A stretch of DNA of 64,000 nt from Botryllus schlosseri (Eukaryota), in the NCBI GenBank assembly GCA_051294905.1, contig CM119373.1:3970001-4034000 (forward strand). The letters run 5' to 3'. The notes under the pieces are model-generated. The model was not told the origin of the DNA and did not search any database. It worked only from the letters and a program-made list of their open reading frames with translations. Shown here piece after piece: positions 1 through 64,000 of this stretch (position 1 is its first letter; the number at the start of each line of letters is the position of its first letter). The position numbers and the translations under genes were made by a program.

Positions 1-2
1 TC

Positions 3-1076
3 GTTGTGGTATGTCGTTAAAAACCTCTCATGCTCATCATTTAAATCGTCACCCCATTTCATAGCACCAGTTTTGATTAACTTTAAATTAGAGTTGATTA
101 TATCCACCGCTTCACTGTATTCAATACAGAGAAACGGTTCCACAGCGCACTTTTTCACAGTATCGTAATGAGACTGTGAACCGTCGCCTTCGTAGAATAC
201 AGATAAATCATCCGCACATAATTTTAACGTCTGTGAGATTACATGTTTAACACTAGCTTCTAAGATAGATTTTAAGTCCTCCAAACATTTTGTAAACGCC
301 AACTCGACTTCTAACATGTGAAATTCGCAAAGATGAGTCTTGGGACGGCTCTTTTCGGCGCGGAACGCCGGACTTAATGTGTACACATGACCCAGGCCCA
401 TTGCGCAAGCTTCTAAATGTAACTGTCCAGAAACCGTCAAATTAGCGGATGATCCAAAAAACTGTTCGTTATCATTTCGGGAATTATCGCTGGATACGCT
501 ATTCGGCGTGACAGCAAATAGTTCTCCAGCGCCTTCACAGTCGCTGGAAGTGATTGCTGGGGTGTGTACGTGCGTGAAATCCTTGCTTCGAAAGAATTCG
601 TGTATGAGCATTTCAATCTTGCTTCTAACACGCAGCATCGACGCTACAGTCCTCTGTCGTGGTCGAAGATGCGGGTACTGTCGTACAAATTCGTTTGGAT
701 AATTCCATTCGCTTGCAAAAGGGTATGAAGACGAATCGCACTCTGTATGGTGGATTAAATTCTCCCCGAGGAACTCAACTTCGGGCGTTTTTCCAATCCT
801 AGGCACCAATTCTCCTTCTATTCCGATCGAGGCTCCATACGTAAAATTTGTGGAGAACTTTTCAGTCGGCAGAACAACTTGCAAGTTAGTCGCCGACGAG
901 CCATCGTTGATATCCAAGAACGTGACTTTCTTGTGTTTACGTACAGACCTAATCCAGCCGTACACAAGGGCTTGTCTTTTTTCGCGGTAGTTGAATAAAT
1001 CCTTCACTGACGTTCTTGCGGAAACTATCGAAGAGTGGTGCCGCATAAAACGGCGTATCATCATACATATCGACAT
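3..1076 (-). CDS. NARS2: Mitochondrial asparaginyl-tRNA synthetase, intronless over the visible part, 3' end outside the window
   Basis: Hand translation from ATG at 1076 gives MSICMMIRRFMRHHSS (basic presequence-like), VYGWIRSVRKHKKVTFLDINDGSS..LQVV (OB-fold anticodon domain), RQYPHLRPR, HTPAITSSDCEGAGELF, LTVSGQLHLEA and PAFRAEKS..HLCEFHMLEVE (class IIb motif 2). The ORF track misses it because it has no stop in the window. Confidence 0.93.
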   Translation of the reverse strand, partial: MSICMMIRRFMRHHSSIVSARTSVKDLFNYREKRQALVYGWIRSVRKHKKVTFLDINDGSSATNLQVVLPTEKFSTNFTYGASIGIEGELVPRIGKTPEVEFLGENLIHHTECDSSSYPFASEWNYPNEFVRQYPHLRPRQRTVASMLRVRSKIEMLIHEFFRSKDFTHVHTPAITSSDCEGAGELFAVTPNSVSSDNSRNDNEQFFGSSANLTVSGQLHLEACAMGLGHVYTLSPAFRAEKSRPKTHLCEFHMLEVELAFTKCLEDLKSILEASVKHVISQTLKLCADDLSVFYEGDGSQSHYDTVKKCAVEPFLCIEYSEAVDIINSNLKLIKTGAMKWGDDLNDEHERFLTTYHN

Positions 1077-1770
1077 GATTAACTAATTATATGTTCATTG
1101 GACATGCTATAGGTACGATAATGATAATGTTCTGCAAAAAAAGACAGCGTGATGGGTCCCGTCTGTCTCCAATGCAGAGTTGCAGGCTATAAGTACAAAA
1201 TTTTCTGCTTTTCTAAATCTAGTTAAAACGATAATTACGTTATTCCTAATCAGATTTGAATTACTGAATCCACACCGAGTTAGACAAAAATACAACATAA
1301 ATCATGTTCAGTTCATTTCATATTACAGTTCACTTTCACAACCATAAGAATGGCAAATGCCTGCACACCAAGCTTCGCTCGTTACAAACTATAAGTTCTC
1401 CTGCAGCATTTTCTAGAAAACCAGTGATTAGATTGTGAGAGGAGGAATCAACTGTATTAAAATATATCAACCTGATTTGTGCCAACAGAAGAAGTTCATT
1501 TACCATCTTAAAATAGTACATTGAGCTTACGCGATCTCTGCACCTCGATTATTCAAAATTTATTGCCAGTGACGTCATATTTTGTGATACGATTGTTGAT
1601 GTTCTTTTGTATTCTCTATTAGTTGCTGACAATTATCGCTGACAAATTCGGGTTTATATCCATATTATTCAATTGTATATATGTAGAAATTAGATTGAAA
1701 TTAAGAGCACATAAACATTTCCCAAATTAGAATCGAATGAGATTTCTGGCATTTCACTTTAATTGGACAT

Positions 1771-2267
1771 TAGGGCTATTCAAAAATAAACTTTTCCTTC
1801 AGATTTCACTGGCTACTTGATAAAATTGTTAGGTTGGTGAAAAAAAACGCTGCACACCAACTTTGGCTCAATTCCAACAATTAGAAGCAAAATTCTTGCA
1901 GTAGAAAGTTTTGAATTTATCATTAAAAAAAATTGAAAAATGAAATTTCAAAATATTTCTGTCGACGCCATAAAATTGTTAGGCTGTCAGTAGAGATGAC
2001 GCACACAAAATTTGGTTCAATTCCAACCACTAGAAGCGAAGTTATTGCAGTAGAAAAATTTCTAATTGCATGATTTTATAATAAATAATTGAGGAGTTAG
2101 TCACCATAAATACTATTTTATTCAAATCCAAATTTTTCTACTGCAACAACTTCGCTTCTAGTGGTTGGAATTGAGTTAAATTTGGTGTGCAGCGTTTTTT
2201 AACCAACCTAACAATTTTATCAAGTAGCCAGTGAAATCTGAAGGAAAAGTTTTTTTGAACAGCCCTA
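1771..2267. mobile_element. hAT-type MITE (TAGGGCT...AGCCCTA) with long TIRs
   Basis: Long inverted repeats at both ends; ggacat repeated on both flanks; related to the copy at 10930-11547. Confidence 0.85.
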
Positions 2268-2796
2268 GGACATTCTTGAATCATCTAGCTGTCCAAGTGT
2301 CAGATTGGAATCAGTGCGCACCTGACGGCTCACCGGGTGCCTCGCTCACTATGTTCCTCGCTCACTGTCCACTGTTATATTTATTGGGATGAGTGCACTT
2401 GATTACTTCACTGCCATGGAGGTGACGAGTAACAAGGATTTTATAGGCCATATCGTCACCTCCAGTCAACTTTTATGTTTGACGAAGCAATAAAATGTCT
2501 GTCTGTCTGTCCTCAAGAAACCAATAAATGTTTCCCATGAATCGGTGTCCCTTGCTAACCTAACGGACACGGCTACCTGAGTGCCTTGCTTACTGCTCTA
2601 CTGCTGACAGTGCTCCTCATGTAACCGATAAATTTTTCTCATGAACACATGAAAATTCATTTTTCACGTTTTTTCTAATTGAAATTTTCATTGACGTCAT
2701 ATCTCATTCAAGCATTCAGTTACGAAAGCATGAGTTTATCTTTTATAAACAACAAAAGATATTCAACCAGTCAGTAATCACGATGTCACTAATCAC

Positions 2797-4084
2797 CAGT
2801 GTTGGGATGACTCGAGTCATGACTTGACTTGACTCGACTCGGCGCTTCAAAAATGTGGATTGACTCGTGACTCGGAGCAAAATTTACGAGTCAATTTCAA
2901 GTCATCAAGTAAACGGTGTCGACTAAATCAATGCATTTTGTGCATGTTCGGATTATTCACGATACGCCGTTGTAACTTGTGAGAGCAACCAGACATTCAC
3001 TGGTTGTACGTTTCACTAATCCTGCATTGTTACATCACAAATAAACTGACCGCAAACCAAATGATCACACTTTACGTTGTCGTAGTAGCAAATTAATTTA
3101 ATAGCAACGTATCGCTGTTTATTGGACGACTCTGTCCTTACATTACACGTGCTCACCGTTACCAACCCTCTTGTATGATTCAAATCGAACAAATATATTC
3201 TATGCATTTATATCCTCACGGATGTGTATAGATGGCTAGTGTATTTTACGATATCAATTTCTTTTATCTTGTCGAGGCTTCGTATTCGATCCTCTATTTT
3301 GGCTGACATAATAAGAGAATGTAGCATGTAACTCAGAGTTGTCAAACTCACTGACGTCGCGGATCGAATTCAAATATTCAGATCACTCGCAGGCCGCACC
3401 AGTCAAATGATTCCAAAATATTACTAACTCTTAACTCAATATATGCACTTTTTCGCATTCTCGGAATTGGGTGTCAATGTCAGCGATCTTCTCCTGAGGA
3501 TGACTACAATCACAAATCCGCTGTCGGGTGGTTATAATGTGGCCCATGAACAAGAACATACTCGAAATTTGCTATCTTGAAGGAATATTTATTAGTGGTA
3601 TTTCTTAGCCTAATACAAATTCGAGAAATGTGTTGGATAAAATTACGCAATTTTCAACATATACTCAGAGTTTCTTCGCGGGCCGAATGAAATCATTTGG
3701 TGAGTCGTATGTTTGACACCCCTGATGTAGCTATACAGTTACTGACATATTTTATTAGCAGTTCTACGTGTGCGTGAGCAATACAACGCATTTTAGCATG
3801 TATATTTAACTTAATATTCGTTATTTGATTCGAGATAAATGACCAATTGATCTCTTTAACACAGCTAGTAAAACATGATGAATTTGAATCATCACTTATA
3901 CTTCGAAAATTCAATTTGACTTGAATTGTGACTTGACTTGACTCGAGTCACCTCCAAAAAATGAGTGACTTGACTTGACTCGAGTCACCTTTGAAAATCG
4001 GTTGACTTGACTGGACTCGAGTCAAAATATGCAATGACTCGAGATGACTCGTGACTCGAAGGTAGTGACTTGATCCCAACACTG
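2797..4084. mobile_element. hAT MITE with GACTT/GACTCGAGTC subterminal repeats, carrying a nested MITE at 3334-3724
   Basis: TIR cagtgttgggat/atcccaacactg with TSD ctaatcac/ctaaacac. Nested element cagagttgtcaaac...gtttgacacccctg with TSD atgtaact/atgtagct. The sister copy at 50898-51858 lacks the nested insert. Confidence 0.9.
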
Positions 4085-4092
4085 CTAAACAC

Positions 4093-5033
4093 CAGGGGTC
4101 ACAAACGGTCGTATTTTGCGGCCCGCGACCTGAGATTTTACAAGAAGGCGTAGTAACACATTTGGAAATGCTGAAATTGATTTCATTTTAAAAATATTAT
4201 TGTTGTTGCTGTTTAAAATTAGCTATTCCCCTGTGACCATCATCATTATTCCTAGCGGATACGGCTTCGTGATGGTAATAGCATTCCATCATCATCATTG
4301 ATTTGTTGGCAATTTTTATCAGTTCAATGCACCGCAAGATATGCGATACAATGACAAGATAGGGAGGTGTCGAAGCGACTTGGAGTAGTCTATGGAATCA
4401 GACACCAACCTTGGCCTAGGCGATGTAAAGAGGCAAGCACACTGAATGAAAAGTAAAAGAAGATAGTAGGCCTATAGAAAAAGCAAAAATGGGGTGGCAT
4501 GTCATTCATGGAAGACTAGATCGATAGGTTAGGTTGTGGTCTGGGAATATTGAGGATGGACTAGTATTTATTCCATGAAGGAAGAATTAGCTGATATGAA
4601 TGGGCCTTGGCATGTATAATGACCCAGACACTACCAAGAAAGTGACTTGGGGCTTCCCCATAAGATAAATCTTTACGAGGCTATATTTATCCAGCAATTA
4701 CCGTGTCTAGCTAACCCTAAGTTCAATCCTTCAGTCACTGAATAGTGTTGTTGGGTATCTTGCGCAGCAAATTGTTCAAAATAAAAGTGATGATACTTTT
4801 TGTTTTATTGGTATTTCTTTATTAAAATGTTATTTCTTTTGTGGAAACTATTTCCGTCGGCCGTCACCCATGTTATAGAGCACTGCGTTGTTGTGATGTA
4901 AAGTTTTAAAAACGTGGTTTCTGAACACTGGCCTATTTTGTCTCGATTTTGTATGGCGGCCTGCAGCCTCTACGAAGTTTGAAAAGTGGCCCGCGTGCCG
5001 CGAGCCGTTTTGAACTGGATCTGGCAACCCCTG
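4093..5033. mobile_element. hAT (Charlie-like) MITE CAGGGG...CCCCTG containing a non-LTR 3' fragment
   Basis: Termini caggggtcacaaac and ggcaacccctg, gcggcccgcg subterminal motifs. Segment 4288-4430 with a (CAT)n tail is repeated at 57290-57450. Confidence 0.7.
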
Positions 5034-7026
5034 TATACACCAACTCTCCTGTCAACACCAGGCTAGCGGAATGCCATTCTCTCAAATTATTGCGGTATTC
5101 TAAAATTATTACGGCATTTTCTGTGCAGAAAATCATTCTCGTGCAGGCAGGTAATTATCGACGAGTGATAGTGAGTTCTCTTTTTCGGTATATACGGCCT
5201 ATTCATTTGTTACCGGCAATAGTCACACGATTACAGGAATATCGTCAGGGCTCGGGGAGTGAGATTGCCTCACAGTCACAGCAAAATCGTCCTGTCTTTC
5301 TAGTCTAGGATATCATTATACAGAATACAGCCGCTTTAATCAGAATGTTGTGACATAATAGCTTTAGCCTGTGGATCGGGATTGGTAGAAAAGTGGTATC
5401 CCGTAATAAGTCCAATTCATGTGGTGACTGGTACTTTGGTTATGAAATTCCAGTCTCGAGAGTTGACTTCACTACTTCACATTTGTTACCAATTTACAAT
5501 AGCATAAAATCAGAGCATATACTTCCGTGAGCCCGTCAATCGCGCTTCATCAATCAAGCTTCATATCTTATGGCCTCATGTAATATATCTCTCGTGTATG
5601 AGCAAATTTCGCCAATTTTCCAAAGCTATGCAATTGACAAGGCTAATCCTACACAAACTTTGGGTCAAGTGTAGAATACGGCCACCGCGAGGAGTGATCC
5701 CCATGACCTTTACCGATCAGTGTTTCACATTAAAACAACAAATGCTTCCCATGAACACGTCAAAATAAACTGCTTTTTTGCCTGTGGAGAGACTGATGTT
5801 AGGGTTGGGGGGGGGGGGGGGGTATTGCGGTACGGGGATGTTAGGGTTAGCAAGGGGGATATTAGGGTTGGCGTGGGGGTGTTAGGGTTGGAGGGAGGGG
5901 GATATTAGGGTTGGGGGACGGGGATATTAGGGTTGGGTTAGGGGGATATTAGGGTTGGGGGATTTTAGGGTTGGGATAGGGGTAATATTAGGTTTGGGGT
6001 AGAAGGATATTAGGGTTGGCGGAGGAGGGATATTAGGGTTGGCGGAGGGGGGATGTTAGGTTAGGGGACGGGGATATTAGGGTGGGGTTAGGGGTAATAT
6101 TAGGGTTGGGTTAGGTTAGGGGTAATATTAGGGTTGGCGGAGGGGGGGTGGTAGGTTAGGGGTAATATTAGGGTTGGGTTAGGGGATATTAGGGTTAGGT
6201 TAGGGGCAATATTAGGGTTGGCGGAGGGGGGATATTAGGGTTAGGTTAGGGGTCATATTAGGATTGGCGGAGGGGGGCAGGGTATTAGGGTTAGGTTAGG
6301 GGTAATATTAAGGTTGGGTGAGAGGGATATTAGGGTTGGCCAAAGCTCCGCCGATCCTAATATTCACTAGCCCAACCCTAATATCACCACTAACCCAACC
6401 CTAATTTCCCCGTTCCCCAACCCTAATATTACCCCTAACCTAGCCCTAATATTACCCCTAACCTAACCCTAATATCCCCTAACCCAGAGGTCTCAAACAC
6501 GCGGCCCGCGGGCCGCATGCGGCCCGCGAGACCATTTTGTGCGGCCCGCGACGGCATTTTGGATTTCGAAGTATTCGACAACATTTTACTACCAATTTTC
6601 TTTTTTAATTTGAGAACTATAAATTCGCTCTAAAACTACTCTGGAAGCCTGAAACTACTCACCAAACTTCACTATTACATCACTTCCAAAAGTTACCACG
6701 CATTGGAAGATCACCTATTACGTGACATTACTTGTTTATGATGGTAAAACATGACCCGTTGATGAATCGTGACTGAAAATTGTGATTTGGGCGCGACCTT
6801 CTGTAGAATTACTCGTACTCGTACTCGTCGCGTCAGACGTTACAATCAGAGGACTTTGTGACTCGGAATGCCGTGACTTGGTACAACAACGGATGCAGCA
6901 AACTATTAAACTGGTATGAGGAATAGTAACATATCAAAAGGTCGTAGCTTGCGTTGCGTAACTTATTTAGATATCTAAGCCGGTCGGTATGGCAACCGCC
7001 ATATACATTGTGCTGCCCCTTTGATG

Positions 7027-7290
7027 TTTGTGTGTTTGTTTGTTTATTCACAACATTGGCGCTTATCGCCTATATGCTTATTTGCGCCCAGCAGATTAAT
7101 TGCATTAACACAATGTCTTTTGCGGTATTGCTTCGTTTCTTCTGGTCTTTAGCTGCCATCTTTCCAGAGTTTGGCTCCCTCTTCTTCTGGGCTTTTCAAG
7201 ACGGCGACACATAGAAACATGGCAGAGCCAAGACTCGAACCAGCAACCATTGGTGACGTGACTGCAGTGTTTAACCAACTGCGCCACTCC
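7027..7290 (-). mobile_element. tRNA-derived SINE
   Basis: Minus strand has A box tggcgcagttgg, B box ggttcgagtc, a 3' stem-loop and an (AAAC)n tail; flanks repeat ccc(t)ttgatgt. Confidence 0.8.
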
Positions 7291-7413
7291 CCCCCCCCCC
7301 CCCTTGATGTATATAGTTGGTTACATCCTGTGTCATCTTTGGTACCTTTATATATGTTATGATCGCCAATTAAATGTGTCAAGTATTAAGTAGTCGTAGC
7401 CTACGCTTCTCAG

Positions 7414-8923
7414 CAATGTTCCCTCTAAGCTGCGCACGTGCGCAAATGCGCAGTGCTGAAACAGTCTCTGCGCACAGAAAATCTAAGCTGCGCACAAAAA
7501 ATTCGAAGTGATGACTTTTTTTTTGTCGTTGCGCAATGCTCTTCAAGGGACCGCGCAAGCGCGCAGACTCGTAAAACATTATAGGGAACATTGCCAGGGG
7601 CAATTAGTACTATCGCTGAAGATTGAAACCGAGGTACAGGTGCGGCCCATAAAGGTAAATATTACGCTCCGTGAAGAAATGATAATTTGCAATGACGTGT
7701 GCCTCACGAATAAGATTTTTCTTCTAGTATGGTCTCGTACGCGTGAGCGATACTGATCGATATCATTTCAATAGCGCAGTCTTTTCCGGGAATGGCGAAA
7801 TAACATGGATAAACAAAGATTCGTTTGAACGGGAATCTTCTGTCGATAAGGTCATATGCTGATATTGTTCTTGCTTCAGTCAGACTTGATTGAATATTCG
7901 TATCATTATATCTGACTGTATGTCTTGATAGTAATCAGTGCATTGTCGGTATTAAGACGTCACATCAGTGTTTTAATGCGGTAGGGGTAGGCCTACATCG
8001 ATCGCATGTATTGATTCGAAGTGCGTTCTCGTGCGTGTATGTCTCTAGTAGTGATCTATGTCAACATGTACACGTAGTTATTGTGACGTCACAGATGATC
8101 GCACAAAATTACGATTCGCCGTCTATAATGCTCGCGGTTATAGGCGTCCGCGTCTAATCGTCCATGTGTGTCGCTACAAGTGTCTTGGCTAGCTGCTTGC
8201 CTGTGTGGCCAACTTTGAGTGAATACTCGCTAATTCTGCTTAGCACTGTTTATACTGACCTCTTCTAATGGTGACAAAACGAATGGTTAGTTTCTCATCC
8301 CCTCACCAAGCCAAATTAACAAAGAAGTGCGATTCGTTTGACATAGAGTGGTTGTGGAGTATGTGAAAACGGAAGACAAAACTACAAAATTAGGTGAGAT
8401 TTTTCTTTTTCGAGTGAGGAAGGTCTGCTCTGCACAATATGTCGCGAAGCTAAAATAGCAAACGAATATTCGGATGGTAAAATATGCACACTGGACAGCA
8501 TGGAGCTCACGAAATAGCCTCCTGTGACGAAGTCATTATATCAACGGGTACGCCCGAAGATGCTCAATTATTATTTAGGGTTCCTACCTTTTCCAACACT
8601 CCTCACTCGATCGGCTCTACCGGTGAGTCTGATTACGTGAGCAGAGAGAGCATAAAAATTGATAGCAATAGACCGATTCATTCATGAATTATAGAAAATT
8701 TTCGCGCTTCGCGCGTCTAGCCTCACACCCACTAAACGGACACTCAATGCATATGGCAAGTAGCTGCAAAAAGCGTAGAACCCGAGGGGGGTCTGGGGGG
8801 CATAGCCCCCCAGAAGTTAGGTTTACCACCCTATGAGCGGCATGGTTGCGCACTGTTGTCCAAGTGCCTGCGCAGTGAGTGGGCGTGTTTGCGCAGACTC
8901 GTGAAAAATTAGAGGGAACATTG
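7414..8923. mobile_element. hAT non-autonomous element, third nesting level
   Basis: TIR caatgttccctctaa/ttagagggaacattg; perfect TSD cttctcag. Confidence 0.92.
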
Positions 8924-10599
8924 CTTCTCAGCCGTAACAAGTAACACCAATGGATTCGTCGACGATTGCACATTTCTATTGCTATGGCACAGTATTTATT
9001 ACGTCCAAGTTGTTATTGATCTGTTTCAATATTCGAAGGTAAATCTAACGCTGATTCTATTTTACTTTGGTAATGACATGATCAATATAGCCTAGTTGTC
9101 AGGAATAGGGCTATGCCCGAAACCCGGATTAGGCAGTACTGATCCAATGCTCTGATATCAGTTCAATCATAGCAATTTACAGCGTAGCTACGTTGTAAAT
9201 TGCTATGGTTCAATCTTTGTAAAATTCTCGAATTATACCTATAATTGTTACGCGTCAAATGACCGCTAGCTGCAAAATTATAACGCGACAGCTTTTACGA
9301 TGTCCTGATGCATTTGCTCTCTCGCATGGTGTCTACAACTAACTGTCTACAGCAACAATATTATTCAAATATTTTATAATGTGTTTTTTTTCTTGCCAGG
9401 CGTGAATTAACAATAGTAGGCCTATATCACATTTTCACGATGCGCGTGGAATGTCAGTCTGCAAGGTGCCGTCAAATAAAGCCTACTTGAAAATACACTG
9501 AATTCCCCTATTATTGATTGGTGCTGCGGCCCGCGGCGCCATCAAAAGTAGGAAATTGGCCCGCGAGCACATCTGAGTTTGAGACCTCTGCCCTAACCCA
9601 ACCCTAATATTACCCCTAACCTAGCCCTAATATTACCCCTAACCTAACCCTAATATCCCCTAACCCAACCCTAATATTACCCCTAACCTAGCCCTAATAT
9701 CCCCCCCCCCCCCCGCCCCCCGTCCCCAACCCTAATATCCGTCTCTCCACAAAGGCAAAAAAAAATATTTTGACGTGTTCATGGGAAGCATTTGTTGATG
9801 TCATGTGAAACACTAATAGTTATGAGATGTTCATGTGCAACATTAATCGGTGATGGTCATGGGGGTCACTTTCTCGAGGTGGCCGTATTCTACACTTGAC
9901 CCCAACTATGTACCGTACACCTAGTTTTTACCCACATCCGGTACCAGTCGCAATTCCAGCTTCCAGAATTTAACATACACAACTACAACCACATTCCGAA
10001 ACAGTCATCCCGCGAACGAAGCGCGAAGCGCGGTTCAAATTTCCAGAATAATCTAGAAGTCACGCTCGGATAACCACGTACAGTTAAGTGCACCAATAGA
10101 CACTTACGTGACCTTTGACACGAACCAATCAGGTTGCAGCAGGATGTAAACAAAGAACAAGCCCGGGCAAGCTTACTATGAGCTCTTATGGGAGAAGGTT
10201 GAAAAATGAAGGTTTTAAGCAAGATTACGTTGAATTGGGGATGACTGGCCTTAATGAATAGTAATAGCGTAGAGCTAGTATGTGGTTGCAGCTTTTAATC
10301 TAGGATGAACATGAATGGTGGCAAGTACGCACCAGCGTGCTGTGTCCAAATGCACGGGTTTTTGACAACTTTTCTGATTAAGCGACGATTGTTGTATACT
10401 ATACTATAGGATTGTGGTAATGCATATTTTGACGATTTCATAGGCTCCAGGTCTCGAGCAAAATTTTCAAGCATATCTCATGTTCAGAAATATATGTACT
10501 ATAAAATATAGCTGCTGCCACACATCACAATTTTTGTGTATTGATTATGAAACTTGAAAGCTATGGAGATTCTATCGAATTTATGGATTTGAGTGGAAC

Positions 10600-11690
10600 A
10601 GCATCTTCTTCTAACACCGCGGAGAAAGCTACGAAGTATTTCATGGAGCGCTATGCACACGATTTAGGGATAAAGATTGAGGAGACAATCCACTCTTTTT
10701 AGAAGCAATATTCTAGTGAACAGCCAATGTTATGGCAACTTGCGGAAAAGTGAGATAACACACTCAATGGAAATACACGTTCTCGGAAAATCAATTATTG
10801 ATTCGTCTTGCACTTGTAAGACAGGGTAAGTAAGGAAAAAGACATTGTTTCAGAGACTCCTTCAATAGATATTTTAACCATGATTTATTTTCATATTAGG
10901 TTCTGATATATGCTCTCATGCATATGCATTAGGGCTGTTCAAAAATCACCTTTTTTCCTGAATCTTGCTGGTTACTTGATTAAATTGTTAGGTTGCCTTA
11001 AAAAACGACGCACACCAAATTTGAATTCATTCCAATCAATATTGGCGGATTTCGTAGAGTTTGAAAATTTTGAATTTGCCTAAAAATGCAACAAAAAAAA
11101 ATTTTCAAATTTTTCTGCCAACCCCATGAAATTGTTGCGCTGTCTTCAAAAACGATGCAAAACAAATTTGACTCAATTCGAAGCCGTAGAAGTGGAGTTA
11201 TTTCAGTTTTTCTTTGATTATTCTGGGATTATCCTTGATTGGTGGATCATCCCAGAATTATCATCAAAAAACTTGAATAACTCCGCTTCTGCAGCTTGGA
11301 ATTGAGTGACATTTGGTTTCCATCGTTTTTGAAGACAGCGCAACAATTTCATAAGGTTGGAAGGAAAATTTAAAAAATATATTTTGGGCATTTTTAGGCA
11401 AATTCAAAATTTTCAAACTCTACGAAATCCGCGAATATTGGTTGGAATGAATTCAAATTTGGTGTGCGTCGTTTTTTAAGGCAACATAACGATTTAATCA
11501 AGTAACCAGCAAGATTCAGCAAAAAAGTTTATTTTTGAAGAGCCCTAATATGCATTGATTAAGACAATCCAGCACCTGAAGCTAAAAGGACTACATTGTG
11601 ATTTGCATCAGCATCAGTGAGCTCCATCGTGATTGACAAGCAATCTCTCCACTGTACTCGCAACCGATCAACTCCTGCCACAAGGTAGAT
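10600..11690 (+). pseudogene. SWIM zinc-finger (YqaJ-exonuclease-associated) second ORF of the ISL2EU-like element
   Basis: EKATKYFMERYAHD, then ILVNSQCYGNLRKSEITHSMEIH, then SCTCKTG, a GT-AG intron (about 10826-10899), then ICSHAYAL. This gives the CxC...CxH SWIM pattern. Interrupted by the MITE at 10930. Confidence 0.6.
10930..11547. mobile_element. hAT MITE, palindromic, TAGGGCT family
   Basis: Nearly whole-length inverted repeat; perfect TSD atatgcat. Confidence 0.93.
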
Positions 11691-11899
11691 TTTGGTGTAT
11701 CTGGTGTCTTCAGTTTTATAACATTCCATCAAACACAAATAATCCTAGAACATTTTCATCTGGAGAATTGTTCATTCAACAAATTGGGCATCTGAATGAG
11801 CTTCAATAATGCACACCACTGGAATATCTAGACATGCACTGTTGGTACAGACTGACAATGGAACTGAATTTGCACAATTGCCGAATATGTTGCGTCATT

Positions 11900-12790
11900 C
11901 ATTTTTAATTTTCAATCTTGAATTAGAGTATGCAATTAGTCCATATATATTTGGTTAGTTGTGATACACAATGCTGCATAGTATGACACCAGACAAAATT
12001 TTATACTCTTTGATTCTTCCGATCAGCTGTTCAATATGAATACGTTCTCTCACCATCTTTCTTGTTGTGGAACAGTCTGGCTCAGGCATTTGGAGGTGTG
12101 TAAATCACATGCAGGAATATTTAAATCTAGATTCAATTTCTTGATTTCAGACTCAATGGTGAATCCGTTTTCTGCCATGATAGCATTGCCTGGCTCACCA
12201 TAGCTGAACTCCATCATTTTCTTACATTTCTTGTCGAATCCACATATTTAACTAATATTTCGATCTTAAATGCTCCCTGTAAATAGTTCCTGCACAAAAG
12301 TAAGTGTACCACAATCCATCAATCCTTTCAAAGTTGTATGTGATTTATTGACAGTCAATAATCATTCTAGATTTGAGAAATCATGAATGAATGCAAATGG
12401 TGCATTTTTAAGAACCACATATCTACATGGCCAAATCGCGATTTAATGAAGCAGTTACATATGGCTGACCCAATGGTTGAATACTATGCTTACAGCAATA
12501 CTATAAATTTGACGTCAGTAGGATAAGTCGGGCAATTCAGAAAGAATTTAATGTAGTCTAGCATAAAATTTCAGCTTCTCCGCATCTTTTGACATTATGA
12601 TGCTCCTCTGAGAACTGAACTTCACCAGCAATAATTGTCCGCCAATTTGTAATTTTCCTGGACGAGTTTACTGTTTTGTGCTTCTATACTTCTTCCAGAA
12701 ATTTGATTTTCTTGCGTTTTATCCATCGACTTCCTCTTTCTGCAGCTTCATAAAAGATATCCAACAAGCCTGCACAAAATATAATAATAA
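11900..12790 (-). pseudogene. DDE_Tnp_4-type transposase remnant
   Basis: Minus-strand HTTLKGL, ELFTGSI, EPGNAIMAENGFTIESEIKKLNLDLNIP (cf. MADKGF) and RIHIEQLIGRIK, with frameshifts. Possible THAP remnant near 13450-13610. Confidence 0.8.
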
Positions 12791-13056
12791 TATGTTTATT
12801 TTACAGAGCAATACTGCTGTGCAGGCACCTATCAAAGCGTACTCGTCGACTCGTACAACGTATCACCGCTACCAATTTCAACTATTCGTCTCATTATTGA
12901 ATATATTGTTTTCAACAATTTCAATACATTACACACCATCAAGCAACAAAACTGGAGTGGAATAAAATGAGACACACACCAAGTCGATTGTGGCATCAAG
13001 TGTGACTGCATTTCAGATTGGACTCATTTTGAAACACAGAATTGTTTCATCTAGAT

Positions 13057-13391
13057 CAGTGGCTCCCAACCTTTTTGACCTATCGCCCCCTTTTCAAGGT
13101 CAATACCGATCATCGCCCCCAAATTTTGTGTACCGAAAATTGGGCATACAAACCTGTAATCACCGGCGGGTTGACTAAAAAAAAGGGTCAAATTTTCGGC
13201 TCGCTGTCTAATTTGACACACTTTTGTAACTAAATTTCCGTGGGTTGACTAAAAAAAAAATAAAAAAAAAATGTCAGCCGTTTTGACGCGTCATCGCCCC
13301 CTTCGCTATTTTCGCCCCCTTTGTCCATTTTCGCCCCCTTCGTCATTTTCGCCCCCCTAGACCGCCAAATCGCCCATGTTGGGAACCACTA
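13057..13391. mobile_element. hAT MITE with tcgccccc subterminal repeats
   Basis: cagtggctcccaac...gttgggaaccacta; TSD atctagat. Confidence 0.88.
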
Positions 13392-14734
13392 ATCTAGATT
13401 CTAGATTATGTCACGATTCAATATTTTTGGTACAATAATAGATATGTCATTTTCTTAATAAAATGAGAATTCAGATGACTACAAGGAAGTCCACATGCCT
13501 TTATCCAGATTTTACATTCTTCCATGCATGTCATTGGCTCTGGGAAAGGTAAAAGCGCACACCAGGAACGGTCTGGGTAGCCATCTCCATGTTACGCAGG
13601 CTATTAGCACAGTATTTATCCTGAAAGATACAATACACGAGCTAGAACAAAAAATGACGATTTCAGCCGGGAACAGATCATGTTGCCTAACATATATCAT
13701 ATTAATATGATCATTGAATATGCAGACAAGTGTCCAGTGTAACAGTAATTTGCTAGATAATGATACAGACTATAGACTACTATATACAAATGTCGATTCC
13801 ATAAATAGAACGCATATAACGCCACATAATGGATACCACACATATCCTGACTCAATATTCCTCTAATACATTCTATTCGCTACGACAATCCTATAGTATA
13901 CGACTAAGGATAATACAGCAATAGTTGCTTCATCCGAAAAGTTGTCAGAAATTCATTCATTTGGACATACCATGCTGATGCGAGCTTGCCATCATTCATG
14001 CTTATTGTAGGTTATAACACTGCATATACATACTAGCTCTACGTTATTACCATTCACCAAAGCCAGCTATTCCCAATTCAATGTAATTTTGCTAAAAACC
14101 TATATTTTTCAACCCTTTTCCATAAGAGCTCATAGTAAGCTTGCCCGGGCTTGTTCTTTGTTTACATCCTACTGCAACCTGATTGGTTCGTGTCAAAGGT
14201 CACGTAAGTGTCTATTCGACTTATTTAGTTATATTTACTCGGAATAAAGCTGGAATTCATGCTCAGCTAGCGAAACAGACGAGACTCACGAGACAATGAA
14301 TTCAGGCTGTATATAATGATGACGGTAAATCAGAAAATAAGGTTTTCGACCAAGAAACACGAATTTGATGGCAGCACTCTATCAAAACGCAACGGTATCT
14401 ACAGGTTCCAAATAGCTTCCCACATCAGAATACTTACCACCAAATTGGAATTCATACAGAATAATTTGATCCTCAAGATCATTTTTCCTACGTATTTTAA
14501 ACATACCTCTGAAACATCAAAATCGAAACCCTAAAATAACCATTCGAAACCATCCCGAAAGGTTTTTTTACGGTTCTGTGTTTGCTGGGTATCGGCAACA
14601 ATTCTGTCGTTGCACCAGTCGAGGCAATTACAATTACACAAAATACAAATACTTCAATTACAATTACAATTACATGAAAAACGTAATTAAACATACATTC
14701 AGCTCAATTACAAATTACAATTGATACACCTCTG

Positions 14735-14912
14735 GTGTCCAGTGATGCGGGGTGCCGTGATAATGCATCTGATGGTGGTATGGATTTACCTGGCAAATGA
14801 AAAATACGAAAGCGCCAGGACCTTGTGCGCTGATTCAGGCGGTATATTCTAGTGTTCGTAATATCGTACAACGATTTGTCCCCAAAGATTTTGATCAGCG
14901 GTTTGTGAGCAG
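14735..14912 (-). pseudogene. Gypsy RNase H C-terminal fragment (copy A, displaced piece)
   Basis: HKPLIKI, NTRIYRLNQR and WRFRIFHLPGKSIPPSDALSRHP; homologous to 60217-60395. Confidence 0.85.
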
Positions 14913-16429
14913 CAGAGTTGGATCAATTGTAATTTGTAATTGTAATTGAGTGTAATTAATTACATTTTTCAATGTAATTGTAATGTAATTGTAATTGAAG
15001 CATTTTTATTTTGTGTAATTGTAATTGTAATTGTAATTTGAAAAAAATTTTGCTCAATTACAATTTCAATTACATTAAATTGCTATTGAGACCTGACAAG
15101 CACAACATAAAATAATTGACTTATAATGCATTCTCTTTAAATGTCGACAAGGAATTTGGTGGATCCATTCGCGGAAGCCCTTGACTTGGCCCTTGCGGGC
15201 GAAGTTTTCTTAGGCCCTTTTCATACCGGATTTACGAAACTCTTTCGGGAACAAGTTCCGAAACAGGCGATGTTCACATAGAGAAAAAATTACCGAAACA
15301 GTTCCGGGAAAAGGGCGCGTTCATACCTTTTTAGAGTTACCGCGAACTTATGTTCATACAGGTCGTTTTTTCGGTAAATTCGCGGGAAATTATGGCCAGT
15401 ATGAACGCGATTCTCCGTAAGTGTTGATAGTTACGAAACCATGTCTGTGGGGTGTTCCAGTTGTAATATGCTTGTGGAAAACAATGTGGGAGAGGCATAT
15501 ACGTGAGATGCGGAGAAGTTGGCTCCAACTTTTAGCTATGGGATGTTGCGGATATGCCTTCTCGAAGTGTATGGGGCTCTATACTCAATATCTGTATCAG
15601 CAATAGAGCCCGAGCATGTTCCTGGCTTGTATATTATCAACCGAAGCTGAGAGCAGAAACTGAAAGCCAGCAAAGAGGATAGAGTCCTGGAATGAAAAGA
15701 ACCACCGAGGCGATCACATCTGCGTACGAGGTACGACAAAGTCAGTTTATCTTTCTGATTGCTGTATAATGGTTTGGGTAAATCTAATCTTATGTACACT
15801 GTACAGAGAAACCAGGGAAATCGAGAAATTCGTGAGAGAAACATTTGGTATACTCTGCGACGAGCTTCGAGACCATAACGAAAAGCAGCAAGCAAATTAC
15901 ACGAACTCAATTTCTCTTGCTTGCTGAGTAGCTGTCGCTCTTTGGAGGCTAGCCAATGAAGCCAATCGTTTATAGATCCAGGTAAACATCAGATGTATTT
16001 TAAGAAGGCAACTGTCACAAGTTGATTTTAATAAAAATTGCTGGTGCCTATAGTAGGGCTAGCCACAACGATTCGAGTACTCGAATCTGAATCGGGTATT
16101 AACTTTATTGATTCGAGGCGAGTAGTAAAATACTACTTTTCGAGTAGGCTACTGAAATTATACTGAAATTTGATTTACTAACGAGAATTATACCGTAGTT
16201 TTGATAAACTTTTCGGTACTAGTGAAATAAGTACCCGGAGATTAATACGGCAATAGTTGTTGCATCAGAAAGTGGGTGTGTTATAGGATTGGAAGTGTTG
16301 CACATATACATTGAATTAAGGGTGGAAGAATCACTAGGTCTAGTAAGGAACAAGTGAAAAAAACCACCCTGCCATATGAATAGCACGGGATCGAATGGGA
16401 GAGAATCGTAGAGTTATGAGTTGTCGAGA

Positions 16430-17290
16430 AAAACGACGTTAGCCCCGCACATGGCGGTAGGGATCTGATAGTCCACACATGTTGTGCTGTTTGCCTACGC
16501 ATATCTACGCAGGCCGTCAAAGAAGAACATACAATGTACTGCGCTTGGTCCCGTCAGGGGCAGTACACAAATGTCACACGAATAAACACCACAAGCATTT
16601 CCGATGAGACACCTGAACAAAATAGACCAAAACGTCAATATTCGAGCCACAAGCGGTGCTATTGTAGCGATCATGGTTCCAGCCGCGGTTCCATCATCTG
16701 GACCGCTCAGTTCTGGTAGAATAAAATCATCCCAAATTAATACCCCGGTTCTGACCGAGCTACGTAGAATGTCAAGTCCAGTATTAAAAGCGCGGGTGCG
16801 CAATACGTTCGAAACTGAGCCCTATACGCAACCAATCCGTGTAATCAATCGTCTCGTAACAACAACTCAACACCATGACGAAGTGCCTGACACAATACAA
16901 GTGGCCAGAAAAATCGAAACGAACAACTACGTCACAAGCAAGAAACACTTCAGCACCAGGGCGGACTATCATACCCGAGATCAAGGTCGGAAGGTAAGTA
17001 CCAAATTAACCAGATTCATTTCGTCAGGGGATGGCCAGAATGTTCCAACAACATTGGGCCGAAACGACGTGACGGAGAGCTGGACGCCAACTGCGAACAT
17101 AATATTTGCGACGATTAGATCAGGGACCAAATAATAATAATAATACCATTCGCAACGACCACAGCACATAACATAGTGCTGAGAATATCGAGTTGGTCCA
17201 AGTACTGCAAAAACAGTACTAGAAAATATATTAGGGGTGTTACTCGTCGTAATAACCAGTAAACGTAAATAACAGCTATTGCTTTGCAGG
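16430..17290 (+). pseudogene. Frameshifted ORF, possibly an envelope/fusion glycoprotein remnant
   Basis: NVT and NTT sequons and RPKR (16624-16635) in one frame, directly followed in an adjacent frame by hydrophobic GAIVAIMVPAAV (ORF 16604-17134). ILGVLLVVITSKRK near 17230. Purine tract and TG follow at 17357-17373. Confidence 0.35.
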
Positions 17291-20200
17291 ACAAATTAAA
17301 ATCGTCAATAATAAAGACGAAATAATTGAACTAATGAATTAATAATTGTATTTCTTGAAGGTGGGGGAGATTGTTGGTGTTAATTTTATGTCTGTCTACC
17401 GTCTGAGCGATATTATTTTCAACTATGGAAGCTTTGAAACCTCCATTTGCCACATCGCAACATATTAAGCATTCAGTACAAAGCTACGCAATATGCACGT
17501 TATTGGAATGGCATATCTATGAAGACGTGTGTGTTCACACCACAGTCTGACGATCACTTTTGGTCAAAGGTGAACGCACACAGTGGCAATGTGCACTTTT
17601 GAATCCAAATTGAAATTAGCTGACATTATAATGTAGAATTGCGTGATCTAACAAACCGCAAAGTTACGGAAAACACTAGCTTTGAATGCTCACGGAAAAT
17701 ATATCTGTTGCAGCGGACTTTGCTTGACGAATATGCTAATAAATAGAAAAATCTTGAAAGGCCCGCTGAACTAATAGTCGTTAATTTAATTGCCCAAGTG
17801 ACTAAGAAGTAACCCCACCAATGTCTACCATACTGGTCCCCCAAACATTCGGTAACTTACTGCTTTATCAGTAACTCGTGAATTCTAACTATTGGCTAGC
17901 GAGTGAATAGTTGTGGCCAAAAAGTATTAACAGCAATTCTAAATTGTTATCATGGTCGGTGTTGTAAGCTGCATGAATGCAGGTGGTTATGCGAGCATAC
18001 CGCATCGCCATTTGCATTAGATATTTCGGAACCAGTGGGTAGGTTTTTGTGTCGGGTGAGTTGATTTTCCAACACTTCTGTCAATTTGGTTTTTACAACT
18101 ACTGCTGTCTAACGACACGAAGTGAATACCGCTTGTTTCGCGGCTTTGGTTTAGTATAAGTAAATTGCATTACACAATGCGCTACATCGTGCATTCGAGT
18201 ACACAAATAAGAGTGGTAATTCTGACATATGTCAGCAACAAAACAGTATGTACATAGCACCAGTCACGACTGCGCATAAGATCAATAATTGAATTAAAGT
18301 ACCGATTTCCACAAAAATTACCGGAAATCTCTTGTGCGGGGCAGGCAGTTATGAATAGGTAGTCTGTTGAAAGGCCATAAAGTAGTATAGCTCAAAATAG
18401 TAGAATGCGAACTATCAACAACTTACCCTTTGCAGTTTAGGCAAAAAAGTACATGGTTTTACAATAACAATAACTAGAATTAATATGCGTGGTGTCGACC
18501 ATATTTTGAATTTGAACTGTGCAGATTCCACACACATTGTAAATGTATTATGTACTATAGCAACATTTGCGCCTGTCACGAGACAAAGATACATTTTGGA
18601 ATAGCTGAATAGAGGGGTAGTTGCGCTTGGCATGGATTGTCGGGGTTGTGTGACGGCGGATTAGTGCGGGCGTGCGGTTGCGTCGCGCATAGTGGGTTCT
18701 GTCGCGTTGAAGTTTTGCGGCCGTGGAAAGATTTAATGTTCACCAAAATCTATTGAAGTCTAAATATAGATTTATCTTCGAATATTGGAACGGATAAATA
18801 ACAACACCATTAGCCTACTTAATTAGTCTACCTTGGTAATTGATGTTGTATTATGGTGCTCGACAGAAGGGGCTTTGTACCTAAATGTTACGTGGCAAGG
18901 AAGGGTTCAGTCGCCTAGCATTCCGTGGGTGATTACCGCTGTCGAGCCCACCGGTTTGTTGCTCGCTGTCTTTCGATTGGCGATGGTGGCGTGGATAGAG
19001 ATACCCAAGTCCTAACCTCGTTACGACCCTTTGAGAAGTTACTGAACCTCGTGACAGATTCTGCGGACAACTTGCCCCAAACAGGAGTGTTTTCCGCTAA
19101 ATTGTAGAACTTGGATTGACTAATAATGTGTGAAAGGACGATATTGTGAGTCAAAATCATACACATATGATGATAACTACACTATATACACGAAAAACCA
19201 CGTTTTGAACGAAGTAGGTTTTAGTAGTTTCGGGCGCTAGGGAGTTAACAGTGACTGTTACAAGTATAACATCGGGTTTTTAAAAATGGAGAAGTTTTTT
19301 TCTGATTTCGGCCCTGGTTAAGTCTGTGGAAAGTAAATTTAATTCGCGCGAACTGGCCGAAGATTGCGGCTTGCGTAACAAGCACAAATGCGAATTGCAG
19401 AATAAGCAAAAAAATGTGAATTGCGTAATAAGTAAAATTAAGAATTACATAACTAGCAAAACTACGAATTGCATAACAAGAAAAAAAATAATTGATGTAA
19501 CTAAGGAAGTTGCGGATTGGGTAACAGAGCCAAGTGCTGTTTATGTAATGCGTCAATATGCGAATTTGGAATCAAATTGCGAAACTTTTGCAAAATAATT
19601 TTGCAGAAGGCGGTGGGAATTGCAATGTTGTAATGGCGTAATGACGCGCAGGAAACTATTAACTATAGCGAAATGGTACGATCTTGCTTAATTGATGGTT
19701 TAATCACTCCATAGGACGCCTTATAGGGGCAAAAAATTTGCTTGATGAATGTCCGGATTTGCGTCAGATCCTAAATTGAGGAAGTAATATACTGCTTATA
19801 GTGTCGAATCGGGATGCATGAGCGTTAATGTTTTTCCGCCCAAAACTGAATATAACTCGAAGGATAAAGCCAGAAAATTCAGTTGACTTTATACAGAGCT
19901 CTACGCAGAGTTGACTCTACACAGAGTAGAAAGTTGGCAGATATTGAAAAGAATTAGACTGAGAGAGATGACAAGTTTGACAAATTTTTATAGAACAATA
20001 GCACTGGGACATTCAATGGAGTGTGAAGGGTAAATTTTAGACGCAATGACAGAGTCTCAAACGGTTCATTTATAGATAACTGACTTTTGCATGATAGTTA
20101 GCCTATTTATATACGATCCCAAACGTATGGTGTGCCAAAATAACAAACCTTAATATACTTTGGTCACAATAGTACAAACTGTAAATCTGATTTTATCGCA

Positions 20201-20313
20201 TAATAACTGAAGCAGTCAAACCAAATGTTACTAAAAGCAGAGAGTCAATATAGCTGTGATACTTAGGCCTATATCTGACATGTTCGCAGATTAAACTCAA
20301 GCATATACGGTTA

Positions 20314-20502
20314 TAAAAGTAAGCTCACTTTTCTATACTGAGGGGAGAGAAACTAGTACAAGCTATACATTTATAACCGTAATACGATATTTAACTACTG
20401 AGTATAAATAAAAGTAAGCTCACTTTTCTATACTGAGGGGAGAGAAACTATAGTACAAGCTATACATTTATAACCGTAATATGATATTTAACTACTGAGT
20501 AT
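20314..20502. repeat. Direct tandem duplication of about 95 bp
   Basis: taaaagtaagctcacttttctatactgaggggagagaaacta...actgagtat occurs twice. Confidence 0.9.
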
Positions 20503-23500
20503 TCACCCGCTTTCTGACATTTTTCCTCTACAAGATAAATTCTGGCTACTACAAAATTCAGTACTCCGTTTGACGCGGACGCTAATACCATTGTTGATAT
20601 GAATTAAAATGAATCTTCTGAAATGCAATGCAGTAGAATTTAATGACAAATATAACGCAAAGAGCATATCACTATAGAGAGTACGTCCTTGAAATCTATC
20701 TTTATCACGTGACCAACAATGCAAAAGACATTGCATTGATTTTTAGTAGCATGTATACGCATGTGAGCAATAGTTTTGAACAATAAAATTCTAGAAGAAC
20801 AAGCTAATATCACGAAGTTTGGAAACTCATATGGAATATGGTCTGACTCTTGCTTCACCTGACTTATTGTCAGAAGTTGACAATCTTTCGTAAAGCAAGC
20901 TGCACCAATTATTGCATTCATTCTGCGTTGCTGAAGTATAAATGCTTGTGTCTTGCGGTTGGGATGATTGAGATTGCATCAGATAGTATAATATACTGAT
21001 ATAAGCATAAAATATACCACGCAATAAAATTTCGGCCCGCCAAACACTCGCTCACTCATAATTTTGCCTGTGTCTATTAAAGTACTGCCAATCCCTGCTA
21101 AAGACGTTTGCAAATACAATCATTTGCGGCACATAATGACAGTAGGTCTGGAATTTTATGATTTATGGTATCAGCCTGCTGCCGACACCTTTTGCTATTA
21201 TAGCTGTTCCTTACATATAAACTGAAAATGGCATCTTCGCCGTATGATTTTGGCATCTGATTCCAATATCCTTTTGGGCATTGCTTGCAATGGCATAATA
21301 TGACGCATTGCAGCGTATCGGTTGGAATCGCCACACTGGGGGATTCGATTTAGCCTGTGGCAAACTACTGGGTTCTATGCTAGGTTTATAGTTTTATAGG
21401 ACAGATGCCATGTCACCATGCAGTCGCAAGTGATCTCAAGCATCACGACTGTTACTAAGATTAATGCGTACATTGCGGAAATAAAATGAATACGTTAATC
21501 CGTGATACTTATATTCTTCGGCATTACCGGTCATCGCAATGACTTGTGATTAGGGCTGGTCCATATCAAGTATGTGAGTGATTCGATTCGGAATGGAGTA
21601 TATATCAGGCTTCTGGTATAATCTGTGCATGTTCCCGCAAATAAGTTCATGATTATAACACACCGGACACTCAAACTTTGGCACACTGATATTAAAGGTC
21701 AATTGGTTTTTTTCACTTAGTCTAAAGTTCTAAGACATTAGCTGTGCTTTTGCGTACAGCTTGCTTCGTCGTGTCCTAATTTAGGCATTTTGGCACAATA
21801 ATTCAACGCGAAGTATTTGCGACAACGAGGTACGAGCCGCATAGACAACTCCCAGGGGTGTCAAACTCATATTACGTTGCGGGCCGGATAATTGTTGAAC
21901 AATAACGACTTTGCGCAAGACGCCCTATCTAGAAAAAGGACTTGAAAGTTAGGAATGCGCTAGTCATATGTATGTGACGATTCCTACATCGAGGCGCAAC
22001 TATTCTAGTTTGTGTACGTTGAAATTTGATGAGCTACGAATTTATTGATCCGCTTTAATGTGTGAAAGCTACGACTATCAAAGTCGTACCGTTCTCAAGC
22101 CTCCCTTATGTGCCAAGATGCTAACATAAAAATAATACGGTGGACTGTTCACAATTCAATAGCGTGGAAACGCCGGTGTGAGTTCGTGCCTTTCCAAAAC
22201 GAGCCGCATTGTCACTGACTTTCAAATGCATAAATCCGCGCTTCATGGATTGTAGCTATACAAAGTAAAAGGTCGTAAATTTAAGCTCTCAACTATAGGC
22301 ACTGCAAATCTTATATTTCAGAGAATGCCTACACTGCCCCTCCAAATTGTTAAGGTAAGGAATTATAGTAACCGAAAAAATAGAGGTGACTTCTGTAGTC
22401 ATGAGGCTGCCCATATGAGCCATTAGTAAGAAGAATTGCCGTTGCGTAAGCAACAGATATAATCACCCTAAATAACTCTCAATAGAATTAAAAACAAAAA
22501 TTCTTATATACAATAGAAAAATACACACATCAGTTTTTGCGAAATTGATGTGTCGAATATTGAGTCCCAGGGTTCACGCTTTCGTTTCATGAGATCGATT
22601 GCGTCAACGCTAAATTAGCAGAACGTGTTCGAACTTTATAATTGCCGATACTCACTATCGTGTTGAGTTAACAAAAATGCCGCCATTTTGTATTTCGAAT
22701 TTACGAATGGGTTGATGAATGAACAGTCGAATATGCTTTGTAGATTTAGCCGTTGTGTTGATAGCACTTTGTGCTTATCTGGAATTGTCGTATGCATGTT
22801 AGTAGTTAGCTATACCATCAGGTTGCTTTACCGAAAATGGCGCCACCATTTTTCCATGTATGCGAACTTTTGCAGTAAACTGAAGTATATGTAATATATG
22901 TGTGTATGCATATCCATGCCATGTATGGTGCCCACATGAATTGTACGTTCACTTGTATTATCCAATGACTACCAATGCAGACATCATGAATGTGTCCTCT
23001 AGTGTTGGCTATTTCTGGCTCTACCAATGTAAAGCCACCAGCAGTCCAGCACTCTTGAAACACAGCCCAAAACGAAGCTTCCAGTATCAGACTACATCCA
23101 CAAAACAGTATATTGACGATTAATTGCGGGAGGTTCTAAAGTCTTTAGGCATTGAAGGGTGACGTTCGCATGTACCCCTGGAAGCTATTGACCTCATAAT
23201 GATTGGATCGGCTGCTTGCCATAGTTGCAAAGTATACAGAAATAAAGCAGTGCAATAAAAAGAGATTGACTGCTAGCCGAAGTTGCAAAGTATACAGAAA
23301 TGGAGAAGCCAAATGAAATGTGCTGGAATAGCTCCATGAAGTCGATGAACTAAAGATGAAAAGAGCCAAGAGTATAGAGATATTGCATTCGGAATCTCTA
23401 CCCACGACCAACCCTCAACAAACGCCGCCTTCTGTTAGAATGCCCGATCCCCGAATCGACACGAAAGTATTTGATGATGTAAAGTACTCAACAAGGGGTC

Positions 23501-24120
23501 GGTTTCTGGACTGATTTCGGTTCAATACCTGCAGCTGGAAGACTGGAAAACTCTTATAATGCATGAGTCTGCAAGTTGGTCAACTTGAACTCTGAGTGTA
23601 TTTTTTGTAACAACTATTGGCATGTTTCTTGTATATTGCATATGCTTGTGTGTCGAGGCAGGAAAGGCCTTCACATTTATATGTGTAAACTAACCTTGGA
23701 GTATTGAAAAGTTATCAATCATGCATGACATATTTATAGGCCTAGCTTTTACTCGTATTCTGATAGACCCGTGCGGGACGATATTTATAGAAGCGCCCTA
23801 TTTTTGTGTCCATAATTGGTTGATAATTATTGGAGTATTTGGTTGTATTAAAGGTTTTAGATTACTTGTAAAGGGTTAGATTAGAGTTTTGGACCTAATG
23901 GTCATTGGCTGTTTGGAAACAAGACAATATTACAACTACGGAATACTTCAATCAACATTTACGACTTTGAAAAATCTCAAGTCAACATCTACAGATCTAC
24001 GAACGTCGTCAGTACTGCACAAGAGAGCAAAGAGTGTCAACTTTGTCCTACGAAGTATCCCGAACAAGTGTGGACTACTCGCATAACAGTCGTTGTGGAG
24101 CTGCACTATAAAAACAAAAT

Positions 24121-24138
24121 TGGTGGCCAGTACGGGGA
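24121..24138 (+). promoter_or_regulatory. Primer binding site complementary to tRNA-Ile(AAU)
   Basis: tggtggccagtacgggga is the reverse complement of the metazoan tRNA-Ile(AAU) 3' end UCCCCGUACUGGCCACCA including CCA. It lies about 300 bp upstream of the gag-like ORF. Confidence 0.9.
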
Positions 24139-24169
24139 ATACTTCCGGTGTTCAAACATTGACCGATCG

Positions 24170-24436
24170 ATGCTTTCAAAGACGACCATCGTAAAACTTG
24201 TACTTGTTGTATCCATTCTTTCATCGTCCGTATCACTCCTGATTATATTAGCAGCAATTTATCTGCACGTGTCGCCTGGAGCGTTTTCTAATCTGTTGAA
24301 CGTATTTTTGGGATCAAATAGCAGCGAACCCACTGCTTACGTCAAATCCATGAATACGCCGCAAGGACCTACAATCTTTTTCAACGTATCCTCACCTGAT
24401 CTAATATTTGTCAACAGTACTTCCTCTAGTCAATAG
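24170..24436 (+). CDS. 88-aa pre-gag ORF, predicted single-pass or signal-anchored glycoprotein
   Basis: First in-frame ATG after the PBS gives MLSKTT, then hydrophobic IVKLVLVVSILSSSVSLLIILAAIYLHV, then sequons NSS, NVS and NST. Stops 8 nt before the gag ATG. Confidence 0.5.
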   Translation: MLSKTTIVKLVLVVSILSSSVSLLIILAAIYLHVSPGAFSNLLNVFLGSNSSEPTAYVKSMNTPQGPTIFFNVSSPDLIFVNSTSSSQ

Positions 24437-24444
24437 AGAGTACT

Positions 24445-26289
24445 ATGCGAAGAATATTGAAAGCATTTAAAAGGAAAAAGTCGTCAGAAGCGAGAAATGA
24501 ACTTAAACAGGGCATTACCCTGCTTAAAGCAACACAAAAACGCCATGAAGACGTTCGGAGACAAGAAAGACAACTTGCTAAAGATGTGGCTGAACAAACG
24601 GAACTATTAAAAGAGGTGAAGACAGCTTTACCCGAAACTATGAAGGGTCTGGAGAAGGCAAAGAAAGAGGTTCGAAAAGCTCAAGCGGACCTCAAAGCTG
24701 TTTGTGATGCCACAACAAAAGTTAGCGGGAAGGTCTTCACCGACGTGCTGAATGACATTCTTACGTCAGAGTTTGAGCTCGGAAAGTCGCATGCACAGGC
24801 TACGCGAGATAGAATCCAACCTCCCGTTTTGACAGTATCTCCAGATGCACCAGAATATGATCCTCCGGCTTACGTTCCTCTCGCCGAGCTGCCGTCTGGT
24901 AACGTAAAACAAGGGCCAACGATGATGGTTCGCAAAGGCTTAGATTGTCATACTGTGACGGCCGTGTACCCTACGTTGCCTAGTTCTGAGCCGACCTCGT
25001 TGTCGGACTCCCGCGTGGGGACGACACCATGTTTTCATGTGGGAAGTGGTGCACGCGCCAATCAGAAAAAGCAAAACCCCGTGGAAATGCCAAGCCTCAT
25101 CAGTCTTGGGGGGAGCGAGTCCCCTGATGCATCGAAACCAGAAAAAAGTCCCTTAGATAAGTATATGGGGTACCGAGGATGGCAGAATCGTCGTAATGAG
25201 GAGAAGGATTCTCGACGACGAGCGGGAAGTGCGGATGGTGAATCTCGACGGGTGACCTTCAGAGAACAGGGTGATACAAGAGAAGATGCGGAAGACTCCG
25301 AGGAAGATGATTTCGATATACAAATGCAAAAATTGGCTCAAGAAATAAAAAAGGTTGAGACGTCTCTTCGACGTTCCGATGATTTGCCGAAGGAAGACGA
25401 ACAGGTATCTCCATCATATTACCCAAATATGCCTCGTTTTACCTCTACTCCCAACGATCGTAGCAGAAGGCCAGGGCAACAGCAGCTGCACCAATATCCC
25501 GGTGTTACGGTCCCAATGCTCAACGTGCCTGTTAAAATCCAATCAGAAAAAGAAATGCTTCAGCTTATGATGGATCCTGGGGACATGCCACTGCTAAAGT
25601 GGATGGAAAATTCGATGCGAAGAATAAGCCACGGTTCCGGGAATACGGATGTGGATGTTATATTGGCTAATGCGCTGCAAAAGAAATTAAGGGCTGCTGG
25701 CAGACACAAGCATGCTACCCAACTGGGAAATTTTTTTAACACCAATTCGGGGGAAGCAGAATGGGAATCGGTGATGCGATCCCTTTCCTTATCCAATCCC
25801 CAGGGTTTAGTAAATGATGAAAAGATCATTGGGGATTTCCGCAGAAATTATCGCTGGGAGGATGAGCCGCTACCCCTGCTCAATAGCGCTTTGAAGCAAC
25901 TGGAAATAGACATGGATAGTAAAATTAAGAAAAATCCGGACGGTTTACGTCTTTTTCGAAATCTACGACAACGTCTACCAGAAGCACTGAGATTGATGCT
26001 ACGAGGTTGGGAAGAGGACAAAAGATGGCGGGACGTTGCGGAGGAACTACAACTCGTCTGGAACTCCGAGTTTCTGGATGAACAAGAGACGCGCCCTAGG
26101 AACCAGGAAACAAAGGAAGAGCGTGACACAAAGTCATCTTTACCACCTGCACACTCGTCCCGAGGTAATAGCCAAGTGACTTGGGCGGAACCTCAATACC
26201 CTGATCATCCACGTCGATATGATGCTTCATATTGGACGGATGATGAACTGAATCAAGGTATTCGACTCTCGATCGCTTGCGGGAGCTGA
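24445..26289 (+). CDS. gag: Gag-like protein (614 aa) of an LTR retroelement
   Basis: Open ORF between the PBS and the protease. Basic and coiled-coil N-terminus, late-domain-like PDAP/PPAY and YPTL, helical capsid-like C-terminal half, no CCHC knuckle. Confidence 0.75.
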   Translation: MRRILKAFKRKKSSEARNELKQGITLLKATQKRHEDVRRQERQLAKDVAEQTELLKEVKTALPETMKGLEKAKKEVRKAQADLKAVCDATTKVSGKVFTDVLNDILTSEFELGKSHAQATRDRIQPPVLTVSPDAPEYDPPAYVPLAELPSGNVKQGPTMMVRKGLDCHTVTAVYPTLPSSEPTSLSDSRVGTTPCFHVGSGARANQKKQNPVEMPSLISLGGSESPDASKPEKSPLDKYMGYRGWQNRRNEEKDSRRRAGSADGESRRVTFREQGDTREDAEDSEEDDFDIQMQKLAQEIKKVETSLRRSDDLPKEDEQVSPSYYPNMPRFTSTPNDRSRRPGQQQLHQYPGVTVPMLNVPVKIQSEKEMLQLMMDPGDMPLLKWMENSMRRISHGSGNTDVDVILANALQKKLRAAGRHKHATQLGNFFNTNSGEAEWESVMRSLSLSNPQGLVNDEKIIGDFRRNYRWEDEPLPLLNSALKQLEIDMDSKIKKNPDGLRLFRNLRQRLPEALRLMLRGWEEDKRWRDVAEELQLVWNSEFLDEQETRPRNQETKEERDTKSSLPPAHSSRGNSQVTWAEPQYPDHPRRYDASYWTDDELNQGIRLSIACGS

Positions 26290-26417
26290 TTGATCCGGTA
26301 AATCAGCTCCCAGATAATTTATTACCCCAAACACACAAAAACTGTACATAACACTTCTTTACCCTTATTTACATTTCTTGATACGCCGGATGACCCATTA
26401 CAGCCCGATTTACGGAA

Positions 26418-26740
26418 TTGTTCGGAGGCCAATTGTTGTATTTGATTGATACAATAACGGGTTCGAAATTCCTAGCTGACACGGGAAGCATCCCCAATTT
26501 GATAATGAAAAAGGTCGTTATTACTAAATACCCACAAAGCTGGGAGGAACGTCAACCAATAGACATGGAATTGACAGGAATAGGTGGCTCGTCCCAAGTT
26601 GATTCCTTGGTAGAGATTAATTTTGATGGTATGTCCGTTCCATTGAACAAGTACAGCAATTACCAAGCATAGTAATTGGGTTGAAAACACCGTCTAATGC
26701 GATTGAAGAGTTGTCTTTAGTAACTCTACATGATGGGATC
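26418..26740 (+). pseudogene. pro: Retropepsin-type aspartic protease, frameshifted near its C-terminus
   Basis: KFLADTGS active site, LTGIGG flap, and IVIGL (ILG-like motif) in an adjacent frame. Confidence 0.85.
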
Positions 26741-26891
26741 TCATGAGATCAACGGGACGGAACCAAAGTCGGAAGCAGTCCTCGCGACACTGTAACCGAT
26801 GATGGGGTTGATGGAAGCTGCAAATCAAATAAGCGTCGAGCCGGCACGCTAGCCGTCGCCGCTGGCCGTTGCCGCTGGCGCAAGTACCGAG

Positions 26892-27527
26892 ATGGTAATC
26901 ACCACTGGTGCGAACGACGAGTTGAAAATAGCAACTAACGTCACACAGAACCCATGGGAAACTATTGGTGTTGAGACAGGAATGCCTGCTAACACCGTTA
27001 ATGAAGACGTCGAGCGTGGAATCCCCGCTGGCGTAAATAATGACCTGCACGAGAAAACTGGTCCCGAAGGCTCTTGCGGATGCACTTGTCCGGATAACTG
27101 TAAAAATCCGGCCCATAGATGCATGGCGACTGCCACAGCTGACATCGAACGAAGAATGTCCGCTGGCGAAAATAAAGACCTGCACGAGAAAACTGGTCCT
27201 AAATGCTTTCGTGGATGCACTTGTCCGAATAACCTTAATGAATCGGCCCATAGATGCATGACGACAGCCACAGTAATGAGTACTTTCCCAAAAGGTTCAA
27301 ACGAAGCAGCGATTGCCGGTCAACCGGATACACACCCGGTCATGTCCGACAAGGAGTCTGGGGATTTTAGGATGCACGTCTCCCCAGAAAAAGGGTCCCC
27401 GGCGGAAAAGGAGTCCGTCGGCGTGACGGTAGGTGCGGGCACGCACCGACATCAGAGGCCTACATCGAAGGACCTCGCCCTCTCTCCACCAACAACAGAA
27501 CCCCGTTCATCACGAGATTCCCATTAG
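26892..27527 (+). CDS. Unknown 211-aa ORF downstream of the protease with a duplicated Cys/His module
   Basis: DLHEKTGP..(C)GCTCP.N....AHRCM occurs twice as a 132-bp repeat. No RT motifs. Confidence 0.4.
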   Translation: MVITTGANDELKIATNVTQNPWETIGVETGMPANTVNEDVERGIPAGVNNDLHEKTGPEGSCGCTCPDNCKNPAHRCMATATADIERRMSAGENKDLHEKTGPKCFRGCTCPNNLNESAHRCMTTATVMSTFPKGSNEAAIAGQPDTHPVMSDKESGDFRMHVSPEKGSPAEKESVGVTVGAGTHRHQRPTSKDLALSPPTTEPRSSRDSH

Positions 27528-30088
27528 CCAATGGCTGGCCAAGTTACCGCAACAAGGGACCAGTCCAAGCGTTAAGACGGAACTCAAGAGTCTCATCATC
27601 GCCATGATCTTTGTAATGACTCAGTGGATGGATATCATCCCTGGGAAGGAATTTGCGGCGTCATTAGAAAGAAAATGGGGATGCAAATGAGAATTGAAGA
27701 AATCACGTACGTCATGAAAAGGTGCGACAGAGCAATAGTCTCGAAAAATGGATTGGCGGCCGCCCATGGACATACAAAGGGGACGCCTCCTCAATACTGT
27801 AAATATGAAGGTAACGAGATATTGTACCCACATGACGACTGAAAACAATGCAAGACAGATAATGTCAGCAGGCATTGAACGAATGAACAGGAGATTCGTT
27901 CATTTGAGCAAAACGATAACGAAGAGAAGCAAAACAAGGAATGTGGTAATTTGTATGAAAGCAGCCGATATAAGGAATAAAGGGCTCGTGCTGCTGCAAT
28001 CAAACGTACAAGAAATGGTGTTGTGCGAAGGCCCTATACCACCCACGATCATACAAAAGATGTAAAGCTGCTTTTGGCAGAGTGTAAATATGTGATATAA
28101 TAAGGGTGAACGGACAAAAATCCCTTTAATGGGAGCAAACGGACAAAACTGAAACGTCGTAACTAGAAAAAATGCGGAGTCAGCATTTTTCTATCTCGTG
28201 CGGAAAAACGAGAGAACAAGAAGAAAAAAGAATAAGTGATAGAATAAACAAGGAGATTGAATTAAATGATCATGGGGAAACATGATAGATGACGTCAATC
28301 ATTCACACGAGTGAAGCGGGCATATAGTTCACTAGTTCCAACTTTTCCACTGAGTAAGCCTTGAAACCTTGATTGGCCGTGTCGCAACATACGAGATATA
28401 GTACAAAGCTACGAACGTTGCTGGAAATAACACATTTCCGAAGTCATGACCATCCCATATAACACTGTCAAGCAGTGCAATGAAAACGGTATGGTCGAAA
28501 AAAGTATCTTTAACGTGACGGACAATAGGCGTTATGTTCTTTATGGTAGCATAAAAGGTAGCCTACACATTTGAATTTTGGCATGGTACATTGTGTTGTG
28601 ATGTCATCATGATGATAATCGACTCGATGTGTAATAATTGATTCAGAATCGAATCACCCAGGTACTCAATTTTGCCCAGCCCTAGTGCATAGTAATATTT
28701 CTATATTTGTCATGGCGGAATGTCAGCCAGTTTTTGCGTAGCATACCACTGCAAAAAGGTCAGACAAATTTGGTCTTGAATCATTATGTCAGAAAAAGAA
28801 GTCTGAAAGACCAATTGTTCTTGCCAAGTAGGCTACTTTCTGTCTCAAAAGTAAGACCCAAATTGATGGAAAATAGACTTAAACACTGAGCAATCAACAC
28901 AATGTCTTGGTCTCGAGTCATAAAACCATGACTCGAACTCGACGCTCTGCTCGAAGAGTTGAACTCGGATTTGACTCGGTGATAAATTGAAAATGACTCG
29001 ACTTGAATCTAGTCAAAACTATTGAAGTGGGATCGACTTGTGACTTGGTTACAACCCTGCTCACTTGACTGAAATTGCTGAAAATGAGACCAAATTTGTA
29101 TATTTTTTGTAGTGTAGTCAGACATGTACATCAACCTACTTATTTAGTTACTAAAACTATGTAGTTCTAGTTGTGGATTTGAAAAAGTGAATAGTTTCTG
29201 GTTCTAGTTGCGGATATTTTAAAGTGAGTAGTTCTAGATAGCAGATTTTGAAAAGTTCAGGGCCGGCCAACTCGTGGCCCGCGAGTTAATTTCCGAAATT
29301 AGTAGTATTATCAAAAATGGATTGCACAGATTGTGAACTTGCAAGGCCAATCAAAAATTTGATTAGTCTGACCACAGCACTTGAGATGTGATGACTGAAA
29401 TATCAGTTCCGACGCATTGGTAGGTCTATGAGCCAGTCACATTTTGGTAGATCTTCATACACTACAATAAAGCAGAATACTTTGCGATAGATTAATCAAA
29501 AGATTAATCAATTTTCTACACACTTAGCGCAACATCTTGTCACTCGATTTCTTGCTTTTAATATTGTTACCCCTTTGTGAAAATGAAAGAACGCCTAATC
29601 TATCAGATTGAGTCTAACTATATATATATTTGCGACCTCCCGTTTGTGCTCGCAGAAAGACCGTCGACTATGAAACCTAGGCACAAAATGATTGCCTCAT
29701 GTTGGACGAAGCTTTCGATATCGATATGTCCAGGTGCCGAATAGTGCAAACTGAGCCCAGAATATATATACAGAATATACAGCAGGCTTGCAATATAGTC
29801 AAGTGACAATATTATTAATTTATCAACTTCAAAAAATTTTCGTGCTTCGCGCGGCTAGTGGCCGGCAGAATAGTTCGTCAATCGAATGTGGTGATTTGGC
29901 TGAAAAGGTTGGCCACCGCTGTTCTAGTTGCTAGTTTAAAAAATTGAGTAGTTCTAGTTGAAGTTGCGCATTTTGAAATTCCAGTACTTTGTACAAGTCT
30001 GAGTGTTGTGGGTGGATAAAAAATTACCACAGCAACATTTGTACCAAACATGCATTTGCTGCATTCAATTTTTTTCAGGATGACTTCA

Positions 30089-30174
30089 TGATTGGGAGCC
30101 ATAGGGTTCCGTACTAGCCTACATAACTGATTGATTGGGAGCCATAGGGTTCCGTACTAGCCTACATAACTGAT
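30089..30174. repeat. Tandem duplication of about 43 bp
   Basis: tgattgggagccatagggttccgtactagcctacataactga occurs twice. Confidence 0.9.
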
Positions 30175-31469
30175 GACGCAGCCTATCCCTTTCAGCCCCG
30201 GCTGTTGGCGGAGTCTTTTCCCTGAAACACAAACAGAGCATAAGCTAAAGCTAATTTCAAATATGTAATATAAATTTCCTTTCTGCTGCCCTTAAAATTC
30301 ACAATTGCTTTTTCAGAAACTTGGCAAAGCACACATGAAGGTTGAAAGATTTTGGTCGACTGAAGGCGTGGTGTTCAGCTTTTCTCATAAACTGCAATCC
30401 GCCAAGGCCAGAATGATACAGAGGATGGTATACGCAATGAAGACAAGACCTGGTGGTGATCCAAGTATCGCTGGCCCAGACGTCGGAAATGCCCTGTGTG
30501 ACTTTCTCAATAAACAATGCTCTTGCTTAACCAGATGTGTTTGTGCTGTTTCATTTTATTCATGAGAGAAACTATAACTTAATGCACACTTGCACAGTTC
30601 CGCCTTTTCACCTTTTTCATCAGTATCCTCCATCTAGACCTGCGAAAAGATCAAATTAAGTTACACTTGCCTAACCTTGTATAACAAAGGAATGACTTGG
30701 TTGTAACAAGAAAATGAAGGCATAGGTGAAAACCAAATTATGGCTTGGATGATGTACGATGGCTTACAAGCCCGTTGGTACAATTTGAATTTTTGGTTAG
30801 TGAGTCAGAGCTAAGGACATCATTCTCTGCTGTGCTGCCACTATCAAAGCAGATGTTACTAAATCCCCTTTTCAGTAGGCGTATATGACGGTGACTAACC
30901 TACACACAGCATATGCGTGGTTAGAAACTTGCCTTTGATGTAGCAAATTTAGTAAGGGTTAAGATCACCTGTCAAATTAGTGTTGAAGTGCTAACGTTTT
31001 CAGGCAACTCACCCAATGCTGCATCATTTGGAGATGGTGTTCTATCTTTTTAGCCATGCTCTGTTTACAAAACCACAGAAAAAAGAAGCTGACTAGTAGT
31101 CAGTGACTGCGTATTGTGAGCATACAGAATATAAATCCAAGAATAATGCATTACCAAGAAGATCAAAGTGCCGCAGGTATCTGACCTCGAAATACAAGCA
31201 GCCTGAATGAACAGCGCGTTACGGTAACTAAAAGTTTGATTGACAGCGTTTCGGGAACCCAGCTGCGCCATTCGTGTTCACTGTTCATACTCAGTCGGTC
31301 CCGTAAAAATCTCCGAAAATAAGCGCGTTCATACCGCCCCGAATCACCAGTGTTATGTTCACATAGAGGGGTTCCGGTAAACATTTTCGAGAAATGTTAT
31401 TCCCGGAACCCCGGTATGAAAAGGGCCTTATTTTTACCGCTATGCTGGCCTCGGCTGCCATTGTATACA

Positions 31470-32040
31470 ATTTTTAGATTACTAACCAACGGATGGATTC
31501 GCAATACGTGACTCACGATTGAATACGCCGAGCAGCGAACTGCTGAGCCGGCTAAAAGCAGCAGAATTGATAGTCCCATAGCTGTCGATCCAAGCGTCGA
31601 AATTTGATATGTATGGTCCTAATCGAAAGCTAGTGTCGCACTGATTCCGCAATAAAAGTATATTTCCAGGCAATGGTACCATCCCAAAATAGTCGTGAAA
31701 GTCTGAGAATCGGCATTGTTCTGAACAATCGTTGGGCGTAATTGGTAATTGTTGTGGCCATGCTGATGCAGCGCTCTCACTTTTCAGAACAGTCGGCCTT
31801 AAACGGCTATTTTGGAGCAGTTACATTGCCCTGACGAGATTTTTTTTTGTATTTTCGGAATTAGTACATCAATAGCTTACGATAGAGACCAGATGCATCA
31901 AATTTGGACGCATGGATCGCCAGCTCTAGGACTACAAAGTTTGCTGCTTTTAGCCGGCTCTGCAGTACGTTTGTCGGTTCATTCATCCGTGACTCACATC
32001 TTGCGCATCTATCCGCGGGTTGGCAATCTACAATACGATT
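31470..32040. mobile_element. MITE with long imperfect TIRs
   Basis: 31490-31640 is inversely repeated at 31870-32030 (gagccggctaaaagcagca / tgctgcttttagccggctc). Confidence 0.7.
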
Positions 32041-32431
32041 TCAGATCACGATACTGCATCGTTACTTCGTCTGGCTAACTAACCAGACCACTGGATATTA
32101 TATAACGTCTTATCTGACAAAGCACGGTTTTGTTTTACTCCTCATCCTAATTCCTACGTCCCTCGATAAAATTATTATTATTTCTTTAATTATATATACT
32201 ATATACGCAAATCCAACACGTGCATATATTATAATACTTTTTCAACGACATACTGCACCCTATCCTTAATCCTAGCCCATAGGAAATTAGGTAAATAACA
32301 TTTTACACTTCCAATTACGTGAGCCATAATTACGAGCATACAAAACACGCTTATATTACGTCACAATGACATCTTATATAGCATACTATGTACATTGTAA
32401 CGCGAAACAATAACTTCATATTGTTAATTTA

Positions 32432-32471
32432 TTCGCTAAAAGCTTTTCGACTAACTCTCATCAGTAGCGAA
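32432..32471 (-). ncRNA. Minimal type I hammerhead ribozyme (inverted copy)
   Basis: Exact reverse complement of 34586-34625. Confidence 0.8.
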
Positions 32472-32644
32472 CGTTAGTGATGGGGTGAATCAAATTCGAA
32501 ATGTAAGAACTATTTTGTCTGTATGACGTAATAATAACAAAAACAAACAACTAGTAGACGGGCTAGATACGGTAGTAACGGTACAAAACAAACGTTAACG
32601 AGTACATATTCGGTTATAAATAACCGAAAACACAACACATAACA

Positions 32645-33493
32645 TTAATGAAGTATTCCAAGAGTGTAGAGGCGTTCCTTCTGGCGACAGAGAATCGGCT
32701 TTCGTAGCTTTATGATCGTAGATTCCAGTACCTTTAAATGAAACAGAGAACGGCCACGAGCAAGTATAGAAAATTGACTGTCATTGTAATGATCAGCACA
32801 TTCTGGATGGGATAAGAGATGCTGTCCAATAGCCGAATTACAAGCAGTAACTTGATCATAATCACGCAGTGTGTCAACAGACTGCGATGAAGGAGTTGGA
32901 GAAACATTATTTATTCTAATTTGCCGTGGGACATGCTGGCGAATTCTTTGCTGCAAGCGCTGAGACGTGCGACCTACATACCGACTGTCACATCGGCACG
33001 TGTATTCATATATTATGTTGCTTTGATTTGTCGCAGGTAGCACATCCTTTTGCGTTGCAGGCATCAGAGATTTCGTCATGAAGATTATCTGAGGTTCTAC
33101 TTGTGAAAAACAATGGCTCACTGACGATTTAATTTGTTTTTCAAACCTGTTGGACACTTTCCCAATCCAAGGAAGATGCAAATAAACAGGACATTTTCTA
33201 GGTCCAAACGGTTTAACTTTTCTGAAATCTTTGAGTTTACGATCTATGGTCATTTTAATGATATGATCAGGATAACCATTTGACTGGAAGATTGACCGAA
33301 TGTTCTCCAATTCAGAATCAAGTTTGACTTTACTACAAATCATCAGAGCCCTGTGTACCAGAGTTCTTATCAAATTTACTTTACGTTTTACTGGACAGAA
33401 AGAATCCCACGAAATGTATTGCCCACTGAATGTAGGCTTACGGTAAACTGATGTAACAAAATTAGCACCCGTCTTTTCCACTACAACATCAAG
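32645..33493 (-). CDS. PLE RT thumb plus GIY-YIG endonuclease, truncated inverted copy
   Basis: VYRKPT, NGYP, IIYEYTCRC..YVGRT..L..R..QH and SAIGQH. Confidence 0.9.
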   Translation of the reverse strand, partial: LDVVVEKTGANFVTSVYRKPTFSGQYISWDSFCPVKRKVNLIRTLVHRALMICSKVKLDSELENIRSIFQSNGYPDHIIKMTIDRKLKDFRKVKPFGPRKCPVYLHLPWIGKVSNRFEKQIKSSVSHCFSQVEPQIIFMTKSLMPATQKDVLPATNQSNIIYEYTCRCDSRYVGRTSQRLQQRIRQHVPRQIRINNVSPTPSSQSVDTLRDYDQVTACNSAIGQHLLSHPECADHYNDSQFSILARGRSLFHLKVLESTIIKLRKPILCRQKERLYTLGILH

Positions 33494-33497
33494 CAAA

Positions 33498-34412
33498 TTG
33501 AATGGTCTTCACCCATCACTGAAATTCACCATGGAAAAAGAGGTCAATAATTCATTAGCATTCCTTGATGTTGTAGTGGAAAAGACGGGTGCTAATTTTG
33601 TTACATCAGTTTACCGTAAGCCTACATTCAGTGGGCAATACATTTCGTGGGATTCTTTCTGTCCAGTAAAACGTAAAGTAAATTTGATAAGAACTCTGGT
33701 ACACAGGGCTCTGATGATTTGTAGTAAAGTCAAACTTGATTCTGAATTGGAGAACATTCGGTCAATCTTCCAGTCAAATGGTTATCCTGATCATATCATT
33801 AAAATGACCATAGATCGTAAACTCAAAGATTTCAGAAAAGTTAAACCGTTTGGACCTAGAAAATGTCCTGTTTATTTGCATCTTCCTTGGATTGGGAAAG
33901 TGTCCAACAGGTTTGAAAAACAAATTAAATCGTCAGTGAGCCATTGTTTTTCACAAGTAGAACCTCAGATAATCTTCATGACGAAATCTCTGATGCCTGC
34001 AACGCAAAAGGATGTGCTACCTGCGACAAATCAAAGCAACATAATATATGAATACACGTGCCGATGTGACAGTCGGTATGTAGGTCGCACGTCTCAGCGC
34101 TTGCAGCAAAGAATTCGCCAGCATGTCCCACGGCAAATTAGAATAAATAATGTTTCTCCAACTCCTTCATCGCAGTCTGTTGACACACTGCGTGATTATG
34201 ATCAAGTTACTGCTTGTAATTCGGCTATTGGACAGCATCTCTTATCCCATCCAGAATGTGCTGATCATTACAATGACAGTCAATTTTCTATACTTGCTCG
34301 TGGCCGTTCTCTGTTTCATTTAAAGGTACTGGAATCTACGATCATAAAGCTACGAAAGCCGATTCTCTGTCGCCAGAAGGAACGCCTCTACACTCTTGGA
34401 ATATTTCATTAA
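33498..34412 (+). CDS. PLE RT C-terminus plus GIY-YIG endonuclease, 5'-truncated
   Basis: LNGLHPSLKFTMEKE..SLAFLDV..VYRKPT followed by the GIY-YIG domain; ORF intact to its stop. Confidence 0.93.
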   Translation: MNGLHPSLKFTMEKEVNNSLAFLDVVVEKTGANFVTSVYRKPTFSGQYISWDSFCPVKRKVNLIRTLVHRALMICSKVKLDSELENIRSIFQSNGYPDHIIKMTIDRKLKDFRKVKPFGPRKCPVYLHLPWIGKVSNRFEKQIKSSVSHCFSQVEPQIIFMTKSLMPATQKDVLPATNQSNIIYEYTCRCDSRYVGRTSQRLQQRIRQHVPRQIRINNVSPTPSSQSVDTLRDYDQVTACNSAIGQHLLSHPECADHYNDSQFSILARGRSLFHLKVLESTIIKLRKPILCRQKERLYTLGIFH

Positions 34413-34585
34413 TGTTATGTGTTGTGTTTTCGGTTATTTATAACCGAATATGTACTCGTTAACGTTTGTTTTGTACCGTTACTACCGTATCTAGCCCGTC
34501 TACTAGTTGTTTGTTTTTGTTATTATTACGTCATACAGACAAAATAGTTCTTACATTTCGAATTTGATTCACCCCATCACTAACG

Positions 34586-34625
34586 TTCGCTACTGATGAG
34601 AGTTAGTCGAAAAGCTTTTAGCGAA
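34586..34625 (+). ncRNA. Minimal type I hammerhead ribozyme in the PLE 3' region
   Basis: Stem I ttcgcta/tagcgaa, core CTGATGA, tiny stem II ga-gttag-tc, GAA, palindromic stem III aagctt, cleavage triplet UUU. Confidence 0.8.
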
Positions 34626-35324
34626 TAAATTAACAATATGAAGTTATTGTTTCGCGTTATTCTGAAGTTCTGTACCACAAATCACTTGTATGTACATTGT
34701 ACGCACATAAACGCATTTATTACTACACAATCTGAACTAGACTTGAATTGTTGTTAAATACGACGCTACGGTTGTCAAGGAGCACGGTTGAATTTATGAT
34801 TATTCAATTACATGTTCAACAGCAGCAATTGTAATTGTAATTGTAATGTAATTGAAGCATGCAAGGAGTAATTGTAATTGTAATTGTAATTTGATATTTT
34901 TAGCATGGAGTAATTGTAATTGTAATGTAATTGAAACATGCATGAAAGTAATTGTAATTGTAATTGTAATTGAACTGAAATAATGTAATTAATCCAACTC
35001 TGGTGAGCAGTAGCGATAACAAAGTCGTCACAGCCAAGAGTAAAGAATTTGGAAATCTCCAGTGACCATGCCACAGCGCCGGCTTCACCTTCAATCGGAG
35101 CGTATCGTCGTTCTGAATCACGTAAGAATCGGGAGCCTGCTAGAGTAATTTGCCAGCCATTGGGGAAGCAATCAGGCGTCGTAGACTCACATTCACAGTA
35201 TTTTTCACGCAGCCAGATACCCGTATTCGACCAGTCGTGATGCAAACAAGTTCTTCGCCTCTGGTCAAATATGCGCACCCAATTTTGTATTGCCCGAATA
35301 ATTTCAGCGTTTGACACTGCGAAC

Positions 35325-35356
35325 CAATGATATATATACATGTATATATATCATTG
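35325..35356. mobile_element. 32-bp perfect palindrome flanked by an 8-bp TSD
   Basis: ctgcgaac-caatgatatatatacatgtatatatatcattg-ctgcgaac; absent from the paralogous site near 60640. Confidence 0.8.
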
Positions 35357-35389
35357 CTGCGAACGCTTCATCGAGTTCATTGGTCTACG

Positions 35390-37128
35390 CAGGGGTGGGC
35401 AAACTACGGCCGCGTGCGGCTCGCAACAACATTTTGTGCGGCCCGCGACGGCATCGAGAAACGTGATACAAATATTGATAAAAATTTGCAGTAAAGAATC
35501 AAATTACTGGCGCGAATTGATTAAACTTATATTTCCATGATATTGAACAATTCATAATCTTAATATTGTATTTCTGATGTTATTGTTAGCACAATAGCCC
35601 GACCTCGGGGCATACGCATTTTGAAACGCCTCGGCTGCTAAATATCCAAGACTATTCAAACGGAAATGAGTTAGTTCGGATAACACTTGTGATTTTAGAT
35701 TAGAAGTTTCAGTGTTGTAACTGAAAAAATGATTGGTGCGTGTTTTGGTAGATTCGTCCTCCATATGCGAAGTTAGTTGCAAGTCATTTAAAACTTCGGT
35801 ACGTGTTAACGTATTCGTAATGAGTTGTCCGAAGTAATACTTCTGTTCCGGCGTCGATGGTAATGCAATATGTATTAGGCTACTTATCACAAGATGACAT
35901 TATTATAGTGAATTTTTTGCTGCAATAAAAATCACCATTTAAATACAAACATCCTAATTAGCGGCACAATATATCAAATTATGAGGTGCAAAATCAATCA
36001 ACGAAATTGTTAAAATATTTGCCACAAAAGTAAATAATGCTGATGTCGCCCCCGCAAAAGAACGCGAAAAAGTAAGATAAATACAGTAAGCTGTTTGCTG
36101 AAACGCATTTAAAGGGTAACATGCTGCTGGTGTCAGCATTGTATGTTCTGAATCTTGACCAAATGCGGAATCAACATATCTATAAGCCGATCTTTAGTCA
36201 CATATTAAAATTGCTATCCTATCCTAAGAATCGCCACAACCTAGCTTTCATCCCTTCTTTGGGCGAATTGATTCAGGATGGCCTGTTTATAAAATCTCGG
36301 TAATATTTCTGACGCATGAGCCCATAAACGGATATCAGCGATTATGTACGATTTCGCTTCTCGCTACCAGACGCTATCGTAGGCCCCACCGAGATACCAG
36401 GAAAAGTCATTACGACAACTTGGCTTGATCATAAAAATGTGCCGATCATAAATTGGTTTCAATTCAAGACAGGATTTATTGTCCGACTTTGCTTTCCCGT
36501 TAGAACACGGTCCGGCATCGTTAGGATGCTTTAGTGTAGGGGTGTGCACTGTGCAATGTGCATCGATCTAGTGCGGAACTATGAGAGAGAGAATAAAAGG
36601 GACTTGCGATGCCAACTGCTTGCGCGCCAGGACACATGAAGGCAATAAGTTTTGGGCAACATCTCAACGGGTACAGTGCGATAACAAAAAGATTGGCGGC
36701 GATAAAACCCTGGCCAAAATGACCGTCGCTGGCTTGCTAATAATATCGATATTGAATGTCGGGTCGTCAAAGTGGTTGGTACTGAATAGTCTGAGTAGAC
36801 AGCAGTACAAATGCGATCCGTATGGTGAAATAATGTGTTACGTGCGTACGACTGCCGTCTGCGCGTTCTCCATATCATATACATGCCGGTAAAATGTAAC
36901 ATAATTATATTTTAAATATATACGATTTGACGTGTGAGGCCTGGGTCGCGAATATGCCACTAAATCTCGGATTTGGGTCGCAGTCAAAATAGTTTAAGAA
37001 CCACTGCTTTACATAATTGAACAAAAGCGTGCGTTTTGGTTTATAAATACGATTTTACCATAGTGCGACCCGCGAATGTAATCAGATGTTGAATGCGGCC
37101 CGCGAGCTGAAAAGATTGCCCACCCCTG
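35390..37128. mobile_element. hAT (Charlie-like) non-autonomous element
   Basis: caggggtgggcaa...ttgcccacccctg; gtctacg duplicated; empty site near 60665. Confidence 0.9.
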
Positions 37129-37879
37129 GTCTACGTGAATGAAGATTTCGGGCTAAGTAAGCTCTTGAACGGTGTCATTATGTCGGTGAGTTTGCCATAA
37201 TGAGAGCCTTGGTTAACAATACCGAACCATGGCCGTATGTCTGACATCTTTTTTGGCCTTGGAAAACAGGCTATTGCTTCCAAATATTTTGGAAGTGGAC
37301 GTACGTCGTCTGATGTGATCTAGAATCCTAAAAATTCAATATGCTTACATGCAAACTGAAGTTTCAAAGGGTTAAGGATGATGCCTTCGCGTTCTATCAG
37401 CTCGGGATAATTAATCATTATCCATCAATGTTCAGACGGACTGTAATCCCATAACACTGTGTCGTCGACGCACTTTGTCGTTCTAGGCATATCAGCGATT
37501 ATTCGATCATAGCGATGAGTGTATCTATCCATCACCACTTGCTATGAAACCGTGTGCGGCACTCGATATCTATATCTGCCAAATTCAGCGATGGACGTGA
37601 GTAAGTGGCGATCATCCTCTCTGACGAGTACCGAATGGTAGCCATTCCAGGCGTCCCTAACGGATCTGAAGGTATCAGGTAGTATGGAACGTGTTTGATG
37701 AAATGGCGGAACGATGTGGTGCGTGTTCCGGGAGCAATGGCGGTTGAGGGATTGGAATTCGATCACTCTGCGAGGACTTCCATTGCTCGATGACACCACG
37801 TTGTCGGTGTATTGCGTTTAATTTTTTCAATGACACCAAGACGCACGTCATCATCCAATTGCTTCTTTACTGCATCACA

Positions 37880-38408
37880 CCTAGTGACGAAATCCGCGCA
37901 GAAAATGTTCAAGTTCATGAGGTCACACAGCCCTGAATCATCGGAACATGTGATTAATTCTACAAAACCTAGTCACGAATTCCATGCACAAAATGTTCAA
38001 GTCGTGTGCTCACGGAGCCCTGAATCATCGGATCTTGTGACTGATTTTACAAAACCTAGTCACGCACTCCGTGCAGAAAATGTTCAAGTTCATGAGCTCA
38101 CCGAGCCCTGAATCATCGGAACATGTGATTGATTTTACAAAACCTAGTCACGCACTCCGTGCAGAAAATGTTCAAGTTCATGAGCTCACGGAGCCTTGAA
38201 TCATCGGATCCTGCGACTGATTTTACAAAATCTAGTCACGCACTCCGTGCAGAAAATCTTCAAGTTCATGAGCTCACGGAGCCCTGAATCATCGGATCTT
38301 GCTACTGATTTTACAAAACCTAGTCACGCACTCCGTGCAGAAAATGTTCAAGTTCATGAGCTCACAGAGCCCTGAATCATCGGAACTTGCGATTGATTTT
38401 ACAAAACC
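37880..38408. repeat. 88-bp tandem array, about 6 units, abutting the RT 5' end
   Basis: ccctgaatcatcgga recurs at 37931, 38018, 38106, 38194, 38282 and 38370. Confidence 0.95.
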
Positions 38409-38940
38409 AAGCACTGAACATTGAACAGCAATGTGCGCCCTTGTGAACAAGACCTCCGCAAGTTTTTTCATTGTGTAAGTGTGACTCAATTTTACCCGTT
38501 CGACAGTAATTGATAACTATAGCTATAGTCGGAAAAGGTTACTGTGATATCGGTGGCTTAACCTCGGCATGTCGTGCACCAACTCTCTCTTCCTCTCGCT
38601 ACCCTGTCGACCTATTACCCACGCCGGTTGGAGATTTCTTGAGGAACCAAATGTCAGAAAAGTTTCATTTCAGCATCAAACCGACTGCGGCTGATATCGG
38701 CATATATTTTATGATAGTTTAATCAGTATTGCCGCATTAACTTTTCTGCGCGATTCGATCACTCGTCGGCCAGTAGGCCGACCTATTGAACTCGGAAACT
38801 AGCAAAATACCCAGAAAAGACAGAGGGAAGAAACCACCGATCGCTCTGGTCAGGTTGCCACCAAATATATACTATTTTGAGACCCATACTTACATCACGA
38901 CCTATAGCCTACTTTGAGAACCACCTGTGTATTTGTTGTA

Positions 38941-40331
38941 GGGGAGACCGGGGACAAATGTAACTAGGGGCAAATGTAACAATCGACCTCACCGCTAGTA
39001 GGGTGGATAAATCGCTTTGATATTTGGTGTACACATGTGGTAGTAATCTCTCCTAACATATCTGAAGTTACGTTGAGATACGACGCGACACTCCGAAATA
39101 ATTTGAAAAAAACGAAATTTTGGACACTCGAGTAAATATTTTCTGATCTGGAATAATTTGTTCAGACGAATAATACCTCAATTGGTTACAACGTAATATA
39201 TGTAGCTGGGACAATGTTACCGCAGTCTACCTTGATAATAGAAAAACTAGGACTTGCATCGCCAGAAAGGTACCATACTGAAACGCTAATCATGGTCGAG
39301 CGTGTCAGGGGCAAACGTAACACTCTGTTACTTTTGCCCCGTTACAACATCTTTTCAATGCTGAATATCTTTTTTCATATGTTGGTATAACCATTTATTT
39401 ACTGCAGATGAATCTTGAAACAGCCAGAAGTTTACCAGAACAGATAATATCTTGCCATACCAATTCTAACATGATCATCTGTCGGAATGGCAATACAGCA
39501 GTGGTGACGTGAATCTTACGGTTCGGTTATTTCCGTGATTCTACCACCCTTTCTCATGTTGATCGACTTTTGGTGTGTCGACCTTCAATGGTCACTTAGG
39601 AACTTGCCCATGACTGAATCCTTATCCCCTGACTTTGAGCTTGGCCCAATTACATTTTGTCATTTGTTGTGAACAAATTATTTTAATTTCGTACAGAACA
39701 GGAGAATGCCATTAGCGTTGACTCCACAAAATGTTGTGTCCTCGTTTTGCTACACTATCATCGGCGCATTCAACCAAAATATTTTAGCCAGGTAGGTTTA
39801 CACCTTCTCAGGCTGACCCAATGCCCAACCTATTGTGCGCGCTGAACAACAGCACCTTGGTAAAAGATGCCTAATATGTGTAAGGAGATGATGGAATTAA
39901 TGTGGTTCTTGTACACTTTGAGCTCATGAAGAAGTCACGAAGGGTGATATTGTATTTAAATGCCAAAATGCTATGGGACGTAGCCTGGAAGCGTTTGAAC
40001 TTCTATTTCTTTAGTTTGAAGCAATAATACAAGTTGTGGTCCCGTTTTCGTTGTTCATTTTGTTTGTTTTCACTTATAAATAACACTGTTATAATTGCCC
40101 CGCATGGGTGGTACAATTGCCCCTGGGTACGGGGCGATTGTAACATTTGAGCGACGATTTTCGCGACCGAAAATTTCCATGATTGAGTGTTGATTGAGTT
40201 CCATTTTAGTTTCTATATAAATTATCGAGTTGCTGGCTTCCTTATATAAAACTTTGGAAATGAAATTTCCATGAGAACAACACGTAATGTTGGAAAATCC
40301 AAAAAGTGTTACAATTGTCCCCGGTCTCCCC
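38941..40331. mobile_element. Tc1/mariner-pogo-like deletion derivative
   Basis: TIR ggggagaccggggacaa/ttgtccccggtctcccc; TA on both flanks. Confidence 0.9.
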
Positions 40332-40353
40332 TAGTTTATGAAGTAAAGTAATA

Positions 40354-40770
40354 GCCGATCAAGATAGCGTAATGGTTAAGCGTCCGGCTTCTTGATCGGT
40401 AGGTCGTGGGTTCGATTCCCGGCCGGGTCAGACCAAAGACCTGATTAGTAACACTGGTATCCATGGCTTCCCTGCTTGGCGCTCATGCATTACTGGGATA
40501 GCATGGAGGGGTGGTGCATGACTTAGAAAGTCGTAAAGGCTATATCTGCACTTCCTTGTCCAGCGGCATATGCACATCATGCACTCATGGTATGCATATG
40601 CGCAGATCGTGTGTATGTGTATCATGAGTCGGTGTATATGCCGCAAAAACATCAAGGACAAAAATAAACTACGTTCTTTCCTTTCCAGATTTCGATCTTT
40701 TCCCCCTATCTCGGTGTGGGTTGTGTCAAGCATTTAACCGCCTTTCTTTCAACATTCATCAATAATATAC
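40354..40770 (+). mobile_element. tRNA-derived SINE with a conserved central domain (Meta-domain-like)
   Basis: A box tagcgtaatgg and B box ggttcgattcc, then ggtcagaccaaagac...tggtatccatggcttccctgcttggcgctcatgcatta. Confidence 0.8.
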
Positions 40771-41571
40771 CGAACTTAGCAAGAATTGATCAACCATTTA
40801 TTCAAATATGATTGAAAGAACGTTCCAACATTTTTATCCCCCATCGCCACCTTTGTGCGCTTTCGCCCCCCCATCGCCCTTTGTGCTTGAGACCCCCTAT
40901 CTCGCGAAATCTTCTTCGAGGGTTGCGATATCGCCCACTTTGGGTAGGCCCTATAGGCTACTTTCGACCATGAATAAATGACATCCGTTTCTTCCGCGAA
41001 GTAAAGATAATAAATAACCAATGTATTGAATTACTCTTATTCTGCTGGACAATATCTAGCCCCGAATTGATTTCAGAGGTAACGGATCTGTCAACTTGTC
41101 TTTATGCATTGGGTATCCTGACTCAATAAAGAACCATTACAAGGAAATGAATGAACCGAGCGAGGAAGTGGCGTTAACATGAAAACCAGTCAAAAACCCA
41201 ATGATCAAACACCACTACATCGAGCAAGGCCGAGGTCTTGGTATGCTCAGGGTACTTGGTCGTTTCGATCACTTCGATCCTCCTACCTATATGCTCTGTT
41301 CCTTTTCTCGCATGGTGTCTATGTGTATCGCATTGTGCGTATCGGGCGGGTGAAAATAATGAGAGTCGCTGATTCTGATAACATGGCTATGTAAATATAT
41401 GATTTAGGTCTCTATGTGAATTAGAAGGCTGACAAAATCAGTAAATCGAGGAGTAAAATGCATAACGAAAATTTATCTCATGTTTGATAAGTAGAGCCGT
41501 TAAAATATATGTTCACCAAACGCATTTTATACAAGTGAGGCTTCTGAGGTTAGAATAGAGTCACTAGTAGG

Positions 41572-42119
41572 CAGGGTTGTAACGCAGTCACAAGGCTCCG
41601 CGTCACAAGTCAATCTCACTTTTATAGTTTTGACTCGAGTCAAGTCGAGTCATTTTCAATTCAACACCGACTCAAGTCCGAGTCTAAGTCATCAAGCAGA
41701 GGGCCGAGTCCGAGCCATGGTATTATGACTCGAATCCGAGTCCAAGTCATTGTGCTGACTGTTCAGTTTCCAGTTGAAGTCTTGTTAAAACCACTTTTTA
41801 TAACTCTGTTTGGTGATATCGAATTGTTCGCATTTATAATGTACTAATTTCCCTCACTTTTAGCAGTTTCTGTTCGCATTTTCAAGTACCAGTACCAATA
41901 GACGAAATCCCGATAGGGTGGTTACTTTACTGTTCTTCGAAATTACAATGAAATGTCGGTCTTGGCCGTCTGAGTCTCGAGTCATATGACTTGGTTCGAG
42001 TCATGCGCAATGACCCGAGTCCAAATCGAGTCAATACACAGATTGACTCGAGTCGAGTCGAGCCATTTACGAATTTTGAGAAAATGACTCGACTCATGAC
42101 TCGAGTCATTACAACCCTG
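41572..42119. mobile_element. hAT MITE with GACTCGAGTC repeats
   Basis: cagggttgtaa/ttacaaccctg; perfect TSD ctagtagg; partial copy at about 28890-29059. Confidence 0.92.
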
Positions 42120-42596
42120 CTAGTAGGCTTGTAATGCGTTGACAAAATGGATACATTATTGCTCCATTATGAGACCATTGGCCCCAACAGAACATACTGC
42201 ACCCTACACCAGCGTATCGTTTGTTGTTATGAACTTCCTCTCCGCTCCAATATATTATTACATCCCGACTCTCTAACTATATGACATCACAAATCTCCTT
42301 GATCAATATTGCACATTGCGAGCGTGTTGTCGCAACAATTCGTCGGCGTAATGTTTGATAAACATAGTATCGTGACACCATCATGGTTTTCAAGATCACT
42401 ACTCCTGATGTAATCGTTTCGCATAAATAGGACACATCACATGGCGTTATATCATTTCGCCAAAAGATGAGATCTCTTCATTTTCATTTCGTAACGGCGG
42501 TCATCATAGCAGCGGTACCCAACAGCTTGGGATGTGATGTCAAAGCCCCTCTGCCGAAATCTGAACCTTCTATTGACTGGAGTCAGGTATGGATGT

Positions 42597-43330
42597 ATTA
42601 TTAATATTATTATTACTAGTTGTGAAATGGGACATTGTGGCGCTTATCACCTTATCGGTCTGGTGCGCCACGACAAAAATGTCGTATTACATGTCACGAA
42701 TTGTGTACCTAAAATAAAATCGCTCAAATCAACACATTGCTGGCCAGGACGAACTCAACGAGAGGCGATAGAAGTCCTGGCCGTACGAGAAGGTTATCTG
42801 TGGTAAACTCAACTTTCAAGTTCAAGCAGAAATCAATCAAATATGCTCGGTGCCAATCGTATTTTGGGCATGCGAGGAGGAAGTGATCCACATTCTCGGG
42901 TACGAGGCATAAGTCACACAATTGCGTGTCGATGCAGATTATTTCAAATAAATGGAATTTTAGGCGACAATGGCCGGATCGGAGACGGAATATTATCGTT
43001 TCTTACAAACGCGATCTGTGGATTCAGGGAAACGTTGTTTGTACCGTTTGGTGAGAACGTTTGTAGTGGTTTCTCGTCTCTGTTGAACGGTACTCGTTCT
43101 GCCACTCAGTCCGGACGTATTTGCGTACTTCGTTCTTGACATCGCTATAGGTAATTTGAGGTATTCCCTGACTGTCAAGTGCGAAAGCGGCGGTGGAACG
43201 TGCAAAATGCGAAAACGGACGAAGGGGGCGATAGAGCGGCTATATTGGAGTCAGGACTGTAACTGCCGCACCCCAAACTCCCCAATTGGGAGTGGGCGGG
43301 TGAACTCGAAGGGGTCCCAAAATTATGTCG
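42597..43330 (-). mobile_element. 3' fragment of an I/Nimb-like LINE
   Basis: C-terminal zinc motif CDLCLVPENVDHFLLACPKY, a 3' stem-loop and a (TAA)n-like tail. Confidence 0.75.
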
Positions 43331-45342
43331 TGAATTAACATAAATTATAGAGTATGTTTTTAGAAATTCATGCAACTTTTTCAAAAATTAACCGCGTTTA
43401 ATATTGTCATATAACTTGATTTTGGGGTACCCGTCACCCAACAAAAATACGCATGATTTATGGAAATGGGAGACTTCGACGTCGGCCATTACTGCGCCAC
43501 GACGCACCAAGACATATGAAGTTATAGGCCATGTAACATGCGACTCCGAGAAGTGTGCTAGAACGATCAGCAGCGAGAAGACCTGGGCCGAAAAGGAATG
43601 CCCTTATACTGACCTAAAACTTCGATATATATACATATATGTTTAATTGTCCATAGGCGCCTCAATGACTGGCGTCGAATGTTCCTTTCCTGGCGAGCTG
43701 AACCCTACAGGACAAATGCCATCCCGCAGGAAAAAATTATTAGCCAGTAAAGAAATACCAATTTGAAATCATGTGCGTCTTTTCGTTCGGTACGTTTTGG
43801 CGATTTCCATATCTTCTGACATAGCAGATAGGAGGTCACGAAATAGCATCATGTAACGAAGTCAATATATCAACGGGCTCGGCCGAAGATGTTTAATTAT
43901 TATTTAGGGGTCCTACCTTTTCCAACACACCACAGTCAGCTCTACCGGTAAATCTGATTACGTGAGCAGAGAGAGGATAAAAAATTGAGAGCAATATATA
44001 TACAATTTCCGACCATATTGACCGATTTAATCATGAATTATATAAATTTGTTGCGCTTCGCGCGTTTAGGCGAAATTCGGTGACTCACCAAACAGTACAG
44101 GAAATTGGGTATAACTGATATGTAGCGACAAAAAGCCCTCTGGCTGAGGGGGGTCTGGTGTTTGGTTTATCACCCTATGGGGACCCAAGACCAACGTTTT
44201 TTTGGGAAGGGCTGACGAAGTGCTGTTACGGTCCTGATTGGAGACCTTTTTTTAGTTACCTAACGAAAATTTTTGTTATTAGTCAACTCGCCGGTGATCC
44301 CAGTTTGTATGCCCATTTTTGGTTCCAAATATTAGGGGGGCGATGATCGGTGTGGAGCTTCAAAAGGGGGCGATCAGTCGAAAAAGGTTGGGAACCACTC
44401 GCCTAGATCGATGCCACTATCTTTATGTTTATTAATTCAATTGAACCCCTGGCTAGATTACTTATTATATGGTAAAAGTGTGGATTTTTATATGGTATGG
44501 AAAAGTGATATGGCTACATTCGTGAAAATTTGCATATTTTGGGCATATGTCGTAGAGCAAAAACTTGACGTGATAGAAGAAAACCAGTGGCATATCTGGT
44601 ATCAGCACGCCAAAATTAGCCTAAATCAAGTGCAAAATCGAAATCAACAAATTTTTTGTTCAAAGTTGTTGCCGCGACGGGACATTAACGATAGCTAGCA
44701 TGTATGGATGTTGAGATGTGTTTAAATAAGAGTCGTGTTGAATATTATATTCATATTGAAGTTTACCCGAATGTTTTCGGCTTATGCTCGCCGGGGGTAG
44801 GGTGGGATAGTGTTGTGCTCCCCTTTTCGCGCACTTTTATATCCTTATCGACGATATTTCAGTTCAACAACACCTGGTATGAAACAGTAACGTCATTCGA
44901 CCCGATCTCCTTGGGACTCAGATGTAAAAGTCTCGAAGTAGGACACGCTAACCCAGAGGAAGATCTCAACTTGGTTATAACATATTTCTACCACAAGTAA
45001 GCATTTATCGTCGTAGAAAAGTCCTCTTACATCACTGGTTCTTAAACTTTTTAAAGGGCGACGCAAATCTTACGTTTTTGAAGATCTCTCGACCCGAGCC
45101 TTGCACATTAAATGAAATGCACTTCTAATGTTAGCATATGCTACGTTTTCATGGGCATGTATGAAATAGAGACGGTAGCTTACATACAAACCAGAGGTTG
45201 ACTGTAACGAAGTACCTTTCCTTTTCGGGAGTCCTACACACCAGTAGCCTACGCCTAATCTACTTGCTCTACTTACTCAAGTGGTCGTTTTTTCTATTAC
45301 TTCCACTTCTACTTGAAACTACATCTATTTTGTACTTTAGAT

Positions 45343-47428
45343 CAGGGGTTCTCAAACTGTGGGCCATAAGAGTATTTTGAAGTGGGCCACAGAGCCATTT
45401 GGAAAAGTGTAGAGATAGTGAGAGTTTATTCATATTTGTTATGTTATTTGTTCAAAAATTTATTCATATTATTGAATTATATGTAGGCTACATACAAATT
45501 TTGATCCGACTCTGATGAGACGTAGTGGCACGTATACAGAGTCACAATATAAAAGTCGAAAATGGGATAGGGAAACGGCACCTTTTGTCGCCCCGCCTAT
45601 GAAAACCTACTGTTAACAAGCAACGAAAATAATTCCGATTATATAATAACTGGAAGTTGATGCAGAAGTAGCCAAGTATTCTGGCGGGGTAACATGTCGT
45701 ATGCTGTTGAAAAGGGTATGCATTAAACTCGTACTGAAGTGTATTTGATTTATATTTAAGGAACTTCGGCAGGTCGTATTATTGTAACATAAAAATATCC
45801 ATATTTGCAATTCATTTTCTATTAACAACTTCCTGTGGAAGTATATAAAGCACCACCGCCACGAATCGTAATGGATTGGGGATTTAGCGCATCACATTAA
45901 TCTTTGGAACCGATTCAAAACGTCCGGCCTTGAAATCATTGTATCGTACATAATGTAAGAGTCACACGAATTGACTGTATCATTTTAGATTGAATGTTCT
46001 GATATCGCAGCTTCAGTAGGTACGAGACATACTACGTACATTGAACAGGTTGCATATTAAAAATACCCCCTCCACTTCTTTGTGGTATCCCATTCACCAA
46101 ATAATTGTTTGAAGCTGACTCAGAATGGCTATATTATTCACCACCATATTGGAACAAAAACTCCAATCACACAGTGGGTGCGGGGATTAGATCATTGGGT
46201 TTCGCGACGTGAGTGGAACAGCGGACGGCAATAATGTACACAAGATTGATACGATCTACTAGGGCCGTAACTTCCGCACCCCAAACCCCCAATTAGGAGG
46301 AACTCGAAGGGGTTCAAAACTATTTCGTTATTCGTTTCTATGTGGAAAGTTATTCGATTGAAATTTTTTTTCGCTACGCGCGATTTCGTGTCCCTGGCGG
46401 TCTTCAAATATTATTAATAGTAACAGAAAAATGCGCATGTTCTAGAGCAGTGGTTCTCAACCTTTTCGACTTCGCGGACCCATTTTGGACCGTCAAGGAC
46501 CCCGCGGACCCCCAATTATAGTTCAAATTTAGCTCAATTTTCATGCAGCCGTCATCAGTATTATGCGAAAACAGCAACAAAATAACTTTTCTCGAAAATA
46601 ACATCACACTATTTCTGTGGAAATTGGGTAAACGATTGCGAATTCTGCAGCTGCATTTCTTGAAATATGCGGTTGTGTCTTGAAAATCCGCGCTTTCGAT
46701 ATGTAATATGAACGAGTGCCGAGAATTTATTTCCACAACGTAGGTGGTGGCGAATGCCATGGATATGGTATAGTAACGGACAGCGCTTCCGACGACCCCT
46801 TTGCGTACGATCGAAATATATGTGGTGCCAAAATTGAGACACCTATTTTTTATTGAACATATCCATCCTAGTCATTTCTATCTAGCAGCTCATCTAGAAG
46901 ATGTTCTGGAATAGGGGTTATGTAGCCTATATTACAAGAAATATGGATTTCTACGCTGATTGACCTTACTATTCCAACTTTTTTATGTTTTCCACAAACC
47001 CCAACAAAACATCTTCAAACAGCAACATGTTTGTATCGGTAGGCTACTGGCAATTTGGCAATTAATATGTGTTTGCACGCAGTAGGATATTTCATCTCAG
47101 CCGGTCATTCTGTTGACGTGAGTCACGAAGTTGTAGCAGCTATGAAGCGAAACTGCCTCGTGATTTCGCTATTTTGAAAATTAAACAAAAATTGGGTTAT
47201 CAATTATTTTGCAAGTTTAGAGACTTCGCGGACCCCCTGAAAATGCTTCGCGGACCCATAGGCGTCCGCGGACCCCCGGTTGAGAACCACTGTTCTAGAG
47301 AAACAGGCATTTTGGCGCCGATGATTACCACACATTGAACAAGACTGTTATTCAAGTATAAGGGGTGGGCCGCGGAACATTTTCAAACCGGAAATGAGCC
47401 ACGGTCAAGTAAAGGTTGAGAACCCCTG
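45343..47428. mobile_element. hAT element with a nested hAT MITE at 46448-47292
   Basis: Outer caggggttctcaa/ttgagaacccctg with TSD ctttagat. Inner cagtggttctcaacc/ggttgagaaccactg with TSD ttctagag. Confidence 0.93.
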
Positions 47429-47575
47429 CTTTAGATGTTGTAGAGTGGAACGTAGTTTTGGGAGAGATTCCGTTACTTTTATGAGTGAAATCGTCACATG
47501 ATGTGTGAAATATCCCCGTTAATATCACTAACTAAAAATAATTTCGAAAATTTGATCAATTTTCAGTGCTATTAG

Positions 47576-48063
47576 TAGAGGTCGACCGATTTATCGACCT
47601 GGCCGATCATATCGAGGCCCATATTAGAAATTCAATGCTCCGTGTTCTCAATCTCAAGAAATCGACGACGCAAAGGGCGATACGTGACAGATTTGCAATT
47701 GCAGGACAAGTTTAACTTGTGATCATGCAGAGTAACTATGCTTCCTGCATTACAATCTACCTCTACTGGACTGATCTTCAATTCTCTATCACGTATTGCT
47801 TTTTGGGGTTAGCCTATATTTTAATTAATGTGCACAAATCAGCAATATTTCCTTTTAGTCTCGGTTTTATATTTTCTTGTTCAGCCTTATGTGGCATGTA
47901 CAAGTGCCACCTTGCCTACTATATAATATTTTTTGGGAAATGTTTCTCTGCTCTTCCTTATTAATATCGGCATATGTTATCGGTTATCGGCCTTGTGACT
48001 TGTGAGTGTCTCGATAATCAGTATCCGTATCGGCCTGCAAACATCAATGTCGGTCGACCTCTA
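47576..48063. mobile_element. hAT-like MITE
   Basis: TIR tagaggtcgaccga/tcggtcgacctcta with atcgg repeats; TSD degraded. Confidence 0.8.
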
Positions 48064-48658
48064 GTTATGGCTGTTCGCGTGAGTGGTGAACATGCATTCT
48101 GCAATTTTTGAAAGTAGCCCCCTTCAATATACCCCATGTACTTACTACTTTTTCAAACTTCTTTCTTGGGTACTGCCGCGGCCTACATTTATACCCTTCG
48201 CGACCTATGTTCGGGTCGGTCCCAATACCTTAGGAATCCCTGTCTTACATGCAGGGCTGAACTCTCCAAACTACCGCTAAAACTAGCGTTCGTATTACGG
48301 CTGCATTTCCCTGCAGGGTCATACGGTCAGAAAGGGGCATGGGGACGGTCAGTTTTAAGGATGGTGCAAACCCCTTAAAGGTTCTGGTTCGTGTAAACAC
48401 GAACTTTAACAAAAGGTTCCCAACGAACACCGATCTCTGACTTCAGAATGCGACGCGACACGTGAAAACGACATATCCGTTGATTAATCAATCCATCGAC
48501 TATAGGGAGTAGATCATACTCGGGTCAAAAAGTTAGATTTTCGATAGTAATCAGCAGATTTTTAGAATTCTTGAATGAGATATCTAATATGTGAATTTAG
48601 CATAATGATTAAAATGCCACGGACAACAACATAAACTACAACGCAGGCTGTGAAAGTA

Positions 48659-48989
48659 TAGGGTTACCATATTTTGGAATCCGGGAAGCAGGACACTTTT
48701 TAAAAATCATAAAAGTTGAATTTATGAAATTAAATATGTCCGATTTTGTAATATTTACTGGAAATCTTGTTGTGTTGACTAAAAAAAGATCATCACTTTG
48801 ACTCGACTCCCGAATTACCTGCTTTTTACGTTACTTTTGTGGTGTTGACTATAAAAATAGGTTTGTAAAATCTGTAAAGGACGACGAATTGCCTAAAATG
48901 ACGACAATTAAGACGTCCGATGAGGACATTTTCAATTTACTGGAAAAAGGACGGCAAATCCCCCTAAAGGAGGACGTATAGTAACCCAA
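48659..48989. mobile_element. hAT-like MITE, TAGGGTTACC family
   Basis: tagggttaccata...tatagtaaccc with ggac repeats; relative at about 58716-59036. Confidence 0.7.
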
Positions 48990-50360
48990 TTTTAGTAACT
49001 GTTACATATGTCACAATTTGAGGGAGGTATGGATGGAGAATACATTACAGCTACATCAGAAAGGGAATGCATTTGCTCCGTATTTCACGATTAATACAAA
49101 AAAGTCGGTTTGCGAAATCGATTGCGCGTTTCGCTGTGCTTCGATCATCCAATTTTTAGCGACTAGTGATATAGGCAGCTTTTCTGTGCCTGGTTATTGT
49201 TTCTCTGCTCTGTCATTGTACGTATTAAAGTAGAATTTCACAAGTGATGGTGAATTTGAGGGGGTTCTGGTACTCTGACATTGTTAATATTCGGATTTTC
49301 GGAATCAGTGCGACAATAGCATTTGATTGATACCAGTTATTATAAAGTATGAGCTGTTTATGATGAATCGCATTATCTCAGGTGAAGCACGACCGTCTGT
49401 GGCTCACCTGTGTCTTACCTCTCCTTTCCCGCTGTGTTTCTCAACAATAAATGTGAAAATTGGTGATGTTCGGTGAAAAAAGTAGTTATCCATGGACATT
49501 GACGGAAAATATCAATGATCATTGAAGGTTTTCACCAATTTTATTTCAGTCGTCCTTAAAACAGGTGAGGCACGGCCTCACTCCCCCCTTACCGCACGTC
49601 ACTCCGTGAACCAAACTTTCGTATCGTTCCTAGTCAGTTTGACCTATCAGAAAATATTACGCAGGTCATAAATATTGAAAGCTGATTCTTCAAACTACTC
49701 TCGATCGTCAATCAAATCTATATTGGCATGTGATATAGCACGAAAGAACATATTCTTATTTTACTCTTTCTAGTGGAGAAAACATTACATTTCATGGGCA
49801 CCAACTACTCACCGAAGATGGATACCTCAGACAATTTCATGTAGAAGGCAAGTCAAGTATAACTTAGAGATTTGTGATGTTCTTGCATTTAGTAAATTCG
49901 ATTACAATTCTGCTATAGGCAATGAGGTGGAAGCTCACAGGCAAGCGATGAATGGCAAAGTAGATCGAGAATTGAGAGATGAAAGTGAGTTCACCCGTTC
50001 TACTTCATTCAATATATATTGATCTACTAAACCTTACAGTATAATTATATGAAGATATTATACGATTATTATTATCTTTACAATGCATCGAAGGATTCAG
50101 AGTGATCATGGGATCACACTTCAAATTTGCAAAGTATACAGCTGTTTCCCAGACCCAGAATTCGACCATGCTATATTCGAAAATCGCTGTACTTGAGTCA
50201 GGATAAAAGGCTTGGGTTCAACTGAAATCATGGGACATACATCAGTTTGAATCAGAGTTGGATCAATTGTAATTTGTAATTAGGCTGAATGTATTTAATT
50301 AGATTTTCTCACGTAATTGTAATTGTAATTGTAATTGAAGGATTTCCATTTATTGTAATT

Positions 50361-50640
50361 GTTTGTTTGTTTGTTTTGGGGTATTCATGGTGTTTGTCGC
50401 CTACTATGGTCATTTACACCAGGCCGATATTCCTTTTATTATCCATAACGGCCGACCTATAGCACGGCCACCTCCAGGCTTTTTGTAAGACACCGCTGAC
50501 GCGGATGAGGTGGCGAGGAGGAGCCTAGGTAAACCTCCAACACTTAGGTATCGGAATTCGGAAGTCGACCTCGGTCGGACTCGAACCCGCACCCATTGGT
50601 GTTGCAGCCGCGGATTATACCACTGCGCTATCTCGCCACT
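50361..50640 (-). mobile_element. tRNA-derived SINE
   Basis: A box tagcgcagtgg, B box ggttcgagtcc, 3' hairpin and (AAAC)n tail; inserted in the AATTGT tract. Confidence 0.85.
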
Positions 50641-50739
50641 TTTGTGTAATTGTAATTGTAATTGTAATTTGATGAAAATTTTGCTCAATTACAATTTCAA
50701 TTACATTGCTATGGAAACCTGACAATCACAACATAAAAT

Positions 50740-50751
50740 AATCAATCAATA

Positions 50752-50803
<52 letters not shown>
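50740..50803. repeat. (TCAA)n microsatellite, probably a retroelement tail
   Basis: About 15 TCAA units followed by tttatt. Confidence 0.85.
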
Positions 50804-50806
<3 letters not shown>

Positions 50807-50897
50807 TATTCGTTACACCAGTGAAAATCCGGTACGGACCACGATGACGACGAGGGGCCGCAAGGCCTTAAGGCCTTAGTACACAGTCGCTACCTGT

Positions 50898-51858
50898 CAG
50901 TGTTGGGATGACTCGAGTCATGACTTAACTCGAGTCAGACTCGAGTCACTTTTTTCGTATGACTTGACTTGACTCGAGTCACTTTGCTAAAATGACTTGA
51001 CTTGACTTAACTCGGTGCATCAGAAATGTGAATTGACTCGTGACTCGGAGCAGAATTCACGAGTCAATTTCAAGTCATCAAGTAATCGGTGTCGATAAAA
51101 ATCACTGTGTCTTGTATATGGTCGGATTGTACGCCAAACGCTGGTGTAACCCATGAGAGCGACCAACCAATCAATAATCGTGCGTTTTACTGAGTCTCCA
51201 TCGTTCTCTCACAAATAAATTGACCGCAAACGATGTGATCGAAGCTTACAGCTTACGTTGTCCTAAATTAGTTGTAAAGTAATGTAATAGCAAAATGTCT
51301 ATTTCTGTTCTCTGTTCTTACCTAAACCAAACCTCTTGTTTTAATGAAATTTAATTCGAATATAGTTTATATATTCCTCAACCATTGGCGAAGGCTCGAA
51401 TTGTATCATATCAATTTGTAAATGGGTGGTGTATTGCATCTTATCAATTCGTTTCTCTATTTTGGCTGGTAACTATAAACTGACGCTATGCAATTACTTA
51501 CGTAGTTAAGCAGTTCTACGCATATGTGATCGATGTCTTCATGCGTTTATATTCAACTGCGTATTCGTTCATCGGTTCAGAAACAATGACGACTCAATCT
51601 GTATTTCAGGCAGCTAGCAAAAGACAATGACGTAATCATGTCTCATACTTTGAAAAGGAAACTTGACTTGAATTGTGACTTGACTCGTGACTTGACTTGA
51701 CGTGACTCGACTTGACTCGAGTCACCTCCAGAAATCGAGTGACTTGACTTGACTCGAGTCACCTTCGAAAATCGATTGACTTGACTTGACTCGAGTCAAA
51801 ATGTGCGATGACTCGAAATGACTCGTGACTCGAAGGTAGTGACTTGATCCCAACACTG
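50898..51858. mobile_element. hAT MITE, same family as 2797-4084
   Basis: Same TIRs; perfect TSD ctacctgt. Confidence 0.93.
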
Positions 51859-51994
51859 CTACCTGTAATAATTAGCCTATTTACATCGGTGTTCTATGCG
51901 TGTCGCGTTATAAGTCGATAATTCAGCCATGCTAAACTGTTTTACATACTTCCGTACCAACAGAAAACTTTATGAATTACAATATAGGCTAAAC

Positions 51995-52317
51995 CAGTGG
52001 TTCCCAAACTGGGGGGGGGGGGCGTGCCCTCCTTGGGCGGCGTGAATGCATCTGAAGGGGGAGCGAAGCTCCAGTAGACTGAAATTCTTTTCCGCGCTTG
52101 GCACGATTCACCCCTATTTCATAGCTATTGCTCTGTGCATAGTCCGAATTTCATATTGGAGAATTCTCTCATCAACAGTCATGACCTTCCATACCATCAA
52201 ACTATCTGTAAGGATTGCTAACATTCTGGTTTCATTGTGTGATATGACGATAAGTGGGGCACGAAATATTGCACTGTCATAAAGGGGGGCGTGTCTAAAC
52301 AAGTTAGAGAACCAGTG
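51995..52317. mobile_element. hAT MITE
   Basis: cagtggttcccaaac...gttagagaaccagtg; TSD ggctaaac. Confidence 0.85.
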
Positions 52318-54277
52318 GGCTAAACTAAATCTCTATATTTCAAAAATGAATGAACAACAAATAAACTCTTCTGAAACCTGTGCTGAACCATTTCCTACAA
52401 CACGTTCAGAGTTTTATTTTTAAATCTCTGACCAGTACCGAGACATGCTGCACCAATTGCAAAAAGAAATTCAAGTTTCCAACCAAGGCTTCATCAAACT
52501 TAATCCCGCATTTGTTGAGATGTCATCCCAATCTTACCTCCAATCTTGACCAAATTTACTGGGGCAAGAAATTTTTGCACCCTAATGTTCATCAAATGCA
52601 ATCTTACAGTTTCCGAGCAAGTGAAAATGTAAATGCGACCCAAAATGTTGCAATTCGTAGTTATCAGGAGGTTCTTTCCTTTTGCATGTATTTTAATTTT
52701 ACACATCTTATCGGTATCATCCTTATCGCTGACGCATTACCAATTACATTTCATTATCCTCACTCGGCTCTGAGTAGCCTAATCGTTTGATTACATTTCA
52801 TTGACTGTCCTGTAGCCTATTCGCTGTTAGTTGCTAAAACTTTTGGTTGTTAACAGTCACTTAAAACATTTTTCTGTGTTTGTAGTGTTCAGTACTCATG
52901 ATTAGGAATAATTAAATACATGTTTAACAGTACTTATAATTGTAATTGTAATTTGATATTTTTAGCATTGAGTAAATGTAATTGTAATGTAATTAAAACA
53001 GGCAAGGGATTAATTGTAATTGTAATTGTATTTGAACTGAATTATTGTAATTGATCCAACTCTGGTTTGAATATTCATAGTAATATTAGTGCTACCGTCT
53101 TGGGTCACATTCTTTTAGGTGCAATCCATTTATAACTTCTTTTTCAAAATGTGAAACGAAAAACATATGGTTCACTTGCCGTTTGTCTAACCTCCAAACT
53201 GTTTCCAGGTAAAGCGACAGAGCAAGAAAAATTTTCATTCATTGGATACCCGGGCCATTACCTCGCATACGTTAGATGCTATGATGCAGGTTCATTCGAA
53301 ATTTCATATTATAGAGAGAATTTCATAGCGATACTTGAGCTGTCCAAGAAACGAATTTCATTGAAGTCTGTTATAAAAATACGCTCGCATTAATAGGTTG
53401 GGTACTTTGGATTTACACGAGAGACAGGACTGTGACGGCTGAACAGCTCCTGTTTATACATAATGATCTCTGGAAGCACGGGATATCAGCACCGCTTCGA
53501 CTGGCTCATTGTCAAGACCTTGACGGACTCTGAACTACTTGAACTAATCGCTGCGGAGAAAAAAGTTGCAATGATATATTGTCGGTCGCTATACATGACT
53601 AGGTATATGAAGTAACCATGAATTTACGATAAAATATATGCTGCCATACACAAGTGATTAATATATATTTGTTTGTTCAATGATATATAGACAATGATCG
53701 GAAATTCCCGACAGTTCTGCTTTTCACGAGTCGCAAGTCACGCTTCATCGCAATCACTGGCTATGTTGTAAACAATAGCGTCGTCAGCAATACTTCTTTA
53801 GGGACTAGCAATGATATAGGATACATTGGGAATATTTACCATGCCAATTACCGTTAATAAGCTGAAAAGATTCGAAATTCTTTTTTTCTCGCGTCTGCTA
53901 TTTTTCTCTGTTTAAACTAGCTGACCAGTGCTTTAGAAAGGCGGATTCAATTACACCCGCATCATAAGTTAAATTCGCGCGTCGTGCACGTATCGCAAAA
54001 TCAAATTCGCACATTGACGACTCACGATTATACGCGATCACCGTACGGTACCCTTCAGACAACAAACGGGCAGTGTATTCACACAGCCGCAGCCTTTCAT
54101 CCACGGTTGCAAGCTCCAGCTTGACAGCTTGACAACTCCAGCTTGACAAGTCTCTTTTTTCAACATATTGATACATTATATATGAATACTGAGTAGAGGT
54201 GATTGTTAGAGAAGTAATTCTACTTATTCTGGGTGCTCGAGTAGGCCGACTTCTTGAGGTGATTGTGTTTTATACCC

Positions 54278-54955
54278 AGAGGTGGGTAAAGTAGTCAAGA
54301 AAGCTACTCAAGTAGAAGACGAAAAATCTTCTCAAGTTCGAGTAGAAGTACTTCTTCCATAAGCAAGTCAGGTTAATCAAATCCTCGGCTGGACTTGCAA
54401 GTTCACACAATTTTCCTTATTTCTCTGATAACATATCTAATTCCGAGAATTACCTCGTCACTTAAAACCTTCCCGCGGGCCACGGGTTGGCCGCCCCTGA
54501 ATTAGAGCCACATGCTTGTAATTTTAATTTGTGAAAGGTTTCTAAGCTCTATTTTCATTTTTGGGTTTCCTGAAAATGGAACAGGGTAACTGTATAGTAC
54601 AAAACGAGCCAAGCTTGCTTTTAAAGACATTTGCTATTCACATGCTCAGGAGAATGAACTCAGATTTTATACGAACTGAACTTCATTCAATGTGCAAGTT
54701 ATCTCGAATTCAGTAGTTCTAATTCTATTCTAATTTGGAAACAACTGTAGTTAAAATTTTAATTCTAATATAATTATCAGAAAAACTGTGGTAACTATTA
54801 ATTATTCTAATTCTCGTCCATTTGTGAAAACAACTTTGTAGCTATAATTTGGATTCTAATCTAATATGGAAAAGCTGAACATTTTCTAATTGTTCAAGTC
54901 TGGGCAATTGAGCATTAACTTAAAGTAGAACTATACGTTTTACTGACCACCTCTG
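54278..54955. mobile_element. hAT-like MITE
   Basis: cagaggtgggtaaagta / tactgaccacctctg; TSD not evident. Confidence 0.6.
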
Positions 54956-55349
54956 GGTGTTATGTGAAAGTGAAGGAACCAGTATTTCTTGAGTGACTTT
55001 GGTATTCGTTATTAGGGCTGGGCAAAATCGAGTACCTGAGTGATTCGATTCTGAATCACGTATTATTCTTCGAGTCGAGTATTCGAATGTCACTCATTAT
55101 GACGTCACAACAACATGTACTATGTTAAAGTTCAAATATGTACCTTTTATGCCACTACAAGGAACATAACGCATGTTATCCATCACATCGTAACCGGGCA
55201 GACTGGCAATATTTATTTTTGATTTATGTTGTATGTATTCTATCTGTGGTATGTTCTTCAGTGTGTCTAATAAGTACAAGCCAAGCAAGCTAACAACAAC
55301 AACAATCATTGGGTTATAATTTTCATCTGAACAAGTTACACACAATGTA

Positions 55350-56185
55350 GGGGAGATGTGGTACCGATGGATCAAAAATTGCAAAATGATCTCTGGCCCT
55401 CAAATCTTCAGCCGAGCATAGCAAATCTTTTGCTGTCTCAACACTTTGATACAAGCTCTACCTATTGCGGACATTTACATGAATATCCGCCTTTTCAAAA
55501 AATATTTATAAACGTTTAAAATTTGATGCTCGAACGTGTCATCGGTCCCCACCCGGTGGGTCCAAAGGCACACGGCCATGGGACCTATGAGACATACGCT
55601 CAAAAACTCAAACTTGTTGTGTACTATAAGCTAAGCTACAGCAAGCCAACGAAGAATGTTTCGTCGCGACTTTCAAGAATAAAATAGATTATATCAACTG
55701 AAATGTTAGCATAAAATCATGTTTTGATTTACGCCTAAACTTACAAAATTAATGCCACATACATATTACCCGAAAATCGACATTTAGACTTTCAAATAAC
55801 TCGTAATAGCGATAAAACACCACAGGTACCTATGATTTACAGTTTATATCTATGCGGGCGAGTTTCTGTTGTTAAGTGATTAGTTGGCCCATCTATTTTG
55901 CTTGATTTGGCTATGGTACCATAGGTCGCCCACCCCATAAATATTGTAATTGACTTAAAAATAGTCCACTCGAGGATGGTATTGATTCAAAAAATATGTG
56001 TCATTATATACCCTGATACAAGCCCTATAATTCACATCAAAAATTATGGCGGGCTTGTTCGTCTGGAAGGTGATATAGGAAAATGCAAATGTCGATCCAA
56101 ATTCACGGAGTGCAATCATGGAATGATCATGGAGAATTTTTCAAGTATTTCCGGTCCCAGTGATCCATCGGTACCACATCTCCCC
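55350..56185. mobile_element. TA-flanked pogo-like MITE
   Basis: TIR ggggagatgtggtaccgatggatca/tgatccatcggtaccacatctcccc; TA on both flanks. Confidence 0.92.
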
Positions 56186-57599
56186 TACAATGCGATAAGA
56201 CACAATGCGATGTAATGAACAGATAGGAGGATGCCGAACAACACGCATCAGTAGCGATGCTTTACTCTGACATCCACCTCGGCCTAGAGTGCCCGATGTC
56301 ACAGTTCTTTTCGATGTTGATCTTTTTTGAAGCCGCGGTCCTCTCTACTAGTTCTTTCCATTCCTTGTGACTGCTTTCTTTCTTCGGGTCTTTTTTCTGT
56401 TTTTTTTTTGTCGCCGTAAGAACGGCGACAGCGGGGGACTGGCCAGTATCGCAAATTATGTGGGACTTGCGGTCACTTACTAATGTTGACATTGACATTG
56501 ATTTTTGAAGAGAATTGCTGAATCAACAATTCAGAAACGGAGAGTGTGAGTCACAAACCGGAGTGTTTTGGGCCCCTGGACCCAGAGTCGCACTTTTCAG
56601 TTTAATTGAGTCTGAGTCACGGAATTCGGTATAAAGGAGACAAATACACATTTTTTTGTCTTTGCGAGTTGTGCGTAGCAGCAGCGACATAGAAATTGGC
56701 GCGACTCCATAACAATGATGATGTCTCGAAGTCTACACTGATATCTAGTTATGAGCCCTGGCAAGGTTTGATGAAGTCTAGATTGCGTGAAGGCATAGTG
56801 TCGAGAGGAATATATGATCGTGCCTACGTTTTGACAAGCGCATCCGCACCAAGCAGACGTAAAAGTCGTAAATAAGCTTTTCTTGGTCAGCAGCGTAAAT
56901 AATCTAAACTACCAAAGTTTCGTAGAAAGGAGTTTTGTGAATTGTTTTGCTTTACTTTTATTGAATTCAATTAGTTATGTAAATATGGTCAAATAATATT
57001 TGAGGCTGATATGAATTGGACTCCAACTGACTGCAAGTGGATGCAGTTTTATGTGATTGCCAAACCAAAGACCCAGCTGTTTCGGGTGTGACCCGTGGTT
57101 ACGCACATCTTGAGCAGAGGCGGCCACTATCCGGCTCAGGGGTGACTCGAGTGACGTTTGACTTGAGTCGAGTCAAAATGTACAATATGGCTAGATATGA
57201 CTTGTGAATCGAAGGTATAGTGTGAGTGTGACTTGATCCCAACACTGTCATGTTCTATATGCTACATGATTGATCATAAAATGGACTCAGTCATCATCAT
57301 CATCATAATCATCATTGGTTTATTAGCTATTTTTATCAGTTCAATACACTACAAAATGCGATACAATGAAAATATAGGAAGGTGTCGAAGCGACTTGGAG
57401 TAGGCCTAGTCTGTGGAATCAGACACCCACCTTGGCCTAGGCGATGTAGTGAGGTTGATGTCACCGAAATTCCTCATTTATAGTGTTTCGAATGCAGGAT
57501 TATTTTGTGCGCATCAATGGTGAACATCTGCTTTCAAGTTATATACTCAAATATATGATTATAAGCACTTGCACCTGGCACTACCTCCAACTCTAGTGA

Positions 57600-58680
57600 G
57601 TCTTTGCCAGCATGAACAACAGTCATGCGTGACAATATGATCCATAACCAATACCATACATCCCTCACAACTCCGATGAAGGCATAACTTGAGGAGTTGA
57701 AAAGAAAAAGCCGCGACAAAAAACATGCATCAATACGAATACAACGCGCCAAGAACATAGTCTTTGTGCCAAAGTGGAGGATTTATGACACTCATCGTCC
57801 TGTGATATTTCCAGTGATAAGTCGTTTAATTAACTTGACCGCAATTTCAGCCCGGCCGTTTGACCGAGCATTGTATGCTAAAGACAGTCTTTGTAGAACA
57901 CCCCATCGACGTAGGAAACACTGATACCATGAGCGGTGAATTCAGGTCCGCTATCACTGTTCAGTTTTTCTACAACGCCGAATGTCATTAAGTTGTTCCG
58001 TAGAGCATCTTACAGGCCAACTGCACCAGAAGTAGGAGTACCAGGCTTGATATGAAAGAATTCGGGTCAATTGCTGAAACGTAGGTTGGCTGCGGAGATA
58101 CTAGTGACCTGCAACAGTGCAGTAATGTGCGGCAATAGCCTGAAAAGGGTATGTGGGTACATAAGGATCAGAAGGGGCAAATGCGGGGGCTCCGAAGGGG
58201 GCTCCGTGCGGACCTGCTACACGCATCACACTATGCCCGTGTCATTGCAATGCAAGTCGACATACCATGCCAGATAACAGTAGCCTGGGCTCTCTGTGAC
58301 ATGGCATTGATACCTTGGTGAGCCGAGTGAACGGTGTCACAACTGTCAAATATCGGTTTCCTCAGAATCGAGGGTATAACAACTCGATTTTATCATACAT
58401 GACGACATCATGTAAGAATGCTTACCACGATAGCGCTAATATGCTTGGATCTGAAACGGCAACTGATCAGATCCACGCGAGAATCCTGATACGATGTATC
58501 CCTTACTGAAAGTATCATCGCATAGGGTAGCTTTTCGCACATCCTCCCATGAAATAACTTTAATGGTGTTCAGGCATGCCGTGGTACCTGAATAATAGAC
58601 GTCTCTAGTTGATTGTTTTCATCGCGACTTGCCGCCACACACTCGACTGGTTTTAGGGAGGACCAGTAAGTTGTGTCCGG
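57600..58680 (-). pseudogene. pol: Gypsy integrase remnant (copy B)
   Basis: HSAHQGINAMSQRAQATVIWHGM...CDAC (HHCC finger), SDSGPEF and NARSNGRAEIAVKLIKR. Confidence 0.9.
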
Positions 58681-60216
58681 CAAAGTTGGATCGATTACAT
58701 TAATTCACTACAGTTTAGAGTTGCCGTACGTCCTCTTTTTTGAAAGTGTCCCAGGAGGACGCCCAAATGTCCTCGTTGTTGAGATTTTGTCTCGAGAATT
58801 TTGGATAAAAATAAGGCAAAATTCGATTGCGATACAGCAAATCAGCACTGACGTAACGCTCCGGTGGCTATTTCGGAGCTGAGCCGCAAAGTTGAACATT
58901 TTTTTAAATCTTTTTTAGTCAATCGACCACGAGGTGCAAGAGATTTGCCATTTTTCAGGATTTTCCTCCGGTATTGCAAGTCTGAAAATTTTGAAAAAGT
59001 GTCCCCTTTTCAAATTCCCAGAATATGGTAACCCTAATTACAATTAAAATTACTCCCTTGCAAGTATCAATTACATTACAATTACAATAACTCCATGCTA
59101 AAAATATCAAATTACAACCACAATTATTGTTACACATGTAATTATATATTCATAAATTTAACTTCGGTAATGAGGTGCTCTTTGACAACCGCAGCGACGT
59201 AATTAGCAACAATCGCAAGCTATTGATGTTTCATTCATGATGCGTAGAATACCCTTTGATTAAAAAAGAAAACTCGAAAGTACAAAGTATCATGAGTACT
59301 GAAAAATACAAACACAGAAAAAAAAATTAAAGCGATTTTAACAATCATAAGTTACAAACACAGAAAAAAAAATTGAAGCGACTTTAACAATCATAAGTTA
59401 GAGCAACTGGCAACGACTAACAACGCATAGGCTATAACACAAGCAATGAAATGTGTTCAATCGAATACACAGAGCTGATTAAGCCAAATGAAATGTAATT
59501 GGTAATGGTAAGGCGTCAGCGATAAGGTGTGTAAAATTAAAATTAATGCAAACTGGTAAGAAGCTCCTGATAACTACAAGTTACAAAATGTTAGTTCGCA
59601 TTTACATTTTGACCTGCTCAAAAACTGTTGGATTGCATTTGATGAACAGTAGGGTGCGAAAAGTTTCTGGTCCCAGTAAATTTGGATATAACTGAGGGTA
59701 AGATTGGGAGAACACCTCTTCAAATGCGTGATCAAGTTAGATAAAGCCTTGGTTGAAAATTAGAATTTCTTTTTGCAATTGTTGAAGCAAGCCCAAGTAC
59801 TGGTCAAATATTAGAAAATAATCTCGGACAGTGGTGTAGGAAATGGTTCAGCACAGGCTTCGGAAGAGTTTATTTGCTGTTCATCCATTTTTAAACTTTC
59901 TATTTATATTTAGACTATATTGTATTTTCTAAGTTTTCTGTTACTACTGAAGTATGGGAAACAGTTAAGCATGGCTGAATTATCTAGTTAACGAGGCACG
60001 CATAGCACACCCATGTAAACACGCCTAATCACTTTATGTTCTGCTGGTAAGGTTTCAATAACAATGTACCGTAATTGAAATTGTAATGAGGCAAAATTTC
60101 ACCAAATTGCAGTTACAATTACACAAAATGAAAATGCTTCAATTACAATTACAATTACATGAAAAATGTAATCATTACATTCAGCTTTATTTCTAATTAC
60201 AATTGATTCAACTCTG
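58681..60216 (-). mobile_element. Older hAT-Ac (AATTGT) derivative inserted between RNase H and integrase
   Basis: Reverse-orientation homologue of 50253-53064; flanks gtgtccgg/atgtcaag. The same junction appears at 14734, followed by gtgtccag. Confidence 0.85.
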
Positions 60217-61365
60217 ATGTCAAGTGACGCGGGGTGCCATGAGAATATATCCGATGATGGTATGGATTTACCTGGCACATGAAAAATACGAAAGCGACAG
60301 GACATTCTGCGCTGATTCAGGCGTAATATTCTAGTGTTCGATCGTAATATTGTCGAACGATTTGTCCCCTACGATTTTGATCAGTGGTTTGTGATCAGTA
60401 GCGATAACAAGGTCGTCACAGCCGAGAGTAAAGAACTTGGTATCCTCCAGTAACCATGCCACATCGAAGGTTTCACCTTCAATCGCAGCGTATCGTTATT
60501 CTGAATCACGTAAGAATCGGGAACCTGATTCGTAGCCTGATACCCGTCTTCGACCAGTCGGGATGCAAACAAGTTTTACGCTTGGGGTCAAATATGCGCG
60601 CCCCATTTTGTATTGCCCGAATAATTTCAGCTTTTGACTCTGCGAGCGCCTCATCGAGTTCATTGGTCCACGTGAATGAAGATTTCGGGCTCTTGAACGG
60701 TGCAATTATGTAGGTGAGCTTGCCATAATGGAAGACTTGGTTAACAAGACCACACCATGGCCGTATGCCTGACAGTTTTTGTGACCTGGAAAACAGGCGA
60801 TTGCTTCCAAATATTTTGAAAGTGGACGTACGTCGTCTGCTGGGATATCGAATCCTGCAAATTATTTTGCTTTCATGCAAATTAAAATTGCGAGGGGTTA
60901 AGAATGATGCCTTTGCGTCCATTCAGCTCGGGATTATGAATCATTCTCCACCAATGTTCAGACATACTGTCATCCCATAACACTGTGTCGTCGACGCATT
61001 TTGTCTTTCTATAGGTATATCAGCCATTATTCGATCATAGCAATGAGGTTATCTAACCCCGCTAGCTATCGATCATCTTCTCTGACAGGTACCGAATGGC
61101 AGCCATTCCAGGCGTCCGTAACAGATCTGACGGTACCAGGTGGGATAGAACGGGCTTGATGAAATGGCGGAACGATGTGGTGCGTGTCCCGCGAGCGATG
61201 GCGGTTGAGGGATTGGAAGTCGATCACTCTGCGAGGACTTCCATCGCTTTTACGAACCCAGATTGCGCGATGGCACAACCTTGTCGGCGTATTGGGTTCT
61301 ACTGTTTCAATGACAACAAGAGGCCCGTCATCATCCAATTGCTTCCTGACTGCATCACGCCTAGT
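60217..61365 (-). pseudogene. pol: Decayed Gypsy RT-RNase H (copy B)
   Basis: RKSDGSPRRVIDFQSLN, TDAWNGCHSVP, KCVDD, WCGLVNQV, HPDWSKTG and FRIFHVPGK. Confidence 0.9.
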
Positions 61366-61627
61366 GACGAACTCCGTGCAGAAAATGTTCAAGTTATTGA
61401 GCTCACGGAGCCCTGAATCATCGGAACTTGCGATTGATTTTACAAAACCTAGTCACTAACTCCGTGCAGAAAATGTTATCGTTCCTGAGCTCGGGGAGCT
61501 CTGAATCATCGGAAGCTGCGATTGATTTTACAAAACATAGTCACGAACTCCGCGCAGAAAATGTTCATGTTCATGAGCTCACGGAGCCCTGAATCACCGA
61601 AACTTGCGATTTATTGCACAAAACCAA
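61360..61627. repeat. 88-bp tandem array, about 3 units, same unit as 37880-38408
   Basis: ctgaatca(t/c)cg recurs at about 61413, 61501 and 61589. Confidence 0.92.
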
Positions 61628-62699
61628 GCACTGAACTTTGAACAACAATGTGCGCCCTTAGCATGTGAACGATACCTATGTAAGTTTTCCTCATTATGTG
61701 AATGTGACCCACTTTTATCCTATCGACAGCAATTGATAACTATAGCTAGTTGGTAAAGGTTACTGTGATACGGTGGCTTAACCTCGGCATGTCGTCTGTC
61801 GTGCACCAACTCTCTCTCCCTGTCGCTACCCTGGCGACCTATTAATCACGTCAGTTGGAGCTTTCTCGAGGAACAAATGTCAGACGAGTTTCATCATGGC
61901 ACCAAACCGAATGCAGCTGATATGGGCACATAGTTTATGATATTTTAATCAGTATTGCCTCAACAACTTTTCTGCGCGATCGGTAGGCCGACCCTCTGGA
62001 CTGGGAAACGGGCAATATACCCACAAAAGACCGATCTACTGTTATTTTGAATACCAAAACCAATCAGAGTGCGTGGTCGATTCGACTCTTCGTGTTATCG
62101 TGTAGCTACATTTTAAAGATATTGCCGGTGCATGGGCTTGCGACATCGTCTACGATATTTATTCGACACATCATTATTGTTGACCGTGTATGAACGCTAG
62201 ACGTTCCGTCATGTTTTATGTTTCGACCGATGCTGCAATACGCAAACTCATCAAGTTTATATCGTTACCAGCTGACGTGCTCGTGATAATAAACCTGAAT
62301 AATTTCGAGGATACGAACTCTGATGGCATCAGTGCAACCATACTGCAATAGATATTACTTCACGACACCGGCTTGAATTACTCTTATTCTGCTTCACAAT
62401 TTTTTGTTCCGAATTGATTTCAGAGGTCAACGAAACGACGAAGAAATCGGCGTTAAAAAGGAAACCAGTCAAAATACCAATGATCAAACAATCGACCAAG
62501 GTGGAGGTCTCGATATACTTATGGTACTCACTACTCAGTACTTAAGGAAGGCTTGATCCTCTCGATCCTCCTATACCTATATCCTCTGTTCATTTTCTCG
62601 CATTGTGTCTGTCTCGTTATGTGTATCGCATAGTGTGTGTCGGGAGGATGAAAAGAATGAGAACCTATGATTTTGATTACATGGTTATGTTTGGTTATA

Positions 62700-64000
62700 G
62701 GGGGAGACTACCTCTCGAATTGAAAAATTAGTGAAATGCCTCTTACTTCAAAACTAATAGAGCTATCTATCTGAAATTTGGGCACAAGGTGTTTTAGTTG
62801 ACATCCTAAATTTGACAAAAATTTCGCGTTATATGGTAAACGCTTTTTTGATTTTTATCGAATTTTGTGATTTTTCGGGCTAATTTCTAGGAAAAATTTT
62901 CACATCAACATTTTTCAATAGATTCGTTCCTTAATGCTCTTTAGGGATTAAAATAGATCTAATGCACCAGACAGGACTTTTTTTCTAGCCCTACAAGGAG
63001 TGACATATGAAAGAAAATCATTTTTTTGAAAAAAATTGAAAAAATAGCATTTTTCGACTTTCACGGATAATTGTGGATAGACCCCTTACCAATACCACGA
63101 AAAAAAAAGTCCTGTCTGGTTCAGCATCCCAAGATATGTCTATCTTCAAATTTTCAAGTTGATTGGATAATTTTTTCTGCCTCAAAAATGGTCACTAGTA
63201 CTCATAGTTACGCAAAATCAAAATTTCGAGAAAAAGCCATTTTAATTTCGCAACACATAAACGTAACAGTTATACTTTGAAAACTTCATTTTAGCATAGT
63301 TTGTACACTCAAACACTCCCAGGAGTATATGTTTTCTTTCAGCATTTTCAAGTTTTATGGTTTCGATATCGTTATTCATTGTTGCACTGATCTGAGCTAG
63401 TTGATTTCCATTCTTTGAAATCCATTTTCCCTCATGATTTCACATGATTTGCTGTAGTTGCTCCGGTAGTCGACAATAAAACGTGAGTGGCTAGTTCCAA
63501 AATCCAATGCCATACTTGTTTCTTGCTTGTATATGTTCTTTCATGCCATGCAGCATGGCATGGATTGAGATTGTGATATCTGTAAAGCACTAATCCGGAG
63601 TCTCACAGTCTTCAATCCTATCATTTTATCGCCAAAAAACAGTCACCAAACCCTGTCTCTGAGTACACGGGAACCACAAGCTACGAAATGCCAAGCTCTG
63701 AATATGGTTTGTTTACATGTGTTGTAACGCATCATTGATCAAACCATAGATCTCGCAAATAACACTAGATCTTCACGATCAAGCCTAGGGACCAGACACT
63801 CGGGTTATTGGTGGTTGTTGCGCCGTGAGTTGATAATTAGGGGGGGGGTGACTGGATAGGGTAATAAAATGTTAAATTTTACATACTTAGGCTTATCCAA
63901 TCCTTACAAAACTTGGGTAGATGAAAGATAACATCTAATGGTACAAATATCAATAAAAATAAAAATTTTGAATCTTTTTCATTTCCAGGGGTAGTCTCCC
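62700..64000. mobile_element. TA-flanked DNA transposon derivative ending at the window edge
   Basis: ggggagactacc at the left end and ggtagtctccc at the right end. Confidence 0.75.

Follow-up and report, generated by a model that had tools for sequence, protein, structure and literature searches.

The window, a 64,000-nucleotide stretch of the Botryllus schlosseri genome (contig CM119373.1 of assembly GCA_051294905.1, positions 3,970,001 to 4,034,000), contains an element of 12,125 bp (16215-28339) with short inverted ends, the 8-bp target duplication AACTTTTC and no LTRs. Judged by its sequence, it is a deletion derivative, and a defective member, of a family of ~40-kb elements which appear to unite tRNA priming, Gag, protease, RT-RNase H and Env with the integration apparatus of a cut-and-paste DNA transposon. 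Retroviral replication machinery together with DNA-transposon integration, apparently without an integrase, looks like an undescribed combination. No description of a retrovirus-like element paired with a cut-and-paste transposase was found in the literature covered, to which subscription journals and Repbase reports do not belong. Excerpts of PMC5718144 treat mobile elements as combinations of a polymerase, an integrating enzyme and structural proteins and ask whether undescribed combinations exist. The family would provide a living model for the interconversion of integrase-less and integrating reverse-transcribing viruses in an invertebrate chordate close to the vertebrates, and would raise the known size of reverse-transcribed genomes. 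It also raises the questions of how a Merlin transposase acts on circles, which role Tpt1 has in the place of the integrase and whether trans-splicing can serve as a terminal repeat.

Extent of the element and its full-size relatives

The first-pass annotation had described a retrovirus-like element at 24121..28100, bounds which proved too narrow for an element that has inverted ends and an 8-bp duplication at 16215-28339. Its remark that no matching LTR pair is present holds among the repeat families listed for the window, and its proposal of an LTR lineage finds no support in the copies, which show inverted ends and 8-bp duplications, with no LTR pair seen. The ends and the left part of the element comprise the following features.

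16207..16214, no strand: target-site duplication, left copy, 8 bp; present once in a paralogue (L028) of the flanking repeat that lacks the insertion
16215..16237, + strand: left terminal inverted repeat, imperfect, ~23 bp, starting with GG, Merlin type
16215..16581, + strand: left-end region, 72% identity to its counterpart in a 40-kb copy
16928..17292, + strand: decayed accessory-gene remnant (tblastx 40% over 63 aa and 27% over 48 aa, E 2e-14)
28218..28232, + strand: tract rich in purines that precedes the right end, shared with long copies; possible plus-strand primer
28317..28339, + strand: right terminal inverted repeat, ending with CC
28340..28347, no strand: target-site duplication, right copy, 8 bp

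The counterpart of the accessory-gene remnant in copy L022 is a mucin-like membrane protein. In long copies a transposase gene lies next to the left-end region; it is absent from the window copy. A genome search for full-length relatives with pol and LTRs, as had been recommended, recovered pol-bearing copies of ~40 kb, though not LTRs. Their order is left inverted end, Merlin (IS1595-type) transposase, env-like gene and accessory genes (IAP, E2 and a second transposase), followed by spliced leader, R/U5, tRNA-Ile primer-binding site (PBS), small membrane ORF, gag, pol and right inverted end. Nearly all left ends (47 of 48) could be paired with a right end, at a distance of 39-41 kb in 13 of the 47 pairs and of 10-17 kb in 14. 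Perfect 8-bp duplications flank 25 of 26 copies checked, comprising 15/15 short copies with both ends fetched, 10/10 long copies and 0/1 further long copy. One 4.7-kb copy with both ends carries transposase and env but gave no pol match; therefore cut-and-paste movement or simple deletion also happens.

Relatives with 36-51% identity in other data sets have the same gene order without an integrase. They form one clade with a support of 0.994 in a FastTree tree of 180 rows, which holds no named retroviral or caulimovirid references and hence gives no position of the clade among them. A metagenome scan returned eight loci, two of them close relatives and both too short for element ends; a viral contig collection contained no relative of pol or env.

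Leader, primer-binding site and probable footprints of reverse transcription

The region upstream of and including gag is organized as follows.

23657..23728, + strand: motif present in two to three repeats ahead of the spliced leader of related copies; putative U3 enhancer
23829..23851, + strand: DNA copy of the chordate spliced-leader exon, equal to nt 2-24 of 'Chordata 1' (PMC3795323, Table 1)
23852..24120, + strand: R/U5-like region, single, with no second copy in the element
24121..24138, + strand: tRNA-Ile(AAT) primer-binding site, 18 nt, complementary to the 3'-terminal 18 nt of host tRNA-Ile(AAT)
24170..24436, + strand: pre-gag ORF for a membrane protein of 88 aa that bears N-glycosylation sequons, open in 23/23 family loci with the same PBS
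24445..26289, + strand: Gag, 614 aa, with helical N-terminus and capsid-like core
25534..26097, + strand: capsid-like core, dN/dS 0.06-0.10
26142..26154, + strand: junction of a ~1-kb gag deletion (nucleocapsid region), common to short copies

The 18-nt tRNA-Ile PBS reported earlier was borne out: the complementary T-loop/acceptor end of the tRNA occurs ten times in the genome, and the two loci that were retrieved are both genes for tRNA-Ile(AAT). The PBS is exact in 22 of 26 loci, and the 1-3 nt just 3' of it occur as six alleles across 23 loci. In one copy a deletion begins exactly at the 3' end of the PBS, and in another the similarity begins at its 5' end. The spliced-leader copy is the point where many element copies change ancestry; the genome holds 233 such leader copies, of several origins. 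Short and long copies are intermixed in trees of R-U5, of the gag N-terminus and of the capsid, and are separated in the tree of the dead protease segment (segments of 290-740 bp). Ectopic gene conversion could also be the source of such mosaic copies. Taken together, the allelic variation next to the PBS, the deletion that starts at its end, the embedded spliced leader and the mosaics point to reverse transcription. A purine tract of at least 13 nt was not found upstream of the leader region.

Pre-gag ORF and Gag

The annotated pre-gag ORF is a real gene, with a dN/dS of 0.15 in its first 45 codons and a 111-aa homologue in the sister family described below, but it starts at the ATG at 24170 and codes for 88 aa, in place of the 183-codon stop-to-stop frame given earlier. 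The uninterrupted 614-codon Gag ORF was recovered as described (open frame 24430-26289, from the ATG at 24445), as were its late-domain motifs PPAY (24862-24873) and YPTL (24967-24978). The suggestion of an unusual, probably budding-competent lineage is strengthened by the occurrence of PPAY in 17 of 17 Gags, of YP[T/K]L in 15 and of PTAP in six of them, and by the env-like protein in full-length relatives. The window Gag lacks the zinc-knuckle part; Gag of the long copies has ~948 aa and a zf-CCHC domain (E 5e-4).

The model of the capsid core has a pLDDT of 57. Residues 1-92 matched Gag capsid lobes with Z scores of up to 5.8, below 8; the top match was the C-terminal domain of MLV CA (6gza, Z 5.8, rmsd 3.4, 80 aligned residues). 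Gag-derived capsids made up 18 of the best 50 structural matches by manual count, all with Z < 8. Foldseek gave no match of the capsid model in the PDB at E <= 0.001, and the protein atlas no usable one. The modelled likeness of the window core to a Gag capsid is suggestive only.

Protease, spacer and Pol

Downstream of gag, the window copy retains fragments of pol.

26394..26672, + strand: aspartic protease core DTG...GIGG, broken by frameshifts and stops
26700..27550, + strand: PR-RT spacer; 135 bp are tandemly duplicated at 27006-27273
27550..27590, + strand: junction of a ~1.8-kb deletion removing RT and RNase H
27590..28065, + strand: Tpt1/KptA RNA 2'-phosphotransferase remnant at the end of pol, split over frames (PF01885, E 1.4e-8)

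The protease had been regarded as intact. Its DTG...GIGG core is indeed present and served for its identification, as Pfam gave no match to a protease; compared with the long copies, however, the enzyme is not intact because frameshifts and stops flank the core on both sides. The coding-like stretch previously called Cys/His-rich turned out to be the PR-RT spacer with its duplication, followed by the Tpt1/KptA remnant, which also matched PRK00819 in NCBIfam (E 2.6e-9). In line with the absence of RT, RNase H and integrase noted before, none of these families matched in the downstream frames scanned. The internal deletions in gag and in RT-RNase H are both common to the short copies, and the loss of RT and RNase H fits the idea of a non-autonomous satellite.

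Pol of the long copies is encoded in the -1 frame in the order protease-RT-RNase H-Tpt1, with matches to RVT_1, RT_RNaseH and PTS_2-RNA, and the right inverted end follows ~280 bp beyond pol. An rve integrase was not matched in Pol or in the other ORFs scanned, a scan that did not extend to ~19 kb at the centre of the long form, where an integrase could still lie. The dN/dS ratios were 0.04 for RT, 0.04 for RNase H, 0.23 for Tpt1 and 0.70 for the PR-RT spacer; by this measure purifying selection on Gag, RT and RNase H is strong. By similarity, RT-RNase H is of the Ty3/Gypsy type (24-28% identity). The best match of RT to a solved structure was 8r0s, 'Enzymatic polyprotein' (E 1.7e-33), the enzyme of cauliflower mosaic virus, which scored better than Ty3 (4e-28).

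Transposase, Env-like gene and the permuted sister family

Transposase and pol are linked: 56 of 61 pol matches (52-100% identical) have a same-strand PF12762 match at most 60 kb upstream or 2 kb downstream, at a chance expectation of ~0.7%. Long copies have two transposase genes (PF12762, E 2.7e-10 and 9.8e-19; also NF033547), and D-D-E motifs are present; no match for the transposase was obtained among solved structures. Env follows a transposase match within 1 kb in 52 of 54 env matches. The Env-like protein has hydrophobic segments at 3-29, 484-513 and 767-804, RKRR at 480 and 11 sequons, which would agree with the anatomy of class I viral fusion proteins (signal peptide, furin site, fusion peptide, heptad region and C-terminal anchor), whose fold is trimeric. 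Atlas leads for Env were CoV S2, haemagglutinin and paramyxovirus F at 0.86-0.87, under the line of 0.9. A fold identification from a single-sequence Env model was discarded, as its pLDDT of 36 rendered the viral fold search meaningless.

A sister family has the permuted order gag-pol-transposase-env: seven pol matches (76-82%) are followed by a transposase match 561-585 bp past pol and then by env. In the one sister copy read, pol, transposase and env are adjacent with no inverted end in between, and, in agreement with the main family, the leader is preceded by a block made up of the ORF and the second transposase; this upstream second transposase was seen in only two of the seven sister copies. 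Ends of the sister family were not found by the main-family pattern with three mismatches or in the stretches read.

Proposed life cycle and rival explanations

The permuted gene order leads us to infer a circular DNA. Probably, reverse transcription of this retrovirus-like element yields a circle, which a DNA transposase then opens and inserts. Its gene order would then correspond to the retroviral map R-U5-PBS-gag-pol-[integrating enzyme]-env-accessory-U3, opened between pol and transposase. The circular form would be the template for transcription, with the host spliced leader heading the RNA; Gag would package this RNA, and tRNA-Ile would prime reverse transcription into a circle with one LTR-like region, which the Merlin transposase would cleave at the joined inverted ends and then insert. 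A new genome-length RNA would require excision and recircularisation of the inserted copy, or read-through across its ends. The window copy, having retained cis signals and a putatively capsid-forming Gag, would borrow RT, transposase and Env from full-size helpers and could recombine with them on co-packaging.

The circle was not observed, because none of the 15 joints listed (180 more exist) in the comparison of reads with an 8-kb copy connects the right to the left end, and the one long copy without a target duplication speaks against the circle model. Single-cell reads of the sense strand accumulate immediately before the leader, and a few lie near the right end. The leader position was rejected as start site of the element: its 24 bases equal the host spliced leader, and reads with what is presumably the template-switch oligo run into other sequence. 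None of the 20 sequencing runs listed as containing the element is recorded as RNA.

A giant composite Merlin transposon, moved by cut-and-paste only and carrying a captured retroelement as passenger, with no reverse transcription in its present spread, would account for the Merlin-type ends and 8-bp duplications, for the circle junction not seen among the 15 joints listed and for the 4.7-kb copy without pol. It is nevertheless unlikely, as passenger genes would be expected to drift, in contrast to the dN/dS ratios of 0.04-0.10 for RT, RNase H and capsid, and as the linkage of pol and transposase holds down to 52% Pol identity; nor does cut-and-paste account for the cluster of alleles next to the PBS, the deletion that begins there, the embedded leader or the mosaic copies. 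An ordinary truncated Gypsy element, the refuting case named in the first-pass annotation, or a host-kept gag is far less credible still. The Ty3/Gypsy-like RT-RNase H (24-28% identity) and the open window gag are in its favour, but the 3' end with its inverted repeat is present, the short copies have both internal deletions in common, and the full-size relatives have neither an integrase in Pol nor an LTR pair. Retention of gag by the host, considered in the first-pass annotation, is likewise at odds with the 14 dispersed short copies, every one of which is flanked by a target duplication of its own.

The same circle could also arise without excision if an inserted copy yielded two RNAs, one from leader through gag and pol to the right end and one from the left end through transposase and env to U3, which RT would join by two template switches, the second possibly via the 8-nt target duplication. 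This route would dispense with the single 40-kb transcript and the excision, and the read pile-up upstream of the leader, the few reads near the right end (two 3' ends would be expected) and the purine tracts near both ends agree with it. We give it only a small chance, since RT would have to jump between ends that share hardly any direct homology and no junction sequence is among the 15 joints listed. The length cluster at 39-41 kb (13/47) is compatible with excision and with two RNAs alike.

Beyond the transposase-opened circle, we tentatively consider, with some reserve, that the family may represent new enveloped reverse-transcribing viruses of tunicates, up to ~40 kb in size, with Merlin in place of integrase, insertion of the circle at an internal attachment site in the manner of temperate phages, dependence on excision for replication, spliced-leader RNA, anti-apoptotic and ubiquitin genes and defective satellites.

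Comparison with known systems

Ty3/Gypsy elements and retroviruses have two direct LTRs with TG...CA ends and a 4-6-bp duplication. The long copies share with them the order of protease, RT and RNase H and a tRNA PBS after U5; they differ in the inverted GG...CC ends, the 8-bp duplications and a single leader/R-U5 per copy. Caulimoviridae combine a Gag-like capsid with zinc knuckle, an aspartic protease, RT-RNase H, tRNA priming and circular DNA without an integrase; they are plant viruses of ~8 kb, not enveloped, primed by tRNA-Met and not known to have an integrating enzyme of their own. The family resembles them in a putative zinc-knuckle capsid, protease, RT-RNase H, tRNA priming and apparently missing integrase, with a putative circle here, and departs from them in its env-like gene, tRNA-Ile, ~40 kb and transposase. 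DIRS/Ngaro elements, which have RT-RNase H and are thought to insert a circle, replaced the integrase by a tyrosine recombinase; they are not known to carry a protease or a tRNA PBS, and their insertions mostly lack a target duplication. The present family has 8-bp duplications and a DDE transposase, and no recombinase was matched among the ORFs scanned, again with 19 kb of the long form outside the scan.

According to excerpts of the Merlin survey PMC8101967, the IS1595/IS1016-related Merlin transposons have inverted repeats of 24-462 bp starting with 5'-GG, including imperfect and 23-bp cases, and target-site duplications of 8 or 9 bp. The family agrees with Merlin in GG-starting inverted ends, 8-bp duplications and a D-D-E transposase of the DDE_Tnp_IS1595 type, of which the window copy has all but the transposase. 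Unlike the Merlin elements of this survey (PMC8101967), whose text has the term 'reverse transcriptase' 0 times, it reaches ~40 kb and carries two transposase genes, gag, RT, env and a PBS. Merlin transposons spread through DNA alone; the sequence footprints in the present family point to reverse transcription, although no intermediate was observed among the joints listed. Teratorn, the piggyBac-herpesvirus fusion of medaka, similarly has virus-like genes within transposon ends and is moved by a transposase; in the parts of PMC5601938 and PMC10175614 covered, its excision and circular form are proposed, not demonstrated. It is described there as a 180-kb DNA virus with piggyBac/TTAA ends, in contrast to the tRNA-primed gag-pol-env, Merlin ends and 8-bp duplications found here, and the ORFs scanned (19 kb of the long form excepted) gave no match to herpesvirus families.

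Tor of Oikopleura (PMC4402516) and the planarian Burro (PMC6431247), as far as excerpts of these papers describe them, share gag, protease, RT, RNase H and an env-like gene with the present family; they have two LTRs and a retroviral-type integrase, as opposed to a Tpt1-ended Pol, one LTR-like region and a Merlin signature. Counting against the proposed cycle, a 40-kb RNA genome would exceed the retroelement sizes given in the excerpts on Burro (>30 kb; PMC6431247), which is likewise giant and carries BIR and ubiquitin-related domains.

The window copy and its ends

DNA searches over the genome (495 Mb, 219 contigs) placed the features that the first-pass annotation had reported at 24121..28100 within a larger unit, which has the following landmarks in the window.

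16215-28339: element with imperfect ~23-bp inverted repeats at its ends, GG at the start, and AACTTTTC flanking both sides
15209-16214 and 28340 onward: host site, another abundant repeat whose uninterrupted paralogues carry one 8-bp target copy
24121-24138: primer-binding site (PBS) matching the 3' end of host tRNA-Ile(AAT)
24170: ATG of the pre-gag gene, encoding an 88-aa membrane protein

In a paralogue of the flanking repeat that carries no insertion, the octamer occurs once. Perfect 8-bp duplications bordered all 15 short copies for which both ends were retrieved and all ten long copies sampled; one further long copy, C11, had none. Passages of PMC8101967 give such inverted ends starting with GG and 8-bp duplications as the defining features of Merlin transposons. 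Pattern scans at one mismatch yielded 46 left and 50 right ends, and two left ends were added later; 47 of the 48 left ends were paired with a right end. By length, 14 pairs fell at 10-17 kb and 21 at 34-41 kb, one of the latter being a short copy enlarged by a nested insertion, with 13 pairs within 39-41 kb. The element is a discrete unit inserted in the manner of Merlin; it fits the sequence definition of that superfamily, and does not fit the definitions that apply to LTR elements, to Teratorn or to DIRS. Two loci are of composite structure: at G000:C5:18373634-18412484 a ~26-kb sister-family element is nested within a short-type copy, and at G000:C5:10285872-10339541 a long copy runs on into 14 kb of tandemly repeated pol end, with a second right end.

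The tRNA-Ile PBS noticed in the first-pass annotation proved real; the T-loop/acceptor end of this tRNA occurs ten times genome-wide, and both loci fetched were tRNA-Ile(AAT) genes. Gag was likewise upheld as a frame of 614 codons carrying PPAY and YPTL. The protease had been described as intact: its DTG...GIGG core is present 3' of Gag, but is broken by frameshifts and stops. The stretch downstream gave, as claimed, no matches to RT or integrase, and contained a Tpt1/KptA match (PF01885, E 1.4e-8). The pre-gag ORF was open in all 23 loci carrying the tRNA-Ile PBS, with a dN/dS of 0.15 across its first 45 codons. Deletions of ~1 kb in gag, with loss of the knuckle, and of ~1.8 kb, with loss of RT and RNase H, are common to the window copy and other short copies. 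The window copy also lacks transposase and env, and the slippery heptamer found at the gag end of long copies is missing from it. It is a defective, non-autonomous derivative, one of the states the first-pass annotation had envisaged; neither a gag retained by the host nor a 3'-truncated Gypsy element describes it, and an ordinary Gypsy or host gene as the general explanation is very improbable.

The full-size form

A search for full-length relatives, proposed in the first-pass annotation, led to ~40-kb copies with gag, pol, an env-like gene and a transposase. The map below derives from ~21 kb of one 40-kb copy, read piecewise, and from the gag-pol ends of another three copies.

Left part: left end, Merlin/IS1595 transposase, 838-aa env-like gene, paralogue of the env N-terminal part
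Beyond the ~19 kb outside the read pieces: LRR ORF, second transposase, IAP, small ORFs, E2 enzyme
Right part: spliced leader, PBS, pre-gag ORF, ~948-aa Gag with CCHC knuckle, Pol
Pol: -1 frame, with protease, spacer, RT (YIDD), RNase H and Tpt1; right end ~280 bp further on

No integrase is present in the long-copy Pol. Relatives from other data sets (36-51% identity) share this RT-RNase H-Tpt1 ending and likewise have no integrase there; eight of them formed one clade (support 0.994) in a tree of 180 rows that comprised Pol relatives other than named viral references; integrase-bearing Gypsy-type proteins adjoin it. A distant relative, P0093, has an exonuclease/endonuclease/phosphatase domain C-terminal to Tpt1 (PF03372, E 4.7e-7). 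From the chemistry of its family, our guess is that Tpt1 might heal or cap nucleic-acid ends.

Features of the env-like protein include a signal peptide, an RKRR site with a hydrophobic segment after it, an extended helical region and an anchor at the C-terminus; the atlas leads of this protein were class I fusion proteins throughout, each scoring under 0.9. The capsid-like core was predicted with a middling pLDDT of 57. The best matches of residues 1-92 were Gag capsid lobes (MLV 6gza, Z 5.8, rmsd 3.4, 80 aligned; RSV 5.6; PNMA2 5.5), with 18 of 50 rows Gag-derived by our count, and Foldseek returned no match with the core model; the predicted likeness is suggestive only.

Pairwise dN/dS, another check proposed at first pass, was 0.044 for RT, 0.038 for RNase H, 0.23 for Tpt1 and 0.70 for the spacer (four copies), and for the capsid core 0.057 (five long copies) and 0.097 (12 short ones); the element genes are under selection. 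Among Gag late-domain motifs, PPAY was found in 17/17, YP[T/K]L in 15/17 and PTAP in 6/17.

Accessory genes in long copies (L057, L053, L056) encode an IAP (three BIR and a RING), a ubiquitin-conjugating enzyme and an LRR protein, alongside several related 130-200-aa ORFs without family matches. The paralogue of the Env N-terminal part is 28% identical over 137 aa. In a divergent copy (72-75%; L047/L048, G000:C5:1585000-1600000), deletions join gag and part of pol into one 1,033-aa frame, with a membrane-protein ORF 3' of it.

Pairing of pol and transposase

The best 61 of 1,516 candidates from the Pol search, all 52-100% identical to the query, were scored against the 118 strongest of 141 transposase matches. 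A Merlin match on the same strand, no more than 60 kb 5' or 2 kb 3' of the pol match, accompanied 56 of the 61 (chance ~0.7%); since the copies are related, these pairings are not independent events. The link was present in every Pol identity class. The five unpaired matches included one in an 8-kb copy that retains 46 codons of a transposase, one on a short contig and one with a transposase match 80 kb off. With a subset of the transposase matches entered, 52 of 54 env matches lay within 1 kb 3' of a transposase match. Judged from these sequences, the pairing is old and has been maintained.

Joining both ends gives the order leader-R-U5-PBS-gag-pol-transposase-env-accessory-U3; if the ends are so joined, the map is retroviral, and the transposase stands where integrase would. 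The genome contains a sister family arranged in this way: in seven pol matches (76-82% identity), a transposase match lies 561-585 bp past the pol match, followed by env. In the one copy read, pol, transposase and env are contiguous with no inverted end in between, the transposase is 59% identical to the first transposase of the main family, and the block 5' of the leader corresponds to the ORF-plus-second-transposase block of the main family; this block was seen in only two of the seven copies. A search for the ends of the sister family found none. Its PBS (L068:685-702, on G000:C1) differs from that of the main family, and a partial second leader copy lies 3' of the leader.

Signs of reverse transcription and proposed cycle

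In retroviruses, plus-strand transfer is expected to leave errors at the PBS border. Of 26 loci examined (24 distinct copies), 22 had an exact PBS, and the 1-3 bases directly 3' of the PBS had six alleles among 23 loci, with nearby indels rare or lineage-wide. One copy has a deletion beginning exactly at the PBS 3' end; in another, similarity begins at the PBS 5' end. A copy of the 'Chordata 1' spliced-leader exon, as listed in Table 1 of PMC3795323, is located about 290 bp 5' of the PBS. It was found in all 12 loci examined, sister family included, and its position is the breakpoint of many between-copy alignments. For a leader, which is added to RNA, the simplest route into DNA is reverse transcription. 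Leader copies number 233 genome-wide and are of several origins; among 100 listed, many different sequences follow 3', some being sister families of the element. Short and long copies were interspersed in the R-U5, gag N-terminus and capsid trees, and lay apart in that of the dead protease segment. The pattern fits recombination with co-packaged helpers, gene conversion being an alternative source.

The most probable reading, we infer, is that RNA headed by the host leader would be packaged and copied from a tRNA-Ile primer into a circle, which the transposase would open at the joined ends and insert; inserted copies might be excised, or read across their own ends, to restart the cycle. Pure cut-and-paste, with the retroelement genes as passenger, would share the inverted ends and target duplications; set beside the alleles at the PBS border and the constrained RT, it is unlikely. 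We give as little credence to two RNAs joined by RT.

Several observations count against the circular cycle or bear on it. Reads and contigs aligned to an 8-kb copy included empty-site joints of the flanking repeat, and no end-to-end joint was among the 15 joints listed (180 more exist). Purine tracts of at least 13 nt lie near both element ends, and none lies upstream of the leader region. On the sense strand, single-cell RNA reads piled up directly 5' of the leader (349-409 reads at 80 start sites) and were few in other places; reads at the leader that carry the template-switch oligo are most likely host mRNAs. The retroelements described in passages of PMC6431247 are smaller than a 40-kb RNA genome.

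Relation to known systems

In having no integrase in Pol the element resembles caulimoviruses and DIRS, neither of which is known to carry one. Teratorn is, in passages of PMC5601938 and PMC10175614, likewise a virus-like genome served by a DNA transposase, and Tor and Burro, as covered in sections of PMC4402516 and PMC6431247, have gene content like that of the element. No description of the element was found in the literature searched, which lay outside subscription journals and Repbase.

Other repeats in the window

A perfect 1,099-bp inverted repeat with a 64-bp spacer at 32398-34659 contains two frames with weak GIY-YIG matches (E 0.002, below cut-off) and is possibly a Penelope-type inverted duplication. 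G-rich telomere-like repeats of 22-23 bp occur in both orientations at 5834-6486 and 9591-9740. Two arrays of an 88-bp unit, at 37879-38408 and 61360-61637, lie within a longer dispersed repeat.
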